Shown here: positions 1-64,000 of the stretch, in pieces
How positions within the stretch are numbered: the stretch's first letter is position 1
How the letters are laid out: the number at the start of each line of letters is the position of its first letter
Source: Candidatus Poribacteria bacterium
GTDB lineage: Bacteria > Poribacteria > WGA-4E > WGA-3G
Assembly: GCA_022823085.1 (NCBI GenBank)
Contig: JAJDXV010000098.1
Location: 8,828 to 72,827, forward strand
Direction of reading: 5' to 3'
DNA: 64,000 nt
Made by a program: the position numbers and the translations under genes
The notes under the pieces: model-generated
What the model saw: only the letters and a program-made list of their open reading frames with translations
What the model was told of the DNA's origin: nothing
Database searches by the model: none

Positions 1-431
1 AGGGCATATTTACTGGAGAACCGATTTTGGAGACGCAGATTGAGTTTGGTATAGATACGGGGACTGTGAAGTTTCGTGCGTAGGTAGGGCGGGTAGGCAT
101 AGGTGCAGATGCCGTCTCGGATACGCGCCTCTGCTAAGAGACTGGCGACCCCCCATTCTTCGACTTTGTCTTTGTCAAGAAGGTTCCATTCCACCTCACA
201 GGAACGAAGCGACCGTAACATCTCTTTGAGATACTCTTGATTGCCATCGCCGAAACCGAGTTTCGCTGCGAGTTCGCCGACGCTGATGCTGTGGATCTCT
301 TTGTTAGGGAGTTCATTATAGGCGTTGGCGAGTAGGACGTTCCACGCCCGCCTTTGTAGGAGCGTCATTTTGCTCTGGACTTGAATCGCCGGACTGGCTT
401 TGATAACTTCGTTAATGTTCGCTAAATTCAT
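1..431 (-). CDS. Iteron-type plasmid replication initiator (Rep), N-terminal 143 codons only; the gene continues past the left window edge
   Basis: Minus-strand ATG at 431..429 sits behind GAGGTGG. The translation MNLANINEVIKASPAIQVQSKMTLLQRRAWNVLLANAYNELP... is a close paralogue of the N-terminus of the complete ORF 7338..8651. Iterons lie directly upstream. Confidence 0.8.
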   Translation of the reverse strand, partial: MNLANINEVIKASPAIQVQSKMTLLQRRAWNVLLANAYNELPNKEIHSISVGELAAKLGFGDGNQEYLKEMLRSLRSCEVEWNLLDKDKVEEWGVASLLAEARIRDGICTYAYPPYLRTKLHSPRIYTKLNLRLQNRFSSKYA

Positions 432-495
432 GAATCTTGCCACCTCTGGATTTTTGTTTATATTCTACCATAAAAGTATAAGTTTTTTCAAATTT

Positions 496-697
496 TCTAT
501 ACCTTTAGCGATATAAACCTATACCTTAAACCCCAAGAATCCGATCTATTGCCGCTGATGTGCCCGCCTATACGTAGGGGTTCAGAGGGTTCGATATAAA
601 CCTATGCCTTACCTATATAAACACTTACCTTTACGATATAAACCTATGCCTTTACGATATAAACCTATGCCTTTAGCGATATAAACCTATGCCTTAA
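496..697. repeat. Iteron array 1: ~21-bp direct repeats CGATATAAACCTATGCCTTTA (509-528, 592-611, degenerate 613-633, 634-654, 655-675, 677-697)
   Basis: Read directly. The last four copies are head-to-tail with a 21-22 bp period, immediately upstream of the rep start. Confidence 0.85.
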
Positions 698-735
698 AGT
701 CTGGAAACGTAGGTGTAGCGTGGGCTGGTGGCACC

Positions 736-780
736 CTTAAAACATTTAAAAGTATATATTAAAATAGTTAAACAACAATT
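736..780. promoter_or_regulatory. AT-rich stretch next to the iterons; putative DNA-unwinding element of a plasmid origin
   Basis: The sequence TTAAAACATTTAAAAGTATATATTAAAATAGTTAAACAACAATT is conserved in all three ori copies (also ~8874-8918, and in reverse orientation ~39008-39052). Confidence 0.4.
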
Positions 781-1070
781 GGGGGTTTCAGGTTTTTTGG
801 GAAAGGGCAGGACTCTCTTTAAATTGTTGTTCAACGATAAAAAAATAAAAAAGAAACTGCGCGGGCGTATCACTGGTGGGCGGTGGTTCTAATTTGTATA
901 CGTACTGTGGGTCTGTGTCAAAGTCTATGGAGATTTAAAAGTCTTCGGAGGTTTTACCACAGGGACGTGATTTCAAAGGCGTTGTAGAGCATTTGGCGCA
1001 CAGGCAGATATTTGTTTGCGACTCTCTGTAACCTGCCTGGATCTCTAACGTTTTATCTCAGTGATTGATT

Positions 1071-1150
1071 GCTGGCATGCTGGCACGCTGGCGTGATGGT
1101 ATACTGGTTTGCTGTCACGCGGGTATGCTGGTTTGCTGGCGTGATGGCAT
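1071..1150. repeat. Ten consecutive 8-bp units (GCTGGCAT GCTGGCAC GCTGGCGT GATGGTAT ACTGGTTT GCTGTCAC GCGGGTAT GCTGGTTT GCTGGCGT GATGGCAT); candidate par centromere/operator
   Basis: Strict 8-bp periodicity read directly. The array ends 18 bp before the parA start codon. Confidence 0.6.
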
Positions 1151-1168
1151 GTATACATGGAGGTTTTT

Positions 1169-1792
1169 ATGAAGACGTTAGCGATTCTCTCTCGGAAGGG
1201 TGGGAGTGGGAAAAGTACTTTTGCGGTGCACCTTGCGGTTGCCGCGGAGAAGGCGGGGCATACGGCTGCGTTGATTGATCTGGATCCGCAGGCGTCGGCG
1301 GTGAAGTGGAGTCGGCGGCGCGAAGGGGATTCACCGGTGGTTATCTCGGCGCACTCGACGCTATTGGCGCAGGTCTTGGAGACGGCTGAAGCGGGGGGTG
1401 TGTCTTTTTGTGTTTTGGATACGTCTCCGCATTCGGAGTCGGCGGCTTTGGATGCTGCGAGGGTTTCGGATCTGGCGGTGATTCCGTCGCGACCGGCGAT
1501 TTTTGATTTGGAGGCTGTCGGTGATACGATCCAGATTGCGAATATGGCGAAGGTGCCGATCCGGGTTGTTTTGAATGGTGTCAAGCCGTCGGGGAGTGTT
1601 GTTCTCAAGGCGAGAAAGGCGTTGGAAATGTATGATGTGCCGTGCGCACCGTGTACGCTGGGGGATCGTGTGGCGTTCTCGTATTCAGTTGTCGATGGTG
1701 TAACCGCTCAGGAATACGAACCGACGGGGAAGGCGAGTCGAGAGGTTGGGGCTTTATACAAATATTTATCGAGAGAATTGGAGGGTGTGTAG
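1169..1792 (+). CDS. parA: ParA-family partition ATPase
   Basis: Deviant Walker A motif in MKTLAILSRKGGSGKSTFAVHLA, followed by LIDLDPQASA. The start was moved to the ATG at 1169, which lies behind GGAGG. Confidence 0.85.
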   Translation: MKTLAILSRKGGSGKSTFAVHLAVAAEKAGHTAALIDLDPQASAVKWSRRREGDSPVVISAHSTLLAQVLETAEAGGVSFCVLDTSPHSESAALDAARVSDLAVIPSRPAIFDLEAVGDTIQIANMAKVPIRVVLNGVKPSGSVVLKARKALEMYDVPCAPCTLGDRVAFSYSVVDGVTAQEYEPTGKASREVGALYKYLSRELEGV

Positions 1793-1793
1793 T

Positions 1794-2072
1794 ATGTCGG
1801 GACCGAAAACGGATTTAAAAGATGCTTTACAGCGGAGCGGTGGTAAGTTGCCTGCCTCGGAACGGGAGGTTCAGGAAAATGGAGCGTCTCCTGGGCTGCG
1901 TCAACAGAGTGCGTCTCGGATGGGGAAAAAGCCTGTGACGGTGTATTATGAAAAGGCGGCGCATTTGCAGTTGAAAGTTTTGGCTGCGGAGCTGGAGACG
2001 ACGATTCAGGGGCTGCACGAGGAGGCTTTGAATGGGTTGTTTGAGAAGCACGGTAAGCCGCCGATTGCGTAA
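1794..2072 (+). CDS. Small ribbon-helix-helix-type partner of ParA (ParG/CopG-like), putative centromere-binding protein
   Basis: 92 aa, 2 nt after the parA stop. It has a disordered basic N-terminus, then KKPVTVYYEKAAHLQLKVLAAELETTIQGLHEEAL (beta-strand plus two helices, RHH pattern). Confidence 0.55.
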   Translation: MSGPKTDLKDALQRSGGKLPASEREVQENGASPGLRQQSASRMGKKPVTVYYEKAAHLQLKVLAAELETTIQGLHEEALNGLFEKHGKPPIA

Positions 2073-2192
2073 TAGCAGTTAGGGCGTTTCGCTGTGCTCC
2101 ACTCTCAGTAGTTAGGGCGTTTTGCTACGCTTCGTGCCTCTTGCTGTCGACTGCGGCGTGAATTTATGACACATGGGAAGCTTTGATAGACT

Positions 2193-2624
2193 ATGAAACA
2201 TCATCTTGCAATTCTAATACCCATTTGGATAGAATTGATTCTTGACGGGAGTAAGACAATCGGATGTTGGTTCACCAAAATTCGATGTGCGCCCTATGGC
2301 AAAGTCAATACAGGTGACGTCATTTATATGAAAGAGAGTGGCGGTCTTGTTAAGGGCATGTTTACGGTTTCCGAAGTGAAAACCCTGGATATCTATGCGA
2401 ATTATGGTCAGCAGATGTTTGGCATGCGTCATTTTTCTCAGGAGTGGGATGCGTTTTATAAATCGGGGTTGTTAGCTGAAGAGTTGAAGAAATGGGATGC
2501 TTCAAATTACGCAACATTCCTTCATATTGAAAACCCAATTGTTTTTTCCAAACCGTTTGCGTATCCGAAAAAAGACCCGCGGGCGTGGGTTGTTCTTGAT
2601 GCCCCGCTTCGGGTTTCTGAGTGA
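2193..2624 (+). CDS. ASCH/PUA-like domain protein
   Basis: 143 aa. The pattern ...ELILDGSKTIGCWFTK...GDVIYMKESGG.VKGMFTVSEV... resembles the ASCH fold signature. Confidence 0.4.
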   Translation: MKHHLAILIPIWIELILDGSKTIGCWFTKIRCAPYGKVNTGDVIYMKESGGLVKGMFTVSEVKTLDIYANYGQQMFGMRHFSQEWDAFYKSGLLAEELKKWDASNYATFLHIENPIVFSKPFAYPKKDPRAWVVLDAPLRVSE

Positions 2625-2697
2625 ATACATAGGAGAAGTCCCAGAAATACGTTCTGAGGGCATTCTCGCAAACTTTTTTCCAAGGAGAAGAAAGTAA

Positions 2698-3075
2698 GTG
2701 ATGAATAATACATTTACAAAAACCCTGTCTGACTTGCCTGAATATGAACAAGAGTTTGCAAAGGCTATCATTGATATTGTTGAGAGTAGACATAAAATGT
2801 ATGTTCGTGATCGTAATAACTTGGGAGAAGATATTCCGTTGGAAAACATACACTTCGGTGTAGAAAATTTCGAGAATAATATAGGCATACCTATATTGCA
2901 AGAGATAGCTAAAAGACGCGGGAACCATAGCGGGAAATTGGAGGGAACAGCCCGACACATGTTAGGCGTATACTGCCGGATCGGTGAAATAGAACCGGAT
3001 CAAGGATCTTATACACTTACTAAGCATGGGGAATTATACAAGCGTTTAGGAAAAAAATTAGCGAGTACACTATGA
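2698..3075 (+). CDS. Hypothetical protein, translationally coupled to the recombinase
   Basis: 125-aa ORF whose stop overlaps the next ATG (ATGA). No recognisable motifs. Confidence 0.4.
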   Translation: MMNNTFTKTLSDLPEYEQEFAKAIIDIVESRHKMYVRDRNNLGEDIPLENIHFGVENFENNIGIPILQEIAKRRGNHSGKLEGTARHMLGVYCRIGEIEPDQGSYTLTKHGELYKRLGKKLASTL

Positions 3076-3812
3076 AAGGTACAAGACCTCTTGATAATCA
3101 AGAAATCAGATTAGTCTCGGCGTGCTTTGACGGTAAGTTTGAGTCGCGCAATCGCGGGCTTTTCATGCTTGGGGTTTCCACCGGTGGTCGTATCAGCGAA
3201 TTGCTAAGCCTACAGATCGGGGATGTCTGGCAAAATAAGAGAGCCGTCGGCGACCTGCTTTTTGATAAATCCGTTGTCAAGGGTGGCGAGGTATCGAGAG
3301 CCGTGCCGGTGAATTCAGACGGCAGACGCGCCATAGCGGATATTATTGCTTGGCATCGTGCGGCATACAACACTACCCATAAAAGTCGTCCGCTGTTCCC
3401 ATCGCGTAACGGACAAGGCACGAAACGGATGTCTCGCCGTACCGCGCACAACGTTTTAAAAGCTGCTTTTGAGGCAGCTGGGCTGAACGGGCATCTTGCG
3501 ACACATTCCCTGCGGAAATCGTTTGCGCAACGTCTCTACGATCGCACCGGTGATATTTTCGCTGTCCAAGAGATGTTGGGGCATAAGAGTGTCGCGACAA
3601 CGCAGAAATACTTGGGTGTCAACTATGCGACTGTGCGTGAGGCGTTAGAGGAAATGTCCTTGGATTCTGAACTGCACGAAAGAGGTATTTTGGGCAGTTC
3701 GCTAAAAACAACCGCAGACGAAACGCTGTTCTTGGAGCTCGCACTGCGGGGTTACGACTTATCGCGGTTGCGTGATAACGATACAACTGGTGAGATTATC
3801 AAAATATCCTGA
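3072..3812 (+). CDS. Tyrosine recombinase/integrase (catalytic domain only)
   Basis: GGRISELLSL..., HSLRKSFAQRLY and LGHKSVATTQKYLG give the R..HxxR..Y pattern of phage-integrase-family enzymes. Confidence 0.8.
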   Translation: MKGTRPLDNQEIRLVSACFDGKFESRNRGLFMLGVSTGGRISELLSLQIGDVWQNKRAVGDLLFDKSVVKGGEVSRAVPVNSDGRRAIADIIAWHRAAYNTTHKSRPLFPSRNGQGTKRMSRRTAHNVLKAAFEAAGLNGHLATHSLRKSFAQRLYDRTGDIFAVQEMLGHKSVATTQKYLGVNYATVREALEEMSLDSELHERGILGSSLKTTADETLFLELALRGYDLSRLRDNDTTGEIIKIS

Positions 3813-3884
3813 CAAAAACGATGTGTTTTTTTGACTGCCCCATCTGTACGATAGTAATTGAAACATATTTTGGAGGTAAACATA

Positions 3885-4544
3885 ATGAGTACTCAAAACG
3901 AAGTAGATGAACAGTTGTGTAAGATTATCACTTTTAACGGACAAGGGTGTTCGGGGAAATCAACGCAATCAGAACTGCTTGCCAAATCAGATAAGGAAAA
4001 GTATAAACTCATTCATAGTTATGAACTTCGGAGGAACTTCAGAGATAATCTTTATAAAGAACTGGGGAGTATGAATACATGTATCAAATACTTAGATGAG
4101 AATAGGACTTGTAAGACGCTATACCAAGTGGAGGTTATCGGAATTCCAACGCTCGCTTGGTTGACGGCTTATTTTTACAAGGAAGTCAAACCGCGCATGT
4201 CAGAAGGTTCCATTGTTGTTTTAGATCACTATCTTGGAGATTATTATGTCGATATGTTAGCCGGTGTTGATATTGAAAAATTTCGATGCTTCGTTCGGGA
4301 ATATTTGGCTATACCTGACTTTGATCAAGGTATTCATTTCTATCTTGATATTGATTATGATACCTATCAAAATAGGTGGTACAAGCGCGAAGGAACAGAT
4401 CCTCCAGTGACTTCAGGTCTTTTTAAAGAACGTCGTAGACGCTATCTGGAACTTTATAAGAAAGGGTATCTGAAATGTATTAATGCTACTGGTACGAGTA
4501 AGGAGAGGGTTGCTGAGGAGATACGAAAAAAATTATCTCAGTGA
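3885..4544 (+). CDS. P-loop nucleotide/nucleoside kinase-like protein (dTMP-kinase-like)
   Basis: P-loop in ITFNGQGCSGKSTQSELLAK. ATG at 3885 lies behind GGAGG. Confidence 0.5.
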   Translation: MSTQNEVDEQLCKIITFNGQGCSGKSTQSELLAKSDKEKYKLIHSYELRRNFRDNLYKELGSMNTCIKYLDENRTCKTLYQVEVIGIPTLAWLTAYFYKEVKPRMSEGSIVVLDHYLGDYYVDMLAGVDIEKFRCFVREYLAIPDFDQGIHFYLDIDYDTYQNRWYKREGTDPPVTSGLFKERRRRYLELYKKGYLKCINATGTSKERVAEEIRKKLSQ

Positions 4545-4559
4545 ATACTATCTGGAGTT

Positions 4560-4817
4560 TCAAAGCTGCTTGTCAAAATGATTGAGTTGATTTTCTATTG
4601 GCGGGGCTGACGGCGATCTCCACGATTGAATTGAGGTGAGGTATTGCATCTCGGCTTCAATGATTTCCTTCCCTGTTCCCTCGCTTCCGGGTGCGCTGGA
4701 GTGCTTCCACTTCTCGATCAGCGTTTTCCATGCATCCGATTGGAGATACCGACGGTAGCGTTCCCTTGCTTCTTTTCCCCAATACTTTTGCGCCCAGCGC
4801 ATTTGATACCACTTCAT
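4560..4817 (-). CDS. Hypothetical small protein
   Basis: 85-aa ORF, Trp/Arg/Lys-rich, no recognisable motifs. Confidence 0.25.
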   Translation of the reverse strand: MKWYQMRWAQKYWGKEARERYRRYLQSDAWKTLIEKWKHSSAPGSEGTGKEIIEAEMQYLTSIQSWRSPSAPPIENQLNHFDKQL

Positions 4818-4861
4818 GAAATAAGTCCTTTTTGAATCCTAAACGCCGATTGCGCTCTGCT

Positions 4862-5995
4862 TCAGTATGATGGATTGAGTAGGGCTTCCCAATACCGCAA
4901 ATGTGTTTCTTTGATTTCTGCTTTCTGTTGAAAATCTAACTGAAGATTTTTCGAGTAACCTTCTAAAAAAAGTTGGGGACCACTTAACAATCGCAGATAA
5001 TATTTCAATGAAGGAAGAATACCGTTGACAATCACCTCGCACCCGTGCTGTTTGTGAATTTCACTTACTAAGTTGTTTACTGAATCTACATCTTCAACAT
5101 TTGGCTCTGCTGTGGTGAGGAGATAGTACCGAGAAACAGGGGTCTGTGCGAATTTTTGATAGGCATCTTCAACAAGTCCCAAGGAAATGGGGATGTTATG
5201 TTTGATTTCGACGCCCTCAAAAAAACTATTGTTGTGCATGACCTCGATATCTCCGATTGCGCGTATGCCATGAGATTTGGTATCTGCTGTGGTATGGCTC
5301 TTCAATGGCGAGAGTGTTTTCCCTTCATAGCGCTGAATCTCCATCAGCAGCTCATAAGCGGAATAAACAGCCAATACTGGTAGCCGTGAAGCACCCGCAA
5401 CGCCATAGTCGTGCGAAAAGTGGCGGCTGAGAAGATCTACTATTTTTTGAATCGTTACGGTCTCTGTGTGTTGTGTTTCTTTTAGAAAGTCGAAGCGTAT
5501 CTGTGATCCTTCCATCAAGGTAATTAGGGCAGAAAAAATCGCTCGGAGATATTTTTTCGGATCGGCTTTATTTTCTTCAATGTCGTTGAGAATTTGAAGA
5601 AAGGCATTTTTCACGGTTTTATTACGAATCTTACCCTCATAGTCTAATGTGTAAGGGTAAGGCTGCTCAAGAGAGCGGGTCAACCATCCACTTTCTGCCA
5701 TAGCAAACCGTCTAAATTTCTCTTTCATGAAGGGGGTTATATGATCTGTGTCTAAGCCTCTGCCTGAATAACCATTTGGGAGTTCTTTTTGATGATAGCG
5801 GACATCTTGGGTCGGGGTCTCAATTTTTTTGACGAGCGATGTAATCAGGACGGTCAGAACGGCTCTAAAGGATTCGGCTTTTTCGATGATGGTGTTAACC
5901 CAACGTTCCTGGCTTTGGGAGAGAGCAGAATAGGCAGTATCGCTTGATTCTGCGAGTTGATAGGTATCTTCTAAAATTGAACGGATTTGGTTCAT
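4862..5995 (-). CDS. Putative type II restriction endonuclease (by context)
   Basis: Lies 9 bp downstream of the methyltransferase gene on the same strand. Contains a PD-(D/E)xK-like string, IGDIEVMHNNSFFEGVEIKHN. Confidence 0.45.
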   Translation of the reverse strand: MNQIRSILEDTYQLAESSDTAYSALSQSQERWVNTIIEKAESFRAVLTVLITSLVKKIETPTQDVRYHQKELPNGYSGRGLDTDHITPFMKEKFRRFAMAESGWLTRSLEQPYPYTLDYEGKIRNKTVKNAFLQILNDIEENKADPKKYLRAIFSALITLMEGSQIRFDFLKETQHTETVTIQKIVDLLSRHFSHDYGVAGASRLPVLAVYSAYELLMEIQRYEGKTLSPLKSHTTADTKSHGIRAIGDIEVMHNNSFFEGVEIKHNIPISLGLVEDAYQKFAQTPVSRYYLLTTAEPNVEDVDSVNNLVSEIHKQHGCEVIVNGILPSLKYYLRLLSGPQLFLEGYSKNLQLDFQQKAEIKETHLRYWEALLNPSY

Positions 5996-6004
5996 GAATT
6001 CGCC

Positions 6005-7126
6005 TCAAATCTCAAAGAGGTGCTGCTGCGACACACCCGGCGTTTGTAGGACACGCTGTCGGGCATCTTCACAGTATTCGGCATTAATATCATAGCCGAT
6101 ATAATGCCTTCCGAGTTTTTTGCAAGCAACTGCGGTTGAGCCGGAACCTATAAATGGATCGAGGACCACTGCACCGGTGGGTGTGAGGAGATGTAAGAAT
6201 TCTTCTACGACTTCTACGGGATAGATGGCTGGGTGTTTATTCCCCTTAAGGGTCGCAACGGGTGTTTCAATCACATCGGATGTTTCGATCAGATCATCGG
6301 TTTTAATTACATCTCGTTTGAGTTTGTTGCCGTGAATCCGAATGATTGTAAACCCTTTATTTCTGAGCTGCGATGTGCGCCCGCCTTCTTGTCCACCGAA
6401 TGGCGCAGCGTGGATGCCGCGTATTTTCATCCGAAAACTATGGATTTTCCCGCTTTTTGCCTCTTGAATCACTTGTGTTAATTCTGTCCGTGCGAGGGTT
6501 TTTTCTGCGTCGGAGAGATCGGATTTATCGATCAGTTGAAAATATTTCTGCCCGACAGTGGTGCCATTTTTTTTCTTTCGGGGCTGCGGGGCATGGGTTT
6601 TTGCGAGGAAGGCTTTGGGGTTGTAGAAATAGCGGTCTGATTTGGCAAAATGGAAGAAGGGTTCTGTACTACTGACGAGGCGGCGACTGAACTGACGAGG
6701 CGTTGGATTCTTTTTGACCCATGTAATTTCATTTACGAGTCTAACTCCGCCTGTATCCATCGCTGCGAGCGCAAAACGATAGGGAACCAGAAGTAAATTG
6801 CTGTTCTGATATTTATCGCCGATATTGAACACGATATTGCCATCATCCGCCAGAACACGGACGCATTCTCGGAAAAGACAAAGTAGGATGTCGATGTACG
6901 CATTAACATTCTTTTCATTTCCCATACCGCTGCCGTAATTGCGTTGCTGAAAGTAAGGGGGTGAGGTAATAACCAATTGGATACTACGATCGGGTAATTG
7001 CTGAATAAGTTCGAGATTATCCCCACACAGGATTTGATCAATGGGTACGCCATTATCGGTAGCGCGCATACTTGAAACTCCTTTCCTGGCAGCGTCTGTA
7101 ACGGTAGCGTCTGCTATTTTTGTCAT
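6005..7126 (-). CDS. DNA methyltransferase, beta-class (N4-C or N6-A)
   Basis: Motif IV ITSPPYFQQRNYG precedes motif I LDPFIGSGSTAVACKKLGRHYIGYDIN. Confidence 0.85.
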   Translation of the reverse strand: MTKIADATVTDAARKGVSSMRATDNGVPIDQILCGDNLELIQQLPDRSIQLVITSPPYFQQRNYGSGMGNEKNVNAYIDILLCLFRECVRVLADDGNIVFNIGDKYQNSNLLLVPYRFALAAMDTGGVRLVNEITWVKKNPTPRQFSRRLVSSTEPFFHFAKSDRYFYNPKAFLAKTHAPQPRKKKNGTTVGQKYFQLIDKSDLSDAEKTLARTELTQVIQEAKSGKIHSFRMKIRGIHAAPFGGQEGGRTSQLRNKGFTIIRIHGNKLKRDVIKTDDLIETSDVIETPVATLKGNKHPAIYPVEVVEEFLHLLTPTGAVVLDPFIGSGSTAVACKKLGRHYIGYDINAEYCEDARQRVLQTPGVSQQHLFEI

Positions 7127-7337
7127 ATTGAATTCCAGTCCCAGTCTCTTTATCTCCTTGCTACAGGGGAGGGTGGCAGAGGCGGAATTGGGTTACCGCC
7201 TCGTAGCAATGCCACCCGAAACTGGTGATTAAATTATACCATAGATGCCTCGAGAACGCAACGTTTTTGTGCTGTTTCTCAGGGGATCGCGTTGGTTGGC
7301 GAAGTGGGGTATTCACAGAAAACAAGACCGGCGGAAT

Positions 7338-8651
7338 TCACAGGTACCTGGTGGATTCGGCGAGTATTTTTTCTTTTTCGTCCTCATAGGCTGTCTGTAC
7401 GGGTGCGATGAGGTCTTGGCAGAACTCTGCGGCGAGGATGGCGTTGATCTCTGCGGTGACCATGCCGCCTTTCTGGTAGGCCTCGATGGGGGATGAGTGT
7501 TCGATAAGACGTTGCCGGACGATGTAAGACTGGATCCGTTCTGCGGCAGCATCAACGAGTTCAGGGTTTGCATGGACGGCTTGCCTGAGGAGGTTTTTGC
7601 ACTTGACGTTGTATTCTTCTTCGAGTTCGGCAAGTTGCTTTTCTTTGGCTTTTTCGGCGCGCTGGGCGCGTGTTTTTTGGACTTCAGGGTCTTGATAGTT
7701 TTCTCGGATGGCTTCAACGATATAACCGGCACGATTTTTCACCGCGGCACCCGCCAGCGACATCTCAACCTTCTCGGCGATGTAGGTGAGAAAGTCGGGA
7801 TAGGTGCCGAGGGGTGGTAATTTTTCGGGGCGGATGAAGTCCCACTCGGCGGACGCGATTTTCAATGCGATTTTCCGGTCAATACCGGCTTGGAGGAGTT
7901 CAATAGCGACAAGCGGGAGGTTCTCTATATCGGGGAAGAGCGATTCCTGAACAGGGATATGTTTGACGCGCGTGATACGGAACTTGAGTTCGGCGATGCG
8001 CCGTCCGACCCGTTTTTGTTCCACCTCAACGTGGTAGTTGGTCAGGTCGTTGATCTCTTTGATGGCAGGTTTGATGACATTTCGGTTGAGTTCCTTAAAC
8101 AGTGGGTATTCATCTTTTTCGAGACCCATCAGCTCCTTAAAGATTTCAAGGGAAATGAAAGGTGTTTCGCCTTGGTCTCGGTCGGTATCGAAGTAGTCAA
8201 AACAAACTTCCCATAAAACGAGAGCGTATTTACTGGAGAACTGGTTTTGGAGCCGGAGGTTGAGTTTGGCGTAAATGCGGGGATTGTAGAGTTGTCGGCG
8301 GAGATGGGGTGCGAAGCCGTAGGTACAGATACCGTTTTCGATCTCGGCAGATGCCAAGAGCGAGGCAACGCCCCAGACCTGTTTTTTGTCTTTGTTAAGG
8401 AGATTCCATTCAACCTCACAGGAACGAAGCGACCGTAATACCTCCTTGAGGTACTCTTGATTTCCATCGCCGAAACCGAGTTTTGCGGAGAGTTCGACCA
8501 TACTGACACTATGGATGTCCTGATTTGGAAGTTCGTTGTAGGCGTTGGCGAGCAGCACGTTCCACGCTCGGCGTTGTAGGAGCGTCATTTTGCTCTGGAC
8601 TTGAATCGCCGGACTCGCTTTAATGACATCACTGATTTTTGCTAAGTTCAT
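7338..8651 (-). CDS. Iteron-type plasmid replication initiator (Rep), complete copy
   Basis: 437 aa from the ATG at 8651, which lies behind AAGGAG. It is paralogous to 1..431, with iterons directly upstream and a basic/acidic C-terminal tail. Confidence 0.75.
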   Translation of the reverse strand: MNLAKISDVIKASPAIQVQSKMTLLQRRAWNVLLANAYNELPNQDIHSVSMVELSAKLGFGDGNQEYLKEVLRSLRSCEVEWNLLNKDKKQVWGVASLLASAEIENGICTYGFAPHLRRQLYNPRIYAKLNLRLQNQFSSKYALVLWEVCFDYFDTDRDQGETPFISLEIFKELMGLEKDEYPLFKELNRNVIKPAIKEINDLTNYHVEVEQKRVGRRIAELKFRITRVKHIPVQESLFPDIENLPLVAIELLQAGIDRKIALKIASAEWDFIRPEKLPPLGTYPDFLTYIAEKVEMSLAGAAVKNRAGYIVEAIRENYQDPEVQKTRAQRAEKAKEKQLAELEEEYNVKCKNLLRQAVHANPELVDAAAERIQSYIVRQRLIEHSSPIEAYQKGGMVTAEINAILAAEFCQDLIAPVQTAYEDEKEKILAESTRYL

Positions 8652-8717
8652 GAACACGATCTCCTTGAGATATTTGCCTATATTCTAACATAAAGGCGTA
8701 TGGTCTTTCAATATAAT

Positions 8718-8833
8718 TTACACCTTTAGCGATATAAACCTACACCTTTACCACTGCTATCAGTTGGTTTCCAAAGGCTCTCTATAGACACGATATAAAC
8801 CTACACCTTTAGCGATATAAACCTACACCTTAA
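8718..8833. repeat. Iteron array 2: CGATATAAACCTACACCTTTA (8730-8750, 8791-8811, 8813-8833, plus a half-site at 8718-8729)
   Basis: Read directly. The core differs from array 1 (CCTACACC vs CCTATGCC). Confidence 0.85.
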
Positions 8834-9184
8834 AGTCTGGGAATGTAGGTGTGTCGTGGGTTGGTGGCACCCTTAAAACATTTAAAAGTATATATTAAAA
8901 TTGTTAAACAACAATTGGGGGTTTCAGGGTTCTTTGGAAAGGGTGAGCGTCTCTTTAAAGTGTTGTTTAATGATAAAGAAATAAAAAAGAAACCGCGCGG
9001 GCGTATAACTGGTAGGTGGTGTGAGGTTTGTGTCAAAGCCCATGGGGATTTAAAAATCTTCGGAGGTTTTACCACAGGGGGTTGATTTCAAAGGCGTTGT
9101 AGGGCATTTGGTGCACGGGGGATATTTGTTTGCGAATCTCTGTAACCTGCCTGGATATCTAACATTTTATCTCAGTGATTGATT

Positions 9185-9240
9185 GCTGGCATGCTGGCAC
9201 ACTGTCACGCTGGCGTGATGGCATGCTGGCATGCTGGCAT
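9185..9240. repeat. Seven consecutive 8-bp units (GCTGGCAT GCTGGCAC ACTGTCAC GCTGGCGT GATGGCAT GCTGGCAT GCTGGCAT)
   Basis: Second copy of the 8-bp periodic array. Here it is not followed by parA. Confidence 0.6.
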
Positions 9241-9644
9241 GTATACCCCGCTTGTAACTTTTTTCAGAAATTTCAGCCCCCGGCGCGTCAGAATTGTCCG
9301 TTTTGCCCGCAGAATACCACACCCAACAGACGGGAGAGAACCTGATCGAAAGGTAGTAGACACTGACACCACAAGCAGATAAGATGGCTTCTCGCGTCTT
9401 TGCTCCGTCGTCTGAGCCGACGCACCCTGATGCAGTTTCGATCGCAGAAAACGCCTTCAAAAAACGTATTAAACGTAATAATGAGAGAAAAAAACGCTAA
9501 AAACGCTAAAATAAACAGCGAAGGTGACAAAAGATGTTCTGTAACTTTCAGATAACACATTTTTACTTATCAGGTATCACGCGTGCATAATTCCCATTTC
9601 GTTATAAGTACGCTATATAGCGTTTTGGGAATTTTGCACGCGTG

Positions 9645-12605
9645 CTAAAACTTTCGGTTTTCCCCCCACCGTTTGACTGTCGTTCTGTGAATCGGTTCCG
9701 GTAAGCCTTCAGACAAACGCCGGGCAATCTCTGTCAAGCTCACTTTTTCATCATACCAGATAAACGCCTGTGTTTTCTGCGCGGATTTTGTGCGCGTACG
9801 TCTGCTTCGTGTCTTGCGATAAGCCGTGCTTTTTGATACCCCGGCGTCGACGAGTTCCGCAACGCTTGCATCTTCTCTTTTCTGTAGATTCTCAACAAAC
9901 GTCGCCCAATTGCCATCAAACCCGTTGCCGTCGGAAAGCGAAAACGCTACCGGTGTAACAGGAATATCGACAGGTTCCGCCGTCAGAAACACAATAATTT
10001 TCTTCTTGTGGATGTTCGGACGCAAGCGCATGGCAGCTTGCATCAGCCGTTGCCGGCATTCCCGGTTATAGACGGATTGAACCCTCGTGTCGATGTAAAC
10101 GTTCTTTTTCAAGGTTACACCGTTCACAGTGACCTTCTGTCTCTCTCTCGTGAAATCAAGGGGCTGCTGAACATTCCGATAGAGGCGTTTGGCAATGTTT
10201 TGTATCTCATGATGTTCCGGCTCGTGGTGGAAGACGAAAACAATATCGTGGTCCTGATAATCGTTGCGTCCCTCGGCGTGATGGTGATTGATGAGATCGC
10301 AGTCTAACGATCCGACGGTTTGAATCTCTTGAAACGCTTTCGGGGCGACAACCAGCACCTTTAATCCCGCCTCGATACTCGGTCCGATAAAGCGATCGAC
10401 CATCTCTTGGGCGCGGGGCTTCAGTACCAATGCCTCACCGTCGCGACGGATCAGCGAGTGCCGCGGCAGATAATTCCCGGTTGAGAGTTGAAAAACAAGC
10501 CGACTTTTCCAAATCGGTGGCGTTCCCGTATGCCGAGTGATCTCGATACCGCTACCCCGATAGGCTTCGCTTATCAGGTTATCGGGATCGCTGGCGGTGT
10601 TGAATATGACGCGCCTGTGGTTGAGCGTGGGGTTCAGGTGGTAGTCAAACTTCTGTTCCTCGGGGTCGAAGGTGAACGGCGCGGTCTTCGGGTTCGGGTT
10701 CTCGTCAAGGAAGGTTTGAAGCTCGGAGAGAAACGCATTAAACCGCCGCGGTGGAGCCTCGAAGTCAACAAGCCCGACCTTCAGAAGGACCGAGAGCGGG
10801 AAAAATGAGAGTTGCCATCTGTCTGTCTGAATCGGTGTGTCGTCTGAAATCTCAAGAACTTTCGTATGAATAGCGGTTTCATGGCTGACGACAGGAACGG
10901 TTACCTCTTTACCGCGGTAATGCATCGTGGCTTCAAACGCATAGTTCTTTTCTCGGGGCGCCGGGCGAAAGGCATACCCGACAGGATATTTCTGAATCTT
11001 ATCGTCGAACCCGTCCAGATCGTCAATTGCGTCTACCTGTGCTTTGAGTCCGTCGAAGAACGCTTTTTCATCTTCCGCAGTGCTGATCAAATTGAGGAAA
11101 CCCTTGAGCGTCTCAAACTCGCTAACGGTGTGAGGGTCTCTAAACCGTTCGGTTAAGTCGAAAAGCATTTCCCTTGTCAGCTTCCGGGATTGTGTCAGGT
11201 TCGCAGGGTTCACCTCGTCGAGAATCAGGATATCCTCTTTGGAGCAGATACGTTTGACGCGGTCTGAATGTTTTGAATCACACGCCACGACTTCGTCCCA
11301 TGAATAAACGACTTTCATAGCATTCTTTTCGCGGTGCTTTTGACTCAAATAGCCGTCTTTCTTACAATCGGAAAACAGCGGGCAGCGGTGGCAGACTTCG
11401 TGCGTTGGGTGGCCACGCGCAGCATAAGTGTCGCAGCGTTCTGGCGAGATACAGGGTCGATCGTTTTCGGTTAAGCCAAGGGGTAAGGTGTTCCAGTTCT
11501 CATGGTCACGATTGAACATTCGCGATCGATGCCGGTGAACATCATCTTCACGATCCCAGAGCGTCTGAAAAACTTGATCTGCCTCCTCAACAGTTTTCGA
11601 GATGTAAAGCAGCCGCGCCGCAGTTGTTATCGCGACGGTCGTTTTACCTGTCCCGGCAGCACTCCCCAGCACCAGCAGATGTTTCCCCTTTTTTTCTTGA
11701 GTCTTCTGAAGCCACTTCACCAGGACATTCTTATTTTCCGTGCGTTCGGTGTCGAGAGTGCTTGTCTCGTGCTGAAAATCGGCGTTGCGATGATACCGTT
11801 TGCGATCAAGGCGAAAAGGGTCACGTTTAATGCCTTTCTGCTCAAAGAACCAGCCCGACTTCTTATGGGTGCAATGTGAGTGCGAACAATGGTAGATCAG
11901 CCCATTCTCAGAAAGCCGTATAAAGCTATCGGTCTTACCTTGTAAACCCCCGGTATGTTCCGATCGGTTCAAGCATTCTACAAAGAACCCGCCCCGCTGT
12001 CGTGTCCCGAGGATTTTCACATCTTGAGACTTCAGAAATGCGCGAAGGCTGGTGGTGTCAGCATCGGTATGCGCATAATCCTCTAAATCGGAGGTATACA
12101 GGTAGACATCGTCGGCATCCCATTGAATAGGGATTACGTCTTGATTGACAATCGCGAGCGGATCATGCGCGAGATAACACAACCGATTGCAATCTGTGCC
12201 GCGGGGATCTATCTCAAAACCATATTCATCCGCCAACGCCTCAAAGAAATCAACGCAGGCATGCCACGCCGTTTTATGCTCGGCATCGTTTTTGGGTGTT
12301 GGCGATACAGGCACGACGACCTTAATCCCTTTGCCTGACGGTGAGATAAAGGAAAGTTTCACCTGTTGGAGTTGTGCGAGTTCAGAGAGAAGGACCGGCA
12401 TATCGAGTTCGCAGAGATGATCTATATCGAGGACGACAAGGGACGAGTGGACAGCAAGATGCGCGGCAAGCCGGCGGTTTTTCGGAAAGGTCCCAGCGAA
12501 GGTTACCGCTGGCAGTGCTTTTGCTTTATAATCTCGGTACGCCTCTTTATTTGTTGCGGCGAGCGTGTGACTGAAGTGCCACCGTTTATTCAGACCAAAA
12601 AATAG
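9645..12605 (-). CDS. Primase/helicase-like replication protein (BT4734/VirE-N-like N-terminal region plus P-loop NTPase plus C-terminal HTH); 5' end truncated by an IS3-derived element
   Basis: The frame stays open above the annotated Met: ...LFFGLNKRWHFSHTLAATNKEAYRDYKAKALPAVTFAGTFPKNRRLAAHLAVHSSLVVLDIDHL.... There is no start codon before it runs into IS sequence at ~12606. P-loop LGSAAGTGKTT. C-terminal VSLTEIARRLS... HTH. Confidence 0.6.
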   Translation of the reverse strand, partial: LFFGLNKRWHFSHTLAATNKEAYRDYKAKALPAVTFAGTFPKNRRLAAHLAVHSSLVVLDIDHLCELDMPVLLSELAQLQQVKLSFISPSGKGIKVVVPVSPTPKNDAEHKTAWHACVDFFEALADEYGFEIDPRGTDCNRLCYLAHDPLAIVNQDVIPIQWDADDVYLYTSDLEDYAHTDADTTSLRAFLKSQDVKILGTRQRGGFFVECLNRSEHTGGLQGKTDSFIRLSENGLIYHCSHSHCTHKKSGWFFEQKGIKRDPFRLDRKRYHRNADFQHETSTLDTERTENKNVLVKWLQKTQEKKGKHLLVLGSAAGTGKTTVAITTAARLLYISKTVEEADQVFQTLWDREDDVHRHRSRMFNRDHENWNTLPLGLTENDRPCISPERCDTYAARGHPTHEVCHRCPLFSDCKKDGYLSQKHREKNAMKVVYSWDEVVACDSKHSDRVKRICSKEDILILDEVNPANLTQSRKLTREMLFDLTERFRDPHTVSEFETLKGFLNLISTAEDEKAFFDGLKAQVDAIDDLDGFDDKIQKYPVGYAFRPAPREKNYAFEATMHYRGKEVTVPVVSHETAIHTKVLEISDDTPIQTDRWQLSFFPLSVLLKVGLVDFEAPPRRFNAFLSELQTFLDENPNPKTAPFTFDPEEQKFDYHLNPTLNHRRVIFNTASDPDNLISEAYRGSGIEITRHTGTPPIWKSRLVFQLSTGNYLPRHSLIRRDGEALVLKPRAQEMVDRFIGPSIEAGLKVLVVAPKAFQEIQTVGSLDCDLINHHHAEGRNDYQDHDIVFVFHHEPEHHEIQNIAKRLYRNVQQPLDFTRERQKVTVNGVTLKKNVYIDTRVQSVYNRECRQRLMQAAMRLRPNIHKKKIIVFLTAEPVDIPVTPVAFSLSDGNGFDGNWATFVENLQKREDASVAELVDAGVSKSTAYRKTRSRRTRTKSAQKTQAFIWYDEKVSLTEIARRLSEGLPEPIHRTTVKRWGENRKF

Positions 12606-12931
12606 TAAAGTTAAGACAAGTTTTTTTCAAATTCGATAGGGGTCAAATACCCTAACGCCGAGTGCAGACGTTTCTAATTATACACCTGTGTGATAAGCGG
12701 ATTCAAAGAGACCTGCCGCATTTTCAACGAGTTGTTGCTTCCGCTTCGAGAGTTGATTTTCGTTCAGATTGTATCGCCGACACAGTTCGGAGACCTGCTA
12801 ACTTTCACCGCGGGGGGCTCAAGGACAACTTCGGCTTTAAATGCAGCCGTGAATCTTCTTCGTTTCGCCATCGGATACTCCTTTCAGTTAGATCGTCATT
12901 GTAGCACGATCTTGGTTTAGAGAGTGGTCTA
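12606..12931 (-). mobile_element. Miniature internally deleted IS3-family derivative (OrfA 5' part joined to the IS right end)
   Basis: The minus strand reads ...CTAAACCAAGATCG...GAAAGGAGTATCCG ATG GCG AAA CGA AGA AGA TTC ACG (MAKRRRFTAAFKAEVVLE...) with a frameshift and a TAG. It then reads ...CACTCGGCGTTAGGGTATTTGACCCCTATCGAATTTGAAAAAAACTTGTCTTAACTTT, matching both ends of the IS3 copy at 58348-59521. Confidence 0.75.
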
Positions 12932-13086
12932 AAAAACCGATGACAATACACGTTCTATTTCGCGGTGGGTTTCAGTTTATATTTTGGGGTATGGTGTTTT
13001 GTGGTATTCGGCGGGAGAAGATTTGAGAGGATCCTTTTCTTGTCAGGATCCTCTTCTGAACGTATCACTGAGTGTTAAATGGATTG

Positions 13087-14520
13087 TCAAATATCAGAAC
13101 GGAAGAACTTCAGAAACGCCCCGGTTGTCAACGCCGCTAAAAAGAAACAGAGCAGAAGTACATCCACGAGAGAGTGACTCAACGTCTCAACTAACGAGGG
13201 AGTTTTTATGGCGGGGGGCTGCGTGATTGTAACAACATCGTCGGGTCTCATGATTCTTATAGAGACGTGATCTACGATTTTACTAAACAGCTCCGCATAA
13301 AGCATGCCATAATAATGCACGCTGGTGTCAAAGTAGTTGTTTCTTTTTACCTTTCCGGTCTGTGTTAAGTTCGTGACAAGATAAATAAGCGAAGAAGTTG
13401 GGGTGATGCGCGAGAGTGTCTCTCCGACCTGTTCTTGTCGCGCGATTTGACGTTTGTAATCCCGTTCAATTTTATCAGAGTGGTTTTGAAGTTTCGATCG
13501 ATATTCCTCTTCAAGAGGTTTGACACTTTCATCAATTTTTTTCAGTGCTTCCCCTGAGACTGCAGTAACACCTCTCTCATCGGGGGGGATCTCTCTGATA
13601 ATTTTCATTTTTTCCTTGTTGATTTGCTCATTGAAATCATCTCGCATGGCTGTTTTCTCCATGTAGATACTCTGCGCCGTTCGTGTGGGGACAATAAGTT
13701 TAGCTGTCAAAAATCCAACCCGGGGTGTAATTAACGCGGCGAACACCCAGACGGTAAAGGCAACGATGAGTGCTGTCTTGGAAGTGTCTAAGTAGGTAGA
13801 AATCACCGTGCCGATGGCGAAAAACACCGCGATGTAGAGCAGCGAGATAAGTGTCAGACTTAGGACTCGCGGGAAGATATCGGGTTCGCCGAGAGGAAAC
13901 CCCTGCCAGACGATTAACAGTAACCCGAACAGAAACGACACTAAGAAGGGCACCACAAACACAAGGTATCCGCCAATGAGTTTGCTCCATAAGAAGAGGT
14001 CCCGCGGGAGTGCGTTTGACAGGTTAATCCGCAACGTTCCGGCTTCTTTCTCCCCGGCAATAGCATCGAAGGTAAATAACAGTGCCAGTAGACTGAAGAC
14101 TGTGCCGACGACGAACAGAAAATCGAGATGCCCTAATAGATAGGAGACCGAGGAAGACAAGGCAGGTGGGCCTTGGGTGATTCCATTGCGAGTCATGCCG
14201 AGATAGCTCGGCAGCGTCTCACCTAATCCGTTTGCGAAGACACTCATGAGTGTGGGTTTGAGAAAAAGTTTGGAGACTTCGAGTTCGGGTTCCAAAGTGT
14301 CGTTGGGGTTCACGGTGGCTTCTTCGATATTTGCCAGTTTAACGGCTTCTTGGTAATCCACTAAGTTCTGGCGATAATTTTGGTAACTGATAGAAAGGGT
14401 CAGCGGGATGAGCAGGAGACACATCAAAAGGAGGGCGACGAACCTTGCACTCAGAATATGATGCATCATCTCTTTTTGAATCAATGTCATTAACATGGTA
14501 ACTTCTCCTCTATTTTTCAT
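13087..14520 (-). CDS. ABC-2-type transporter permease with a long cytoplasmic/coiled insertion
   Basis: Multiple hydrophobic spans (LLMCLLLIPLTL, FVVGTVFSLLALLF, GGYLVFVVPFLVSFLFGLLLIVW, ...) and a charged ~110-aa insert. Last gene of cassette 1. Confidence 0.45.
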   Translation of the reverse strand: MKNRGEVTMLMTLIQKEMMHHILSARFVALLLMCLLLIPLTLSISYQNYRQNLVDYQEAVKLANIEEATVNPNDTLEPELEVSKLFLKPTLMSVFANGLGETLPSYLGMTRNGITQGPPALSSSVSYLLGHLDFLFVVGTVFSLLALLFTFDAIAGEKEAGTLRINLSNALPRDLFLWSKLIGGYLVFVVPFLVSFLFGLLLIVWQGFPLGEPDIFPRVLSLTLISLLYIAVFFAIGTVISTYLDTSKTALIVAFTVWVFAALITPRVGFLTAKLIVPTRTAQSIYMEKTAMRDDFNEQINKEKMKIIREIPPDERGVTAVSGEALKKIDESVKPLEEEYRSKLQNHSDKIERDYKRQIARQEQVGETLSRITPTSSLIYLVTNLTQTGKVKRNNYFDTSVHYYGMLYAELFSKIVDHVSIRIMRPDDVVTITQPPAIKTPSLVETLSHSLVDVLLLCFFLAALTTGAFLKFFRSDI

Positions 14521-14583
14521 TGATGAACGGCTCTATCTTTCGCAGCAGCGGTTGTAGATTAGGATGTGTTGCGGAATAGAGCA

Positions 14584-16209
14584 TCAAGGGGACAACAACG
14601 CCGATAGCTTTGGTTCATGTTTTGCCGGTTGATCTGATAGTTCCACGGTGCGATAAGGGCGTTCTTTCATCCACTGTCTAGGGGTCCAAGTTTTTGTAAA
14701 ATCAACCTCCGTGAAATCAGCGGCATCAATAATTTTAATATACACTTGGTCTGTTCCAGCAAATATGGGACTCTCATTGAGTTGATAGCCGAGTCGGATC
14801 CAATGCTTGTTAAGATAAGCTTCAACTTGACTGTGTCCGACAATCGTAACTTGATTGGGAGCCGATGGTTTCTCGTAAGAAAAGCTGCCAGCGACTCTTT
14901 CATCATTCAGGTTTTTAACCAGTCGCTTCCATTCACCTGTGCCTTTGTAATAATATATCAGGGGGACTCCCATGGTTACACGGGCAGGAATGCCGACGGC
15001 TCTCAACATTGTAGCAAGGAGGCGTGCCCGAGAAATACAGGCACCATATTGTTTTCGCTTAAACATTGAGTCACCAAAGTAATTCACCGCTAAAGCCTCT
15101 GTGACCTCTGCTTGGGTTACCTCCCTGCCTATGCTCTCAAAGAACGACCAGTCGGTAACGAGTTCTCCGTGCTGTTTATAAGTGTAAATAAAAGGGGCGT
15201 AAAGAGGAAGGGTTAATTTCATTTGCCCAACTTCGTGCATGAGTTTAGCTAGGACGTCTAATGTATTCGTTGCAGTGGATAGCATTTGCTGAATCTCCAG
15301 CTGCATTTCTGGTGAGTAATTCAGATCATAAGCAGGTGCAACATACTTTCTGAAGGATCCAGAGGGGGACTGATACGGATATGGTTCTGGAAGTAGAACG
15401 GGGGAAGCATACGGATAAACAATAACCTCTACCTTCTGATAGTCGGACTGCGTACTTTCCATAAGTCGTGCGTCTTGGAAAAGATCGTTCATCGCATCAA
15501 TATTCCAGGGCGGTTTTATATCAAGAACTGCCCTGATATTATAGGTATACTCTCTTCTCTCATCCCAATCTGTGTCGGATATCCCATCTCTATCACTATC
15601 AGCTAAGGTTGGATCTGTTCGATATTTGCAATACTCTTGATAATCTGTCAATCCATCCGCATCTGTATCAGAGGTTGTGGAGAGCGTGCCGAGTTGGGCT
15701 TCGAGTTCATCATCTAAGCCATCTTTGTCTGTGTCGCGTAGGGTTCCTGCATTAAATTTCTCGATGCGACTTTGCATTGTATGCGAGGGGGCGGTCATAA
15801 ACGTCAAGACATATTCATTGAGAGGTCTGCCCCATTTCCCTTTCATCAAGCCAGGGTCGTGGGATGTATTGTTTAAGTCGTCGTTCAAGACAATGCCATA
15901 AAACGCTTCTGGTTTTAACGGTTCTGTGAGATTCAAGGCTAAAATTGTTCGGTGTTCATCCATCCATTTGGGTGTGCCTTTGATCCGCATTCCTCGAAAG
16001 GTAAGGTGTTTTTCTTTTCTCATGGACTGATTAAAGACAAACCTAATTTGCCGTGTCTCAATTGGGACATGAGTTGCTGACATCGTTGGCACGGTTTCGA
16101 TAACTTTAGGGGCTGGCAAGAAACGTTTCACCAGAGATGGCAATAATGCCACGCAAAAAATTAGGATAAAAATAGTAAGGAGAAGCCGTTCTATTTTGAT
16201 TTTAGGCAT
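14584..16209 (-). CDS. Secreted/anchored protein: N-terminal Ig-like region, thrombospondin-type-3-like Ca-binding repeats, C-terminal transglutaminase-like cysteine-protease fold
   Basis: N-terminal TM/signal. DTDKDGLDD, DTDADGLTD and DSDRDGISD repeats. GACISRARLLATMLRAVGIPARV ... GHSQVEAYLNKHWIRLG fits the Cys/His pattern of the transglutaminase core. Confidence 0.55.
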   Translation of the reverse strand: MPKIKIERLLLTIFILIFCVALLPSLVKRFLPAPKVIETVPTMSATHVPIETRQIRFVFNQSMRKEKHLTFRGMRIKGTPKWMDEHRTILALNLTEPLKPEAFYGIVLNDDLNNTSHDPGLMKGKWGRPLNEYVLTFMTAPSHTMQSRIEKFNAGTLRDTDKDGLDDELEAQLGTLSTTSDTDADGLTDYQEYCKYRTDPTLADSDRDGISDTDWDERREYTYNIRAVLDIKPPWNIDAMNDLFQDARLMESTQSDYQKVEVIVYPYASPVLLPEPYPYQSPSGSFRKYVAPAYDLNYSPEMQLEIQQMLSTATNTLDVLAKLMHEVGQMKLTLPLYAPFIYTYKQHGELVTDWSFFESIGREVTQAEVTEALAVNYFGDSMFKRKQYGACISRARLLATMLRAVGIPARVTMGVPLIYYYKGTGEWKRLVKNLNDERVAGSFSYEKPSAPNQVTIVGHSQVEAYLNKHWIRLGYQLNESPIFAGTDQVYIKIIDAADFTEVDFTKTWTPRQWMKERPYRTVELSDQPAKHEPKLSALLSP

Positions 16210-16241
16210 TTTCTTTGTCCTGTTTTCTCAAGAAATACGAA

Positions 16242-17906
16242 TTAAAGAGTGAGTGTAGACAGTAGCCTATCGGCTTTATCGGCATCTTGGAGCAGATACC
16301 TTAGGACTGTCCGAATTTCCTCCGAGGTATGATCTGTCAGGAGTGTTTGCGCGACTCCTTCCTCAACGCGCTGCTTAAAAAGTCCGTCAAGTTGCATCGC
16401 CCCTGTTTTCGTGACATTCTGTCCCTTTTCGTAGTATTGGGCGAAAGCAACATCGGGATATTTTGGTTTTGTGCTTTGGTTTCTTTTCCTGTTAAGTTGA
16501 GAAAATAATGTGACGAAACGTTGTGCTGTTCGATCCCAAGAGTAGTTCTTGACGACTTGTCGGGCCTGAGTTGACAAAGTTTCCCTTCTCTCCTGATCCA
16601 CGATTAATGTGTGAATCTGTTCTGAAATGGCGGTTGTTGGCATCATAAACTTACCGGTCATGTCCTCTCGAGTAAGTGGGACGGATATTAGACATGCCGC
16701 CAGGTCTTCAGGTAACTTCGTTGAATTGAGAGCGATCCCCGGTACCCCGCACGCAAGTGCCTCAAGCACTATGGAGAAGGACGTGCCAATAACTGTTGGA
16801 AAAATGATAAGTTTGCAAGCGTTGTAAATCCAAGGGAGGGCGACGATATCCTCTGGTTGCTGAAGATTAATATAAAAGACATTAGGGTAGCGTTGATATT
16901 TCTGATGTGCGAGGATGGGGTCAAGAACGATGAAAACAACATCCTTGTGTAGGTTTGCCAACTCCGCTATCAGTTCTACGCTATTTTGGGGTTGGAAGCC
17001 ATTGAGGATTCCAACCACTGGTGCCTCCAGAACGCTTTTCTCTCCAACAATTGAAGCGACTATCTCTCTGGCGTGTTGATGCTTTTTCGGGGAATAAACT
17101 TGCGTATCCACTCCATTAGGGATAGTGTGCAGTGCTTTGGGAGGAAATGATTGGATCGCGGCCAACTCATCTTCTATCCAAGGCGTGTCGGGACAAATTT
17201 GGTCGAAATCCCGCCGGAGTGCTTGATGGCTTAGCACCCTGTTAAGCGTTGCTTCGCGCAGATTTCTATCACTATAGATGCGAGAAACGACGGGTATAGT
17301 ATTGTGCCGAAAGTAGTTCAACTCTTCGTAAGGATGCGGGGAAAGTGCGAGAATTCCGTTGCAGTCCCTGACGATGAAACGATTCGAGGCATGCGTCACC
17401 TGATTCGTTGATTCAAAAATGTCGGAGACGAATTGAATGCCGAGTTCCATGAGTTGTTCTCGTTGTGCCAAGGCTTTCGAGTCGTTATCAATTTCTACAA
17501 ATACTTCGGCATACTTTGCGAGTGCCTTCAACAGATTATAAATCTCAACATTTGTATTTGGACTCAAAATTCCTTTATAGTTCATAAAACTGTGAGGAAC
17601 AAATATCCTTAATCTATCCTCGGCTGATGTTGGTGGGAAAATCGGCACCCTTTCAGGTTCAAACAGAAGGGTTTCTATGTCCCCGCTCAATGCATTCAGA
17701 CTTCCAAGAATTTGTCCTTCCGAATATTGGTTCCCGAGTTTTTCAAGGATACGTGCGTTATCAGATGTGCCGCAGAGTTCCAGAATTTCTGCGGCGATGG
17801 CATCGATTTGAAATATTTCTCCTGTTTGAAGATTCGTGACGTACCAAATTCCGTCCTTTTCAAATTTGTAGATGTGTTGTTGAAGTGTCCTTGGAAATCT
17901 AATCAT
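16242..17906 (-). CDS. GT4-family glycosyltransferase with an N-terminal PqqD/RRE-like peptide-binding domain and a conserved C-terminal helical tail
   Basis: N-terminus HIYKFEKDGIWYVTNLQTGEIFQIDAIAAEILELCGTSDNARILEKL... (HKF..dg.yv.dl....i.e.d pattern of SPASM-maturase RREs). GT core ...TSFSIVLEALACGVPGIALNS. Tail VEEGVAQTLLTDHTSEEIRTVLRYL. Confidence 0.65.
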   Translation of the reverse strand: MIRFPRTLQQHIYKFEKDGIWYVTNLQTGEIFQIDAIAAEILELCGTSDNARILEKLGNQYSEGQILGSLNALSGDIETLLFEPERVPIFPPTSAEDRLRIFVPHSFMNYKGILSPNTNVEIYNLLKALAKYAEVFVEIDNDSKALAQREQLMELGIQFVSDIFESTNQVTHASNRFIVRDCNGILALSPHPYEELNYFRHNTIPVVSRIYSDRNLREATLNRVLSHQALRRDFDQICPDTPWIEDELAAIQSFPPKALHTIPNGVDTQVYSPKKHQHAREIVASIVGEKSVLEAPVVGILNGFQPQNSVELIAELANLHKDVVFIVLDPILAHQKYQRYPNVFYINLQQPEDIVALPWIYNACKLIIFPTVIGTSFSIVLEALACGVPGIALNSTKLPEDLAACLISVPLTREDMTGKFMMPTTAISEQIHTLIVDQERRETLSTQARQVVKNYSWDRTAQRFVTLFSQLNRKRNQSTKPKYPDVAFAQYYEKGQNVTKTGAMQLDGLFKQRVEEGVAQTLLTDHTSEEIRTVLRYLLQDADKADRLLSTLTL

Positions 17907-18000
17907 TTGAAATTCCTACCCCTTTTTCTCTTCGGTTGGCTGCTGTCTATGAAGCTAAGGTTTCCCTAACGTTTAGGTTGTGGGTGCTATGACCGGTAAT

Positions 18001-19752
18001 CTATGCCAAGGTGTTAAGAAAATTCTGGACCCGCTCAACGACTTGGGCAGCCTTTGACGTATCGTCTAAGACGTGTGTTAAAACGGCTTCGACCTGTTTG
18101 GGTGTGTGTCGTTTCAGCAATGTCAGTGCTAGGCCCTCTTCCATCGTTTGAACGTATGCCCCTTTTTGCTGTAGCGGTGTCTCCAGAGATGGCGTCAAAT
18201 TGAGGAGGAGTGCTCGGTTTTCGACTTGATTCTGAAAAGCATCAAAATAGGGAACGAAAGCGACAGATAGATCAGGCGATGTTCTGTGATTTTGTTTGAT
18301 TCTATTCAAATTTTGAAAGAGTTGAATAAGATGTTTCACACACCGCTCCCAAGTAAAAGCCAATGCCCGGGATCGTGCCTTCTCACCAAGTTCATGGCGA
18401 AAATCATCTTCAAGCAGAGAAACAATACCTTTAGAAAGTTCTGCCGCTGACACAGCGGCGGCGAACCCCGCCATGTCTTCTGAAAACTCCTTCGCAGGGA
18501 CAACTATTCCCGTTTCCCCGACAACCTCCGGCAATCCATCAAATCTCGGAACAACAGGAGGCACACCACATGCCATCGCTTCCAAGAGTGTGAGTCCGAA
18601 AGTCTCTTCTGCCGCCATAGAGGGGAAACAGTAAATATCAAAAGCGTTGTAGAGAGTCGGTAACTGTTTTCTGGGTAAAAAACCGGCATAGATTAAGTTA
18701 TCTGGCAAGGGACCAAACGAAGGTCTTAGTAAAAAATTCCCGCCCACCAAGAAAAGCAGATCGGGATGCATTTCAGCCAATTGGATAAAGACATGTGCCC
18801 CTTTCTCTGGCTGAAACCGCGAGAGAAAACCAACTGTTAACTTCTCCTCAATTCGCGTATCTTCAAGAAGTGTGGCGATCTCTGTTTTTGCCTTGGATTT
18901 ATTTAGGGGTCTGAAGGTATTGGCATCTACTCCATTTTGAAGCGTGTGAAAATGAGATGTATCCCCAACAAATCTTGCGTAGTATCTGGCAACAGAGTCT
19001 GAAGGTGCTGTGAAGGCATCATAGGCACGCATTATGGAATGATAGAACAGTGTCGTGCTGATTGCTAACCCTGCGTGTCCCCTCGGTGCATGATTCTGTA
19101 GGATAATGGGTAGATCGACTTCTCGGAAGAAAGGAACGAGGTCATAACTTCCCCAGCTTTGATGTGCCAAGATGCCGTTGACGCCAAGCTGATTTAACCT
19201 TTGGTTGAATCTTCGGGGTGATTGCAGTATTTCCTCTGCGGGCAGTCCCACTGTATAGAGGCCTGGAGCGATTTCTCCTTCTGTTTCCCCGGATAGGTAG
19301 ATATCAGCAAACTTTGAGAGACTTCTCGACATGTGATATAAAGCAACGTTGGTGCCTGCTTCAACTGTTTCGGGGTTTAAAAACCATGAGTCTTTACTTT
19401 GCGGGACATATATCTTTAACCGCTCGCTGTCCGCTGCAGGAAGACCGCCCCATGAAGGGAGAGAAAAAATTAATCCGTTACTTTGAAAATCACCAAGTAA
19501 TTCTAAGGTTTCGAGAACCAAATTCCTATCGTAGGTTTGACTCAACTGATTAATTAATTCTTGTGTTTCCAATATAGGTGCCAATTCCAGGGCATCCCAA
19601 GCAATTTGATTAATTTCAACTATCATGAAGCGAGAAAGATCTGCAACATAGAATTTATCATCGTGCTTGAATTTGTGAATGTGACATGTCTGGGTTGGGC
19701 ATTGAAGCATGGAAAACCCTCTTATGGAAAATGTTGATGCTATTGTGTTCAA
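18001..19752 (-). CDS. GT4-family glycosyltransferase with an N-terminal PqqD/RRE-like domain
   Basis: HIHKFKHDDKFYVADLSRFMIVEINQIAWDALELAPILETQELINQLSQTY...LELLGDFQSNGLIF. GT core EETFGLTLLEAMACGVPPVVP. Tail MEEGLALTLLKRHTPKQVEAVLTHVL. Closest paralogue is 36521..38266. Confidence 0.7.
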   Translation of the reverse strand: MNTIASTFSIRGFSMLQCPTQTCHIHKFKHDDKFYVADLSRFMIVEINQIAWDALELAPILETQELINQLSQTYDRNLVLETLELLGDFQSNGLIFSLPSWGGLPAADSERLKIYVPQSKDSWFLNPETVEAGTNVALYHMSRSLSKFADIYLSGETEGEIAPGLYTVGLPAEEILQSPRRFNQRLNQLGVNGILAHQSWGSYDLVPFFREVDLPIILQNHAPRGHAGLAISTTLFYHSIMRAYDAFTAPSDSVARYYARFVGDTSHFHTLQNGVDANTFRPLNKSKAKTEIATLLEDTRIEEKLTVGFLSRFQPEKGAHVFIQLAEMHPDLLFLVGGNFLLRPSFGPLPDNLIYAGFLPRKQLPTLYNAFDIYCFPSMAAEETFGLTLLEAMACGVPPVVPRFDGLPEVVGETGIVVPAKEFSEDMAGFAAAVSAAELSKGIVSLLEDDFRHELGEKARSRALAFTWERCVKHLIQLFQNLNRIKQNHRTSPDLSVAFVPYFDAFQNQVENRALLLNLTPSLETPLQQKGAYVQTMEEGLALTLLKRHTPKQVEAVLTHVLDDTSKAAQVVERVQNFLNTLA

Positions 19753-19850
19753 ATTAACTTTTCTATTTTCGATACACTCGTTATTGAAATCACTTTGCTC
19801 TGAATATCAGTTTACGATAAACAGAAGCAAAGTAATTTCAGTTAGGAATG

Positions 19851-20069
19851 TTAGATTGCTGTAATTACAGTCCCATCAGGAAGGACTGTCGTGCTAGCTT
19901 GCGCGAGCGACTCGCTGAGTGTGAGTGCTGCTGCAAACGCTCCGATTGCGGCGGCGTTTTTGACACCGACACTACCAGTTTCAGAGCGGACGAATTCAGA
20001 AATGGTCTTTTTACTGACTGCTTTGATTCGGTTCAGTTCAGTTACTTTCACAGGTTTTTCTCCTTTCAT
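19851..20069 (-). CDS. Small Flp-prepilin-like peptide; candidate precursor/substrate of cassette 1
   Basis: MKGEKPVKVTELNRIKAVSKKTISEFVRSETGSVGVKNAAAIGAFAAALTLSESLAQASTTVLPDGTVITAI. A GTG 18 nt downstream has a better RBS (AAGGAG). It shares the F-x-x-SE-x-G-x-x-G-(V/I)-(K/R) plus hydrophobic stretch with 31197..31457. The promoter-like motif lies ~90 nt upstream. Confidence 0.55.
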   Translation of the reverse strand: MKGEKPVKVTELNRIKAVSKKTISEFVRSETGSVGVKNAAAIGAFAAALTLSESLAQASTTVLPDGTVITAI

Positions 20070-20153
20070 TTAGATTTTGAAAATCCCGTAGTCAAGGCAT
20101 CGCGAATGCGTTTGTTGACTTCGGGTTAATGTGGATTGAATCCACGTCCTTTC

Positions 20154-20191
20154 ATAATTAAGGACACAATTTTGCGGTGGAAAGGGTGCAG
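20154..20191 (-). promoter_or_regulatory. Conserved promoter-like motif, copy 1 (minus strand CTGCACCCTTTCCACCGCAAAATTGTGTCCTTAATTAT)
   Basis: One of 8 same-orientation copies; lies upstream of the small peptide gene. Confidence 0.5.
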
Positions 20192-20214
20192 AGTCGGAAG
20201 AAAAATCAAAAGGA

Positions 20215-21360
20215 TCAGAGGATTTGACTGATATCGACATCCCTGAGAAAAGAATGAACCATTCCCTTGGCGAGAAAGTTCACCAGTGCCCCTGCAACAA
20301 TCATGAAAGCAAAGGGGATCTTTTCTTGAATGAGCAAACTATTTCCAAACTTCAGAAAGCAGCCTTGCTCAGCAAGTCGCTGCAAGTCTGCTATTTGCGC
20401 CTGTGTCAATCCTTCGGAGGAAACATCGACGACAATATTATCTGCTGCTGGATTTGCAAAACCGACTGGGACCTTTACATGTATATCGGTTGCGTGTGGG
20501 CCTGGCATCCTGAGGATGCGTTCTGCGGGGATCATGTTAGGTTTAAGGGCTTTGATGGGTGTTGGCTTTGTAAACAAGGAACGGACGTAAGAACTGAATA
20601 TGAGTAGGCACAACGAAATTAGAAAAATATAGAAGATTAAACTCCCAAGGTCGATCAGCGATCGAATCAGTAAAAATATTGCCAGCGGGACAAAGAGCAT
20701 ATCAAATGCAAGTTGATACTTCTCTGGGATATGCCTTCTAACGCCCTTATTGAAGGCGAAGGCGATCATTACAAACAGGGCAAGTCGAAGGGCGAAGTCT
20801 AGCTCTATGCCGAGCCGTGATGGTATGTAAAAAGCCAATCCACCGACCGTTATATATGAAAACACTTCAAGGATGCGTCTCGGAAATTGTTTCAGTTGCA
20901 TCCGAAAACTTTCCGAAATTAATTGCTGCTGTAGCCGCAACGGCATTTTGTAAACTGCTTTCACAGTGACATAGATAAAAAACAGCAAAAAAATATTAGT
21001 CAGCAAAATCAACGGATAAAACTGCGTCTCTACAGTTTGGCTGAAGGCACTTGGGGGCATCAGTAAGATGATACCCCAAAACAATTTCGCATCTCCCGCT
21101 GCCCATATTCCTGTGTAAAACATCGCGAACGAGATCCCGAATCCGCCCAAAACGGTTGCGCAACTGTGAGCCCAGGTTATCTCACCTGCGGTTATGAAAA
21201 GTGCTTGACTGATACCGCCGAGAGCGATCAAAGTTAGGGTGTAGCTATTGGCAATTTTCCCATAGCGGAAATCGGTATAGCCTGTATAGAGCCCACAACT
21301 GAGGATCGCCAAGAATATTAGGTTTTCGTGTGTCAGAAGTTCAAAAATATTGATGTCCAT
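20215..21360 (-). CDS. Polytopic membrane protein with an A24 (prepilin/TadV-type) aspartic peptidase-like N-terminal half and an extra C-terminal domain
   Basis: ...YTGYTDFRYGKIANSYT... and ...GIWAAGDAKLFWGIILLMP... match the two Asp motifs of A24 peptidases. About 10 TM segments. The C-terminal ~110-aa soluble insert (MIPAERILRMPG...LTQAQIADLQRLAEQGCF) is shared with 33679..34815. Confidence 0.6.
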   Translation of the reverse strand: MDINIFELLTHENLIFLAILSCGLYTGYTDFRYGKIANSYTLTLIALGGISQALFITAGEITWAHSCATVLGGFGISFAMFYTGIWAAGDAKLFWGIILLMPPSAFSQTVETQFYPLILLTNIFLLFFIYVTVKAVYKMPLRLQQQLISESFRMQLKQFPRRILEVFSYITVGGLAFYIPSRLGIELDFALRLALFVMIAFAFNKGVRRHIPEKYQLAFDMLFVPLAIFLLIRSLIDLGSLIFYIFLISLCLLIFSSYVRSLFTKPTPIKALKPNMIPAERILRMPGPHATDIHVKVPVGFANPAADNIVVDVSSEGLTQAQIADLQRLAEQGCFLKFGNSLLIQEKIPFAFMIVAGALVNFLAKGMVHSFLRDVDISQIL

Positions 21361-21469
21361 ATCTGTGGGTATACTCCGTGATAATGAATGTTAAAAATTG
21401 TAAACATATTTTTAACTGTTTTGATTGAAGGTCGCTCCTACAAGGAGTGTTCTGGTTCGAGGTTCGTTC

Positions 21470-22861
21470 TTATTTAATCCATTGCATGGTTTCTCGGAGT
21501 TTTTCCTTGGCTTGTGCGTAATCTCGGCGTGTCTGATAGTAGACGCGTTGTGCCTCTGTAAATTGCGCCTGCGCTTGAAAGGCATCGTTGTAGGTCAGAC
21601 CTTGATAGCCGGGGATTTCGACGGTGACTTCATCCAGGACGCGCTCAATCGTCCGCAGCTGCTGCTCGAAAATTCTCACCCGCTTTTCTTCAATCTCCAT
21701 CCGTTCTCTCGCATTCGCCACCTCACGATAGTCACGTCGCACCTCTACGCGGATTGACTTCGTTTTCTCAATGTACTCCAACTGCATTCGCTCGAGTTCT
21801 GCGACTTCTCGGGAGCGAAGGTTCTTCGTCTTATTCCCATCGTATAACGGGATGTTGAACTTAAAACCCAGTTCCCATCCGTCTTGGGTGCGTGGATTTG
21901 TCTCAAAGAGACTCGCCCCATCTCGTTCACGGTCGAGTATCACCGGGTCATAGATGGCTTTTGCGTCCCACGTCTGGTTCCCTGCCTGTTGCTCCAGGAG
22001 TACACTGAGATCCTTATAGCGTGCTTCGGCAGTGAGTTCAGGGAAGCGACTCCAGAGGGTCTCTCCGGCGAGACGTTCTTGACGCAGCATATCGCCTTGT
22101 AAATCGCGTAGGTCAAGACTGTTTACGATTGCGAGTTCAACGGCAGCTTCGAGCGTCACATCGTCGTCTGGAAGCGGTCGTGAAAGCACAACTTGTGTGA
22201 GTGGGTCAAGTCCAGTGAGACTGATGAGTTCAGCGGTGTCTACGTCGAGTTGTCGTTGGAGTTCATTGAGTGCAAGTTGCTGTTCTGAGAGTTCCAATTC
22301 TGTATTGAGTTGGCGAAGGAAGGGGATCCGCCTTTGGGTCTGCTCAATTTTTGTGCCTTCCAGTTTTTTTTCGAGTTCCACTGCAATGGCACCGCGTTCT
22401 TTAATCTCTTCTTGTGTGAGGATAATATTATGCCAGAGATTCCGGGTAGCGTAGACGATCTCCTTCTTGGCGCGTTCGTATTCAATCTCGGCTTTGCGGA
22501 CCTCTTCCTGTGCGTCATCAAGACCTCGGGGGATCTCCCCGAATTGCGCAAAGAGCATGCTCATCTGTGCGCGCGTGAGATAGTCTCTATCATCAATGTC
22601 GCCATCTTTTTGGCGTTGATATTCACCAGTGAGTCCTACCTGTGGTAGGTAAACGGCTTTCGACACACGAAGGTTGGCTTTTGCGCGTTCAACGACTTTC
22701 TCTGCTTTTTTGACCGTCTCGTTGTTTTGCAAAGCGAGTTCTATTGCGCGTTTTGGCTGAAGCGAAACGAGTCGCTGTGCTGAAACGGTGCCCGAAAGGT
22801 ACAAACTTATAGTTTGTGCGACAAGCAGATACACCGCAAGTGGGGTCAACCTTTTGTTCAT
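21470..22861 (-). CDS. TolC-family outer-membrane efflux protein
   Basis: Signal peptide, then two long coiled/beta repeats typical of OEP family proteins (LQNNETVKKAEKVVERAKANLRVSKAVYLPQV...). Confidence 0.7.
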   Translation of the reverse strand: MNKRLTPLAVYLLVAQTISLYLSGTVSAQRLVSLQPKRAIELALQNNETVKKAEKVVERAKANLRVSKAVYLPQVGLTGEYQRQKDGDIDDRDYLTRAQMSMLFAQFGEIPRGLDDAQEEVRKAEIEYERAKKEIVYATRNLWHNIILTQEEIKERGAIAVELEKKLEGTKIEQTQRRIPFLRQLNTELELSEQQLALNELQRQLDVDTAELISLTGLDPLTQVVLSRPLPDDDVTLEAAVELAIVNSLDLRDLQGDMLRQERLAGETLWSRFPELTAEARYKDLSVLLEQQAGNQTWDAKAIYDPVILDRERDGASLFETNPRTQDGWELGFKFNIPLYDGNKTKNLRSREVAELERMQLEYIEKTKSIRVEVRRDYREVANARERMEIEEKRVRIFEQQLRTIERVLDEVTVEIPGYQGLTYNDAFQAQAQFTEAQRVYYQTRRDYAQAKEKLRETMQWIK

Positions 22862-23006
22862 TGTGATCTCCATTTTAATAGTTATCAGCAGTCAGGTTGC
22901 TGCGCTTTCAGCGATCAGTAGATTGTGTGGCGGCTGTGGACGTTTGTCCCTACCCGAAAATCTCTTTGCTGAAGGCTGGCAGACCACCGACAGCCGAGAG
23001 CCATCA

Positions 23007-25250
23007 CTACCGTCGACTGATGCGGATTGTGACGATGACAATTCCAACCATGAGAAGTATCAACGCACCAAATAGCAATGTCGTCACCGACATTTGGGTC
23101 TTTGATTCAACCTGCACAGTGATCGAGCGGTCGCGTGCCTCAAACTTCCGGTTATCCACAGTGACTTCGGCGTTCAACTTCGCCTGATATTCGCCAACGC
23201 CAATGTCCGTAGGTGGACTCAGCGTGAGTTGTATTTCTGTTTCCTCATTCCGCTCCAACGATTTGACAACTTCAGGGACAAAGGTGTATTTCCAATCGGT
23301 GTTGACATCAACGATCATACGGATGTTGACGAGGTCGCGGGTGCCGATGTTCTGTAGCGTTGCTGTCATGTTGACTTCTTCGCCTATCTTGATGGTCTGG
23401 AATGCATTCGGCACGAATACTTCAATCTCTGGAACACCTTTTGGAATCAGTTCAAACCGCTCGACACCGCCTTGTATGCCTGCAATCCTATCGGCAGGTA
23501 AATCCAAACGATTGTTGACGCCGCTGAGTTCGGTTGCCTCCGTCTCATCTAACACAGCGACATAGAACTCAAGCGTGCTGTCGAGGTAGGAGGCATCCAA
23601 TTCTTCGGGCAGATAGACAATCAGTGACAGATCCCGTTTCGACTGTTCTTGTGTGAACTTCACCTGTGACTGCCGAGACTTCGTTTCTGGGTCTTGGAAT
23701 TCAAAGGAGAGGCGGTTGAGTAGATTAATGACGCGGAGTTGGAATGTGTTCTCCGTCTCTGCCAACCGATCGAGTGTCAAATCGTAAGTGACACTGCTCC
23801 CTAAGTTTCCCTCTTGCGAAAAGCGGAGCGAACTGACGTTTACGACATCAAGGGCAGACTCTTTTTGTAGATAGATGAGGCGTGTATCGGGTTCGGCGAG
23901 TTCGGGGTAGTTCAGCGATACCTTCAGACTCTCGACATCTTTCTGGAGTTGGAACGTCAATTCCACGGTTTCGTTGTAGCCGAGGACTGGGATTTTCTCT
24001 TCGTAGGGTTTGACGATATTTGTGTCATCAGTGACATCGAGTAAGGAGACATAGATTCCTCGAATCTCGTTCGCTGCTGCGATCTCTTCCGGCGTGGCAT
24101 TGCTCGGCATCGCCTCTGTGGTGGAGGTGTTCTTGAATTGGAGCGTCACCATCATCTGGTTCTCAAGGCGAAACTTTTTTGCACTGAGGATAGAGATGTA
24201 GCGGGTATCCTCTTCAAGGTGTATGTTATAGGGGTGGTCGGTGTCAAGGTATCTGAGATTGACGATGAGACTATCAATATTGCGGCGAAGTTCAAAATCA
24301 AGGTTTTTTTCCTGTCCATCTTTGAGTGTTGGAATTCGGTATTCATAGGGGAAGCCGATGATGGCTTGTGTATCGTCTTTAATGGAGACATAGATGTTGT
24401 TGATTTCTTGTGCTGTGTTGGTTTCTACTTCTTCTTTACCGCCATTTAGTGCTCCGTATGTGACGACAAGTTCCAATCGTCGCCGATCCTCTTGCTTGTA
24501 CCGCCTTGCGGAGACAATGGAGATATGCGGATCTTCTTGTTTGAGGTGGATATTCTTTTCCTCAATACGGTCGGAGTATTTTAGTTCTACAACGACATCC
24601 CGGACATCCTCTTTTATGAGTTCAAACTCCAATGTAATAGATTCACTCTCTTTAAGGGTCTCAATACGTTGTTCATAAGGTTCGGCGATAATTGCCCCGC
24701 TTGTTCCAAAAGCTTCTTGTTCTTTAATCGAGACGAAAATATCGTCAATCTGTGCGCTGATGATTATGTCTCTCCCTAACACTTTGGAACTCTCGACGAG
24801 TTTGACGGGGAGGGAGCTGTTCCGCAAGGTGATTGAGAACAATCCCTTTCCATCGGGTGATTCATACAAGTTTGTGTTTTCAACGCTGATATGCCAAGCG
24901 TTTTGGAGCGAGTTAAGTTCGACCTCTTGTAGTTTTAGTTTTGCTTGTTCGTATTCGGAGACGGCAAATTCATAATCTTCCTCGGCTTCATTCACCTCAG
25001 AGACGGTGACGATATTGTTTTCCTCGCGCATCATTGCCTTGAGATTTTCAAGTTCAACCAACTTTTTTTTCATTAAGTTTTCTTTCAATTCCATGTTCAA
25101 ACGCTCGACCTCTATCATAATCTGGCGGCTCTGTTCATCCTTGGTTCTTGGATGGTCGGCATCGGCAAGTTGCGGATCTTCTGCAAACGCCATCGGTGTG
25201 AGAAGAGACAGGAGCATTTTAATGGCGATCATAAAAGCGATCATACGCAT
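23007..25250 (-). CDS. Secreted, C-terminally anchored repeat protein (coiled coil, three ~100-aa tandem repeats, CARDB/NEW3-like beta-sandwich, TM anchor)
   Basis: ATG at 25250 lies behind AAGGAG. Signal MRMIAFMIAIKMLLSLLTPMAFA. Repeats are marked by IFVSIKEQEA..PYEQRIETL, IYVSIKDDTQ..PYEYRIPTL and IYVSLLDVTD..PYEEKIPVL. C-terminal LLFGALILLMVGIVIVTIRISRR. Confidence 0.5.
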   Translation of the reverse strand: MRMIAFMIAIKMLLSLLTPMAFAEDPQLADADHPRTKDEQSRQIMIEVERLNMELKENLMKKKLVELENLKAMMREENNIVTVSEVNEAEEDYEFAVSEYEQAKLKLQEVELNSLQNAWHISVENTNLYESPDGKGLFSITLRNSSLPVKLVESSKVLGRDIIISAQIDDIFVSIKEQEAFGTSGAIIAEPYEQRIETLKESESITLEFELIKEDVRDVVVELKYSDRIEEKNIHLKQEDPHISIVSARRYKQEDRRRLELVVTYGALNGGKEEVETNTAQEINNIYVSIKDDTQAIIGFPYEYRIPTLKDGQEKNLDFELRRNIDSLIVNLRYLDTDHPYNIHLEEDTRYISILSAKKFRLENQMMVTLQFKNTSTTEAMPSNATPEEIAAANEIRGIYVSLLDVTDDTNIVKPYEEKIPVLGYNETVELTFQLQKDVESLKVSLNYPELAEPDTRLIYLQKESALDVVNVSSLRFSQEGNLGSSVTYDLTLDRLAETENTFQLRVINLLNRLSFEFQDPETKSRQSQVKFTQEQSKRDLSLIVYLPEELDASYLDSTLEFYVAVLDETEATELSGVNNRLDLPADRIAGIQGGVERFELIPKGVPEIEVFVPNAFQTIKIGEEVNMTATLQNIGTRDLVNIRMIVDVNTDWKYTFVPEVVKSLERNEETEIQLTLSPPTDIGVGEYQAKLNAEVTVDNRKFEARDRSITVQVESKTQMSVTTLLFGALILLMVGIVIVTIRISRR

Positions 25251-25315
25251 TTTGATAATCTCCTTGGGGGTCCGATGCGCCAATGCGCGGTTTGACGCAT
25301 CGGAGGTGATAGAGT

Positions 25316-26050
25316 TTATGCGGCGGTATCTGCTTTGGGTGTGTATCCGGCGACGTACTGGAGATACAACGCCTCAAGGTTTTCTTTCAGGATTTCCTCG
25401 CGTGTGAGTTCCAGTTCGAGATTGCCTTGGACGAGAATACCGATGGTGTCGGCGATCTCCTTGGCGCGGAAGATGTCGTGTGTGGACATGAAGATGGAGG
25501 TGCCTTCCTCTTTGAGCTCACGCAGCAGATTCAGGAAATCCGCACCGCCTTTGGGGTCTAAGCCGGAGGTCGGCTCATCAAGTAGGACGGCTTTTGCGTT
25601 CTTCATAATTGTAATGGCGATACCGAGGCGTTGACGCATCCCTTTGGAGAAGGTTTTGACGCGTCGCGTAAACGCGGCTTCAGGTAATCCGACGCGTCCG
25701 AGTGTAGCATCGAGTTCTGCATTTGATACACTTTTGCGTCCGCCGAGTTTGGCGAAGAAGGAGAGGTTCTGCCGCGCTGTGAAGTTGCGATAGAGTTCTA
25801 CGTTTTCTGAGACGTAAGCGAGGTGCTTCTTCGCCTCGAGCGGAAACTTCGGGATTTCGATATCGTTTACGAATGCAGTGCCGCTTGTCGGCTCAATGAA
25901 GTTCAGGAGCATGGACATGGTCGTGCTCTTTCCAGCCCCGTTGCCACCGAGAACGACATAGATTTCGCCGTCTTCTACTTTCAGGTTGAGTTTGTTGACG
26001 GCTAAAACGTTTTCGTTGTAAACTTTCGTGAGGTCACGGGTTTTTAACAT
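25316..26050 (-). CDS. ABC transporter ATP-binding protein
   Basis: Walker A GGNGAGKSTT, signature FSKGMRQRLG, Walker B VLLDEPTSGLD. Confidence 0.9.
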   Translation of the reverse strand: MLKTRDLTKVYNENVLAVNKLNLKVEDGEIYVVLGGNGAGKSTTMSMLLNFIEPTSGTAFVNDIEIPKFPLEAKKHLAYVSENVELYRNFTARQNLSFFAKLGGRKSVSNAELDATLGRVGLPEAAFTRRVKTFSKGMRQRLGIAITIMKNAKAVLLDEPTSGLDPKGGADFLNLLRELKEEGTSIFMSTHDIFRAKEIADTIGILVQGNLELELTREEILKENLEALYLQYVAGYTPKADTAA

Positions 26051-26137
26051 CGGGTTTCTCCTCGGTTTTGTTTTCTTTTCTGTAGAGGGTGAACGGAAAT
26101 TTTTAAATTTGAAACACTACGTCATATCTCGCCCTAC

Positions 26138-26175
26138 ATAATTAAAGACACAATTTTGCGGTGGAAAGGGTGCAG
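26138..26175 (-). promoter_or_regulatory. Conserved promoter-like motif, copy 2
   Basis: Minus strand CTGCACCCTTTCCACCGCAAAATTGTGTCTTTAATTAT, ~85 nt upstream of the ABC ATPase start. Confidence 0.5.
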
Positions 26176-26516
26176 AGCAAGTTTTGTTAATTTTTCTTCA
26201 AAAGGTATGTTTTGCTGAAAAGTTGCTATTTATGGATTTTAGAGTTACTTAGACATTCTTGCTTTATCCATCTCGGATTTAAGAGTTCGCTTGTAGTCGT
26301 GCGATTCATCGCCCGTTCGTGTTCAACAACGGGCAATAAGCGGTTTCTCTCCTACAAACCAAAGCAGATACCGATACTTTGAAAGTGAATAAAGTGCTAT
26401 GAGGGCGAGATTAGGAAACTTCGCCAACGGAAATGGAGCGTTTGTGACGACTAAAGGAAGGGTGTGTGGTAAGTGTTGCCCCTCAGTTTTGGATGGGGAA
26501 GTGCGCCAGAAGTTTC

Positions 26517-26996
26517 TCAACAGGGTATTTTGTTGTGTTTGGTGGGAGGAAGTTTGAGAGGCTCCTTAATACGTCTGGCTTCATCAGGCGGAAACGCTTT
26601 ATACATCGAAGCCGGTTTATGCGTATTGAGATTATCGCAAACGAGAATAATCTTTTCAGCCACCGGGAAATGAACATCTATTAAGTCTCGACAGATATGC
26701 GCAAAATCAACAGCCGTGCGTTTGTCAGTAACTTCGACATGCCGAAATCCCTGAAGGGGTGCGAAAATCATAAACAAATTGCTGACGCCATTGCGTCGAT
26801 ATTCCGAATCATATCGACGTGGCAGCCCTTCAACAATAGGGAGAGGCTGCCGGGTTTCTTGAAGCTGTTGTTTACTTGTTTCATCAACGCAGACGACAGG
26901 AGCCGTGGCATCTTCAGGACGTTGATAGATTTCTAAGACATCTTCCATTGCAGCAACAAACTCCGCTGAGGCTACGGATTGGTGTGGATGGGACAA
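26517..26996 (-). pseudogene. IS630-family transposase fragment (DDE domain, truncated at both ends)
   Basis: VVCVDETSKQQL...YRRNGVSNLF...ILVCDNLNTHK is the DDE_3 pattern. There is no HTH N-terminus, no proper ATG, and the C-terminus is missing. Confidence 0.6.
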
Positions 26997-27608
26997 TTAA
27001 TCTTGTTGGTCCTCACCGGCTTGGCGCAAATCTGAGGCGAGTTTCTCAAGTTCAGATGCGACTTTTTTTACGTCAACATCTACGCCTTGAAGGACGAGTT
27101 GATAACAGAGGTCTTCCCACTTTTGCCCTCGCGCCCAGGCTATTTTACAGATCGCCAGCCAAATATCAGCACCAAGGGGTAGCAGGAGTTCTTGGATTTT
27201 ATCAAAACGGACACCTGCCAGAATACGTAGGGTCTCTCTAAGTGACTGACCCTCTTTAAGAACGAGATTAACAACCTTGCGACATTCCTTTGCAGTGAGT
27301 GCCTTGGTCTCTGTAACAGCGATAGCTAATAACCATTGGTCTTCTTCCCGCTTAAGTCTGGCGATTTGATAGCCTTGTTCAATACTGATTTTCCCCTCAT
27401 CAATTTTCCACCGGATGCCGCCTGGCAGTCCGAAGATGCGATGTCGCACAATCCAGAACTTGTCGGATCTCCCTATTTCTTGTGTGATGGCTTGATAGGT
27501 GCCGAAAGCCTGATATAAGACATCAACAGCGTCTGCAATTTCAGAGGGTTTTCTCTTCCCAGGTACATCTATAATGTTTTTCGCGGTTTTTAAATCCATC
27601 TGTCTCAC
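26997..27608 (-). CDS. ParB-like HTH DNA-binding protein (no ParB N-terminal domain)
   Basis: ITQEIGRSDKFWIVRHRIFGLPGGIRWKIDEGKISIEQGYQIARLKREEDQWLLAIAV...LTAKECRKVV resembles the ParB/Spo0J HTH region. Confidence 0.35.
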   Translation of the reverse strand: MRQMDLKTAKNIIDVPGKRKPSEIADAVDVLYQAFGTYQAITQEIGRSDKFWIVRHRIFGLPGGIRWKIDEGKISIEQGYQIARLKREEDQWLLAIAVTETKALTAKECRKVVNLVLKEGQSLRETLRILAGVRFDKIQELLLPLGADIWLAICKIAWARGQKWEDLCYQLVLQGVDVDVKKVASELEKLASDLRQAGEDQQD

Positions 27609-27940
27609 CTGTGATACATACCAGCAACATCAGTTAACGGGAACATAATTGCTATCTAACTTAAGTTGCTACCTTTGTAGCATAATCTGTTAGATTGTGC
27701 ATCTTATAGTAAAATTTGAAAATAAGTTTACATTTTGGAAAACCCGCGCCCTGCTTCACAAACCCTGTAGGAGGGAACCCTGATTCCCGACGCTTCTCCG
27801 GGTGTATAAGTAATTACGGGCTCTACTATAAGCCCGCAGACTCACAGTCTACGCTACGAAATGCGTCTGAATCACGAACAGTCTTGAATGAAAAATAAGG
27901 TTCATTTATCTAAAATCCTATAAGTAGCAACTTGGGGCCC

Positions 27941-30865
27941 CTAATATACTGGCTCAAGGGATATATGGAACAGCCCGCGCCGCTGGGTAACACCATAGAG
28001 CTTATTGTTTAGGATAGCAAGAGATGTAACGTCCTCTGGAATGCCTTCTGAGGAAATCTGTTTCCATTGCCCATGAGTCTCCAAGCGATAAACGCCTGTC
28101 TCTCCGGCACCATAGACCGTGGCACCCTCCACAGCCAATTGGTTTATGACGGTCGGCTTATTGACTGTATCTGCTATCACTTGCCAATATTCACCGGTCG
28201 CCGAAATGAGGACACCCTTGTCTGTTGCGACGTAAACCGTGGATCCTGCAAAAACTATCTCTTTGAAGCGAGTAAAGCGGAGGGGTAGGGTAGGTGTGAC
28301 ATCTCTCCAACTGTTTCCGGCATCAATCGACTGGAAAAGTTTCCCATCGCGTTTTCCAACATAGACGGTTTCTCCTGAAACAGCTAATTCAAATCCTTTT
28401 CCCCAGCTGTCATCAGGCGCTTCACCAGCATCTAACAATCCTGTGTATGTCCATTGGGGATCTCCAAGTTTCCATTTGAAGAGCCCCCGCTTGTATTCCA
28501 CGTAGAAGACATCGCGACTGATTGTAAGCGTGTCTTCTCTCATTTGTGCTTCAGTATAGTGTGATAGAATTTCAGATAAGGGAGCGGATTGAGTTCCTTG
28601 ACTCCCTTTCTTTAACTCAGATGGTAATGCTCCACTATCCAGTGTCGGTATGTCTTGAATCCGGATAAACATGTTCCCGTCTGCAGATAATCCGAAAATT
28701 TGTGGATCACTTTTAGTATCAAAAGTAAAATAAAGTATGTCCCCTGCAACCAGCAGTTCCGCGCCAGTACTATTGGGAGCAATATGACCTAGCTTGCTCT
28801 CATATTTACTAATCTCATGATTACCCATCATCTGAATAGTTTTCCAAGACACACCCCCATCAACGGATTGAAAAACTTCATGGCCATTATATGCGTATAA
28901 TCTATTGTTGAAGGCAACCAAACTCCTTATCCGTGTTCCCAGAATCCCATTCATAAAGAGCTCCCACGACTTGCCGGCATCGGTTGTCCGATGGATGCCA
29001 AATCCGCCGACCTTGTAAAAGGTCTTTTCATCCACCGCCACAGATGGAATATAATGGTGCAAAAAAGCCATTGGGTCGACCCCAAGATTTGTCCAATTTT
29101 TCCCGCCATCTGTGGAATGAAAGTGGGTAGCCCCCAATGCTAAGAGCGTTTCACCGGCGGCCAAAACCGTTATACCTGCGGGTATCACCATTGGGTAAAG
29201 GTTGTTTTTAGGTGTTATATCGTTCCATGATGTGCCTAAGTCAGCGGAGTAGTAAAGTCTGGATATATGCTGTGGGTCCCGCCTGAATGTATGGTACTTA
29301 TTCAGTACGGGCGGGGACAAACGAAATAGGTCGGGTCCCATTCCAACATAGAGCCCCTTTTGAAACACCGTCAAGGAGTAGACAGCATCTGTGCCTACGG
29401 GCAATGGCTCCCATCTCCCTGAATCAAGACGGTAGAGTCCCTGGTTTGTGCCAGCAAACAGCGTGTCTTCAACGGCATCCAGTGCGGTCATCCTTTCACC
29501 GACAAGTCCATCGTTGAGAGGGTTCCATTGCATGCCGGCATCTGCAGATCGGAAAATCCCTTTATCTCTGAGAGCGAGATACATTGTCTGCGTGCGGTCT
29601 GCCTGTCGGGTCTGGGTAATGATGAATCCGACAGCGCGCCCTGTTGGCCGCGGGCAAAATGGGTGCCATGTCTCTCCATCATCGGTTGAAGCGAATATCT
29701 TGTCAGTGGATACGATATAAAGCGTACCGTGATGTTCTGCAGTCGGCATCAAGACATCGGTTGGAATAGCGGCGTTGAGGCGTGTCCATGCAGTGGCATC
29801 TGATGTGAGTTTATACATCCCTGTTAGAGACATAGCGTAGACATTGCCTTGAGATGTCGTAAAAATATCGCGGACCATCCCGCCTGGGGGGCCATATCCT
29901 TGCGTCCACTGCGCGTTAGAAAAATCGAGTTTATCTTCTTGTCCGTTGGCTCTTAGAGTTACCTCAGAAATCTGCGCGCCCGTGCCGCTGCTTTTGCCGG
30001 GGGCGGCGGCTCTTCCCAACTGCCTTCGGGTGCTTGGTTTTGATACAAAGTCAAGGACGATCGGTGCTTTAACGATCTCCACCTTCGGTTCAGAATGTGC
30101 CTCGAAACTATAAGGTCTCTGAAATCGGGCAAGATAGTGGTTCCCAACACCGAGCATCAAGACAATCACAGCAGTCGCAGCACCCAAAGCCGCCCATGGG
30201 ACCAATGGCTTTCCGTTTCCAGGAGGGGCTGTTGGGTTAATGTCGGCAACTTCCCGCATGACGCGCGCTGTCAAATCAGTGGAGAGTTGCACGCCACCGA
30301 GCATTTCACGAACTAAGGGTTCTGACTGTTGTAAACGCTCTCGTCCGCGGCGAAGTCGGCTTTTAATTGTGTTCACCGACACACCTAAGTACTTACCAAT
30401 TTCCTTTGCCGTCATTTCCCCGAGATAGTAGAGTGTTACGACGGTTCGCTCACTCTCTGGCAGGACTTCAAGAAGCTCTTTGACGACTTCAGAGCGGTTT
30501 TCAGCTGCTGCTGCTTGGCGTTTTTCGGTCATATAGTGTTTGTAAGAAGATTCCTCTATCTCTTCCACAGGTGTGTCCTCCAACGATTCCATCGTAGGTT
30601 TACGCCTTTGAATCCAATTCAGCGAGAGTCGACTCGCGATGACATACAACCACCCAGAGAAATGCTTCGGGTCTTTCAGTGTTGCGAGTTTTTTGTAAGC
30701 CTGGATGAAAGTATCTTGGGCAACCTCTTCGGCATGATGGAAATCCCCAATTTTCCGCCAGACAAGCGCATGGATCCCCTTTTGATGCCTTTCGACTAAG
30801 GTGGCGAATGCCGAGTCATCGCCCGACAAAACTCTCCGAATCAACTGAACGTCGTTTTCTAACAT
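27941..30865 (-). CDS. ECF sigma factor fused through one TM helix to a large BNR/Asp-box (sortilin/Ycf48-like) beta-propeller region
   Basis: Sigma regions 2 and 4 (HHAEEVAQDTFIQAYKKL..., YYLGEMTAKEIGKYLGVSVNTIKSRLRRGR). TM helix WAALGAATAVIVLMLGV. Repeated S/T-x-D-x-G-x-x-W boxes (STDDGETW, SADAGMQW, SADLGTSW, STDGGKNW, TTDAGKSW, SVDGGVSW, SIDAGNSW). ATG at 30865 lies behind GGAGGA. Confidence 0.75.
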   Translation of the reverse strand: MLENDVQLIRRVLSGDDSAFATLVERHQKGIHALVWRKIGDFHHAEEVAQDTFIQAYKKLATLKDPKHFSGWLYVIASRLSLNWIQRRKPTMESLEDTPVEEIEESSYKHYMTEKRQAAAAENRSEVVKELLEVLPESERTVVTLYYLGEMTAKEIGKYLGVSVNTIKSRLRRGRERLQQSEPLVREMLGGVQLSTDLTARVMREVADINPTAPPGNGKPLVPWAALGAATAVIVLMLGVGNHYLARFQRPYSFEAHSEPKVEIVKAPIVLDFVSKPSTRRQLGRAAAPGKSSGTGAQISEVTLRANGQEDKLDFSNAQWTQGYGPPGGMVRDIFTTSQGNVYAMSLTGMYKLTSDATAWTRLNAAIPTDVLMPTAEHHGTLYIVSTDKIFASTDDGETWHPFCPRPTGRAVGFIITQTRQADRTQTMYLALRDKGIFRSADAGMQWNPLNDGLVGERMTALDAVEDTLFAGTNQGLYRLDSGRWEPLPVGTDAVYSLTVFQKGLYVGMGPDLFRLSPPVLNKYHTFRRDPQHISRLYYSADLGTSWNDITPKNNLYPMVIPAGITVLAAGETLLALGATHFHSTDGGKNWTNLGVDPMAFLHHYIPSVAVDEKTFYKVGGFGIHRTTDAGKSWELFMNGILGTRIRSLVAFNNRLYAYNGHEVFQSVDGGVSWKTIQMMGNHEISKYESKLGHIAPNSTGAELLVAGDILYFTFDTKSDPQIFGLSADGNMFIRIQDIPTLDSGALPSELKKGSQGTQSAPLSEILSHYTEAQMREDTLTISRDVFYVEYKRGLFKWKLGDPQWTYTGLLDAGEAPDDSWGKGFELAVSGETVYVGKRDGKLFQSIDAGNSWRDVTPTLPLRFTRFKEIVFAGSTVYVATDKGVLISATGEYWQVIADTVNKPTVINQLAVEGATVYGAGETGVYRLETHGQWKQISSEGIPEDVTSLAILNNKLYGVTQRRGLFHISLEPVY

Positions 30866-31039
30866 TAGAGTCCTCCATAGTAAATAAATGGATCCGCGCA
30901 ACGGATCAAATATTAGATGAGCACGAATGCAAAATATGCAAGGTCTCCGAAAATGCCGCTGTCCGACAAGGAGTATACCAAATGTGCGGGATTATGAGGA
31001 ATGTTTTAAATTTAAAGCACTCTTCTGCAATCTTACTCT

Positions 31040-31077
31040 ATAATTAATGACACAATTTTGGCGTAGAAAGGGTGCAG
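31040..31077 (-). promoter_or_regulatory. Conserved promoter-like motif, copy 3
   Basis: Minus strand CTGCACCCTTTCTACGCCAAAATTGTGTCATTAATTAT, upstream of the sigma-fusion gene. Confidence 0.45.
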
Positions 31078-31196
31078 AATGAAAAAAAAACAGAAAAAAC
31101 GAATTTTAAGTTAAAAATTACGTGCGTTTGATAAAGGGAAAGAGGCGTTCCCACTGCAAAAAACAGTGGGAACCAGAACACAGGTTAACCCATAGG

Positions 31197-31457
31197 TTAG
31201 GAACATTCAGAACCCAATTCTCCGTCACATGTCCCGTCAGACCATCCTGTAGAACATGTGAGTTGGCACGTCTCGCCGTCTCCGCAGTCAGCATTACTAT
31301 GACACTCATAAGAGGCTTCGGCGATGGGTGTATGCATGACTTGTGATAACAAGAAGGCACTGCCTGCTACCCCCAAAACTAAGGGGGCTCTGATGCCTGC
31401 GCGTCCAACTTCGGATGTAAGGAATTGCTTGATTTTGTTATTAATGTTCTTCTTCAT
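31197..31457 (-). CDS. Small Flp-prepilin-like peptide with a Cys-rich C-terminus; candidate precursor/substrate of cassette 2
   Basis: From the ATG at 31457 (AAGGA RBS): MKKNINNKIKQFLTSEVGRAGIRAPLVLGVAGSAFLLSQVMHTPIAEASYECHSNADCGDGETCQLTCSTGWSDGTCDGELGSECS (6 Cys). The N-terminal half aligns with 19851..20069. Confidence 0.55.
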   Translation of the reverse strand: MKKNINNKIKQFLTSEVGRAGIRAPLVLGVAGSAFLLSQVMHTPIAEASYECHSNADCGDGETCQLTCSTGWSDGTCDGELGSECS

Positions 31458-31715
31458 TAGATTTTTATCCTTTCTGCTGGATGTCTCATCCAGCAAAGTT
31501 AGTTTCCCAAGACGTTTTGGGAAATCCATTTCCAGCACAAGTTAATTAAACAAACATATATACCATTGGATTGGGTGGATTCCCAAACCAAAGCCCCTAT
31601 AGGAGCGTCTCAGAGGAAATAAGTCTAAACCTTATTTCTTTGTCATGCGTGGGAGTAACATTCTCCCGCTGGAAATGCTTGAAAACGAAAACGTGTAATT
31701 GTTTTCAAGGTGTTC

Positions 31716-31744
31716 GGACCTGTTTTGCCTTAACAAACAGGTCC
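31716..31744 (-). terminator. 10-bp perfect stem hairpin (GGACCTGTTT...AAACAGGTCC) 29 nt after the stop of 31773..33644
   Basis: Read directly. There is no clear U-tract, so it may be a terminator or a processing/stability hairpin. Confidence 0.35.
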
Positions 31745-31772
31745 ATTAAATTCTTTGTTCATAAACGTCTGC

Positions 31773-33644
31773 TCATTGACAAGCTGTTCCGCTGGTTTGC
31801 TTTAGCAAGTGCGTAACTTGAAATCGGTGATTGTCTACCAAAAGGGTTGGTGAAGCCTTAATGTCCAGTGCCGCGGCACGCTGGATGTTTTCTCGGAAGC
31901 GATGCTCGGTTTCTGGCGTGGCAAACAACCGCTGAATCCTTTCAACATCGATACCGAGTTTCTCCGCGCAGTCTTCCCAGGTCTTGTCCAATTTTTTGCC
32001 GCGACATAAGATGTAGTCGAGATACCGGTGCGGGTATTCTTCCGCGATGAGGAGCTGCCGGATGTTTTCAGCGACTTCAGGGTAACCGTGTAGGCTCACA
32101 AATGGCGTTATATCCTGCGGCGAAGGGTTCTCCTTCTCAGCTGCGATAAACCGGAGCTTGAAGTCGATTTGGTCGCCAAACTTTTTCACGATTGGAATAA
32201 TCTGCTCTTCCGCCTGAACACCGAAAGGGCAGTAGCTCATTACAAATAGTTCCAAAGTGGGTTTGCCCATGCGTGCGATGCGAGACCTCAAGAGTGCCTC
32301 CAAATTCATCGGCGCGCCGCTGTGGTCTATATCCTTGGTATGGAGTGCTACGACCTCAGCAAACCCGGGTGAATGTTTTGTATCGTGGCATTCTAAACAG
32401 GCAGTCGTATCGGCACCGTTGCGGATGTTCGTTTTCTTAGGATTGCCGATATGGTGTTTACCGGGCCCGTGGCAGGTTTCACATTGCACACCTTTGAGGG
32501 TTAGGTCGGGGTCACCTATCTGAAAGCCGGTTGGGTAACCAAACCCCGTGGTGTGGCAGGAGACACACCCTGCATCGAAGTGGCGTTGCTTTTTCAGAAG
32601 CGTTTGAAAGGCGAAGGCATGTCGCGTTGTGGACCACTGGCGATATTCTTGTTGGTGACACTTCCGACACGCTGTCGCTGAGACGTATCCGTTTTGCCCA
32701 TCTTCTTCCAAGTGTTGCCCAGCGAAAAGCCGGGGCAGCGGAGCTGGCTGCCCGACAACTTGATAGAAATCGGTGAGGAGTTGACGCACGGATTCAGATT
32801 CGGGGACATCCCCGGTGAGGGCGACTTGTGTGGCATAATGGTGGTCGAGTCCTCCGTTTGGGTGTATCCAGAGTGCTAAGACTCCGAGTGTTTTACCTTC
32901 CGGCTGGCAGCCGACAGAAAGTGTCCCGTTCTTAGTTCTCACGGTGTGGATGTTCTCTGGCTGAATGAGAATATCAATGTACTTGGAGACCTCAGCGTTG
33001 CCGATCCCGACGATAATATCGGCTTGGGCTCTAATGTGTTGGGTTGCCTCTCCGGCGACCAAAGCAACACTATGTGGTCCGACTTGCTGAATAAGGAAGG
33101 GTTGAGTGAAATCGTTTGCCGTGGCAGCCAAGAATGGAAATGCCGCGGCAGCGTGTTGCTGCTTCAGATAGCCATCGTCATAGGAAAGATCGGTTTCACT
33201 CAAGGCGAGGGCGGTGTATTGCATCATCGCCATTGCTTTGAGGTTAACACTGCACCGCTGCGCATCCATCTTTTCTGTGCCATCAAAAATGTTTCCTGCG
33301 TCTACCAAGAGTGTCGGGAATCCGTGGTGTCGAATTTGCTCGACGATGTGGGCGCGCCTGGGCAGTCCGCCCGATTGTTCTTGATAACACCCGCAGGGCT
33401 CGAGATGGCTTTTAGTGCCCCCGGTATGCAAGATGAGGAGAGAAGGCGGTTTGTCGTTTCTGAGTGCTGAGAGAATATCCTCTAAGCGTTCTCCTAAAAC
33501 GGGGCGCGCTTGTTGCTTGACCCGTTCTATCTGGCGGCGTCTTTGAGATTCCGACCACTGCGTGTAGAGGGGTGGTAATGTTACACTTACGGTTAAAAAC
33601 ACTAAAACAAAGATCGCACGTTTCATAAAAACGGACCGAATCAA
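31773..33644 (-). CDS. Exported three-part fusion: metallophosphatase/5'-nucleotidase-like N-domain, tetrahaem c-type cytochrome region, thioredoxin-fold (DsbA-like) C-domain
   Basis: Signal MKRAIFVLVFLTVSV. LILHTGGTKSHLEPCGC...GGLPRRA. Four CxxCH motifs (CRKCH, CVSCH, CETCH, CLECH). LELFVMSYCPFGVQAEEQIIPIVKKFG...SPTLLVDN. Confidence 0.6.
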   Translation of the reverse strand: MIRSVFMKRAIFVLVFLTVSVTLPPLYTQWSESQRRRQIERVKQQARPVLGERLEDILSALRNDKPPSLLILHTGGTKSHLEPCGCYQEQSGGLPRRAHIVEQIRHHGFPTLLVDAGNIFDGTEKMDAQRCSVNLKAMAMMQYTALALSETDLSYDDGYLKQQHAAAAFPFLAATANDFTQPFLIQQVGPHSVALVAGEATQHIRAQADIIVGIGNAEVSKYIDILIQPENIHTVRTKNGTLSVGCQPEGKTLGVLALWIHPNGGLDHHYATQVALTGDVPESESVRQLLTDFYQVVGQPAPLPRLFAGQHLEEDGQNGYVSATACRKCHQQEYRQWSTTRHAFAFQTLLKKQRHFDAGCVSCHTTGFGYPTGFQIGDPDLTLKGVQCETCHGPGKHHIGNPKKTNIRNGADTTACLECHDTKHSPGFAEVVALHTKDIDHSGAPMNLEALLRSRIARMGKPTLELFVMSYCPFGVQAEEQIIPIVKKFGDQIDFKLRFIAAEKENPSPQDITPFVSLHGYPEVAENIRQLLIAEEYPHRYLDYILCRGKKLDKTWEDCAEKLGIDVERIQRLFATPETEHRFRENIQRAAALDIKASPTLLVDNHRFQVTHLLKQTSGTACQ

Positions 33645-33678
33645 GACGTGTTGATTTGGTTTCCTTTCAGGCGTAAAG

Positions 33679-34815
33679 TTAGAAGAGTTGCGTCAATTTG
33701 AGATAAAACGGACCTTGGCAGAAAATCGTCAGGAGCACACCCAGAGAAATAACGGGTGCGAAGCGAATTGCAGGTTGAATTTTTATTTCATTGTTAAATT
33801 CCGTAAATGCACCCTGTTTTGCGAGATGTTGTAATTGGGCTATCTTCTCAGGTGTGAGTCCTTCGGGATCGGGTGAAATAACGATATCATCGCCCTGACG
33901 ACTTGAGAACTCGACGTGCTTTTTTTCGTAACGGGTACTGCCATTGTCCTGTGGAATCTCGACAATTTGCTCAGCAGGTATCATGCCGACTTGGAGACGG
34001 TTGACATCAACGGTGTTCTCCAATGCCAAACTCACTAAACTCAGAACGAATTGTTTCGCAGCAACGAAAATAAGGAAGGACAGCCCAAAGAAAAAGGTGA
34101 AACCTGAGAGCAAGGTCATTACGGACGGCGTTGCTTGTATTATTAAGCAGACACATAGGAAACTCACAAGTCCATAATAGACCGGGGTTTTCGGCAAAAT
34201 CGATAACAATTTCTGGACCAATGTGAAGCAGACTAAAATTACAGCGAGCCGCAGAAAGGGATCGGTATGCCATCTGGCGACCGCTAACAAGGACGTCAAC
34301 GCCGATCCGACACCAATAAACACGAGTAGACTGAAGAATCTTTCGAGGACTGCTGCTTTTTGAAAGTTGCATCTCAGGAGATACCGCAGAAAATCGCGTT
34401 TATTTTCCATTGATACAAATTTGAAGAGGAGATAACCTAAGATACCTATCGCGTAAGGAATGATGATATTCAGTGCGAGTATCAAGGGGGGAAACCCCAA
34501 AACTCCGCGAAGGCTTTCAAAAAGCGATAGTGGGAATATTAAGCAGAGTCCCCAGAAAAGTTTGGCATCTCCGGGCGAGAAGATCCCGAACCAGTACAAG
34601 GCAAATGCCATAATTCCGCTCCCGAGGAAAAGCCCTAAAATATAGAGTGGTGTCGCTGTGCCAAGATACCACGCCATCAACTGGCTGAGTGTTCCTACAT
34701 AAAGAAGTCCGAGAGAGCAGAAGTTGCGAATCTTCTGTGTCTTCAAGTCGGTATAACTTGCATAGGCACAGAAGGCAGGTGCTAAAAAAATCAGAAAGTA
34801 TTCATAGTGTGACAT
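33679..34815 (-). CDS. A24 peptidase-like polytopic membrane protein, paralogue of 20215..21360
   Basis: ASYTDLKTQKIRN and FSPGDAKLFWGLCLIFP Asp motifs. Same C-terminal insert (MIPAEQIVEIPQ...LTPEKIAQLQHLAKQGAF). Confidence 0.6.
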   Translation of the reverse strand: MSHYEYFLIFLAPAFCAYASYTDLKTQKIRNFCSLGLLYVGTLSQLMAWYLGTATPLYILGLFLGSGIMAFALYWFGIFSPGDAKLFWGLCLIFPLSLFESLRGVLGFPPLILALNIIIPYAIGILGYLLFKFVSMENKRDFLRYLLRCNFQKAAVLERFFSLLVFIGVGSALTSLLAVARWHTDPFLRLAVILVCFTLVQKLLSILPKTPVYYGLVSFLCVCLIIQATPSVMTLLSGFTFFFGLSFLIFVAAKQFVLSLVSLALENTVDVNRLQVGMIPAEQIVEIPQDNGSTRYEKKHVEFSSRQGDDIVISPDPEGLTPEKIAQLQHLAKQGAFTEFNNEIKIQPAIRFAPVISLGVLLTIFCQGPFYLKLTQLF

Positions 34816-34845
34816 TGGCTCAAAAGGTCCTTAATGCTTAGCAGG

Positions 34846-36505
34846 TTAATATCTCTGCTTTGGGAGAGGGGAGCCCGCTTTAAAATGTTTGAAAATTGAC
34901 TCAATTTCCGTGGTTTTGTGCTGTTCGACGAGCGTCTCTGCCAAAGCTTTTTCAAGATGTTCATATCGGTTGATCCCTAACCGATATGCATCAGATGTCG
35001 TTTGACGTGTCTGCGGATTATACCGGCGGCAGAAGATCGGTGGGAACAAATTCTGAGGTGTTTGATAACTTTCCGTTTCCGAGCATTGGCTTTTCTTAAA
35101 GTGTTGAATAATCTCTGTGGCTGTCTTTTGCCAGGTATATTTTTTTTGTCAAACTTTTTGCGACGCTTTGTGCTGCAGCACGCATATTAGAAGGTACCAA
35201 CCATTGATTTATTGTTGCTGAGAGCTGATGCATCGGTACATGAAAATTGCCAAAATTATCCCATTGGGATTTGATGCTAACGCCGGCACCCGAAACTTCT
35301 GGAGGTAGACCGTATTTGGTCATAGCGATACACGGTGTCCCATAAGCCATTGCCTCTAGAACCACTGAAAGGGATGTTCCCGGAATCGCGGGAAAACAGA
35401 CCAGGTCGAGTGCTTGAAAGAAAATCGGTAGGATCGTAGCCATGTCTTCATCCGCTGCACTGAAAATTACGACGTTGTCTGGAACATTGCTATAATGCTG
35501 TGCTAACACGGCATCATAGACAAAAATGGCGAGGTCTGGGTTGGCTTCAGCGAACTCGGATATCCACGCTGCTCCCTGATTGGGTTCAAATCCGGAAATC
35601 AGTCCGACAACGGGGCGTTGGGCAAACATTGGTTTGTCAAAGAGAGTCGCGGTATGTTGTTTTGCTAAGGCTTTATCAATAGGTTCAACGGCGTTGATGC
35701 CATCTGGGATCACACATAGGTTTTTCTCGGGGATATCAAACTCGTTGAGCCAGGCTTTCATCCACGATGCTTTAACAACTAAGGTATCGTTTGCTTTCTG
35801 ACAGGCCTGGAGATGCAGGAGGGTTTCAAGCAGAGAGTGCTGTAGTTTCTGGGTGTTTTCTATGCAGTGAACGATTGGTACATCGGGGACCTGATAGTAC
35901 AAGAGGTTATCTGTCAAAAATGGCGATAAGAGCAAAATACCATCGTATCCTTTCCTTGCATACCATGCGGGTGTGAAGGTATTGCCTTGATCAACTTTTA
36001 TCTGTCGCATGCGAAGTTTCCCGAAATTTTTGGTATGCTCGGATCGTTGGACGTTTCCTGTTTTGACTTTTGAAAAACTGAGTGTTTCTAACTCGGCGGC
36101 TTGTGTGAGCGTCGTCAAGAGTTGATACCGATTCAGATTCGTGATGTAGTCGAGGGCTGACTTCTCTTTGGTAAAATCAAAGGGAACTAACACCTTGAGT
36201 TTGCGGTCGATGTGTTGTGAAACATCAGATTTCCTGCCGGTGTTAGGTATTTGTGTTAAAAGTTGCCCGTGCTTACTCAGGCGTTGTAACCGCGCGATAC
36301 CCTCAAAGACAGTTGTTGATTTATACTTTCCTTTCAAAGCTTCAACGATTTGATATGCTGTCTGAGTCGCATATCGACCAAGAATGTCCCATTCGACATC
36401 ATTGACTTCAATGATGTCGTTGGTTTCAAGGTCGGCAACATATTTGCGTCCATCTTGTTGAAATTTATGATGCCGGTTCAATCGGTAATCGGTGTAAGAT
36501 GTCAT
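34846..36505 (-). pseudogene. RRE-GT4 glycosyltransferase split by a +1 frameshift in an A8 run (T8 on the plus strand, 35140-35147)
   Basis: ORF 35096..36505 (N-terminus HHKFQQDGRKYVADLETNDIIEVNDVEWDILGRY...) ends ...SLTKKIYLAKDSHRDYSTL*. Removing one A gives ...TKKYTWQKTATEIIQHFKK...NLFPPIFCRRYNP... and joins ORF 34846..35049. That ORF carries the family tail LEKALAETLVEQHKTTEIESIFKHF. Confidence 0.7.
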
Positions 36506-36520
36506 AGCTGCGTCCTTCTT

Positions 36521-38266
36521 TCAGGCGGTTGCCTGGATTAAGCCACAAACCCTTTTGAGGATTGCCTTTGCCTCGGTTTCGTCCTCGACCACGGCGGTAA
36601 GGAGTGCTTCGGCTTCCCTTGCTGTGTGATTTTTCAAAATGCTCAGTACAAGCCCATCTTCAACACGTAGGGGATATGCTGCATCCCGGATCAGACAACG
36701 CTCATAATGCTCATTCATTCCTAATACAAGAGACTTATACCCGATTTTCTGTTTTCCTTGATGGGTTGGTTCGATACCGTGTAAACCGTGGACTGCCTCC
36801 GGGGGTGTGGGTGCGAACACATTGAGGAGTCTATTTGGACTGACGAGTTGTCTTTTCTGATGAAGCCCTTCAAATAATTGGATAATCCGATGTGCGGTTT
36901 TCTCCCAGGTAAAGGAGCGTGCCCGTTCTCTGGCTTTTTTGGAAAGGGATTGCCGGAGTTGATCATTGGTGAACAGCAAGTTAATTTTCTCCGAAAAATC
37001 GAGGGGCGAAGGGTAACTGACAAACGTTGCGATATCCTGGTGAAAGTTCTCGGCATCGGCGATCAAGCCCGCCTCGCCGACGACTGATGGCACGCCATCA
37101 AAATTGGGAACGACAGGCGGCACACCACACGCCATGGCTTCAAGGACAGTGAGACCGAAGGTCTCTTCCCCTGACATTGACAGGAAACAATACACATCAA
37201 AGGCGTTGTAGACCCGCGGCAATGCTTCACGGGGATGGAAACCGGCGTAGACGAGATTGTTGGGGAGATCTCTTGAAGCATATCTTCCGAGACTGGGCCC
37301 TGCGATTAAAAATAAGAGGTGTGGATTCAATTCAGCGAGTTTCAAGTAGACCGAGGCACCTTTTTCAGACTCTACTCGAGAAAGGTAGCCAACGGTTGGG
37401 GTTGTTAGGATGCGATCGTCTCCAAGGTGTTCAGCGAGTGCTTGTTTGGCTTTTTGTTTCTCCATTGGGCGGAACAAAGCCGAGTCTACACCGTTGGGGA
37501 GGGTGTTGAAGAAACTGGTGTCCCAGACATAATCGGCATAGAACTCACGGACATAATCAGAGGGGGCGGTGAAAGCATCGAAATCCCGCATTGCAGCATA
37601 ATGCCGGAGCATGGAATTGATTGCATCGCCACCATGTCCACGGGGTGCATGACACTGAACAAGGATCGGTGGGAGCTCAACATGCTGATACAGCGGTAAG
37701 AGCCATGTCTCATGGTCGCGATGTAAGGTGAGGATGCCGAAATAGGTGGCGTTGAGACGCCGGCTGAGTCGTCCAAAGTCAGCCACACTGATATCTACTT
37801 CATAGACATTATCGGCTAACTTTCGATTTCGGGTGCCAGCAAAATGCAGGTCTACATATTTGGTGAGATGTTCAAACATGTAAGAAAGTGCCATGTTGGT
37901 GCCGGCGGATAACGTTTCAATATCAAAGAAGGAATCTACAGGGATGCCGGGGATCACAACAAGTAACTTGCGCCGCTCGTTTTCCAAGGCGCGGGTTTTT
38001 GTGAGATTCTCACCGCGATTGAATAGCAAGCCTTCTTTTTCGAGTGCTTCAAAGCTTTGAAACGCTTCAAAAATATCGTCCGCTGTATAAGAAGTTTTCA
38101 GTGTTTGGAGGATCCACTCACGCGTGTGGGTTTCGGCGAGTTTTAAGATGTCGACCATCACAGCGGAAAGTTCAATGACACTGGCTTTCTCAAGGTCTGC
38201 GGCATAAAACGCAGCATCTTCTTCAAACAAGTAATGCTTATGTAAAGTTCTGGGAAAATCAAACAA
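36521..38266 (-). CDS. GT4-family glycosyltransferase with an N-terminal PqqD/RRE-like domain
   Basis: LHKHYLFEEDAAFYAADLEKASVIELSAVMVDILKLAETHTREWILQTL...ALEKEGLLF. EETFGLTVLEAMACGVPPVVP. Tail VEDGLVLSILKNHTAREAEALLTAVV. Confidence 0.7.
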   Translation of the reverse strand: MFDFPRTLHKHYLFEEDAAFYAADLEKASVIELSAVMVDILKLAETHTREWILQTLKTSYTADDIFEAFQSFEALEKEGLLFNRGENLTKTRALENERRKLLVVIPGIPVDSFFDIETLSAGTNMALSYMFEHLTKYVDLHFAGTRNRKLADNVYEVDISVADFGRLSRRLNATYFGILTLHRDHETWLLPLYQHVELPPILVQCHAPRGHGGDAINSMLRHYAAMRDFDAFTAPSDYVREFYADYVWDTSFFNTLPNGVDSALFRPMEKQKAKQALAEHLGDDRILTTPTVGYLSRVESEKGASVYLKLAELNPHLLFLIAGPSLGRYASRDLPNNLVYAGFHPREALPRVYNAFDVYCFLSMSGEETFGLTVLEAMACGVPPVVPNFDGVPSVVGEAGLIADAENFHQDIATFVSYPSPLDFSEKINLLFTNDQLRQSLSKKARERARSFTWEKTAHRIIQLFEGLHQKRQLVSPNRLLNVFAPTPPEAVHGLHGIEPTHQGKQKIGYKSLVLGMNEHYERCLIRDAAYPLRVEDGLVLSILKNHTAREAEALLTAVVEDETEAKAILKRVCGLIQATA

Positions 38267-38307
38267 GGTTTTTTCTCACCTTTCTATTGTTCACTAAGAG
38301 TGCTTTC

Positions 38308-38345
38308 AAAATTAAGGACACAATTTTCGGGGCAAAAAGGTGCAT
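38308..38345 (-). promoter_or_regulatory. Conserved promoter-like motif, copy 4
   Basis: Minus strand ATGCACCTTTTTGCCCCGAAAATTGTGTCCTTAATTTT, ~45 nt upstream of the GT start at 38266. Confidence 0.5.
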
Positions 38346-38396
38346 GATTTGAAAAAAATATGCGAACAGAATAGATCTAAAATGCATCCAGCCTTC

Positions 38397-38434
38397 AAAA
38401 TTAAGGACACAATTTTCGGGGCAAAAAGGTGCAT
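38397..38434 (-). promoter_or_regulatory. Conserved promoter-like motif, copy 5 (89-bp tandem duplicate of copy 4)
   Basis: Identical to copy 4 and part of a direct duplication of ~38304-38362. Confidence 0.45.
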
Positions 38435-39165
38435 GATTTGAAAAAAATATGCTGCTACCTTCGGCTAAAATATGGCTCAAATCCCTGAAATAGCAGGATT
38501 ATAGACGGACTTTATCTTTAAAAATTACATGATTTGAAAAAAATATGCGAACGTAGGATGGGACAATCGGATTGAAATTGTTATGTTTTTGATATTCAAA
38601 AACACATATTTATGCTGAAAAATTTGGATATAATATGCGAACTTGACACACCTCGAATCCCGGTAGCGGTCGTGGAATGTATTACTGACAAACACTTACA
38701 AGGAGCTCCCGCCTGCCCGAGTTTGTCCAACAAGCCGACATCACAGCCGTCCAGGAATCTCTGATTTCCCTCATTTTTTTTACGATACCCTCAAATCCTT
38801 TCACCAAAGCCCCTATAACGTCCGCAGAAGGACATCGCAGTGGAGATTCGCCGATTGTTATCTGTCCTTCCTGTAGCCCACAGATGCATAGATAGGGGTA
38901 TTCTCTAAAGGATCCCTCCTCTTTTTTCTGTTCTTCTTGTTAAACAGCAAAAATCAGTGGCTTTTCTGCCTTAAGAAGGGCCCCGTTTGCCTGCCTGTTT
39001 TTTAACAATTTTAATATATACTTTTAAATGTTTTAAGGGTGCTACCAACCCACGCCACATCTGACTTCCCAGACTTTAAGATGAGTATTTATGGTATGAA
39101 AGGTGAGTATTAATATTGGCAAAACTTTCCTTTATGATAGAATTTACTTAAGGAGGGTATCTCTC

Positions 39166-39285
39166 ATGAATTTAGCGAAAATTAATGAAGTTGTTAAGGC
39201 GAGCCCTGCTATCCAGATTCAGAGTAAGATTTCCCTTTTCCAGCGGCGTGCTTGGAATGTGTTGCTGGCGAATGCCTATAAAATC
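39166..39285 (+). pseudogene. Rep gene remnant (first ~39 codons) with an adjacent ori-like AT-rich remnant
   Basis: MNLAKINEVVKASPAIQIQSKISLFQRRAWNVLLANAYK, after which similarity to Rep is lost. The upstream 38990-39060 is the reverse-oriented copy of the conserved GGTGGCACCCTTAAAACATTTAAAAGTATATATTAAAAT segment. Confidence 0.75.
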
Positions 39286-39503
39286 AAAACTATGCGCTTA
39301 TCAAGGAAGCCACAAGTTAGAAAAAAAGACGCTAAAAGCAGCGATATTGCTTCACACGACGAATCAGTTCAATATAGATTAATGAGTTTGCGATGCTGTC
39401 CTGACATATATCAGGGGCTGCCAATCGCGAGAAGAGTTATAGAAAAATGGACTCATAATCCATACACTAAGGCACTGAATGCATTTGATGATTGATGCCT
39501 TTC

Positions 39504-39542
39504 ATAATATAAGGACACAATTTTTTGACGGAAAGGGTGCAA
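39504..39542 (-). promoter_or_regulatory. Conserved promoter-like motif, copy 6
   Basis: Minus strand CTTGCACCCTTTCCGTCAAAAAATTGTGTCCTTATATTAT. It lies downstream of the lasso-cluster operon end and faces the rep remnant. Confidence 0.35.
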
Positions 39543-39814
39543 GATGGGCAAAAATGAAAAGGTCTGATTTTTCGTCTAAAAATTGGCAGTGCTGTTGGGA
39601 AATTGTCAGACACGCTTTTTAGGTTGAAGTGCGGTAGGTAAAAAATGACAGATTTTATTATCCCTGCACCGGCAGAAAACCTTCGCTGGAACGAACGCAT
39701 GCATTCGGGGGTCTATCACCAGGTAGAACTACAGTAGAAACGGTGGATGCTTGGGTCAAATTAGGGGCAGTTTTGACGACTCCTGAAATTCTTGGCAGGT
39801 ATCAGCAAATCGTT

Positions 39815-41296
39815 TTATTTCTCTCGCAGTCCCTCTTCCCAGCGGAACTGCGTCTCTCGCCTTGCGCCGAGACTCTGAAGTTTTTCAGTTATCCGCATTG
39901 TTTGTTCAATGAGAAGGGCCTCGCATCCGATCGTTTCAACGTTGAGTCGTAACAAGGGTTCGGTGTTCGACTCTCGGAGATTGAACCGCCAACGGGTGGG
40001 TTTCAAACCCTTATGAACACATGAGTGGAAATCTGGGAGAAATCTGACAGATAGACCGTCAACTGGTGTTTCAAGACAGGGGCGGTTCCCCCAAGCGTCT
40101 ATTGTTTTTTGGACGACATCCATAGCATCTCGCATCTGAGAGCGGGTTTCAAAGGAAAAGTTAATCTCACCGGAAACGGGGTATGCTGCTCGGAAGGGGT
40201 CTACAGCTTCAGCGAGGGACTTTCCACTTTCGTTGAGGTATTCAAGGACGAGTAGAAACGGGATCATGCCATTATCGGTATGGAAATTATCTTTGAAGTA
40301 ATAGTGTCCGCTCGCCTCTCCTGCGAACAAGGCCCCGGTTTTTTGCATACGGGTTTTGATAAACGAATGCCCACATCGGTTGAGAATCGGTGTCCCATTT
40401 GCGGTGACAACGGCGTTTTCTACCGCCCATACGGCTCTTGGATCAAAGATGACAGCACCCTTTTCTTGTTCCCGGAGGCATTTTTCAGCGAGCAGTGCCG
40501 TAATATAGCAGCCCTCAACGAACATTCCATTTTCATCGAAGAAAAAACATCTGTCGGCATCAGCATCCCATGCCACTGCTAAATCTGCACCCTTCCGCTT
40601 AACTGCCGCCGTGGTTAATTTACGATTCTCCGGTCTGAGTGGGTCGGGTCTGCCTGCCGGGATCTGGGAGAATGTTCCATCGGGTTGCGTAAATAACCGT
40701 TCACAGATTTCGATGGGTGTCTCGGCTAACAAGCGGTTAGCGACCTGTCCAGCAAGTCCGTTATTGGCGTTGATGACAATGCGCCTGTTAGATAACTCCT
40801 CGGCGTTTACAAACGAGCGAAGGTGTTCCAAATAGACATCTAAAAACGAAACAGATTCAAGGGTGCCGCTACGGTGGGTATTTCCGTTTAGAGATAAAGT
40901 TTTCCTTTCAAGGATATCGCGAAGATCGAGAAGCCCTGTATTCGCGGATAGCGGTGCGGCATGCTGACGGACGAGTTTCATGCCGTTATATGCCGCTGGA
41001 TTGTGAGATGCCGAGATGATAATACCTCCGTCTGTCTGGTAGTGGACTACAGCGAAATAGAGCATATCCGTAGAGATCCGACCGAGATTGAGAACATCAA
41101 CACCAGCGTCAAGGAGTCCCTCGGCGACTTGCTGGTAGAGCTGGAAAGAACTCTCGCGGACATCGTGTCCCAAGGCGACGGTTTTAGGTTGAAAGCGCGC
41201 TGCATACGCACGGGCGATTTGATAGAAATCCTCGGGTTGGAAATCGACACCAAAAATACCCCGAATATCATACGCCTGGAAGATGTCACGGTTCAT
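39815..41296 (-). CDS. Phosphomannomutase/phosphoglucomutase
   Basis: MNRDIFQAYDIRGIFG..., active-site ISASHNPAAYNGMK, ...GEASGHYYF. The start is set at the ATG overlapping the upstream stop (TAATG) rather than the longer ORF. Confidence 0.85.
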   Translation of the reverse strand: MNRDIFQAYDIRGIFGVDFQPEDFYQIARAYAARFQPKTVALGHDVRESSFQLYQQVAEGLLDAGVDVLNLGRISTDMLYFAVVHYQTDGGIIISASHNPAAYNGMKLVRQHAAPLSANTGLLDLRDILERKTLSLNGNTHRSGTLESVSFLDVYLEHLRSFVNAEELSNRRIVINANNGLAGQVANRLLAETPIEICERLFTQPDGTFSQIPAGRPDPLRPENRKLTTAAVKRKGADLAVAWDADADRCFFFDENGMFVEGCYITALLAEKCLREQEKGAVIFDPRAVWAVENAVVTANGTPILNRCGHSFIKTRMQKTGALFAGEASGHYYFKDNFHTDNGMIPFLLVLEYLNESGKSLAEAVDPFRAAYPVSGEINFSFETRSQMRDAMDVVQKTIDAWGNRPCLETPVDGLSVRFLPDFHSCVHKGLKPTRWRFNLRESNTEPLLRLNVETIGCEALLIEQTMRITEKLQSLGARRETQFRWEEGLREK

Positions 41297-41991
41297 TAGA
41301 AAACTCCATTTTGGAAGTGTTGTTGGGCATACGCCAGCCGCGCCGGGACACCAATGTCGATCCAATCCGCATGGGCTTGTAAAGTATAAAGACCCCGAAC
41401 ATTGGGGAAAACATCGCGCTCAATTGAGAAGCTCTCCTGATCTTTCGGAAACGCGTCAGCAATCGTCTTGCTGAAGATGTATACACCACTGTTGATGTAA
41501 CCCGGGCGACAGACGGATTGTTTCTCGCGGAAGGCTTTGACTTTTCCATCGCCATCGGAGACGATCTCGCCGTAGGCGTGAATATCGTCAACACGCACAC
41601 TCAGTAGCACACCTAACATGTCTTGCTGAAACTTCTGTAACATCTCGCGCAGCGAAAAGTTAGCGAGGAGTACGTCGCCGTTGAGAACGAAAAAAGGCGA
41701 TGTGCTGATATGTCTCATGGCATTCTGAATAGCACCACCCGTGCCGAGTCTCTTCTCCTCTTTGGCGTATCGAACACGCACACCGGCGTAGGAAGTACCG
41801 ACGCGTTCATAAATCACATCATGGAGGTGTCCCGATGCGAGGATAACTTCGTCAACATTGGTCTCTTTTAGCAGTTGGATCTGCCAGTCCAACACCGTTT
41901 TACCTGCAATTTGAAGCAGAATTTTGGGGACTGTCTTTGTCAGGTTCCCTAACCGTGTCGCTAGCCCGCCACATAAAATGATCGCTTGCAT
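41296..41991 (-). CDS. Sugar-1-phosphate nucleotidyltransferase (NTP_transferase family)
   Basis: MQAIILCGGLATRLGNLTKTVPKILLQIAGK..., ...GTGGAIQNA.... Confidence 0.8.
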   Translation of the reverse strand: MQAIILCGGLATRLGNLTKTVPKILLQIAGKTVLDWQIQLLKETNVDEVILASGHLHDVIYERVGTSYAGVRVRYAKEEKRLGTGGAIQNAMRHISTSPFFVLNGDVLLANFSLREMLQKFQQDMLGVLLSVRVDDIHAYGEIVSDGDGKVKAFREKQSVCRPGYINSGVYIFSKTIADAFPKDQESFSIERDVFPNVRGLYTLQAHADWIDIGVPARLAYAQQHFQNGVF

Positions 41992-42007
41992 CTGTATTGC
42001 CCCTCTG

Positions 42008-42054
42008 CGGACGGTCGAGGTTTCTTCGACTCTTGAAAAGAACTCGACCGTCCG
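42008..42054 (-). terminator. Strong hairpin (12-bp perfect arms CGGACGGTCGAG/CTCGACCGTCCG) between the MacB-like permease gene and the nucleotidyltransferase gene
   Basis: Read directly. The loop is partly self-complementary and there is no U-tract. Confidence 0.3.
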
Positions 42055-42131
42055 AAAATCAGTGTTACCTATCTGCTAACCTACAACGCAGGCAGTTTTT
42101 AGCCTGATACGCGCGAAACCTCAAAACAACT

Positions 42132-43433
42132 TCACTCTTTCTGGAGTGCTTCAACCGGTGAAAGCGTCGCGGCTTTTATTGCGGGATACATCCCGAACGA
42201 AATGCCGATGATCGCAGAAAATGAGACGGAGATGAGGATCCACTGCCAAGAGATAACTGCAGGCCACTCGGGAACAATTTTGACAATTTTCACGGCAAGC
42301 ATCGCCATCCCTTCACCGGCAAGGCTACCTAATCCAATACCGATGGCACCGCCTACACCACATATTAGCACCGCTTCTATGAGAAACTGAAGTAGAATAT
42401 CCCAACGTTTTGCGCCGACAGCTTTCCGCAGCCCGATTTCGCGCGTTCGCTCACTTACAGCGACGAGCATCATATTCATAATGCCGATTCCCCCAACGAA
42501 AAGTGAAAACCCGGCAATGCTGCCTAAGGTTACTTTTATGATTTTACTGATTTTTTCGAGTTGTGCCATTCCTTTTCGCATCTCAAAGATTCCGATGAAG
42601 TCGTCTTGGTTTCTATGTCTTTTTCTGACAACTGTTTTTACCTCTTCAATTGCCTTGGGAACATCCTCAACCGTCCGTGCATAGACCGAAATATACTCAA
42701 TGTAGTCGTTGCCAGTGAAACGTTTTTGGACGGTTGATATAGGAATAAAGGCAAGGTTGTCGAAACTCCATCCGAACCGAAGACTTCTACCCCTCGGCAT
42801 CAACGTTCCAACGACTCTGAAACGCTCTGTGAATCGTATCCCTTTTTTCGGATGTCGCCGGTTATAAGAGTTGCTGTGCCGTGCGATTTTAATTTCTGCG
42901 CTTAAGGGAGATTTATCACCGAATAAGGCAGTGGCGACCTCGTCTCCCAGTACGCAGATTTTCGTTGCGTTTTCCACATCTTCATCCGTGATAAAACGTC
43001 CTTCCTTAAGGTTCCAATCCATTGCGGTTGTATAATTGGCATCTACACCGTTCCAGCCTGCCCGGGTTTCAGTACCCCCTGGCCCTTGGATGAGTACCCC
43101 TCCCGAACTCCAGACTTGCGGCGTGATAGCCTTCAGAGACAGGCACTCTGCCTCCATTGCCAAGACATCTTCGTATTTCAGGTATTCACTACTACGGTTG
43201 CGGACCCAGCGGTTGTTTACGCGTTTGTACCACATCCGGTACATGATGAACTGATTCGCACCCCCTAGTTTCTGTGCGTCTTGTACCACAATTTCCTTAG
43301 CCCCATCCCCAATAGCGATCATTGCTAATACGGCGGCGACACCAATGATAATGCCAAGCATGGTGAGCAGGGAACGCATTTTGTTTGAGCGCATTGCAGC
43401 GATACCAATTGTGGTGGTTTCAACGATATGCAT
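42132..43433 (-). CDS. MacB/FtsX-type ABC transporter permease (periplasmic MacB_PCD-like domain plus FtsX C-terminal TM bundle)
   Basis: MRSLLTMLGIIIGVAAVLAMIAIGDGA...; C-terminal SERTREIGLRKAVGAKRWDILLQFLIEAV.... Confidence 0.8.
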   Translation of the reverse strand: MHIVETTTIGIAAMRSNKMRSLLTMLGIIIGVAAVLAMIAIGDGAKEIVVQDAQKLGGANQFIMYRMWYKRVNNRWVRNRSSEYLKYEDVLAMEAECLSLKAITPQVWSSGGVLIQGPGGTETRAGWNGVDANYTTAMDWNLKEGRFITDEDVENATKICVLGDEVATALFGDKSPLSAEIKIARHSNSYNRRHPKKGIRFTERFRVVGTLMPRGRSLRFGWSFDNLAFIPISTVQKRFTGNDYIEYISVYARTVEDVPKAIEEVKTVVRKRHRNQDDFIGIFEMRKGMAQLEKISKIIKVTLGSIAGFSLFVGGIGIMNMMLVAVSERTREIGLRKAVGAKRWDILLQFLIEAVLICGVGGAIGIGLGSLAGEGMAMLAVKIVKIVPEWPAVISWQWILISVSFSAIIGISFGMYPAIKAATLSPVEALQKE

Positions 43434-43451
43434 TTCATGCCTCCCAAGATT

Positions 43452-45281
43452 TCAGCTAAAATTTTTTCCGTATTTTTCCGATTGCATTCGATATAATGTT
43501 GCATACCGCCCACCTTTGTTCATCAGTTGATCGTGTGTACCTTCCTCAAGAACTTGCCCTTGGTCAATGACGAGAATTCTGTCTGCCATGCGGACGGTCG
43601 AAAAACGGTGAGAGATTAACAAGGTTGACACACCTTCCGTAAGAATTTTGAAGCGTTGAAAGAGGCCGTATTCAGATTCTGCATCGAGTGCGGCTGTCGG
43701 TTCATCAAGGATAAGGATTTGTGCATCTCTCATAAATGCGCGCGAGATGGCGATTTTCTGCCACTCTCCACCAGATAAATCGACACCGCCTTCAAATTGT
43801 CGACCCAGCTGTGTCTGGTAGCCTTCAGACATCTTTGAAACCACGGCATCCGCTTGGCCTTGCTCGGCAGCCTGAATCACCGCGGTATCGTTGTTAACTT
43901 GTGCTACATTCCCAATACCGATGTTTTCGCCTGCGGTCAAGAAAAAGCGCGAGAAATCCTGAAAGACGGGGGCGATTTTCTGGCGTAAACTATCAAGGCG
44001 ATACCGGTCTAGTGGAACATCGTCAATGAATATCTCACCTTGTGTTGGGTCATAGAAACGACAGAGTAGTTTTACAAGCGTCGTTTTGCCAACACCGTTT
44101 TCTCCAACGATAGCGAGTGTCTCTCCGGCGTTTATTGAAAAGGAGATGTTGTTAAACACGGATTGCTTACGCCCTGGATAAGAGAAAGAGACATTCCTAA
44201 ACTCGACAGATCGGCTAATGTGAGAAAACTCCTGGGGTGCCTCAACTGTTTTAAGTGCAGGCACCAAATCAAAGAAGGACCAGAAAGAACGAAGACCCGC
44301 CGTCGAACCGATAAGTTGTCCCGCCATCAAGGTCAGCATCCAGAAACTCTGTTGCATCGAGGCAACGATGGAAAAATACATTGCCAAGTCCCCTACAGTA
44401 ATTTTCCCCTGGACCGAAATCAGCACGACGTAGGCGTATAAGAGTGTAAGTCCAATCCCATGCAAGAGTGAAAAAAGTACTGTGCTTCTCGTATGCGAAA
44501 TTTTCACGGAACGAACGCGTTTGAAAACCGTGTCAAAAAGTTCGCGGTACTGGTTGATAAAGTAACCACCGAGGTTAAAGAGTTTTATCTCTTTTGCACT
44601 TTTTGTATCAACAAGGAGTCGGTTGTAGTATGCCAATTGCCGCGATTCGGGCATCTGGTCCCAAGTAACGTCAAAGGCATATCTGTAATGGTGATATTCA
44701 ACCCACAGGTGAGGCAGAGCAACCAAGAGCATTGCAACAGGGATGAACGGACTGATTGTGGTCGTTAAGATCAATAGGGAGATTAAGGTAATCCCGTTGC
44801 TAAGCGTAGACGACATAAGCCATAATGTGCTTTCAGGGAGTGTTGTGTTCTCTTGGATAAATCGGAGTTGATTGTAAAATTGACTCTCATCAAAATGCAC
44901 CATCCCTGGTAGTTTCGATGCCTTTTTCATAACCTTTTTATCTATGTCAGCGATAAGCAGATCCGAAAGCGTACTACGGATTGCCTCTGATGCTGGCATC
45001 AGAATGAAGGGAAGGACTTGACAGACGAGGTAGCTAATACCCCAAAACACTGTTATGTTTTCTAATGAACTTCCCGCCTTCAGGAGTGTCACCACGTCAT
45101 TGACAAGTCGGTTGAGCAACGCAGCAGAAATCGCAGGGAGGCCGCTCGAAACAACCAGCAATAGCAGCAGTAAAGTGGTTAGTTTCGCTGAGCTGCGCCA
45201 GGCGACAGGAAGCATTCTCAGGCTTAATTTTGCCGCATCCACAACTTGTGTTGTCCAAGAACGTAATTTTTTAAACATCAT
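43452..45281 (-). CDS. ABC exporter, fused TMD-NBD half-transporter
   Basis: Six-TM N-half. Walker A GENGVGKTT, signature LSGGEWQKIAISRA, Walker B ILILDEPTAALD. Overlaps the upstream paralogue by 11 nt. Confidence 0.85.
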   Translation of the reverse strand: MMFKKLRSWTTQVVDAAKLSLRMLPVAWRSSAKLTTLLLLLLVVSSGLPAISAALLNRLVNDVVTLLKAGSSLENITVFWGISYLVCQVLPFILMPASEAIRSTLSDLLIADIDKKVMKKASKLPGMVHFDESQFYNQLRFIQENTTLPESTLWLMSSTLSNGITLISLLILTTTISPFIPVAMLLVALPHLWVEYHHYRYAFDVTWDQMPESRQLAYYNRLLVDTKSAKEIKLFNLGGYFINQYRELFDTVFKRVRSVKISHTRSTVLFSLLHGIGLTLLYAYVVLISVQGKITVGDLAMYFSIVASMQQSFWMLTLMAGQLIGSTAGLRSFWSFFDLVPALKTVEAPQEFSHISRSVEFRNVSFSYPGRKQSVFNNISFSINAGETLAIVGENGVGKTTLVKLLCRFYDPTQGEIFIDDVPLDRYRLDSLRQKIAPVFQDFSRFFLTAGENIGIGNVAQVNNDTAVIQAAEQGQADAVVSKMSEGYQTQLGRQFEGGVDLSGGEWQKIAISRAFMRDAQILILDEPTAALDAESEYGLFQRFKILTEGVSTLLISHRFSTVRMADRILVIDQGQVLEEGTHDQLMNKGGRYATLYRMQSEKYGKNFS

Positions 45282-47121
45282 AGTGCTCCGCTTGTAGGTT
45301 GTATAGTCTGGCGTATAGGCCCTTACGCTTCATCAGTTCGTCATGTGCGCCTTCCTCGATGAGTTTTCCGCCATCAAGCACGAGAATCCTGTCTGCCATG
45401 CGTACAGTTGACATGCGATGCGAAATCAATATGGTTGTTTTATCTTTCGTTAGTTCTTGAAAACGTGCGTAGATTTCGTATTCGCTTCGCACATCCAAGG
45501 CAGCTGTTGGTTCATCAAGGATAAGGATTTGTGCGTTTCGGATAAGGGCACGGGCGATCGCGATTTTTTGCCATTGTCCACCTGAGAGTTCTGTGCCATC
45601 TTCAAACTGACGAGAGAGTATCGTTTCATATCCATTTGGAAGTTGGTCGATGAAATCTGCACCTGCGTCTTTAGCAGCGGCTTTTATGAATCCCATTTGG
45701 GAAAGTTGCGCGACATTGCCGAGACCAATGTTTTCTTGGACGCTGAGTTGATATTTGAGAAAGTCTTGGTCAACAACGCCCATTTGGTGCCGTAAATTGT
45801 CGAGGTTAAAATAGTGGATAGGGGCATCCTCGAGCCTAATTTCACCATCAGTTGGGTCATACATTCGGGTAATCAATTTAACTAGAGTTGTTTTCCCTTC
45901 TCCATTTTTGCCGACGATTGCCACGGTCTCCTTAGGGTGAATATGGAAGGAAACACCATCCAAAATCTTCCGCTCCGTGTTAGGGTATTGAAAGTGGACC
46001 TCTTTGAAGGCAATACCTTTCTCAAGGGATCGTGGGACACGTTTGGCGAATGCTTTCGGGACCATTTTAATCGCTGGCTTCCTTTTCAGAAAATCGTAAA
46101 GATGCGTCAAAAAGCCGCCGATCTGATGCATGAAAGCAAAATTAGCGAGAGATGTGTTCAGCGTCGTCCACGCGAGAATCGTAGCACCACCATAAGCGGT
46201 AAGTTCACCAACACTTACCTCACCACCGATTGTCTGTCGAAAGAGATAGACATAAAGAGCACACAAGCCCACACCACCTAACAGGGCATACAGTGAAAGC
46301 GAACGAAATTCACGCCATCGGACTGACCACAGCACGCTAAGAATGCGTTTAAAAGTACGCACATATTGTCCTAAAAAGAAATCGTGAAGCCCAAAAATAC
46401 GCACATCTTTGGCTGTTTCGTTAAAAAGAAACTGGTTCCTGAAATAGTCGAGTTTTCTGGCTTCTGGTGCCTGAAATTGAATCGCGATTCCAGCAAGATT
46501 GGCGTAACGATATTGCATCAAGGCGTAGGGTAACGCGCATAAAATTAAAAGAATTGGTGCTAACGGGTGAAACAACGAAAGAAACAGAGCAGTTGACAAT
46601 AATTCCCAACAATCTCGACCGGCTTGAAAAGCGTAGATAACTAAGTCAGCACTACTTCGCTCAATATGCCGGACCTGTTGGAGTTGGTCATGGAGTTTTG
46701 GATCTTCAATGTGGGCAAGGTCGGGATGTCGATTCGAAGCTTCCATAACAAGAAGTGTCAAATGACGGCGCATTCTGTCGCCAAGGATGCTTTTAACCGC
46801 AAGGAAAATCGGTCCTGTTGTTTGCAAGACGACGGTGGCAAGTGCTAACACCATCAAGACCGGAGCTACCTCACCGAAGTCCCCCTCGTTTGAACCAGAG
46901 ATAGCGATGACCATGTCAATCACATCTCGGCTCAAGTAGAGAATCAGCACGGGTAGCAAACCTTGGATGAACATTAAGAAAAAAATAAGTAGGGTCTCAA
47001 ATTTTCCGGCGGCCCATATCATTCCGAAAGACCGGAAAATCGCTTTGTAAACCGGACCCCATTCTTTTACAGGTGGATTCCACTGTTCAAGTTTGATATC
47101 AGATGCTTTGTGTTGTTTCAT
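45271..47121 (-). CDS. ABC exporter, fused TMD-NBD half-transporter (likely heterodimer partner)
   Basis: Walker A GKNGEGKTT, signature LSGGQWQKIAIARA, Walker B ILILDEPTAALD. Confidence 0.85.
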   Translation of the reverse strand: MKQHKASDIKLEQWNPPVKEWGPVYKAIFRSFGMIWAAGKFETLLIFFLMFIQGLLPVLILYLSRDVIDMVIAISGSNEGDFGEVAPVLMVLALATVVLQTTGPIFLAVKSILGDRMRRHLTLLVMEASNRHPDLAHIEDPKLHDQLQQVRHIERSSADLVIYAFQAGRDCWELLSTALFLSLFHPLAPILLILCALPYALMQYRYANLAGIAIQFQAPEARKLDYFRNQFLFNETAKDVRIFGLHDFFLGQYVRTFKRILSVLWSVRWREFRSLSLYALLGGVGLCALYVYLFRQTIGGEVSVGELTAYGGATILAWTTLNTSLANFAFMHQIGGFLTHLYDFLKRKPAIKMVPKAFAKRVPRSLEKGIAFKEVHFQYPNTERKILDGVSFHIHPKETVAIVGKNGEGKTTLVKLITRMYDPTDGEIRLEDAPIHYFNLDNLRHQMGVVDQDFLKYQLSVQENIGLGNVAQLSQMGFIKAAAKDAGADFIDQLPNGYETILSRQFEDGTELSGGQWQKIAIARALIRNAQILILDEPTAALDVRSEYEIYARFQELTKDKTTILISHRMSTVRMADRILVLDGGKLIEEGAHDELMKRKGLYARLYNLQAEHYDV

Positions 47122-47139
47122 TTTTCTACAACCTCGCGT

Positions 47140-48132
47140 TCAGATGGCATCCTGTTGGTTGATTTCAAGGGCTCGCTGTAATTCGCCACCCCACTGTTGT
47201 AGTGTAGAGTGCACGTAACGCCGTCTCTTAGTATTCCAGCTGGGATGAATATCAACTGTCCATTTCCAGACACAATTTAGAGTCGCAGGAAACGAGCGAA
47301 TCTGGAGATCTATTAAATCTCCTGCTCTAACAGTACAAGGTTTAAGGATTGGGAAAAAAATATTATCCCAACTTAGAACTGGGGATGGCGGTTCGTTGGT
47401 TAACCACGTGTTTTCCGAGAGTTGAGCATTAAACCAGCCACAGAAACCGTGTAACACCCCGTCGTTCTCAATTTGAAAAGTGACTCGTTCGTTCAACATA
47501 GAGTGTTCTGGCATGTTTGCGAAATCAATTGTGTGTAATTGCGCCGGTGCAGATAAGAAGTTGGTTTTATTAAACCGGTTGCTATACACTTCGTTGAGAG
47601 CCGTTTCTCGTGCCAAAGAAAAATCAAGATTATAGAAATCTGAAGACCAGACATCAATGGTGTTGTAAAAATCTGCGTCTTGGATTGGAACAATCGTCAT
47701 TTCCAGCCAAGAGGGCAAGGATTTCCCACCGGGTTTCAGGAATCGTCGCTGGGCATCAGAGATGACATCGACTAAATTTTGACCTACACCAAACTTAGAA
47801 ATCAACTCTGAGATAATTACATCTGCCTTCGTTGGCAGTTCGATCTTCCGAGAATCCTGATTAATAAAAACTACTTGATCCACGAGCCCGTTGGCTTCGG
47901 CGATGGCTTTGGCAATCTCGATAATTTTAGTTCTTTCAATCGCGTAGACCCGCTTTGCTCCGGCTTGACAAGCGAAAAAGGAGAGGACTCCGCTTCCGGC
48001 ACCGATATCTACTACAGTATCCCCTTTTTTTACTGTTTCAAAGATACTCTGACGGTAGCGTTCATTTCGGAGCGTGTCAGCGACTAAGACCCCGTGAAAT
48101 TCTGTGCTATCAAAATCAAAAGACAAAATCAC
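47140..48132 (-). CDS. PRMT-like (protein arginine N-methyltransferase-like) class I SAM-dependent methyltransferase
   Basis: HGVLVADTLRNERYRQSI (PRMT H..ML.D..R...Y), motif I VVDIGAGSGVLSFFACQAGAKRVYAIE, KADVIISELISKFGVGQN (double-E-loop position), then a ~150-aa beta-barrel-sized C-terminal half. Confidence 0.6.
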   Translation of the reverse strand: MILSFDFDSTEFHGVLVADTLRNERYRQSIFETVKKGDTVVDIGAGSGVLSFFACQAGAKRVYAIERTKIIEIAKAIAEANGLVDQVVFINQDSRKIELPTKADVIISELISKFGVGQNLVDVISDAQRRFLKPGGKSLPSWLEMTIVPIQDADFYNTIDVWSSDFYNLDFSLARETALNEVYSNRFNKTNFLSAPAQLHTIDFANMPEHSMLNERVTFQIENDGVLHGFCGWFNAQLSENTWLTNEPPSPVLSWDNIFFPILKPCTVRAGDLIDLQIRSFPATLNCVWKWTVDIHPSWNTKRRRYVHSTLQQWGGELQRALEINQQDAI

Positions 48133-48138
48133 TTCCTC

Positions 48139-49215
48139 CTAATTGAGATGTGATAAAATAATATCAGCTGCAGTTTGAGAGGCATTGTCGTATTGGTAGA
48201 CGGATGCTGCCTCTGCCATCTCTTGCTGCTTTTGCGGTGAACTGAGAATTGATTCAACCAACGCAGCTAACCTGTTTCCAGTAATCTCATCAAAGTCCAC
48301 AGGGGCCGTGATGCCTAATCGTTTCAAATTCATTACATGAAAAGTGTCGACGGCATTACCACCATCTATTATTGAAATCGACGGAACCCCAAATCGTGCG
48401 AGTTCGCAGAGCGTCCCAAACGATCCACGCGTAATAGCGAGCGTACTCACCGCCTGCAAGCGCAGAATGTTCCAATCCCATGACTTGACTACAGCGTACG
48501 GATAGTCTGTTAACTTTTGGCGATAATAATCCGCATCCTCTCCAGCAATTAGGATAAGTCCATATTGCTTTGGGTCAAGTTTCATGTACGTATCGACAGC
48601 AGATGCTAACATCTCTTTGCGTCGGGACTGGCTATTTCCGCCCATACTCACAAAAATTAGCGGTAAATCCGCTGGCACGCCTAATTCTTGCCTTACTGAG
48701 AGTCCCCCATCTTCGAGCGGTTCAGCTGTTCGTAAGATGGGTCCGATAAAAGAGACCGGAACTTTTAGTGTCGGCGGAACAGTATGCCCTGATTCTATAT
48801 CCCGTATTACAATTTCCGTAGCGCAATTGAAAAAACGCGCCAATAAGCCGGTAAATGCTGTCATATCGCCCAACTCCTCAAAAAACCAGTGTGTAATAAG
48901 GACGCTGGGGATATTATATTTTTTTGCTACAGGTAAAGCATAAAAAACTTCATGTGTAACAATAATATCCGGTTCGACTGAAGGGATAATGCTCTGAAGT
49001 GCGCTCAATTCTTTCTGCGTGTACTCATCGTCGAGTTCCATCTCAAGATCCAAGGCACTTCGCCCATTAGACGAGATAGCCTTAAGTCCATCAGCATAAG
49101 AACCGAGGATGATATTTACATCCGGTCGCATGGATTCCAAACGATCTACGACCATTAGATCGGGGATTGCGTGTCCAAAGCCTCGCCCACGTGAAAAATA
49201 GAGAATTTTTGGCAT
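48139..49215 (-). CDS. GT1/GT28-like (MGT/UDP-glycosyltransferase-type) glycosyltransferase
   Basis: From ATG 49215: MPKILYFSRGRGFGHAIPDLMV... and C-terminal ...TRGSFGTLCELARFGVPSISI.... Confidence 0.6.
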   Translation of the reverse strand: MPKILYFSRGRGFGHAIPDLMVVDRLESMRPDVNIILGSYADGLKAISSNGRSALDLEMELDDEYTQKELSALQSIIPSVEPDIIVTHEVFYALPVAKKYNIPSVLITHWFFEELGDMTAFTGLLARFFNCATEIVIRDIESGHTVPPTLKVPVSFIGPILRTAEPLEDGGLSVRQELGVPADLPLIFVSMGGNSQSRRKEMLASAVDTYMKLDPKQYGLILIAGEDADYYRQKLTDYPYAVVKSWDWNILRLQAVSTLAITRGSFGTLCELARFGVPSISIIDGGNAVDTFHVMNLKRLGITAPVDFDEITGNRLAALVESILSSPQKQQEMAEAASVYQYDNASQTAADIILSHLN

Positions 49216-49346
49216 AGCAAATGTCCTTTTATAGTGAATTCCAAAAATAAGTTTACATTTTAAAGTTCCCAAATTCCCCCCTGATAAGGGGGGTTAGGGG
49301 GTTCTTTTGTTTGGCAGTGTGCAATTAATTATGAGATCCACTATAA

Positions 49347-50003
49347 TTAAATTCTGCCGAGTCGTCGCTGCTCAATGATGTGTTTTACGCCAACATCAAG
49401 CAGTGCTGTCGGTCCGTTATGTTTCAGACCTTCAATGTACATTTCAACAGGCGCAATTCCCGGATAGATCCGTTCCGCTGTAAAAAGCGCAACAGGGTGC
49501 CCCTTCGCTCTGTCAACTTCGGCTTTCAAGATGGCAACGACCGTTTCCCGTAACAGTGCGGTATTCGTCCAATTCGCTTTAAACACAACTTGACCGTTTC
49601 GGTCAACGATGAAACTCATGTTAGGACCGTACCCATATCGTTTGTGAGCATATTCATCCCATCCATCAACCCATACAGGGCGAGAAATACAATTTTTCGC
49701 CCTGAAGTCAGAGGCACGTTCCATTTTTTCTTCAAAAGAGAAAAGTTCAGGATAATTCTCACCCGGGTGTGCCTCTTTGGTATAGACGAATAACACTTCG
49801 ACCCCTCGATGTTGATAATCCTTATACAGTCGATCCATTGACGGAGACTCCGCCACACAATACGGTCACGTCATACTTCCAAACTCAAGGACAACTAACT
49901 TTCCTCTAAGATCCGACAATTTCACGAATTTATTGTCAGTGTCAGTTGCTTCAAAGGGAGGGGCAGGTCCCAATACATTAATTCTTCTTCTCGGTATGCT
50001 CAT
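49347..50003 (-). CDS. Thioredoxin-fold (AhpC/TSA/redoxin-like) protein with an in-frame TGA at the first position of the redox motif (T-U-P-Y-C); candidate selenoprotein
   Basis: ATG at 50003..50001 opens MSIPRRRINVLGPAPPFEATDTDNKFVKLSDLRGKLVVLEFGSMT-TGA(49868..49866)-PYCVAESPSMDRLYKDYQHRGVEVLFVY.... It is in frame with track ORF 49347..49856, which only starts at a GTG 4 codons after the TGA. Confidence 0.55.
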
Positions 50004-50094
50004 TGTAGGATTGTCCTTTTTTAGAATTGCGTCAGTCCCCCGGATTGTATCTATCTAAAGTAACAAATAGAATCCCTTTCCGAATTGACCAAGT

Positions 50095-52038
50095 TCACTT
50101 GGTTGTGTATCGCCTCAACCAGAGCTCAAGCGATAATGTATTAACCACATTCCCAATTTTTTCCCAGTCCCCGAGCATCCATCGAGAAAGGATCCCTCGC
50201 AAGCGCTCCCGGTTGACGTATCCTCTTTTAACCACCTCAACCGCATCTTGGTCTAACTGCGTTATCAGTTCGGGTAATGCAAGCTTTAACCCCTTCATGG
50301 CATGTCTTCCCAGATTCGGTTGGCTAAGGCGGTTTCGGATCATATCGGGTAGAATACCTTTCATTCCGTTGCGGATGAGGAGTTTCCTTACGATTCTTCC
50401 TTTTGCGTCGACAGTGATTCTATGGTGCATTGGGACACCCATAACATATTCGACAAGCCGTTGGTCAAAGAAAGGCTGACGGATTTCGATATTCAGTGGG
50501 CAGTAGACGACTTGAACCGCCTGACATGAGTTACTTTCACGTAGATACCGATATTCAAGCCGCAGCGATTTTTTATGACAATCTCTATCAGGAATTAAAC
50601 GTCGTATACGCTGGGTAACAGCTTGTTCCCGAGCAAAGCGTTCGTCGAGCCATTCAGGAATCATTGGACCCGTATCTTCTACACCGATATGATTCCAGAA
50701 TTCCAGCGGCTTTCGGATAATTGCGCCCACGAAGGGTTGCATGAAATATGGGATGTGCGGTTTAATCCCAAACTCTGATAATGCATACAGATAAGACATG
50801 TTAGGTGCACGTGCCCATTTCGACAATTCGCCTCTGAGTTTTCTGAACTTTCCATCGCGGAGCAAATCTGCGATATTTAGCGCACTTCCTTGCATAATCT
50901 CGTCGCCCCCGATTCCAGAAAACAGAACAGTTGCTCCAAAATCGTTGGCGGCTTCAGGGGTTAGGTAGTGTTCATGACAAGCGAGATAAACGCCGTAGGG
51001 TTCATCGGGACACGGGTAAGATTCCGTACTTTGCATGAAAAGCCGATCATCCGTCGGGATCCTCCGATTGATGAGATTATACTTCTGTATAACTGATTGC
51101 TGATAGCTTGCTTCGTCTGCTTCTCTAAAGACGTCAAACCCTTTTGATAGCGTAAGCAATTCATTGTTCGGCATCTCGCCGCTTTGATAGATGTCAGCCG
51201 CCATTGAAACAATAGACGAGGAATCTAATCCGCCGCTCAATTCAGAAGCGATGGGTGCTTTATTACGCATCCTGCATTTTACAGCTTCACGAAATGCTTC
51301 CCTGAAGCCGTCAGCATAATCGTCTGGATCGGAATACTGTATTTCTTTTATCCCTGCCGTGGACCAGTATTCAACTGGTTCGGAAATGCCACGCTGATCT
51401 ACCCAAATATAGCAGGCAGGAGGTAGACGCTTAACACCCTTAATTGCTGTGTTTGGCGAATTCAGCGATCCAGTCACCGGATTTAATAGAAAATCTGCCA
51501 TATATTCATTATTGAGTTCCCTTGATATTCGCGGATGCTCATAAAATTGCGCGATTGTCGAGCCAAATATAAGGGTCCGATCAACAAGCGTATAATATAA
51601 AGGTCTCATACCTGCATAATCCCGGGCACAAAACAGGCGTTGTTGTTTTTTGTCCCAGATTGCAAAAGCATAGTCACCGATAATACGTTTTACACAGTCA
51701 GCACCCCACCGTTTATAGGCAGCAAGGATTAACTCAACATCCGTGACAATACGTTCTTTCGCATTAATACCGCAATGCTTGATTAACGCTTCTCGATTAT
51801 CAACGCGTCCGTCAGAAACGATACATAAGGAACCGGATTCGTCTGAAAAGGGCTGATGCTCCCATTGCGATTCCTCTGTTGTATGGAATTGACACTGTCC
51901 CATGCCTATTTGCCTGTCAACGAAATTACTTATTTTCTTGCCGCCTCGCCGAACGCGCGTGACAACCATCATCTTTTGTAATAATTCTTGGTTAACAGGC
52001 GAAGCATCTAAATTAAATAGTCCTGCAAAACCACCCAT
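50095..52038 (-). CDS. Lasso peptide cyclase (asparagine synthetase B-like, C protein)
   Basis: MGGFAGLF... N-terminus without the Cys2 nucleophile. PP-loop SELSGGLDSSSIV. 647 aa, directly downstream of B1/B2. Confidence 0.85.
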   Translation of the reverse strand: MGGFAGLFNLDASPVNQELLQKMMVVTRVRRGGKKISNFVDRQIGMGQCQFHTTEESQWEHQPFSDESGSLCIVSDGRVDNREALIKHCGINAKERIVTDVELILAAYKRWGADCVKRIIGDYAFAIWDKKQQRLFCARDYAGMRPLYYTLVDRTLIFGSTIAQFYEHPRISRELNNEYMADFLLNPVTGSLNSPNTAIKGVKRLPPACYIWVDQRGISEPVEYWSTAGIKEIQYSDPDDYADGFREAFREAVKCRMRNKAPIASELSGGLDSSSIVSMAADIYQSGEMPNNELLTLSKGFDVFREADEASYQQSVIQKYNLINRRIPTDDRLFMQSTESYPCPDEPYGVYLACHEHYLTPEAANDFGATVLFSGIGGDEIMQGSALNIADLLRDGKFRKLRGELSKWARAPNMSYLYALSEFGIKPHIPYFMQPFVGAIIRKPLEFWNHIGVEDTGPMIPEWLDERFAREQAVTQRIRRLIPDRDCHKKSLRLEYRYLRESNSCQAVQVVYCPLNIEIRQPFFDQRLVEYVMGVPMHHRITVDAKGRIVRKLLIRNGMKGILPDMIRNRLSQPNLGRHAMKGLKLALPELITQLDQDAVEVVKRGYVNRERLRGILSRWMLGDWEKIGNVVNTLSLELWLRRYTTK

Positions 52039-52058
52039 ACTTTTAACCCTCCTCGAAC

Positions 52059-52472
52059 CTATTTCACAGAAACCTTCACATATCTTTCTTTAACAATATC
52101 TCCGTCGTTGACAACTCGCCCGTTACATTCAACCCAGGCATGAAAAGTAAGTGGTGGATACTTGCTACATCCCAAACAGAGCTGAGCAGGTATACCTTCG
52201 CGCCGCAGGAGAGAATAGACAACCAGTGATCTTTCCAGACATTCAATTCGACGTCTGATATACAGACGAAATGATTTTTTTGCAATTTTGACGGTTTTGG
52301 AAATCTTTTCCCAATCAACCTCCGCTTCCTGACTTCCCGTTGATTTTTGCCATTTGAGTATGGTTCTGACAACTTGATGAAACCCAAAAGACCACAAACC
52401 AAAGTCAATCAAAAATATCAGGACGTATGCACGAAGAAATGTTGAGCTGTCTCTTATAATCTGTTTAGCCAT
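52059..52472 (-). CDS. Lasso peptide leader peptidase (B2, transglutaminase-like Cys protease)
   Basis: CLERSLVVYSLLRREGIPAQLCLG ... FHAWVECNGRVVND (Cys/His/Asp triad pattern). Confidence 0.85.
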   Translation of the reverse strand: MAKQIIRDSSTFLRAYVLIFLIDFGLWSFGFHQVVRTILKWQKSTGSQEAEVDWEKISKTVKIAKKSFRLYIRRRIECLERSLVVYSLLRREGIPAQLCLGCSKYPPLTFHAWVECNGRVVNDGDIVKERYVKVSVK

Positions 52473-52746
52473 CGGTTATCTCCAGTAAGTTGTTCTCCTG
52501 AAGCGCATTAAACAACGCTATCAAATCCTCTCGGAGCGTTTCCTCAGGGACATCATACTCTGTCTTGAGTTGCTCAAGAATCGGGCCAAGTTTATTTTCT
52601 TCTTCAAGCAAGGAAAAAACGTCTGTTCCGACACTACCGACGCCATAAAAATCGCCCGTTTCAAAATTGAGCAACACCAGATCGTCATCTACGATCGCTT
52701 TTTCAACGTGTTCTGGTATTGTGAAAATCGATGTATCTGTAATCAT
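52465..52746 (-). CDS. Lasso peptide B1 protein (stand-alone PqqD-family RRE)
   Basis: 93 aa, ...AIVDDDLVLLNFETGDFYGVGSVGTDVFSLLEEENKLGPILEQLKTEYDVPEETLREDLIALFNALQENNLL. Overlaps both neighbouring genes. Confidence 0.85.
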   Translation of the reverse strand: MITDTSIFTIPEHVEKAIVDDDLVLLNFETGDFYGVGSVGTDVFSLLEEENKLGPILEQLKTEYDVPEETLREDLIALFNALQENNLLEITDG

Positions 52747-54371
52747 TGTATTACCTCTATATTGTTTGGGATTGGTTTAGTCAACCGAGAAGAACTTTGC
52801 ACAACAATTCCTTCTCGCAGCAGGTTCCGAAGTGATGCCTTTATTTCCGCTTCAGATCCAACGTCGGCTAACGCCGAGATAAGCGTTTGCGTTTTGATAG
52901 CATCAGAAGCATCCAAATACTGAATAATCGCTTTTTCAGCGTCGTCAATTTCGTAAGTCCGTGCCCACACAGGATCTTGCATCTCTATTGCATGAGCCTT
53001 TACATGATAAAAAAGCGTCCCGAGGGACAAGATATTTTCCGCGCAAAGTTCTTCGGTAACGTATCCTGAACTATAGGGGAGAATTATTTTTGAGTAAAAC
53101 TCATAGTTTTGCTTGGTGTATCGAGGTCTCCTCGTGATCAGAGAAGTAATAGCACCTTCATTTTCTCGGTCGTATTGTGCGTTCATGAGGGCGTATTTCA
53201 AACCAAATCGGCTCATCTGGTTTCCATCCGTCGAATGCTTTGAGGTCTTCAAACAACCATCAACAATAGCGCACAATTTCTGTTCAAAGCGACGACGACT
53301 AAATTTTGACAGGACAGTCCGACGTGCTGCATCTCCTATCTCTTCTCTCTCTTCTCTTGACGCAATGAGTCTCGCAGAGTAATGAAGCACCGAGTGTAAA
53401 TCCACGCGGATACCCCAGTCGGTTACAAAGGTATCGACCTGAAATCCAGTTTTTCCGTGCTCAATGGTATCCTTCAAACCACCCCAACTTGTACCTATGA
53501 CAGGCGTGCCACAACTCATTGCTTCAACTTGGGTTAAACCAAAGTTCTCATCGTGATGTATCGTCAGATTCATGAATACATCGGCAATATTGTAAAGAAT
53601 CGGAAGCGCCTCTTGGTCGATATATGGAAGCATTCTGACCCGTTCTTTTACGTCACGGTTCTCGTCCAATAATTTGGAAAAGAGTACATCCAACGCATTG
53701 GGACCCGATTCAAATTCCTCAAATTTAACATCATCAATAGGTCCGACGATTAGCAGTCGGACATTCGGATACAGCTTTACTAATTTTTTGAAGACGGACA
53801 AGATGGAATGGACATTTTTTTCAGAAGTTATACGACCCACATACAAAAACACGACATCATCAGGATCAAAGCCGAAGTGTTTACGATATTCTTCCTGCTG
53901 CTCGGTAGAGAGAGGGCTAAGCATCTGCTCATCAGCAAAGAAGGGTAACATCGTTTCCGTCGCCGCACATTGGTCCGACATGAGGTGATAAATTTCCCGA
54001 TCCGCCGCACATGAAAACGCAATAGCATCGCCGGGCTGAAAATGAAAGAACGTACGTCTAAAATTGTAGGCACCCCGAGGGAACTCACCTAGCGGGAGGT
54101 ACACGACAGGTTGATCCAACGCAAGTTCCTCGCGGAAAACAAAAAATTCCGGCAGATCCCGATTGACGATGAGATCGCATTCCTTTAAAAAGGCTTTTCC
54201 GATCTCCTCACGCTGTTTAACATCCAGAAATGGATAATATACAGGCAAACGTCTCACCGTGTAATGTTTACTGAGGATCTTCTCAATTTCCGAGAAGACG
54301 ACTCTTAGACTTGAACCTGGAGATTCAGTTATCGTGTGGCGTGTTAGTCCAATTATTGGTTTAGTATCCAT
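52743..54371 (-). CDS. GT4-family glycosyltransferase with a C-terminal RRE/wHTH-like extension
   Basis: ENFGLTQVEAMSCGTPVIGTSWGGLKDTIEHGKTGF. The C-terminal ~90 aa, ...WARTYEIDDAEKAIIQYLDASDAIKTQTLISALADVGSEAEIKASLRNLLREGIVV, has the beta-beta-helix pattern of PqqD-like domains. ATG at 54371 lies behind GAAGGAAG. Confidence 0.65.
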   Translation of the reverse strand: MDTKPIIGLTRHTITESPGSSLRVVFSEIEKILSKHYTVRRLPVYYPFLDVKQREEIGKAFLKECDLIVNRDLPEFFVFREELALDQPVVYLPLGEFPRGAYNFRRTFFHFQPGDAIAFSCAADREIYHLMSDQCAATETMLPFFADEQMLSPLSTEQQEEYRKHFGFDPDDVVFLYVGRITSEKNVHSILSVFKKLVKLYPNVRLLIVGPIDDVKFEEFESGPNALDVLFSKLLDENRDVKERVRMLPYIDQEALPILYNIADVFMNLTIHHDENFGLTQVEAMSCGTPVIGTSWGGLKDTIEHGKTGFQVDTFVTDWGIRVDLHSVLHYSARLIASREEREEIGDAARRTVLSKFSRRRFEQKLCAIVDGCLKTSKHSTDGNQMSRFGLKYALMNAQYDRENEGAITSLITRRPRYTKQNYEFYSKIILPYSSGYVTEELCAENILSLGTLFYHVKAHAIEMQDPVWARTYEIDDAEKAIIQYLDASDAIKTQTLISALADVGSEAEIKASLRNLLREGIVVQSSSRLTKPIPNNIEVIQ

Positions 54372-54523
54372 CTTGTCTTCCTTCAAGTGTATAAACAGTA
54401 GTCGGGCAGCCTACGGCTTTCCCAATATCCAATAAAATTTGGATTGCTTGATGTCCGAGTTTTCAATGATAGAACTCTATCGGACATTCGTAAAAAAAAC
54501 GTGGGTGTATCGAAATAGCCTTT

Positions 54524-54670
54524 CTAACAATTGGTGTTTGCATGGGTTCGCCCACCACTGGAATCATATACAGTAGGAGTAGAACCTTTAACAAGGGTTC
54601 TGGCATTGCCATACTTGACAACCCGTGGTGCCGTGTAGGCTTTCTTCTTGGATTTCAACACCTTACGCAT
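54524..54670 (-). CDS. Lasso precursor peptide A
   Basis: GGAGG RBS. MRKVLKSKKKAYTAPRVVKYGNARTLVK/GSTPTVYDSSGGRTHANTNC. The leader fits YxxPxLxxxG; the predicted core has Gly1 and Asp8. Confidence 0.8.
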   Translation of the reverse strand: MRKVLKSKKKAYTAPRVVKYGNARTLVKGSTPTVYDSSGGRTHANTNC

Positions 54671-54812
54671 TGTTGTTATACCTCCTGGAATATATCAATT
54701 CAAATTAACGCTCACTTGACTTAAGCACTTAGCACATAAGTATCACTTTCAGAAACTGATTTGCCCTTCTGATTGTTCTTAGGCAAACACGGAACTACAA
54801 AATTTACTACAA

Positions 54813-55028
54813 TCAAGCCAAAATGTCGTGGACAACATGAACTTGAACACCAGTAAGACGGAAGTCCCGACCTTGGAAACGGTAGGTTAGCTTCTCGTAG
54901 TCAATGGAAAATAAATGCAACATTTTGGCGTGTAAATCGTGGACATACACAATATCTTCCACGGCGTTATATCCAAGTTCATCAGTTTTGCCGTGACTCA
55001 CACCGCCTTTGATGCCCCCGCCGGCTAA
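54813..55028 (-). pseudogene. 3' fragment of a DUF1501-type (sulfatase-like) gene
   Basis: [61 protein letters not shown]... is the characteristic C-terminal ~70 aa of DUF1501 proteins. It is preceded by a stop and has no N-terminal part. Confidence 0.6.
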
Positions 55029-55151
55029 CTATATTGAGAATCCACGGATGTCTTGTTTCTCATCAAATCAAATATTTAAGCGACGCTCCGGGCACAATGT
55101 TGGAGTGCCTTTTCTGTTTGACAACAATCAAACAGAAAAGGCATCTCTTAT

Positions 55152-55298
55152 GTTAACAGTTCGGTGGGCAATACTTTCTACCGCCACCTGTCTCATACTG
55201 ACAAGTGCTACTCCCTTTAACTAGAATAGTGGCATTGCCATATCTAACTAACCGGGGTGCTTCGTAGGTTTTCTTTTCAGGCTTCAGCATCTTACGCA
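55152..55298 (-). CDS. Lasso precursor peptide B
   Basis: AAAGGAGGTG RBS. MRKMLKPEKKTYEAPRLVRYGNATILVK/GSSTCQYETGGGRKYCPPNC. Confidence 0.8.
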
Positions 55299-55370
55299 TC
55301 GTTTTCACCTCCTTTCATATATTAATTTAGACACTCGACTGAAAAGTCGCATTCCACTCGTTACTGAGTG

Positions 55371-55511
55371 TTAACAGTTATGGTTTCTACGAGTACATGA
55401 GCCATCATAGAGTGGGCTTCCACCACTTTTTACGAGCACCGTGGCGTTGCCGTAACTGACTAACCGGGGTGCTTCGTAGGTTTTCTTTTCAGGCTTCAGC
55501 ATCTTACGCAT
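55371..55511 (-). CDS. Lasso precursor peptide C
   Basis: Identical RBS and leader DNA to B. MRKMLKPEKKTYEAPRLVSYGNATVLVK/SGGSPLYDGSCTRRNHNC. Confidence 0.75.
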   Translation of the reverse strand: MRKMLKPEKKTYEAPRLVSYGNATVLVKSGGSPLYDGSCTRRNHNC

Positions 55512-55581
55512 CGTTTTCACCTCCTTTCATATATTAATTTAGATATGCGACGAAAAGGTCGCAAACCACTTATTAGAAACA

Positions 55582-55709
55582 TTAGGTGTTATTCCGAGCA
55601 CTTGATTCATACTGAACAATGCCAGAGCCTTTGATTAACGCGGTAGCATTGCCGTAGCTAACTGAGATACTTGATAGTCTTTCTTTGTTGACTTTAACAT
55701 CTTACGCAT
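55582..55709 (-). pseudogene. Decayed lasso precursor copy D
   Basis: No RBS. MRKMLKSTKKDYQVSQL, then a 4-nt deletion relative to its siblings. The shifted frame still reads YGNATALIK/GSGIVQYESSARNNT*. Confidence 0.65.
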
Positions 55710-55776
55710 TTTTTCTTTTTTCAAACTTTAATTTGCAAACATGACTGAAAAATCGAAAAACACTCGCTACCGAGTA

Positions 55777-55917
55777 TTAGTAATTAGAGTTTTTGCGAGT
55801 ACCTCCGCAATCAAGATTTTTGGTTCCACCATTTTTTATGAGCACCATGGCATTGCCGTAGCTGACCAACTGAGGTGTTTCGTAGGTTTTCTTTCCAGAT
55901 ATGAACATCTTACGCAT
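55777..55917 (-). CDS. Lasso precursor peptide E
   Basis: AAAGGA RBS. MRKMFISGKKTYETPQLVSYGNAMVLIK/NGGTKNLDCGGTRKNSNY. Confidence 0.7.
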   Translation of the reverse strand: MRKMFISGKKTYETPQLVSYGNAMVLIKNGGTKNLDCGGTRKNSNY

Positions 55918-56015
55918 TGTTTCTCACATCCTTTCATATCTAATTTAAAACTTGTTTGCGGTGTTAGGATCTGCGATCTACCTATTACAAACATTACTGA
56001 CACGGCTTGCTTTCT

Positions 56016-56053
56016 ATACTTAAGGACACAATTTCAGATTGAAAAGGATGCAG
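56016..56053 (-). promoter_or_regulatory. Conserved promoter-like motif, copy 7
   Basis: Minus strand CTGCATCCTTTTCAATCTGAAATTGTGTCCTTAAGTAT, ~100 nt upstream of precursor E. Confidence 0.5.
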
Positions 56054-56090
56054 AAGCAGATACCACCTACAACCCAAAGACCTTTTATTC

Positions 56091-56798
56091 CTATACGCTC
56101 CTCAAAGCTTCAAAATCGGCGTTAAAGAAGTTGCTGGATTCATAGGAGAGTGGGTGCCCAACGGATTTCACTTCTTGAATCTGTATTTCTATACCATAAT
56201 CTATCATCCGCTGGAGGGCATTTGTGAGCTGATATTTTCCATTTCGGAGGTGTCCTGCCTGAATCAACTCATCCAGACACGCAAAGAGCAATTTGCTTTC
56301 TCGAATGAAATAACATCCTGCAATCACTAAGTCTGTCCGTCTCGGTTTATGAATTAAGCATCCAACGATGCCATCTCTGAGTTCGACTAAACCGTAAGGT
56401 TTCTCATCAACGATACGCCGGACAGCAATTGTTGAGCACTGACTTTGCGTAAACGCTGTCCAGTTCAGATTTACGCCTGCTTCCGCCTCGACGATGAGCA
56501 GCGGTTCCTCAGAGATATGATTACTGGCTAACGAAATCGAGTGCCCTAATCCTTTTTCTTCCGTCTGTTCAATGAAAGAAGCCGTCATCTCACTATAGTT
56601 AGCCTCCATATAGGCTTGAATCGGGTTGGTTGGATAATCGGTGATAAATATAAACTCAGACACCGGCAGTTTGCACAAGGGTTGAATCAAATGTGTAAGA
56701 GTCGGGCGCCCCTTGTATTGAGGTAGCGGGTCAGAGATCCGATCTGTATGTGGTACGAACGGCGATGTGTTTTCTGTAAATGGAAAGATTACTTTCAT
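56091..56798 (-). CDS. Sugar-phosphate nucleotidyltransferase-like protein
   Basis: ...KGRPTLTHLIQPL...EKGLGHSISLA...EKPYGLVEL.DG.V..LIHKP...VIAGCYF...GKYQLTNALQRMIDYG... (NTP_transferase pattern). Confidence 0.55.
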   Translation of the reverse strand: MKVIFPFTENTSPFVPHTDRISDPLPQYKGRPTLTHLIQPLCKLPVSEFIFITDYPTNPIQAYMEANYSEMTASFIEQTEEKGLGHSISLASNHISEEPLLIVEAEAGVNLNWTAFTQSQCSTIAVRRIVDEKPYGLVELRDGIVGCLIHKPRRTDLVIAGCYFIRESKLLFACLDELIQAGHLRNGKYQLTNALQRMIDYGIEIQIQEVKSVGHPLSYESSNFFNADFEALRSV

Positions 56799-56821
56799 AG
56801 TTCACCTCATCTAGGTGCGGC

Positions 56822-57451
56822 TTACGCGCCTCCACGACACTTAAGAGTTTCATACTGAAGATAAGGTTGCAGCTTATCGCGGAGTTTCCGGTGTGCTTGA
56901 TATAAGTGGGTTTTAATGGTTCCTTCGGCCTTGCTCAAGCGCGAGGCAATCTCTTTTATCTTGAGTCCATCTTGGTAGCGGAGATTAAAAACGCGACGTT
57001 GGATGGGGGATAATCGACGCACGGCCACGCTCAAGAGGTGGTTGAATTCCTCCTTTTCAAGGATTTCATCGGGCGATGCGTGCGTCCCATCAATTTGAAG
57101 CCCATCCGCTACGGTCTCGGGTAACTCTGCGACTCCAAAAACGATTTCTCGCTTTTGTCTGCGGAGGAAATCAAGGCTACAATTGATAGCAATTCGGTGG
57201 AGCCAACTGTAAAATGCGGCACCTCTTCTAAAATTCGGTAGTGCCTGCCAGGCCTTAAGGAATACTTCTTGACAGAGATCTTCTGCTGTTTCAGAGTGGC
57301 GAACCCGCTTGTAAATCAAATTATAGATTCTTTGTTGGTATCTACACACAATTGGATTAAACGCCTGTGTATCGCCATTCTGGGTCCGCTGAATGAGCTC
57401 GGTGTCACTTAGAGCGTTGAACGAGTCACGCGTCGTTAATACCTCTTTCAT
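56822..57451 (-). CDS. ECF-type sigma-70 family factor
   Basis: From ATG 57451 (AAGGAG RBS): ...FNPIVCRYQQRIYNLIYKRVRHSETAEDLCQEVFLKAWQAL... (region 2) and ...LRYQDGLKIKEIASRLSKAEGTIKTHLYQAHRKLR (region 4). Confidence 0.85.
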   Translation of the reverse strand: MKEVLTTRDSFNALSDTELIQRTQNGDTQAFNPIVCRYQQRIYNLIYKRVRHSETAEDLCQEVFLKAWQALPNFRRGAAFYSWLHRIAINCSLDFLRRQKREIVFGVAELPETVADGLQIDGTHASPDEILEKEEFNHLLSVAVRRLSPIQRRVFNLRYQDGLKIKEIASRLSKAEGTIKTHLYQAHRKLRDKLQPYLQYETLKCRGGA

Positions 57452-57487
57452 GTTTTGCTCCTTAGATGATGCTATTCTTATCCTTTT

Positions 57488-57525
57488 ATAATTAATGACA
57501 CAATCTTGAAGGGAAAAGGGTGCAT
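57488..57525 (-). promoter_or_regulatory. Conserved promoter-like motif, copy 8
   Basis: Minus strand ATGCACCCTTTTCCCTTCAAGATTGTGTCATTAATTAT, ~40 nt upstream of the ECF sigma start. Confidence 0.5.
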
Positions 57526-57799
57526 GCGGTGGAAAATGGATGCGATGTGCTCGGATCCACGGGTGGGCTTGCGGAGTAGATGGGGTTCCTAAAGGACGGG
57601 GTTTCCACACCGAAGAATTTGATAGATAAAAGGGTGGTATCTGATACACCGGGGATATAATAGCAATGCAAGTCAAGCGCGAGAAGCTGCGATCAAGCGG
57701 ATCTTGGTCGAGGTCGGCATCTGTTAGCACTGACAGAGCAGGGGTCGCGAACGGGCATAAGAGTATTGAGGGTAAATCAGATTTGACCTATTTCAATTC

Positions 57800-57985
57800 C
57801 TTTCTGCCTTTTCGTCCTCATAAGCGGCGTTGATGGGTACGAGGATGTCTTGGCAGAACTCTTCAGCGAGGATGGCGTTGATTTCTGCGGTGACCTACCA
57901 CCTTTTTTGATACACTGCGAGGGAGGCGTGTTCAAGGAATCGTTATAGGACGATGTAGGATTGTATTCTTTCTATGGATGTGATT
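57800..57985 (-). pseudogene. Rep gene remnant (3' end), interrupted by IS3 sequence
   Basis: DNA is alignable with 7360-7540. The translation ...RIQSYIVL*..VTAEINAILAEEFCQDILVPINAAYEDEKAE compares with Rep ...RIQSYIVRQRL...MVTAEINAILAAEFCQDLIAPVQTAYEDEKEK. Confidence 0.7.
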
Positions 57986-58341
57986 CCGCTTGTCGATAGA
58001 TAGGCCTTTGAAAGATACTGTACACCTTGATCGGAATGATGTATCTCAGGGACGCTTCGGTGTAATGCTGCTTCCAGGGGTTTCAACGTCAGCGGTTGCA
58101 TCAGATGTTGACTGAGCTGCCACGCTCTAATCATCCGAGTGAAGACATCCATGAGTAGAAAAACATAGACGAAGCGTCCCTTGAGACGCACATAGGTAAT
58201 ATCAGACACCCAGACCTGATCCTGATGAGAGACATTAAGGGTTTCAAGACGGTTACGCCAAGGCTTCTCTCCCTGAAGCGATGTTGTTGTTTGACAGGCA
58301 CGCTTGACGGCGACCAACAGATTATGGGTTTGTACTGCCAT
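57986..58341 (-). pseudogene. IS3-family OrfB (rve/DDE integrase core) fragment, 5'-truncated
   Basis: ...DQVWVSDITYVRLKGRFVYVFLLMDVFTRMIRAWQLS...VPEIHHSDQGVQYLSKAYL. Its 5' end abuts the left end of the oppositely oriented IS3 copy. Confidence 0.7.
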
Positions 58342-58405
58342 CGGAAATTAGGGCCACCCCCTAAACCAAGATTGTATAATACAATCTCACTGAAAGGAGC
58401 ATCCG

Positions 58406-58690
58406 ATGGCGAAACGAAAACGAAGAAACTTCACCCCCGAGTTTAAAGCGGCGGTCGTTCTGGAGGCCCTCCGCGGTGAAAGTTCCCAAGCAGAACTGTG
58501 TCGTCGACACAACCTCAGCGATGACCAACTCTCGAAGTGGAAGCAGCAGTTTCTTGAAAATGCAGCGTCTCTCTTTGCATCGAACGATAAGGCATCTGAA
58601 GATGCTGCGGAACGCATCGCGCACCTTGAGCAGCTCGTTGGGCGGTTGACTGTGGCCCTGGACATCGAAAAAAAGCCTCAACCTGGTTGA
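58406..58690 (+). CDS. IS3-family transposase OrfA (HTH)
   Basis: 94 aa, classic IS3/IS911 OrfA N-terminus. Confidence 0.8.
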   Translation: MAKRKRRNFTPEFKAAVVLEALRGESSQAELCRRHNLSDDQLSKWKQQFLENAASLFASNDKASEDAAERIAHLEQLVGRLTVALDIEKKPQPG

Positions 58691-59438
58691 ACTGACCTCG
58701 GCTGAGAAGCGAAACCTCGTAGAGGCGTTGCGGGACGATTATTCAGTTCGAGAGATTTGCGAGACACTCGGTTTCCACCGGAGCCTTCTCTATTATCCCC
58801 GAAAAGCGACCCTTCTCAAAAGGTGCTTGAAGCGGAAATAGAGCAGTTATGTGCGCGGTATCCGACATAGGGGTATAGGCGTATCACCCACTTGCTGGTA
58901 AATGCGGGATACACGGTTGGGTATCGCCGTGTTGCCCGATTGCTGAAAGAAAAGCATCTCTGGGTTTCCGGTAAACGGGGTGCCTGTCAAACCACGAGAT
59001 CGCTTGAAGGGGCAAGGTTTCCGTGGGTCAATCGACTTGAAGCTCTTGACATCTGCAGACGCGATCAGGTCTGGGTTGGCGATATTACCTACGTCCGTCT
59101 GAAAAGACGCTTCGTCTGTGTTTTCTACTCATGGATGTCTTCAGTCGCATGATAAAAGAGTGGAAACTCAGTCAACATTGAAACCGCTCCAAGAAGCGTT
59201 GTGCCAAAGCGTCCCGGAGATCCACCATTCCGATCAAGGCGCGCAGTATCTTTCAAGTGCTTATATTTCCACCCTCACGCGTCATGGGATTGAGATTTCA
59301 TTAGCACAGAGAGGCTGCCCTTGGGAGAACGGATATGCTGAACGCCTCATCCGCACGCTCAAGGAAAAAGAAGTTTACCTCAATGCATATGAGGACATTC
59401 ACGAAGTGAGAGTCCGCATTGGTCGTTTTATCACATAG
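58690..59438 (+). pseudogene. IS3-family transposase OrfB, broken by stops/frameshifts
   Basis: The reading frame must be switched at least twice (a TAG after ...CARYPT, and a shift near 59120-59150). Confidence 0.7.
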
Positions 59439-59722
59439 GTGTATCATTAGAAACGCCACACTCGGCGTTAGGGTATTTGACACCTGTCGAGTTTCAGCAA
59501 AAAACCTTGTCTTAACTTTGCGAAATTGTGGTATAAATAAACGTATGCACTACAGAACCTATTTTCTGGCGACATCGCGCGTTGCAGGCATGCAATATTT
59601 CCTGTGAGTTTCACTGGTGTGTGAAATACACAGAAAAGTGAATGGTTTCCCATAAGGACGCAACCTGCACGCGACACGATCCGTCCAAACTTTAGTATAA
59701 GATATACACAGAGGAAAACGGT

Positions 59723-61507
59723 ATGAACATCCGCGTCGGTAACTTATCTTATAAAGCCACGGAAAAAGAACTTGAAGAACTTTTTAGTAAATACGGAAGA
59801 GTGGTCGAGGTTACAATTAATCGTCATCAAAGCGGTCGCTACAAAGGTCAATCGAACGGGACAGGTTTTGTGAGGATGGAGAACCAAGAAGAAAGTAAGC
59901 AAGCAATAAAAGCGTTGGATGGGCACATGCTGAGGAAACGGCCGCTAGCGTGTCAGGACGAGAAAGAGCATTTCTTCCACAATCCGTACACCTTTGTTCC
60001 GACCCCTCCGCGTCCGTTAAGTTGTATGTGTGCTGGTGATTTCGCTGGCGACTTCAACCCATTAAAGCATCCATGCGGGGAAGAACACAATCTATGCCAT
60101 GCATCTCTCAAGAAGCATCTCTGGACAGGACATATCCCGATTAAACTGACCGCTGTCACACCCATCGTCTTACTTAAGAATGATGGCACGGAACGGGATT
60201 CAAAGGAACACCAGGTTTATGATGTACACGACCACATTCCAGCACCCTCGTTACGTGGTATATTGCGTAGTGCCTACGAAGTGGTGACAAACTCGCGCTA
60301 CGGGTGTTTTGATACAGATCAATCGAAACAATTGCGCTCCCTTGACGAATCGCTGAGACCAGCAGAAAATATGGATCAACTGTCACCTGCGGATCGCTTG
60401 TTCGGGTGGACCCCACAAGGACAACAAGTTCATGGTGGTTATAAGGGCCGGATACGCGTTATCTGCGAAGAGGTGGTTTCTGCGAACGCTGCTCGTAAAG
60501 ACGAGGAGAAACCAGAAATCATCAAACGCTTTGAAGGCGGAGACCTCCCTCTGACAATCCTAAGTGCCCCGAAACCCTCCTATGCCCGTTTTTATGTCGC
60601 TAAAGATAAGCAAGGAACACCACAGTATGATGGGATTCCAAAAAAAGAAATTGCCTATGAGGGTTTACGAGGTCGAAAGCAATATTGGCATCATAGAGGT
60701 TTGGAAATAGACCCATCCAAAAGCGAACACGATCAGGAACAGGCGACAGCATATTGGCATCCATCTGTTGAAGATCGCACGCAGATTAAGCATAACGATC
60801 GGTATCAAGAATACCGCCGACCTGATGGGCATCGTAAAGGTCAAAATCCAAGTAGGGAAGATCAGAATCCAAGTGGTTGGCAGCAAAAGAACAAAGACAA
60901 CCGCTCTATTAAAGGGTGGATTCCGCCTGGTACTGTGTTTAAAGCGAGTTTGTACGTGCAAAATCTGGAATCTACAGAGGTTGGGGCTCTGCTTTGGCTC
61001 CTATCACTTAACGAGAAAAAATGTAAGGCAGATGACAAGCATTACTTTCGGATTGGGTACGGCAAGCCTTTAGGTTTCGGCAGTGTAACGATGGAAATTG
61101 ATGAAGATCGATGCCTAGATGGGTATCTGCCACTCAGCACCGGCAAAGATTTGGAAAATTACTACGCGTCCTTTGACGCGGATATGTCTTCATTGGCAAA
61201 GTTAGATCAGAACCAACGGAGTTGTTGTATTCAGAAATTTAAGACCAGTATGGAGCAAACCTACCCTGATAGAGGATCTTTTGACAAGCTTCTGTTCATT
61301 GAGAGATTTCTACAGGTTCTACGCGGTCCGAAAACAGATCTCTCGATTCACTATCCGCGGCTAACTTGTAAACCAAGTACGGCGGGTCAGAACTTTGACT
61401 GGTTTAATGTGAATGACGATAAAAACAAAGAAAAGGAAGGTCTAAAACTTTCACTACCATATGTAACCGAGAAAAAAGGACTGCCCTATAATCCACACAA
61501 AAAGTGA
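59723..61507 (+). CDS. RRM-domain fusion to a large RAMP-superfamily (Cas7/TIGR03986-like) protein
   Basis: Residues 1-~80 are an RRM (RNP2 IRVGNL, RNP1 NGTGFVRM, AIKALDGHMLRKRPL). Then come FFHNPYTFVP, IPAPSLRGILRSAYEVV, ADRLFGW, YKGRIRV and a C-terminal Gly-loop IGYGKPLGFGSV. Confidence 0.7.
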   Translation: MNIRVGNLSYKATEKELEELFSKYGRVVEVTINRHQSGRYKGQSNGTGFVRMENQEESKQAIKALDGHMLRKRPLACQDEKEHFFHNPYTFVPTPPRPLSCMCAGDFAGDFNPLKHPCGEEHNLCHASLKKHLWTGHIPIKLTAVTPIVLLKNDGTERDSKEHQVYDVHDHIPAPSLRGILRSAYEVVTNSRYGCFDTDQSKQLRSLDESLRPAENMDQLSPADRLFGWTPQGQQVHGGYKGRIRVICEEVVSANAARKDEEKPEIIKRFEGGDLPLTILSAPKPSYARFYVAKDKQGTPQYDGIPKKEIAYEGLRGRKQYWHHRGLEIDPSKSEHDQEQATAYWHPSVEDRTQIKHNDRYQEYRRPDGHRKGQNPSREDQNPSGWQQKNKDNRSIKGWIPPGTVFKASLYVQNLESTEVGALLWLLSLNEKKCKADDKHYFRIGYGKPLGFGSVTMEIDEDRCLDGYLPLSTGKDLENYYASFDADMSSLAKLDQNQRSCCIQKFKTSMEQTYPDRGSFDKLLFIERFLQVLRGPKTDLSIHYPRLTCKPSTAGQNFDWFNVNDDKNKEKEGLKLSLPYVTEKKGLPYNPHKK

Positions 61508-61574
61508 AGCGCAGATGTTTGCTACCCACGTAAGCAATATGAAGAGAATCTTCATGTCTAAAAGGAGGAACAAG

Positions 61575-63023
61575 ATGCAGATTGACGTTAGTAATATCCC
61601 CTTTAAAGCCACGGAAGAAGAGTTGAAAACGCACCTTGAGTGCCATGGTGAGGTTACCTCTGTGGAAATTGTCCTCGCAAAAAAAGGTAAATTCAAAGGT
61701 AAATCTACAGGAAAGGCAATCGTCAAGACGGCAACCACAGAAGATGGGTTTGCCATCATTGAAGCCCTGAATGATGTTGAGTTTCAGGAACGCTGTCTAA
61801 CGATCAAACCCAGAAGCGGGACACAAGTCATTTTCACAGTTGGGGCCAACGCTTTGCCTATTTGGGTGGCTTGGAAACACTTGGTAGATTTTAAGGTTCT
61901 GGAGGAAGAAATTTGTGTGCCGCCACCGATTCAGGTACGCCTCGTGTATACAGAAAACACGAGTTTACAGAAAGATCGTATCGTGTCTTCATGTTCACTT
62001 CCAGCAACGCCAGGGTATGTCTCTGAAAAGAGGGATACTGTGAGCAGGGACATCCTAACGTCGCCGGGGGCACCAGAAATCATCCGCAAAGACATCCAAC
62101 GATATATTTTTGGTAGTAATGACGATGGTTTACCAGATAACATTGATCATCTTCACGTCCACTACACCGGTGGTACCCAGGCGATGGGTGTCGAAACAGT
62201 GGCAACCATTGAATCGAAAGTAAGTAGTAATCAAAAGATTAACAATAAGGAAATCGGATTCAGTACCACCTACTTGAATGCCCGTGACGATAGCGACGTG
62301 CCAAAAATTATGGGACCGCATGGGGAACTTGTGGGCGACGCTCGCGTAGGTATTGATCTCGATCTTGAATTTATTGCTAAACTCAACGGCATTAAGATCA
62401 AGGAACCTAAGTCGACCTTGGATCACGAACGGCGAGAAAAGGCGTTGGAAGTTGTTAAAAATTGGGATACTGAGAGGAAGAACACCATTGTGTCTGGTGA
62501 TCTCAAGGGTCAACCTTCTTTTATGGAATTGTTGGATAGTTCTGAATCCAAGATGTTTTGTAAAAAGGGCGACCCATTGGAGTACGCAGCGTATGCGACT
62601 TTTGATTCAGTTCTCCAAGAGATCCAGTCTCAAAACTCTGATCGTAAGTATAAGCTCTACCATGATGTAAAGCGTGACCGGGGATCTGCCCCCGATTTTC
62701 AACTGGATGTGGTGGCAGTATTAGGATATCAGATTATCCTTATTTCTTGTGGGGTTTCCGGTAAGAGAACTGAGATCAAATGCAAAGCCATGGAGGCCTA
62801 TCATCGGACAAAACAACTCGGCGGTGATGAGGCACGAGCTGTGATGTTGTGCGGTCTCACTGGAGACAAGGCAGAGGACCTCCAAGAAGATTTAAAGGAT
62901 GATATTGGGACTGACCACGCGCACCTCCAAGTATGGGGAAAGGATAAGTGGCCTACAAACACCGCACCTAATGAGTTGGTTGAAGCAGTTAGAAAATACT
63001 TAAACAAACTGGGTTGGCAGTGA
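61575..63023 (+). CDS. RRM-domain fusion to a CARF-like Rossmann region and a PD-(D/E)xK-nuclease-like C-terminal region
   Basis: ATG at 61575 lies behind AAAGGAGGA. RRM: IDVSNIPFKATEEELKTHL...GKAIVKT...ALNDVEFQERCLTIKPR. CARF-like: VIFTVGANALPIWVA...HVHYTGGTQAMG. Nuclease-like: LEYAAY...FQLDVVAVLGYQIILISCGVSGK...QLGGDEARAVMLC. Confidence 0.55.
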   Translation: MQIDVSNIPFKATEEELKTHLECHGEVTSVEIVLAKKGKFKGKSTGKAIVKTATTEDGFAIIEALNDVEFQERCLTIKPRSGTQVIFTVGANALPIWVAWKHLVDFKVLEEEICVPPPIQVRLVYTENTSLQKDRIVSSCSLPATPGYVSEKRDTVSRDILTSPGAPEIIRKDIQRYIFGSNDDGLPDNIDHLHVHYTGGTQAMGVETVATIESKVSSNQKINNKEIGFSTTYLNARDDSDVPKIMGPHGELVGDARVGIDLDLEFIAKLNGIKIKEPKSTLDHERREKALEVVKNWDTERKNTIVSGDLKGQPSFMELLDSSESKMFCKKGDPLEYAAYATFDSVLQEIQSQNSDRKYKLYHDVKRDRGSAPDFQLDVVAVLGYQIILISCGVSGKRTEIKCKAMEAYHRTKQLGGDEARAVMLCGLTGDKAEDLQEDLKDDIGTDHAHLQVWGKDKWPTNTAPNELVEAVRKYLNKLGWQ

Positions 63024-63042
63024 ACTGCTAAGGATACACCAT

Positions 63043-64000
63043 ATGTCAGTTTCTATTCACAAAGGTAAATGTATCGTACTCTTCGGGGCAGCGAGTCGTC
63101 AAAAATATATTTTTCAGAGCAACCGTTTGAAAGAAAACGTTGGCGCGTCGCATCTCGTTAAATGCGCTTTTGAAAAAGACCTGATCGATGCAATAGAACA
63201 AAAAACACCGTACTCTGTTAATACAGATGGATGGGATAAATATACGAAAGCGACTTGGGATAGTAATAGTGTGAATATCCCAGGACCTCAACCTATGCCC
63301 GGAAGTTGTGAGAAGGAGTTCGTTGAGGTCATCTACATCGGCGGTGGACAAGCTACACTACTCTGTGGAAGCCGAGATATTGCCAATGAAGTTGTCAAAG
63401 TGTGGAGTTGCAGACTCCTGAAAAAGGCACCCGGGTTCCGAGTTACTGTTGGTTACGGTGAGGTTGACGATGCCTATCCGACACTTGCCAAGGCGTATCG
63501 TCGAGCAGTGGATGACTTAATCCTTTGTGAGGAGGCGCTACCGTTCGGCACTACCTTTCACGGTTTGCCACCGGTTCGTACTTGCATCAGTACGGGGTTC
63601 CCCGCAAGTGAGCTTAGCACGGAACCAGAAGAGCCAGGCCAATGGATATCACGAGTTGCTCATCGGAAACGAGAGGTTTCAAAAGATGCTGTCACGGACG
63701 AGTTAGAATCGATTCTGGAAGAGGGCCAGGAATTTGTCATTCATTTTGATCAGTTAGGCGGTAGTGAAGGGCACTCCTATATTGCTGTGGTACATGCCGA
63801 TGGCGATAGAATGGGTAAATGGCTTGACAAAGTTATAGACGCGCCCGAAAAGGATGACGAAAAATTTATTCATAACCTTCGTGCATTTTCTGCTTCCGTA
63901 TCTTATCAGTCTCTGCGTGCTTTAAAGGCGACACTGAACTTCCTGAAAACCGAATTGGAACGTTTGAAAGATATTTTATCGGTCGATACTAAAAAACTTT
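63043..64000 (+). CDS. Cas10/Csm1-like polymerase-cyclase (Palm) protein without an N-terminal HD domain; partial, continues past the right edge
   Basis: Open frame with no stop from ATG 63043 (AAGGA RBS) to the window end. MSVSIHKGKCIVLFGAASRQKYIFQSNRLKENVGASHLVK..., EVIYIGGGQATLLCG..., SYIAVVHADGDRMGKWL.... This gene is not in the ORF track because it has no stop. Confidence 0.6.
   Translation, partial: MSVSIHKGKCIVLFGAASRQKYIFQSNRLKENVGASHLVKCAFEKDLIDAIEQKTPYSVNTDGWDKYTKATWDSNSVNIPGPQPMPGSCEKEFVEVIYIGGGQATLLCGSRDIANEVVKVWSCRLLKKAPGFRVTVGYGEVDDAYPTLAKAYRRAVDDLILCEEALPFGTTFHGLPPVRTCISTGFPASELSTEPEEPGQWISRVAHRKREVSKDAVTDELESILEEGQEFVIHFDQLGGSEGHSYIAVVHADGDRMGKWLDKVIDAPEKDDEKFIHNLRAFSASVSYQSLRALKATLNFLKTELERLKDILSVDTKKL

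Follow-up and report, generated by a model that had tools for sequence, protein, structure and literature searches.

A probable split-B lasso-peptide gene cluster with several precursor genes and candidate tailoring enzymes in a Candidatus Poribacteria contig

Can one set of lasso-peptide maturation enzymes serve several precursors encoded at the same locus, and what might the enzymes encoded around it add to the products? These questions are raised by a 64,000-nucleotide stretch of a Candidatus Poribacteria contig, which was analysed as a whole and is called the window here. Lasso peptides are stable scaffolds and are of interest as drug leads. The locus is read as a split-B (B1/B2) lasso-peptide biosynthetic cluster with a proposed core pathway and tailoring steps, at a probability of roughly 80%. 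Its core machinery is ordinary and follows textbook logic. The host is an uncultured bacterium, and the cluster is probably plasmid-borne. The features are collected in Table 1.

Table 1. Features of the cluster and its surroundings, in window coordinates
Feature	Position	Strand	Evidence or remark
NTP-transferase-like gene	56091-56798	-	upstream of array
ECF sigma factor gene	56822-57730	-	upstream of array; true start uncertain
Precursor E	55777..55917	-	46 aa; ORF; own GGA(T)G ribosome-binding site; leader MRKMFISGKKTYETPQLVSYGNAMVLIK; core NGGTKNLDCGGTRKNSNY
Precursor D, pseudogene	55582..55709	-	reconstructed core GSGIVQYESSARNNT
Precursor C	55371..55511	-	46 aa; core SGGSPLYDGSCTRRNHNC
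Precursor B	55153..55299	-	48 aa; core GSSTCQYETGGGRKYCPPNC
Perfect inverted repeat, 16 bp, 6-nt loop	55106..55143	.	junction of B-E array with putative ancestral locus
DUF1501 gene remnant	54813..55051	-	62-aa ORF 54813-55001; aligns with C-terminus of L001 DUF1501
Precursor A, putatively ancestral	54524..54670	-	48 aa; core GSTPTVYDSSGGRTHANTNC
GT4 glycosyltransferase, C-terminal RRE-like domain (residues about 450-535)	52743..54371	-	Pfam Glycos_transf_1, 111 bits
B1, PqqD-type leader-binding protein	52465..52746	-	PF05402 51.4 bits, cut-off 23.4
B2, transglutaminase-like leader peptidase (Cys protease)	52059..52472	-	NF033537 (lasso B2) 78.4 bits, cut-off 33
C, ATP-dependent lasso cyclase (Asn-synthetase-like)	50095..52038	-	Asn_synthase and GATase domains
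Thioredoxin-fold (ResA- or deiodinase-like) oxidoreductase	49347..50003	-	in-frame TGA 49866-49868; predicted motif FGSMT-U-PYC
GT-B glycosyltransferase, MurG/MGT type (Glyco_tran_28_C)	48139..49215	-	present in L001; remnant only in L002
PRMT-fold SAM methyltransferase, non-canonical active site	47140..48126	-	PDB matches PRMT2, CARM1, PRMT6, E about 1e-33
Two ABC half-transporters, overlapping genes	43452..47121	-	orthologs 71-75% identical after C in every related locus
MacB_PCD/FtsX permease	42132..43433	-	orthologs 44-46% identical in L002, L003, L005, L007
Sugar-1-phosphate nucleotidylyltransferase and phosphogluco/mannomutase	39815..41991	-	same strand, genes overlap

The original prediction of a lasso cluster had set an HMM search of the maturation enzymes beforehand as its refutation test, and B1, B2 and C all match lasso profiles. 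The locus combines a cyclase (C), a Cys protease (B2) and a PqqD-like RRE protein (B1), the components by which lasso clusters are recognised. The best NCBIfam matches of B1 are lasso PqqD chaperone models. B2, which also matches PF13471 (75.6 bits), displays catalytic motifs that can be read directly (ECLERS...FHAWVE...D). C scores 128 bits against PF00733, carries a PP-loop, SGGLDSS, that is invariant among its relatives, and finds its best NCBIfam model in NF033535, the lasso isopeptide-forming cyclase (E 8e-117). Its score of 391.5 bits against this model lies below the curated cut-off of 525, with the best stretch covering model positions 1-420 of 668; judged by these values, C is related to the NF033535 lass_lactam_cya subfamily yet outside it. 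The cyclase clade is small, with identities of 43-94% that then drop to 35% or less. The same genes, namely precursor(s), B1, B2, C, ABC, ABC, recur in its loci. Those loci for which sequence upstream of B1 is available all encode precursors with the leader seen in the window and with Asp or Glu as residue 8 or 9. GT4, B1, B2 and C follow each other in the order first described; two junctions overlap, by 4 nt and 8 nt, and the third has a gap of 20 nt.

Five precursor units were found on the minus strand, as foreseen, and the four core sequences quoted for them are exact. Four units are intact (46-48 aa) and D is decayed: compared with the other copies it has lost 4 nt, which shifts the frame, its degraded Shine-Dalgarno sequence reads GAAAAAAG in place of GAAAGGAGG, and the Pro of its leader motif is changed to Ser. 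YxxPxL, originally assigned to every leader, occurs in B, C and E but neither in A, where Val replaces Leu (YTAPRV), nor in D (YQVSQL). With Tyr at -17, according to the Y(-17) spacing rule, every core has Asp or Glu at position 8, in line with short precursors that join a YxxPxL-type leader to a core with Asp/Glu at 7-9. In place of Thr at -2, precursors A, B and C have Val, and D and E have Ile. Ile/Val(-2) is a known rare functional variant that was experimentally validated elsewhere (PMC10368454), so the absence of Thr does not exclude lasso membership. The array exceeds what chance would produce, as indicated by the contrast in DNA identity among the units between leaders (68-89%) and cores (only 38-67%), by matches of each intact peptide independently to lasso leader or precursor models, which are weak (E 0.001-0.01) and below the cut-offs, and by the recurrence of the same leader in relatives elsewhere. 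Among these matches is that of the E peptide to NF033528 lasso_cyano (E 0.001). A terminator-like hairpin (55778-55759) is found at precursor E.

The five repeat units do form an array, as predicted, but it is not an uninterrupted tandem: A is split from B-E by the 62-aa DUF1501 remnant and the 16-bp hairpin. The window is colinear with the related locus L001 only from 55051 to 43463, at 90-91% identity, and similarity ends at 55051, just downstream of the hairpin on the coding strand. At the position of the hairpin and B-E, L001 carries a DUF1501 gene that is full length, though in two reading-frame pieces, and an ortholog of A is the only precursor on its available stretch. As judged from this alignment, A is the ancestral precursor, and B-E are a secondary block acquisition via a rearrangement that truncated the DUF1501 gene, not an in-place expansion of A. 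It is conceivable that A is the only true substrate and that B-E are decaying passenger DNA that this enzyme set does not mature. Such a view agrees with their absence from the available stretch of L001, with the gene remnant and strong hairpin lying between them and A, with the decay of D and with the singleton status of B, C and E among about 15 billion proteins. The same holds for the promoter: none was found upstream of the array in a scan for sigma-70-like sites against shuffles, and the promoter-like motif proposed at 56016-56053 is not among the sites detected in the region (7, with 4.1 +/- 2.5 expected from shuffles). However, B, C and E are intact ORFs with strong GGAGG ribosome-binding sites, Asp or Glu at position 8 and all clade-shared leader residues (Y, P, L, YGNA, L-V/I-K). 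Furthermore, leader DNA of B and C is 89% identical and core DNA only 49%; 6 of the differences between their leader codons are synonymous and 2 non-synonymous. Such conserved leaders beside freely diverging cores are typical of RiPP precursors under selection. We therefore consider it unlikely that B-E are mere passengers.

The preferred reading is that one enzyme set could mature up to four cores, A being the original substrate and B-E having arrived together with compatible leaders retained. The core pathway is drawn from knowledge of the lasso family. Each precursor would be translated from its own strong Shine-Dalgarno site, B1 would bind the leader motif YxxPx(L/V)xxYGNA and B2 would cleave after Lys28, with Val or Ile instead of the usual Thr at -2. 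C would then adenylate the side chain of Asp8 or Glu8 for bond formation with the new N-terminus (Gly or Ser; Asn in E). The expected product is an 8-residue ring threaded by a tail of 10-12 residues, with a nearly invariant Arg/Lys five residues past the ring acceptor as candidate steric plug. The computed monoisotopic masses of the otherwise unmodified lasso forms are 2088.845 (B), 1904.801 (C) and 1879.860 (E). Since no characterised precedent for Asn at residue 1 was found in the literature, precursor E may escape processing or be cut elsewhere. Four natural cores on one leader offer a ready panel for the substrate tolerance of the cyclase, including Asn at position 1.

Clusters in which one enzyme set is common to two or three precursors have been characterised, for example for caulosegnins (PMC13632552). 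The multi-substrate arrangement, originally judged unusually large, is larger with its four intact genes, yet differs from the published clusters in degree and not in kind. Clusters of the caulosegnin and palassoptide type likewise combine several precursors with conserved leaders and divergent cores with one maturation set, and ring sizes of 8 and 9 can coexist in them (PMC13352647, PMC13632552). The window differs by its four intact copies and one dead copy, an array that appears block-acquired, the split B1/B2, the extra tailoring genes and Val/Ile at -2. The bsf cluster of Bradymonas shares the split-B organisation, a beta-branched aliphatic residue for Thr at -2 (Ile in BsfA) and YxxPxL (PMC10368454); it has a tailoring kinase and a single precursor type, whereas the window has no kinase and either Val or Ile at -2.

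Beyond the core enzymes, the gene between precursor A and B1 encodes a GT4 protein of 547 aa. Its AlphaFold2 model (pLDDT 93.7) has the retaining GT4 enzymes MshA, BshA and PimB' as PDB neighbours. The C-terminal domain (pLDDT 87.6) is modelled with the topology beta-beta-beta-(beta)-alpha-alpha-alpha; the RRE fold consists of a three-stranded sheet followed by three helices. RRE-containing RiPP enzymes account for 14 of the 20 top PDB neighbours of this domain, including the lasso B1 proteins TbiB1 and 6jx3 (target-normalised TM-score 0.54-0.59, Foldseek probability 0.66-0.97). The top Foldseek matches are TbtB, TbiB1, NisB, TruD, ThcOx, MibB, CteB, LynD and McbB, with probabilities up to 1.0 but E-values of 0.04-0.6, and a profile-profile comparison with the B1 profile (hhalign) was negative. 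According to these models, the domain resembles RiPP leader-binding elements in fold and may serve as one. Its fusion to the GT4 suggests that the enzyme works on the linear precursor in a leader-dependent way. The GT4 probably glycosylates the leader-bearing precursor with its own RRE-like domain as guide; a nearly universal C-terminal Asn-(Cys/Ser/Tyr/Thr) motif is the candidate site. The nucleotidylyltransferase and mutase pair may supply the activated sugar. Further GT4 modules are located in the window far from the cluster.

The glycosyltransferases and sugar-activation genes could instead belong to a neighbouring cell-surface polysaccharide pathway, which would leave the peptides unglycosylated. 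GT4 acceptors are mostly non-peptide, as for the closest structures, and both the extra GT4 modules far off in the window and the GT4s of the sister loci, which are distant paralogs and not orthologs, fit this interpretation. We nevertheless regard it as improbable: the gene sits between A and B1 with a 4-nt overlap and encodes the RRE-like domain, one or more GT4 genes occur in every clade locus whose flanks are long enough, and homologs of 36-38% identity stand within RiPP clusters of two different classes, one directly after the PqqD gene of another lasso cluster and the other beside LanB/LanC in a lanthipeptide cluster. This distribution suggests a portable leader-directed peptide glycosyltransferase family. 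If the GT4 does act on the peptides, davasins (IgtG) and pseudomycoidin provide the closest parallels, since they also involve an in-cluster glycosyltransferase, and a hydroxyl residue located in the tail or close to it is modified (PMC11912497, PMC6993621). IgtG acts on the mature lasso and was described as the only glycosyltransferase of this kind within a lasso cluster; the window differs by its GT4 with the fused RRE-like domain, the second GT-B enzyme and the sugar-activation genes.

The thioredoxin-fold gene, whose best PDB match is ResA and which belongs to the NF038285 deiodinase family, is interrupted by an in-frame TGA. The gene is probably a selenoprotein gene, because the TGA falls exactly at the first Cys of CPYC in relatives: TGA is present in the window, L001 and L002, and TGT (Cys) within T-C-P-Y-C in L004 and L008. 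Most members of the family are recorded as ORFs that break off at precisely this position, which agrees with the selenoprotein reading. On the alternative reading translation does end at the TGA, and what looks like one gene would be either a pseudogene or a pair of separate small ORFs. Gene callers do truncate the products in L001 and L002 to 163-164 aa, and neither Sec machinery nor tRNA genes are visible in the 64-kb window. In addition, the 6-7 bp hairpin (GGCGGAG/CUCCGUC) that begins 11 nt past the UGA, a candidate SECIS element, is conserved in the three loci but weak, with a folding energy like that of shuffles and no covariation. A genuine stop is nevertheless very improbable, given that three loci with cyclase identities of 63-94% have TGA at the same codon, that the two further homologs have TGT there and that codon conservation is similar on both sides, with synonymous/non-synonymous changes of 13/16 before the TGA and 51/52 after it.

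As a probable selenoprotein, this cytoplasmic UxxC enzyme might act on core Cys residues by disulfide formation or isomerisation or by thiol protection. Core B has a ring Cys5 and tail Cys16 and Cys20, and core C has Cys11 and Cys18, a placement that would allow ring-tail or tail-tail disulfides as in class III (BI-32169) and class IV (pandonodin, LP2006) lasso peptides; the clade differs from these in encoding its own thioredoxin-fold UxxC/CxxC enzyme. Cys occurs in the cores of all loci that encode both this enzyme and the methyltransferase (window, L001, L002, L004, L008) and is missing from the cores of L003, L005 and L007, where neither gene is present, an association that is underlain by roughly two independent clades. 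The mechanism of lasso-peptide disulfide formation is unknown according to a 2026 review (PMC13352647). A cluster-encoded thioredoxin-fold enzyme alongside Cys cores, whether with Sec or Cys, is a testable lead, and a dedicated selenocysteine oxidoreductase, if true, would be the first enzymatic answer.

The methyltransferase resembles eukaryotic type I PRMTs (PRMT1, PRMT2, PRMT6, CARM1) over its whole length; it matches PF22528 and PF17286, its top PDB matches are all PRMTs, and it has the Rossmann and beta-barrel oligomerisation domains of the fold. It departs from them in the active site, where Gln replaces the second Glu of the double-E loop (SELISKFGVGQN) and SWD replaces THW, and the arginine-binding signature is absent. 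Both changes are invariant in the five clade members, with SELISKFGxGQN and SWDN as clade-invariant stretches; among other bacterial homologs with locatable motifs many retain E...E and THW. The enzyme may methylate a target other than arginine. A related methyltransferase, that of L091, is found with cores devoid of Arg and Lys. Altered-site methyltransferases of the PRMT fold adjoin lasso cyclases in 21 of 94 related loci, and uncultured lineages in which the fold recurs beside these cyclases include Acidobacteriota and Rokubacteria. A full-text literature search combining lasso peptide and arginine methyltransferase returned no paper on such an enzyme. In the literature searched, a GT4 with a likely leader-binding domain, an altered-site methyltransferase and a likely selenocysteine enzyme are all undescribed for lasso peptides. 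Taken together, they suggest a lasso library with RRE-GT4 leader-guided S- or O-glycosylation of C-terminal Cys, Ser or Tyr, non-arginine methylation by the PRMT-fold enzyme and disulfides made by a selenocysteine oxidoreductase, a combined picture that is put forward only tentatively and is rather doubtful as a whole.

The limits originally drawn for the cluster were too short, since the same-strand gene string extends from about 39.8 to 56 kb and is about three times larger. Within it, the two ABC half-transporters would export the products and probably serve as exporter and in immunity. The MacB_PCD/FtsX permease is also similar to a protein of L009, at 38% over a truncated match. ECF sigma genes, as found upstream of the array, also precede the precursors of L002 and L005.

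The core system of the cluster is a new member of the well-known lasso class; the accessory set is what sets the cluster apart as a variant. The cysteine protease B2 scores 78 bits on the lasso B2 model (curated cut-off 33), and B1 falls into the PqqD family at 51 bits (cut-off 23.4), its top NCBIfam matches being lasso chaperone models. Cyclase C, composed of GATase and Asn_synthase domains, has NF033535 (lasso isopeptide cyclase) as its best model (E 8e-117), with 391 bits lying below the subfamily cut-off of 525. The original prediction had named beforehand a failure of B1, B2 and C to match lasso profiles as its refutation; since all three match lasso models, it withstood this test. The genes for these proteins and for GT4, a glycosyltransferase encoded between precursor A and B1, overlap or almost touch. 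As judged from family knowledge, B1 would bind the leader, B2 would cleave it, C would join residue 1 to Asp/Glu8 and the ABC pair would export the products. The tightly packed string continues on the same strand downstream of cyclase C, and beyond a gap past its last gene follow two more GT4 genes. Upstream of the precursor array lie an NTP-transferase-like gene and an ECF sigma factor. The sigma-70 promoter proposed at 56016-56053 was absent from the sigma-70-like sites recovered, of which the region holds 7 against 4.1 +/- 2.5 expected.

Precursor units and the gene string downstream of cyclase C
Feature	Position	Strand	Remark
Precursor A	54524-54670	minus	intact ORF
Precursor B	55153-55299	minus	intact ORF
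Precursor C	55371-55511	minus	intact ORF
Precursor D	55582-55709	minus	dead copy
Precursor E	55777-55917	minus	intact ORF
Thioredoxin-fold gene	49347-50003	minus	first after cyclase C
MurG/MGT-like glycosyltransferase		minus	after thioredoxin-fold gene
PRMT-like methyltransferase		minus	after MurG/MGT-like gene
Two ABC half-transporters		minus	after methyltransferase
MacB/FtsX permease		minus	after ABC pair
Sugar-1-phosphate nucleotidylyltransferase		minus	after permease
Phosphogluco/mannomutase	ends 39815	minus	last of string

Five related minus-strand units, one of them decayed, were found as predicted, and the four core peptides originally quoted match the translated ORFs exactly. The dead unit D carries a 4-nt deletion that causes a frameshift, a degraded ribosome-binding site and a Pro-to-Ser change in the leader motif. 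A repeat finder likewise returned five copies, spaced by about 200-212 nt within B-E and by 629 nt from A to B. The proposed tandem array is broken between A and B. DNA identity among the copies is 68-89% in the leaders and only 38-67% in the cores, and the leader codons of B and C differ by 6 synonymous and 2 non-synonymous changes. Conservation of the leader alongside a freely varying core is what RiPP precursors usually show. Each of the intact peptides A, B, C and E gives weak matches among the NCBIfam lasso leader/precursor models NF033521, NF033528 and NF033534 (E 0.001-0.01, below cut-offs). For the lasso forms with no further modification (linear peptide less H2O), the calculated monoisotopic masses are 2005.855 for A, 2088.845 for B, 1904.801 for C and 1879.860 for E, each disulfide lowering the value by 2.016. 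The YxxPxL motif ascribed to all leaders does not extend to leader A, which reads YTAPRV. Counted from Tyr(-17), the predicted cleavage falls after Lys28, which places Val or Ile at -2 in place of Thr; experiments in Bradymonas have validated this variant, described there as rare but not uncommon (PMC10368454). Reports of Glu and Phe at position 1 date only from 2026 (PMC13632552). Processing of peptide E is uncertain, because no characterised precedent for its Asn1 was found in the literature.

L001, a related locus, runs colinear with the window between 55051 and 43463, at 90-91% DNA identity. Upstream of 55051 L001 carries the remainder of a DUF1501 gene; in the window its place is taken by a perfect 16-bp hairpin (55106-55143), the B-E array and other genes. 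A, the sole precursor found on the available part of L001, is therefore the ancestral copy, and B-E arrived as one block. Clustering of about 15 billion proteins at 90% identity leaves B, C and E as singletons. ORFs resembling IS3-type transposase fragments, as judged from their translations, occur on both strands at 57943-59438, between the ECF sigma gene and a pair of RRM-RAMP genes; they would be in keeping with a region prone to rearrangement.

The cyclase has a small clade of relatives at 43-94% identity, nearly all from metagenome assemblies, and the next matches reach at most 35%. Two scans of the GTDB species representatives gave, among the matches listed, no cyclase above 39% best-segment identity (about 34% near full length). 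All nine loci compared (L001-L010, fragments excluded) encode B1/B2/C followed by ABC/ABC where the contig extends, and same-type precursors occur in every locus in which the region upstream of B1 was recovered. The common leader reads [Y]xxPx[LV]xx[FY]GNAxxLV; with Tyr at -17, Asp/Glu falls at core position 8 or 9 and Arg/Lys five residues further, and residue 1 is G, S, A, T, N or E. The thioredoxin-fold gene and the methyltransferase are both present in one subgroup (window, L001, L002, L004, L008) and both absent from the other (L003, L005, L007, L009), whose loci instead carry other GT4s and a MacB-like gene. Within the latter, L003, L005 and L007, each with two other GT4s and neither accessory gene, encode precursors with long Asn-rich tails, e.g. 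(NGNNN)n ending in Ser, that lack Cys (L003 8421-8627 and 8777-8995, L005 8580-8765, L007 8859-9050).

The thioredoxin-fold gene is a selenoprotein candidate. Its codon 46 is TGA, within FGSMT-TGA-PYC; the identical TGA occurs in L001 and L002, and the homologs in L004 and L008 have TGT within T-C-P-Y-C. Between the window and L002, 13 synonymous and 16 non-synonymous changes fall in the 45 codons before the TGA, and 51 and 52, respectively, in the 164 codons after it; these counts indicate similar coding constraint on both sides. Among solved structures, ResA-type thiol-disulfide oxidoreductases come closest, and the nearest NCBIfam model is the deiodinase family. Of the 119 best representatives with a downstream EAHPG motif from an exhaustive search of 1.84 billion, 81 start directly behind the Sec position, which is what miscalled selenoproteins would show, and CxxC is present in only 8 of the best 150. 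Most members of the deiodinase-like thioredoxin-fold family in the database begin at a Met just behind the redox motif; this suggests that truncated-ORF mis-annotation of selenoproteins is widespread. A short conserved hairpin follows the TGA, with a folding z-score that is not significant. The protein is probably cytoplasmic, since inspection revealed no signal-peptide-like hydrophobic N-terminus. Presence of the gene tracks Cys-containing cores perfectly in the sampled loci, which represent only about two independent clades, and the selenoenzyme might handle the redox state of core Cys residues.

The top PDB matches of the methyltransferase are all eukaryotic PRMTs (E ~1e-33). In its double-E loop, SELISKFGxGQN, Gln takes the place of the second Glu, and the THW loop reads SWD; both changes are invariant in the five clade members, and E...E and THW are kept in many other bacterial homologs. 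Methylation of the conserved core Arg was considered as a general function and rejected: the double-E and THW signatures are lost, and sister loci without the methyltransferase keep the Arg as well. Moreover, in L091, a lasso-like locus (9338-13305), an SWDN-type enzyme of the same kind accompanies two identical cores, GISYNPLDGISNLTP, free of both Arg and Lys. Given these cores and the altered motifs, the general target is probably not arginine, and the enzyme may modify a non-arginine site. L091 also encodes a sulfotransferase, 2OG-Fe oxygenases and a protein whose P-loop motif resembles, by eye, HPr-kinase-like lasso kinases; no B2 gene was called there. A PRMT-fold gene adjoins the lasso cyclase in 21 of 94 related loci, in genomes that include Terriglobia, Pyrinomonadaceae, Vicinamibacterales, Rokubacteria and Binataceae. 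Most of these genomes show another variant signature, DQIGxFGFEAG plus INRRN, and cores that mostly end in -CL. In eight loci from GTDB MAGs of Terriglobia, Vicinamibacterales, Rokubacteria and Binataceae (L012, L013, L017, L026, L030, L031, L033, L073), canonical LT(-2)x leaders and cores ending in Cys-Leu (e.g. ...MMMMCL, ...NSPCL) accompany a DQIGxFGFEAG/INRRN methyltransferase directly after the cyclase. No description of this Cys-Leu core/PRMT-fold pairing was found in the literature, a full-text search found none of a lasso-associated arginine-methyltransferase-type enzyme, and such an enzyme is not on the lasso-modification list of a 2026 review (PMC13352647).

The GT4 ORF spans 547 aa, the protein probably 542 aa with its start at 54371, and it belongs to a family of ~520-560-aa proteins with a conserved C-terminal extension. 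In an AlphaFold2 model (pLDDT 93.7), the core is of the retaining GT-B type and lies near MshA, BshA and PimB'. Modelled separately (pLDDT 87.6), the C-terminal 163 residues form four strands, three helices and a last strand. RRE-containing RiPP enzymes, the RRE being a leader-binding element, make up 14 of the 20 top PDB neighbours of this domain (TbtB, TbiB1 with leader, NisB, TruD, ThcOx, MibB, CteB, LynD, McbB and another lasso B1), with TM-scores of 0.54-0.59 against B1 proteins. Spanning residues ~450-540, the domain likely has an RRE fold, rated no higher because the neighbour E-values are weak (0.04-0.6) and hhalign of the domain against a B1 profile was negative. Independent support comes from two GT4 homologs, one directly behind a PqqD gene in another lasso cluster (L093, 38% identity) and one in a class I lanthipeptide cluster, where it adjoins LanC and LanB (L094, 36%). 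A bioinformatic study of 2025 noted GT2 enzymes (PF00535) with fused RREs (PMC12710340), and no mention of GT4-RRE fusions was found in the literature. Known glycosylated lasso peptides rely on enzymes other than GT4, and IgtG works on the mature lasso (PMC11912497), whereas glycosylation here could be leader-guided, possibly at the conserved C-terminal Asn-(Cys/Ser/Tyr/Thr), with the terminal Cys or Tyr as predicted site. Orthology of the GT4s across sister loci was ruled out, as these are paralogs of 25-30% identity only.

The lasso cluster may be plasmid-borne, in view of a Rep3-type replication initiator (Rep3_N and Rep3_C; window 7338-8657, minus strand; ~35% identity to Rhodobacteraceae plasmid Rep proteins), a 21-nt tandem repeat of 4.9 copies at 592-695 that could be iterons, and the 94,429-bp source contig. 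PLSDB returned distant matches only, and no tRNA gene or Rfam family matched within the window. A Rep3 gene also lies upstream of the cluster in L007. Two similar minus-strand modules (14584-21360 and 33679-38266) each encode a ~580-aa GT4 and a ~380-aa peptidase_A24-like membrane protein, the former adding a 541-aa transglutaminase-like protein. Two adjacent plus-strand ORFs (59723-61507 and 61515-63023) share an N-terminal RRM_1 RNA-recognition motif, fused in the first to a RAMP-superfamily (CRISPR type III-like) domain; a tandem-repeat scan of the window gave no CRISPR-like array. Finally, a 986-aa protein (27941-30901, minus strand) combines an N-terminal ECF sigma factor (regions 2 and 4) with BNR/sortilin-type repeats.

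Follow-up and report, generated by a model that had tools for sequence, protein, structure and literature searches.

RRM domains on two proteins of a likely crRNA-guided type III-Dv CRISPR-Cas operon from an uncultured poribacterium

Three genes at the end of a 64-kb stretch of poribacterial DNA (the window, meaning the whole stretch that was analyzed) join type III CRISPR-Cas components to RRM domains, which raises the question of whether they form a guide-independent RNA sensor or part of a crRNA-guided system and of what the RRM domains contribute. No tRNA gene or Rfam family was found within the window and, as an earlier reading made from the sequence alone (the sequence-only reading) had noted, the window also contains no CRISPR array, cas6, cas1, or cas2. 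We consider it likely that an uncultured bacterium here encodes a crRNA-guided type III-Dv CRISPR-Cas operon that opens with these three genes, with the mechanism and RRM roles proposed below. The type III-Dv identity of the operon is itself ordinary, and the RRM domains on two of its proteins are the part for which no literature description was found. The features of the window are as follows.

57943..59438, both strands: IS3-family debris directly upstream of gene 1 (context, outside the system)
57943-58341, minus strand: rve fragment in the IS3 debris
58406-58690: HTH_Tnp_1 in the IS3 debris (E=4.7e-15)
59118-59438, plus strand: rve fragment in the IS3 debris
59723..61507, plus strand: gene 1, 594 aa, RRM fused to a TIGR03986-family Cas7
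59723..59962, plus strand: gene 1 RRM, residues 1-80 (Pfam RRM_1)
61575..63023, plus strand: gene 2, 482 aa, RRM with a Can2/Card1-type CARF domain and a PD-(D/E)xK nuclease
61575..61814, plus strand: gene 2 RRM, residues 1-80
61818..62474, plus strand: gene 2 CARF domain (Rossmann-like), motifs TVGANALP and HYTGGTQ
62562..63023, plus strand: gene 2 PD-(D/E)xK nuclease, from the HMMER alignment to TbrCan2
63043..64000, plus strand: gene 3 (cas10), 5' 319 codons, PADLOC Cas10d

The three open reading frames delimited in the sequence-only reading and all of the motifs quoted there are present in the translations, and the IS3 debris is recognized by its HTH_Tnp_1 and rve fragments. The plasmid rep remnant also named there was not recovered; the upstream open reading frames tested encode a nucleotidyl transferase, an ECF sigma factor, and a glycosyltransferase.

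Domain composition of the three proteins

Gene 1 encodes an RRM (residues 3-75, Pfam RRM_1, E=3.3e-18, 65.8 bits against a gathering score of 20.7) followed by a RAMP body (Pfam RAMPs, E=4e-8) of the TIGR03986 family (NCBIfam, 207.5 bits against a cutoff of 161.35), the architecture first read from its motifs. In the alignment with PDB 8s9t_E (E=4e-66), residues 84-202 correspond to chain residues 113-222 and residues 206-591 to chain residues 465-794. Gene 1 has nothing that corresponds to chain residues 223-464, which form the insertion domain, and the long-form homologues of gene 1 carry about 238 extra residues at the insertion point. Judged from these alignments, the gene 1 protein is an orthologue of the III-Dv "Cas7-insertion" subunit, in a short form without the ~240-aa insertion domain. 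Its N-terminal segment is modeled by AlphaFold2 as a beta-alpha-beta-beta-alpha-beta RRM fold, with a pLDDT of 74-86 over most of the segment, and the model outside the RRM is poor (pLDDT 46.9). Both RNP motifs are partly degenerate, with Y replaced by R in RNP2 (IRVGNL) and with N and T in RNP1 (NGTGFVRM), and the domain belongs to a subclade in which the beta2-beta3 loop is three residues longer. Since the RRM is partly degenerate and the seed-holding insertion domain is absent, the geometry of the gene 1 complex may differ from that of 8S9T.

Gene 2 combines an RRM with a CARF domain and a restriction-endonuclease-fold nuclease, as had been proposed. It matches PADLOC CARF4--CARF_PDDEXK (E=1.3e-38) and the TbrCan2 structure 8q3y (E=5e-21), and the top Foldseek matches of its AlphaFold2 model (pLDDT 82) are all Can2 proteins (Thermoanaerobacter brockii [T. 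brockii], E=1.9e-23, TM 0.64). Its homologues begin with MQIDV or MKIDV, which supports the start at 61575. The RRM covers residues 5-75 (Pfam RRM_1, E=4.9e-7, 30 bits against a gathering score of 20.7), matches RRM structures in Foldseek (7jly, probability 1.0, TM 0.68), and has lost all three of the canonical RNP aromatics (RNP2, IDVSNI; RNP1, TGKAIVKT). Its identity to the gene 1 RRM is 34% (E=2e-14), it has the longer loop seen in the gene 1 subclade, and its dN/dS is 0.18 in comparison with the relative L004. In the CARF domain, HYTGGTQ corresponds to the Can2 cA4-binding motif NxTGGTK (PMC10783487), and the columns of T88, V89, G90, N92, Y197, T198, G200, and T201 are invariant in the family alignment; gene 2 is a predicted cA4 receptor. 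In the nuclease, the equivalents of E304, D343, K369, and E372 are kept, and that of E341 is Q (DFQLDVV). The family consensus is ELD, with QLD occurring only in the four RRM-fused proteins, and E341A of TbrCan2 is the "catalytically inactive" mutant used in substrate complexes. With the RNP aromatics lost and E changed to Q at a nuclease metal ligand, gene 2 is probably an attenuated or altered effector.

An RRM on a Can2 protein is rare: it is present in 5 of 285 homologues (four close relatives and one other), and 1.84 billion representatives include a single 50%-identity cluster whose alignment begins at residue 1. In the locus L008, the Can2 RRM is 88% identical to the Cas7 RRMs of other loci. 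The Can2 RRM arose recently as a lineage-specific copy, with the neighboring Cas7 RRM as its probable source.

Gene 3 is a Cas10 without an HD domain that starts directly at Palm1, in agreement with the initial description. The fragment in the window matches PADLOC Cas10d with an E value of 3e-49 and the full-length protein (565 aa, ending 740 nt beyond the window) with one of 8.1e-116. It aligns from residue 11 with the III-Dv Cas10 chain 8s9t_C (E=5.6e-29), and the full-length translation contains the GGDD cyclase motif (AYGGDDLTF) in the part outside the window.

Downstream continuation of the operon

Scaffold L003 is identical DNA over window positions 55489-64000 (scaffold positions 1-8512) and continues past the window end with cas7-cas5-cas11, cas7-2x, csx19, a CRISPR array, a SAVED nuclease gene, and cas6. 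The gene order is thus RRM-Cas7 (TIGR03986), RRM-Can2, Cas10, Cas7-Cas5-Cas11, Cas7-2x, Csx19, an eight-repeat array, SAVED-PD-(D/E)xK on the opposite strand, and Cas6. In profile searches, an 825-aa protein matches Cas5_IIId (8e-96) and Cas7_IIId (7e-37) in one chain, a 522-aa protein matches Cas7_IIId (2e-103), Csx19 matches TIGR03984 (57 bits against a cutoff of 35), the nuclease matches SAVED3--SAVED_PDDEXK (1e-117), and Cas6 is recognized by Pfam Cas6 domains. The array is located as follows.

L003 14167-14725: CRISPR array, eight 37-nt repeats with a period of 72-78 nt

This gene order recurs in MAG or metagenome loci of Poribacteria, Latescibacterota, and Binatia, at least 13 in all, and relatives with the same operon have RT and Cas1 and arrays of 25-64 repeats. 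The proposal of an array-less type III-like module, in which RRM domains, instead of or besides a crRNA, take up the Cas10-triggering RNA, drew on the missing array and cas genes of the 64-kb window and on RRM fusions in two adjacent genes, but it is highly improbable and is ruled out by the downstream sequence. There, the array begins 5.7 kb past the window end, some 170 nt from csx19, and cas6 follows about 9 kb past the window end on the same identical scaffold. [quoted passage not shown]

Comparison with known systems

The III-Dv system of Synechocystis sp. strain PCC 6803 (pSYSA CRISPR2; PDB 8S9T-8S9X; Schwartz et al., Nat Commun 2024, PMC11026444) has the same five subunits with the same fusions, namely, an HD-less GGDD Cas10, Cas7-Cas5-Cas11, Cas7-2x, Csx19, and a TIGR03986 Cas7, and both loci have Cas6, a 37-nt-repeat array, and CARF-type ancillary effectors. 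Four of the five subunits match the 8s9t chains directly and one to one (chain A, 4e-13; C, 6e-29; D, 1e-15; E, 4e-66), and Csx19 matches by profile; the proteins are 24-35% identical to those of Synechocystis. The gene order is circularly permuted, with the TIGR03986 cas7 and the CARF gene first here and cas7 last in Synechocystis, and the adjacent CARF effector is of the Can2 type here and of the Csx1/Csm6 type there. In addition, the gene 1 protein lacks the ~240-aa insertion domain of the Synechocystis subunit, and the N-terminal domain of about 112 residues that is "uncharacterized" in Synechocystis is replaced by a recognizable RRM.

The best structural match of gene 2 is T. brockii Can2 (clade 1, a III-D ancillary nuclease; PDB 8Q3Y-8Q44; Jungfer et al., NAR 2023, PMC10783487), with which it shares the CARF and PD-(D/E)xK domains, the TGGT cA4-binding motif, and the four conserved nuclease residues named above. 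Gene 2 differs from it by the extra N-terminal RRM, the Q at the E341 position, SCGVS in place of the SxTTS substrate motif, and A at the T12 equivalent. TIGR03986-like Cas7 modules also occur in type III-D2 (Cas7-5, Cas7x3, and Cas10, with SAM-AMP signaling; PMC13294483; gene 1 against 9wxh_D, E=4e-13) and in type III-E (Cas7-11/gRAMP; gene 1 against Cas7-11 chains, 1e-5 to 5e-8). However, both types lack Csx19, and III-E also lacks Cas10 and Cas5, whereas Csx19, the Cas7-5-11 fusion, and a separate Cas7-2x form the III-Dv pattern here; no CorA-type effector was seen at the locus.

Proposed mechanism and role of the RRM domains

The transcript of the array would be cut by Cas6 to leave an 8-nt AUYGAAAC handle, as read from the repeat sequence, and the crRNA would assemble with one copy each of Cas7-5-11, Cas7-2x, Csx19, Cas10, and the TIGR03986 Cas7, the last of which, as in the homologous complex PDB 8S9T, would cap the 3' (seed) end. 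Once the crRNA had paired with a complementary transcript, the GGDD Palm of the HD-less Cas10 would be activated to make cyclic oligoadenylate, and the messenger would turn on the Can2-like CARF protein and probably also the SAVED nuclease. The III-Dv system of Synechocystis makes cyclic oligoadenylate, which activates a CARF nuclease. The earlier suggestion of cyclic-oligonucleotide signaling is plausible for this locus. The Cas7 RRM, on a flexible tether at the target-entry end, may capture or unfold target single-stranded RNA. RNA binding by either RRM, cyclic oligoadenylate synthesis, and nuclease activity are all predicted, and the gene 2 RRM may bind either RNA or a partner protein.

No description of RRM fusions to type III effector or sensor components was found in the literature, as the sequence-only reading had expected. 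An RRM or cold-shock domain on the RAMP protein is not unusual in its family. Among the best 120 of 1,649 Cas7 homologues, which are already annotated as "TIGR03986 family" in databases, about 116 have an N-terminal RRM (64) or cold-shock domain (about 52), and those bearing either domain are from Poribacteria, Latescibacterota, and Binatia. In the family consensus, the Cas7 RRM keeps both motifs intact (RNP2, IYVGNV; RNP1, KGFGFVEM), the same canonical motifs as those of the bacterial single-domain RRM proteins (cyanobacterial Rbp type, NF058537). Genes 1 and 2 score 60 and 38.7 bits with NF058537, both below the cutoff of 100, and in contrast to free-standing bacterial RRM and cold-shock proteins, the domains here are fused to CRISPR proteins and have lost the RNP aromatics partly (gene 1) or fully (gene 2). 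In the Synechocystis subunit, the "uncharacterized" N-terminal 112 residues are flexible and hence invisible in cryo-EM, and they lie beside the seed-presenting head (PMC11026444). The RRM or cold-shock domain on this Cas7 is a clade-wide, interchangeable module that fills this N-terminal slot. The idea of an RNA-binding slot does not yet generalize, since hhalign detects no relation between the cyanobacterial-type N-terminal domain and either RRM or cold-shock domains (probability, <1%); neither domain was found in the cyanobacterial proteins.

The most likely role of the Cas7 RRM is to assist in binding single-stranded RNA at the crRNA seed end, and there is about an even chance that it binds single-stranded RNA nonspecifically, capturing or unfolding targets beside the seed. 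It is doubtful that the RRM or cold-shock domain instead acts on the crRNA itself, either by holding the 3' repeat tail of the Cas6 intermediate during trimming or by replacing the insertion domain in seed presentation. The subunit caps the crRNA 3' end in 8S9T, III-Dv crRNAs are fixed in length, and the residues that cradle the seed belong to the insertion domain missing from gene 1; however, long forms that keep the insertion have the same domains (52 with an RRM and 28 with a cold-shock domain among the best 120 of 1,649), so the presence of such a domain does not simply compensate for loss of the insertion.

The two RRMs are paralogous and encoded side by side, that of gene 2 has lost all of its RNP aromatics and that of gene 1 part of them, and the gene 2 RRM is under purifying selection (omega 0.18), which would fit UHM-like protein-protein or assembly modules, with the Can2 RRM docking on the Cas7 RRM to tether the nuclease and keep cA4 local. 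Such docking is unlikely: the pairing is not obligatory, as the Cas7 next to the RRM-Can2 of L008 bears a cold-shock domain, and the L005 Cas7 has, in place of its RRM, an in-frame fusion to the N terminus of an IS OrfA, from the same IS as the IS3 debris of the window. In addition, the Cas7 slot of the family holds either an RRM with canonical RNPs or an unrelated cold-shock domain, which argues less for a specific protein interface than for generic binding of single-stranded RNA.

State of the locus

The repeats of the array belong to a family shared with the 25- and 64-repeat arrays of relatives, and their matches to Rfam CRISPR-DR families are weak. Current activity of the locus is putative, since the array is small, the 5' 12 nt of its repeats are heterogeneous, and cas1 and cas2 were not seen within reach. 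It is quite unlikely that the locus is a decaying, nonfunctional remnant in which the degenerate RNPs, the E-to-Q change in gene 2, and the divergent 5' halves of the repeats in a short array reflect erosion, with IS3 debris abutting gene 1, no adaptation genes nearby, and the Cas7 RRM of L005 destroyed by an IS element. In each of four relatives that were assembled independently, every gene is intact. The operon genes all have dN/dS values of 0.2-0.5, with the lower value for the gene 2 RRM given above, and the middle spacers vary between relatives, indicating that the arrays have been dynamic. The E-to-Q change and the RRM are common to all four relatives, which fits a derived functional state.

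Several spacers of the mini-array are antisense to tRNAs.

Type III-Dv operon extending beyond the window

Three co-directional ORFs lie at the end of the window, and every motif quoted for them in the sequence-only reading is present in their translations. The domain assignments made there (RRM plus RAMP, RRM plus CARF nuclease, and HD-less Cas10) were confirmed with Pfam, NCBIfam, and PADLOC and, for gene 2, with Foldseek. A 94-kb scaffold from an ENA metagenome (L003, KELL22-1 scaffold_297) continues this DNA, its bases 1 to 8512 being identical to window positions 55489 to 64000. The locus contains the following features:

Window 59723-61507: gene 1, RRM-Cas7 (TIGR03986), 594 aa
Window 61575-63023: gene 2, RRM-Can2 (CARF plus PD-(D/E)xK), 482 aa
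Window 63043 to >64000, ending at L003 9252: gene 3, cas10, 565 aa, with AYGGDDLTF
L003, downstream of cas10: cas7-cas5(csx10)-cas11 fusion, 825 aa
L003 11738-13306: cas7-2x (double cas7), 522 aa
L003, ending at 13997: csx19, 233 aa
L003 14167-14725: CRISPR array, ~170 nt 3' of csx19
L003 15180-16694, minus strand, opposite to the operon: SAVED-PD-(D/E)xK nuclease
L003, starting at 17471: cas6

[quoted passage not shown] Gene 3 encodes an HD-less Cas10 that opens at Palm1; the fragment in the window matches PADLOC Cas10d at an E value of 3e-49 and the full-length protein at 8e-116, with a GGDD Palm2 motif and no functional HD domain, and from residue 11 onward it aligns with 8s9t_C from residue 20 onward (E = 5.6e-29). 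The 825-aa fusion matches PADLOC Cas7_IIId at residues 5 to 238 (7e-37) and Cas5_IIId at residues 96 to 726 (8e-96), as well as 8s9t_A (Cas7-Cas5-Cas11; E = 4.4e-13), and its Cas11 portion is suggested by length and homology only. Cas7-2x has two Csm3/Csx7-like stretches, scores 109.3 bits against Csx7 (TIGR02581; cutoff, 108), and matches 8s9t_D (E = 9.7e-16). Csx19 scores 57.4 bits against TIGR03984 (cutoff, 35) and is also matched by Pfam CRISPR-assoc_Csx19, and gene 1 matches 8s9t_E ("TIGR03986 family RAMP," Cas7-insertion) at an E value of 4e-66. At residues ~25 to 35 of Cas7-2x, the catalytic D33 of the first Synechocystis Cas7 domain aligns to a gap beside a Glu (GSAE-MS).

There is no CRISPR array in the 64-kb window, as had been stated, and likewise no tRNA gene or Rfam family. 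The view that the system as a whole is array-less was mistaken, however, with the array and cas6 being found downstream of the window on DNA identical to its end; the close relative L004 encodes a full-length Cas6 (326 aa). IS3-family debris does lie directly upstream of gene 1, but the plasmid rep remnant also proposed there left no sign among the upstream ORFs tested. A promoter and terminator scan of window positions 59300 to 64000 performed no better than one of shuffled sequence.

When one genome per GTDB species was scanned, the operon was found in Candidatus Poribacteria, Latescibacterota, and Binatia MAGs, and the order in this clade is [RRM or cold-shock domain]-Cas7, Can2-like, Cas10, Cas7-5-11, Cas7-2x, Csx19, and (Cas6). 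The TIGR03986 gene, by contrast, closes the operon in Synechocystis, Nostoc, Streptomyces, and a Gemmatales MAG. The SAVED nuclease (504 aa, Cap4-like; PADLOC SAVED3--SAVED_PDDEXK, 1e-117), whose homologues are named Candidatus Poribacteria, separates the array from cas6 in each of the four close relatives (L003; L004, 10001-11515; L005, 20865 onward; L027, 13756-15273) and probably serves the system as a second cyclic-nucleotide receptor.

RRM and cold-shock domains on the seed-end Cas7

Gene 1 begins with a Pfam RRM_1 domain at residues 3 to 75 (E = 3.3e-18, 65.8 bits), followed by the RAMP body, and the protein exceeds the NCBIfam TIGR03986 cutoff (207.5 versus 161.35 bits). Both this RRM and that of gene 2 are above the RRM_1 (PF00076) gathering score of 20.7, and the beta-alpha-beta-beta-alpha-beta fold elements are seen in the AlphaFold2 models of both; in the gene 1 model, which was built from 17 sequences and has a mean pLDDT of 46.9, the RRM is the sole confident part. 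Among the best 120 of 1,649 gene 1 homologues, nearly all have an N-terminal RRM_1 or cold-shock domain before the RAMP body, with 64 carrying an RRM and 47 carrying a cold-shock domain in the phmmer count and 4 more being cold-shock-like by eye; the remainder are fragments or an IS fusion. Either domain occurs on both long (800 to 950 aa) and short (530 to 640 aa) Cas7 homologues.

The alignment of gene 1 to 8s9t_E covers chain residues 113 to 222 and 465 to 794 and leaves residues 223 to 464 without a counterpart; therefore, gene 1 represents a short form without the ~240-aa insertion domain, and long-form relatives carry an insert of ~238 aa at the point where gene 1 has none. In the solved complex, the insertion domain of Synechocystis Cas7, which gene 1 lacks, cradles and presents the crRNA 3' seed. 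The family consensus of the Cas7 RRMs is canonical (RNP2, IYVGNV; RNP1, KGFGFVEM), with all three aromatics at RNP2 position 2 and RNP1 positions 3 and 5. The RRM of gene 1 (IRVGNL and NGTGFVRM) is partly degenerate, with one of the three canonical RNA-binding aromatics left, and belongs to a subclade whose loop is 3 residues longer.

The TIGR03986 proteins of Synechocystis, Nostoc, Streptomyces, and Gemmatales differ in having an N terminus of 80 to 112 residues that is neither an RRM nor a cold-shock domain and has no Pfam match. As a candidate divergent cold-shock domain or RRM, this N terminus received hhalign probabilities of 0.7% and 0.2% against the clade alignments, which gives no support, the alignment used being a shallow one of 7 sequences. 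In the best-studied III-Dv complex, the N-terminal domain of the seed-end Cas7 is invisible in cryo-electron microscopy and has no assigned function (PMC11026444). A large sister clade places two textbook single-stranded RNA (ssRNA)-binding folds, the RRM and the cold-shock domain, in that same Cas7 slot.

RRM-fused Can2 with an altered active site

Gene 2 carries an RRM_1 domain at residues 5 to 75 (30 bits) and matches PADLOC CARF4--CARF_PDDEXK (E = 1.3e-38). Its AlphaFold2 model (pLDDT, 82; pTM, 0.73) has the Can2 of Thermoanaerobacter brockii (TbrCan2) as its best Foldseek match (E = 1.9e-23), with Can2, Card1, and VC1899 being matched at E values of 1e-13 to 2e-23 and the N terminus separately matching RRM structures. 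The HYTGGTQ sequence is an NxTGGTK-type putative cA4-binding motif of the CARF domain.

RRM_1 occurs in only 5 of 285 gene 2 homologues, namely, gene 2 itself, three relatives with 80 to 86% identity, and the 825-aa protein P0125. The remaining homologues are 350 to 390 aa long and start aligned at gene 2 residue 82. An exhaustive HMMER search of 1.84 billion representative proteins returned gene 2's own cluster as the sole one aligned from residue 1, and no RRM was found in the other proteins checked that bear N-terminal extensions. The RRM fusion is rare on Can2, and an RRM or cold-shock domain is clade-wide on Cas7.

Unfused Can2 homologues are found on the same contigs, directly 3' of the RRM- or cold-shock-Cas7 gene. 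The RRMs of genes 1 and 2 are 34% identical. That of gene 2 is nearest to the long-loop Cas7 subclade (~38 to 42% versus an average of 34%) and has the same loop length, and an origin of this domain from the neighboring gene is therefore likely. In a further relative, L008, the RRM on a tandem Can2 shares 88% identity with Cas7 RRMs found at other loci, and the Cas7 next to it has a cold-shock domain, which is clearly an independent transfer. The L008 locus (8016-12478 and 20412-22478) encodes the cold-shock-Cas7 and then an RRM plus tandem 2x(CARF-nuclease) protein in a Can1-like layout; cas6, cas1, a reverse transcriptase (RT) gene, and a 64-repeat array are also present. Between cas1 and the RT gene lies a long near-perfect hairpin of GGAAGG/CCTTCC repeats (21585-21692), for which Rfam returned sub-threshold "miRNA-like" matches only. 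In L005, an 87%-identical relative (10001-11749; protein P0002), the Cas7 RRM has been swapped in frame for the N terminus of an IS3 OrfA (HTH_Tnp_1), a fragment of the same IS family as the debris adjoining gene 1 (window 58406-58690), and the gene 2 RRM of this locus has a 10-residue loop deletion.

The RRM of gene 2 (IDVSNI and TGKAIVKT) has none of the three RNP aromatics and is under constraint (dN/dS of 0.18 versus L004). The nuclease domain retains the equivalents of TbrCan2 E304, D343, K369, and E372. The equivalent of E341, in turn, is Q in exactly four RRM-fused proteins, where ExD reads QLD, versus ELD in the rest of the family, and the complete catalytic E-ExD-...-K motif is absent from gene 2 and its three close relatives. 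In TbrCan2, the E341A change yields a "catalytically inactive" protein from which the second Mn2+ ion is lost (PMC10783487). The combination of a degenerate RRM with the E→Q change suggests that gene 2 may encode an attenuated or repurposed effector. Recurrent RRM transfer onto Can2 together with catalytic residue loss hints that this ancillary effector may have ceased to act as a nuclease.

As had been supposed from sequence alone, no paper in the freely accessible literature searched was found to describe an RRM or cold-shock domain fused to a TIGR03986 Cas7, a cold-shock domain in type III-D, or a protein named along the lines of RRM-Cas7 or RRM-CARF. The locus represents a real variant of type III-Dv that we did not find described. 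Its seed-end Cas7 bears an RRM or cold-shock module throughout the clade, its rare RRM-Can2 has an altered active site, and its mini-array is rich in anti-tRNA spacers.

CRISPR mini-array and anti-tRNA spacers

The L003 array has eight 37-nt repeats with a period of 72 to 78 nt (window-equivalent, ~69655-70213). The 3' part of the repeat, TTTCCCGTTTGAAGGGAATCGAAAC, is conserved and the first 12 nt are variable. Repeats of this family also make up the 64-repeat array of L008 (CTTTCGCTGTGCTTTCCCGTTTGAAGGGAATTGAAAC) and a 25-repeat array in another relative, L021. The mini-array next to csx19 is homologous in four relatives, L003, L004, L005, and L027, and its positions in the latter three are as follows:

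L004 11972-12374: mini-array
L005 19870-20409: mini-array
L027 ~12400-13300: mini-array

Spacers 1, 2, and 4 are common to the relatives at 94 to 100% identity, and the middle spacers differ. The leader and trailer are conserved across the four loci (alignment A3, L003 13998-15179), between which gene dS values are 0.1 to 0.3, and by eye the leader has a promoter-like TTGACT-17-TATACT at L003 14075-14103.

Spacer 7 (L003 14651-14688; window-equivalent, ~70139-70176) is antisense to the D-arm and anticodon arm of tRNA-Gln, with 89.5% identity over 38 nt to the minus strand of an annotated tRNA-Gln of Caulobacter phage CcrBL10; its Rfam tRNA score of 25.6 bits (E = 0.005 with 621 nt searched) falls short of the gathering score, 29. 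This was the sole, sub-threshold tRNA match by Rfam, with the scan of the L027 mini-array giving none. A spacer of L005 and L027 is 92% identical over 37 nt to phage tRNA-Thr genes, and variants of spacer 2 differ in a putative anticodon, which changes from CUC to UUC, each a Glu anticodon. A T-arm was found in reverse complement in 6 of 27 unique mini-array spacers and in sense in none, where shuffled sequences give 0.026. These six spacers form three families from L004, L005, and L027, none being from L003, and the large arrays of L008 and L021 contain no T-arm spacer among 87. In type III adaptation, tRNA and rRNA genes are known to be sampled in excess (PMC8860593), and the origin of the tRNA spacers is therefore not surprising; their exclusively antisense, that is, targeting, orientation is notable. 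Exact cores of spacers 7 and 2 were absent from IMG/VR, those of spacers 2 and 4 were absent from JGI metagenomes, and spacers had no match in the window or related loci save the homologous arrays. With these anti-tRNA spacers, one may ask whether phage tRNAs are targets of type III systems in sponge symbionts.

Predicted mechanism

[quoted passage not shown] Target-RNA-dependent cyclic oligoadenylate (cOA) synthesis by the GGDD Cas10 is likewise predicted on established homology; cOA synthesis by III-Dv has been demonstrated in Synechocystis, and CARF and SAVED receptors are both encoded alongside the complex. The headline of the sequence-only reading, in which RRMs capture RNA in place of a guide, was wrong.

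The N-terminal domain of Cas7 may instead bind ssRNA nonspecifically, so as to capture or unwind targets, because one and the same position is taken by either of two unrelated folds that bind ssRNA in general, most such domains retain RNA-binding residues, and this position is flexibly tethered at the end at which pairing between target and seed begins. One alternative is that the domain binds the crRNA 3' tail. Another is that it serves as a protein-protein tether, against which stands the presence, in both L008 and L005, of an RRM-Can2 without an RRM partner on Cas7. Genes that are intact in four relatives and dN/dS values of 0.2 to 0.5 speak against a decaying locus. Auxiliary target-RNA capture or melting beside the crRNA seed is a testable hypothesis for the Cas7 slot. 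If true, it would provide a natural CRISPR effector that boosts target search by a generic RNA-binding domain, which would be relevant for engineering compact RNA-targeting tools from III-D/III-E systems.

A joint reading of all these features, which we regard as improbable in its entirety, would combine an RRM or cold-shock "antenna," anti-tRNA specialization, a Can2 turned RNA-binding effector, and killing by SAVED. In the Poribacteria, Latescibacterota, and Binatia clade of type III-Dv, the N-terminal domain on the seed-end Cas7 would act as an RNA chaperone that captures and unfolds structured RNAs. The sub-lineage of the window would have specialized against tRNAs, presumably phage-encoded, through a vertically inherited mini-array in which tRNA-Gln, tRNA-Thr, and further tRNA halves are matched by antisense spacers. 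With RRM gain and E→Q metal-ligand loss, Can2 would have changed from a nuclease to a cA4-gated RNA-binding or sequestering effector, and killing would be left to the neighboring SAVED nuclease.

Other repeats in the window

An intergenic region at window positions 38302 to 38548 contains a 62-nt direct repeat that is not CRISPR-like, with two 98%-identical copies 89 nt apart, followed after 96 nt by a partial third one. Tandem repeats of 21 nt (CGATATAAACCTATGCCTTTA, 4.9 copies) occur at positions 592 to 695 and 8719 to 8831, as related copies ~8 kb apart, and two runs of an 8-nt unit (TGCTGGCA), also 8 kb apart, occur at positions 1070 to 1151 and 9184 to 9241. The 21-nt and 8-nt runs resemble iterons or may belong to a large duplication.
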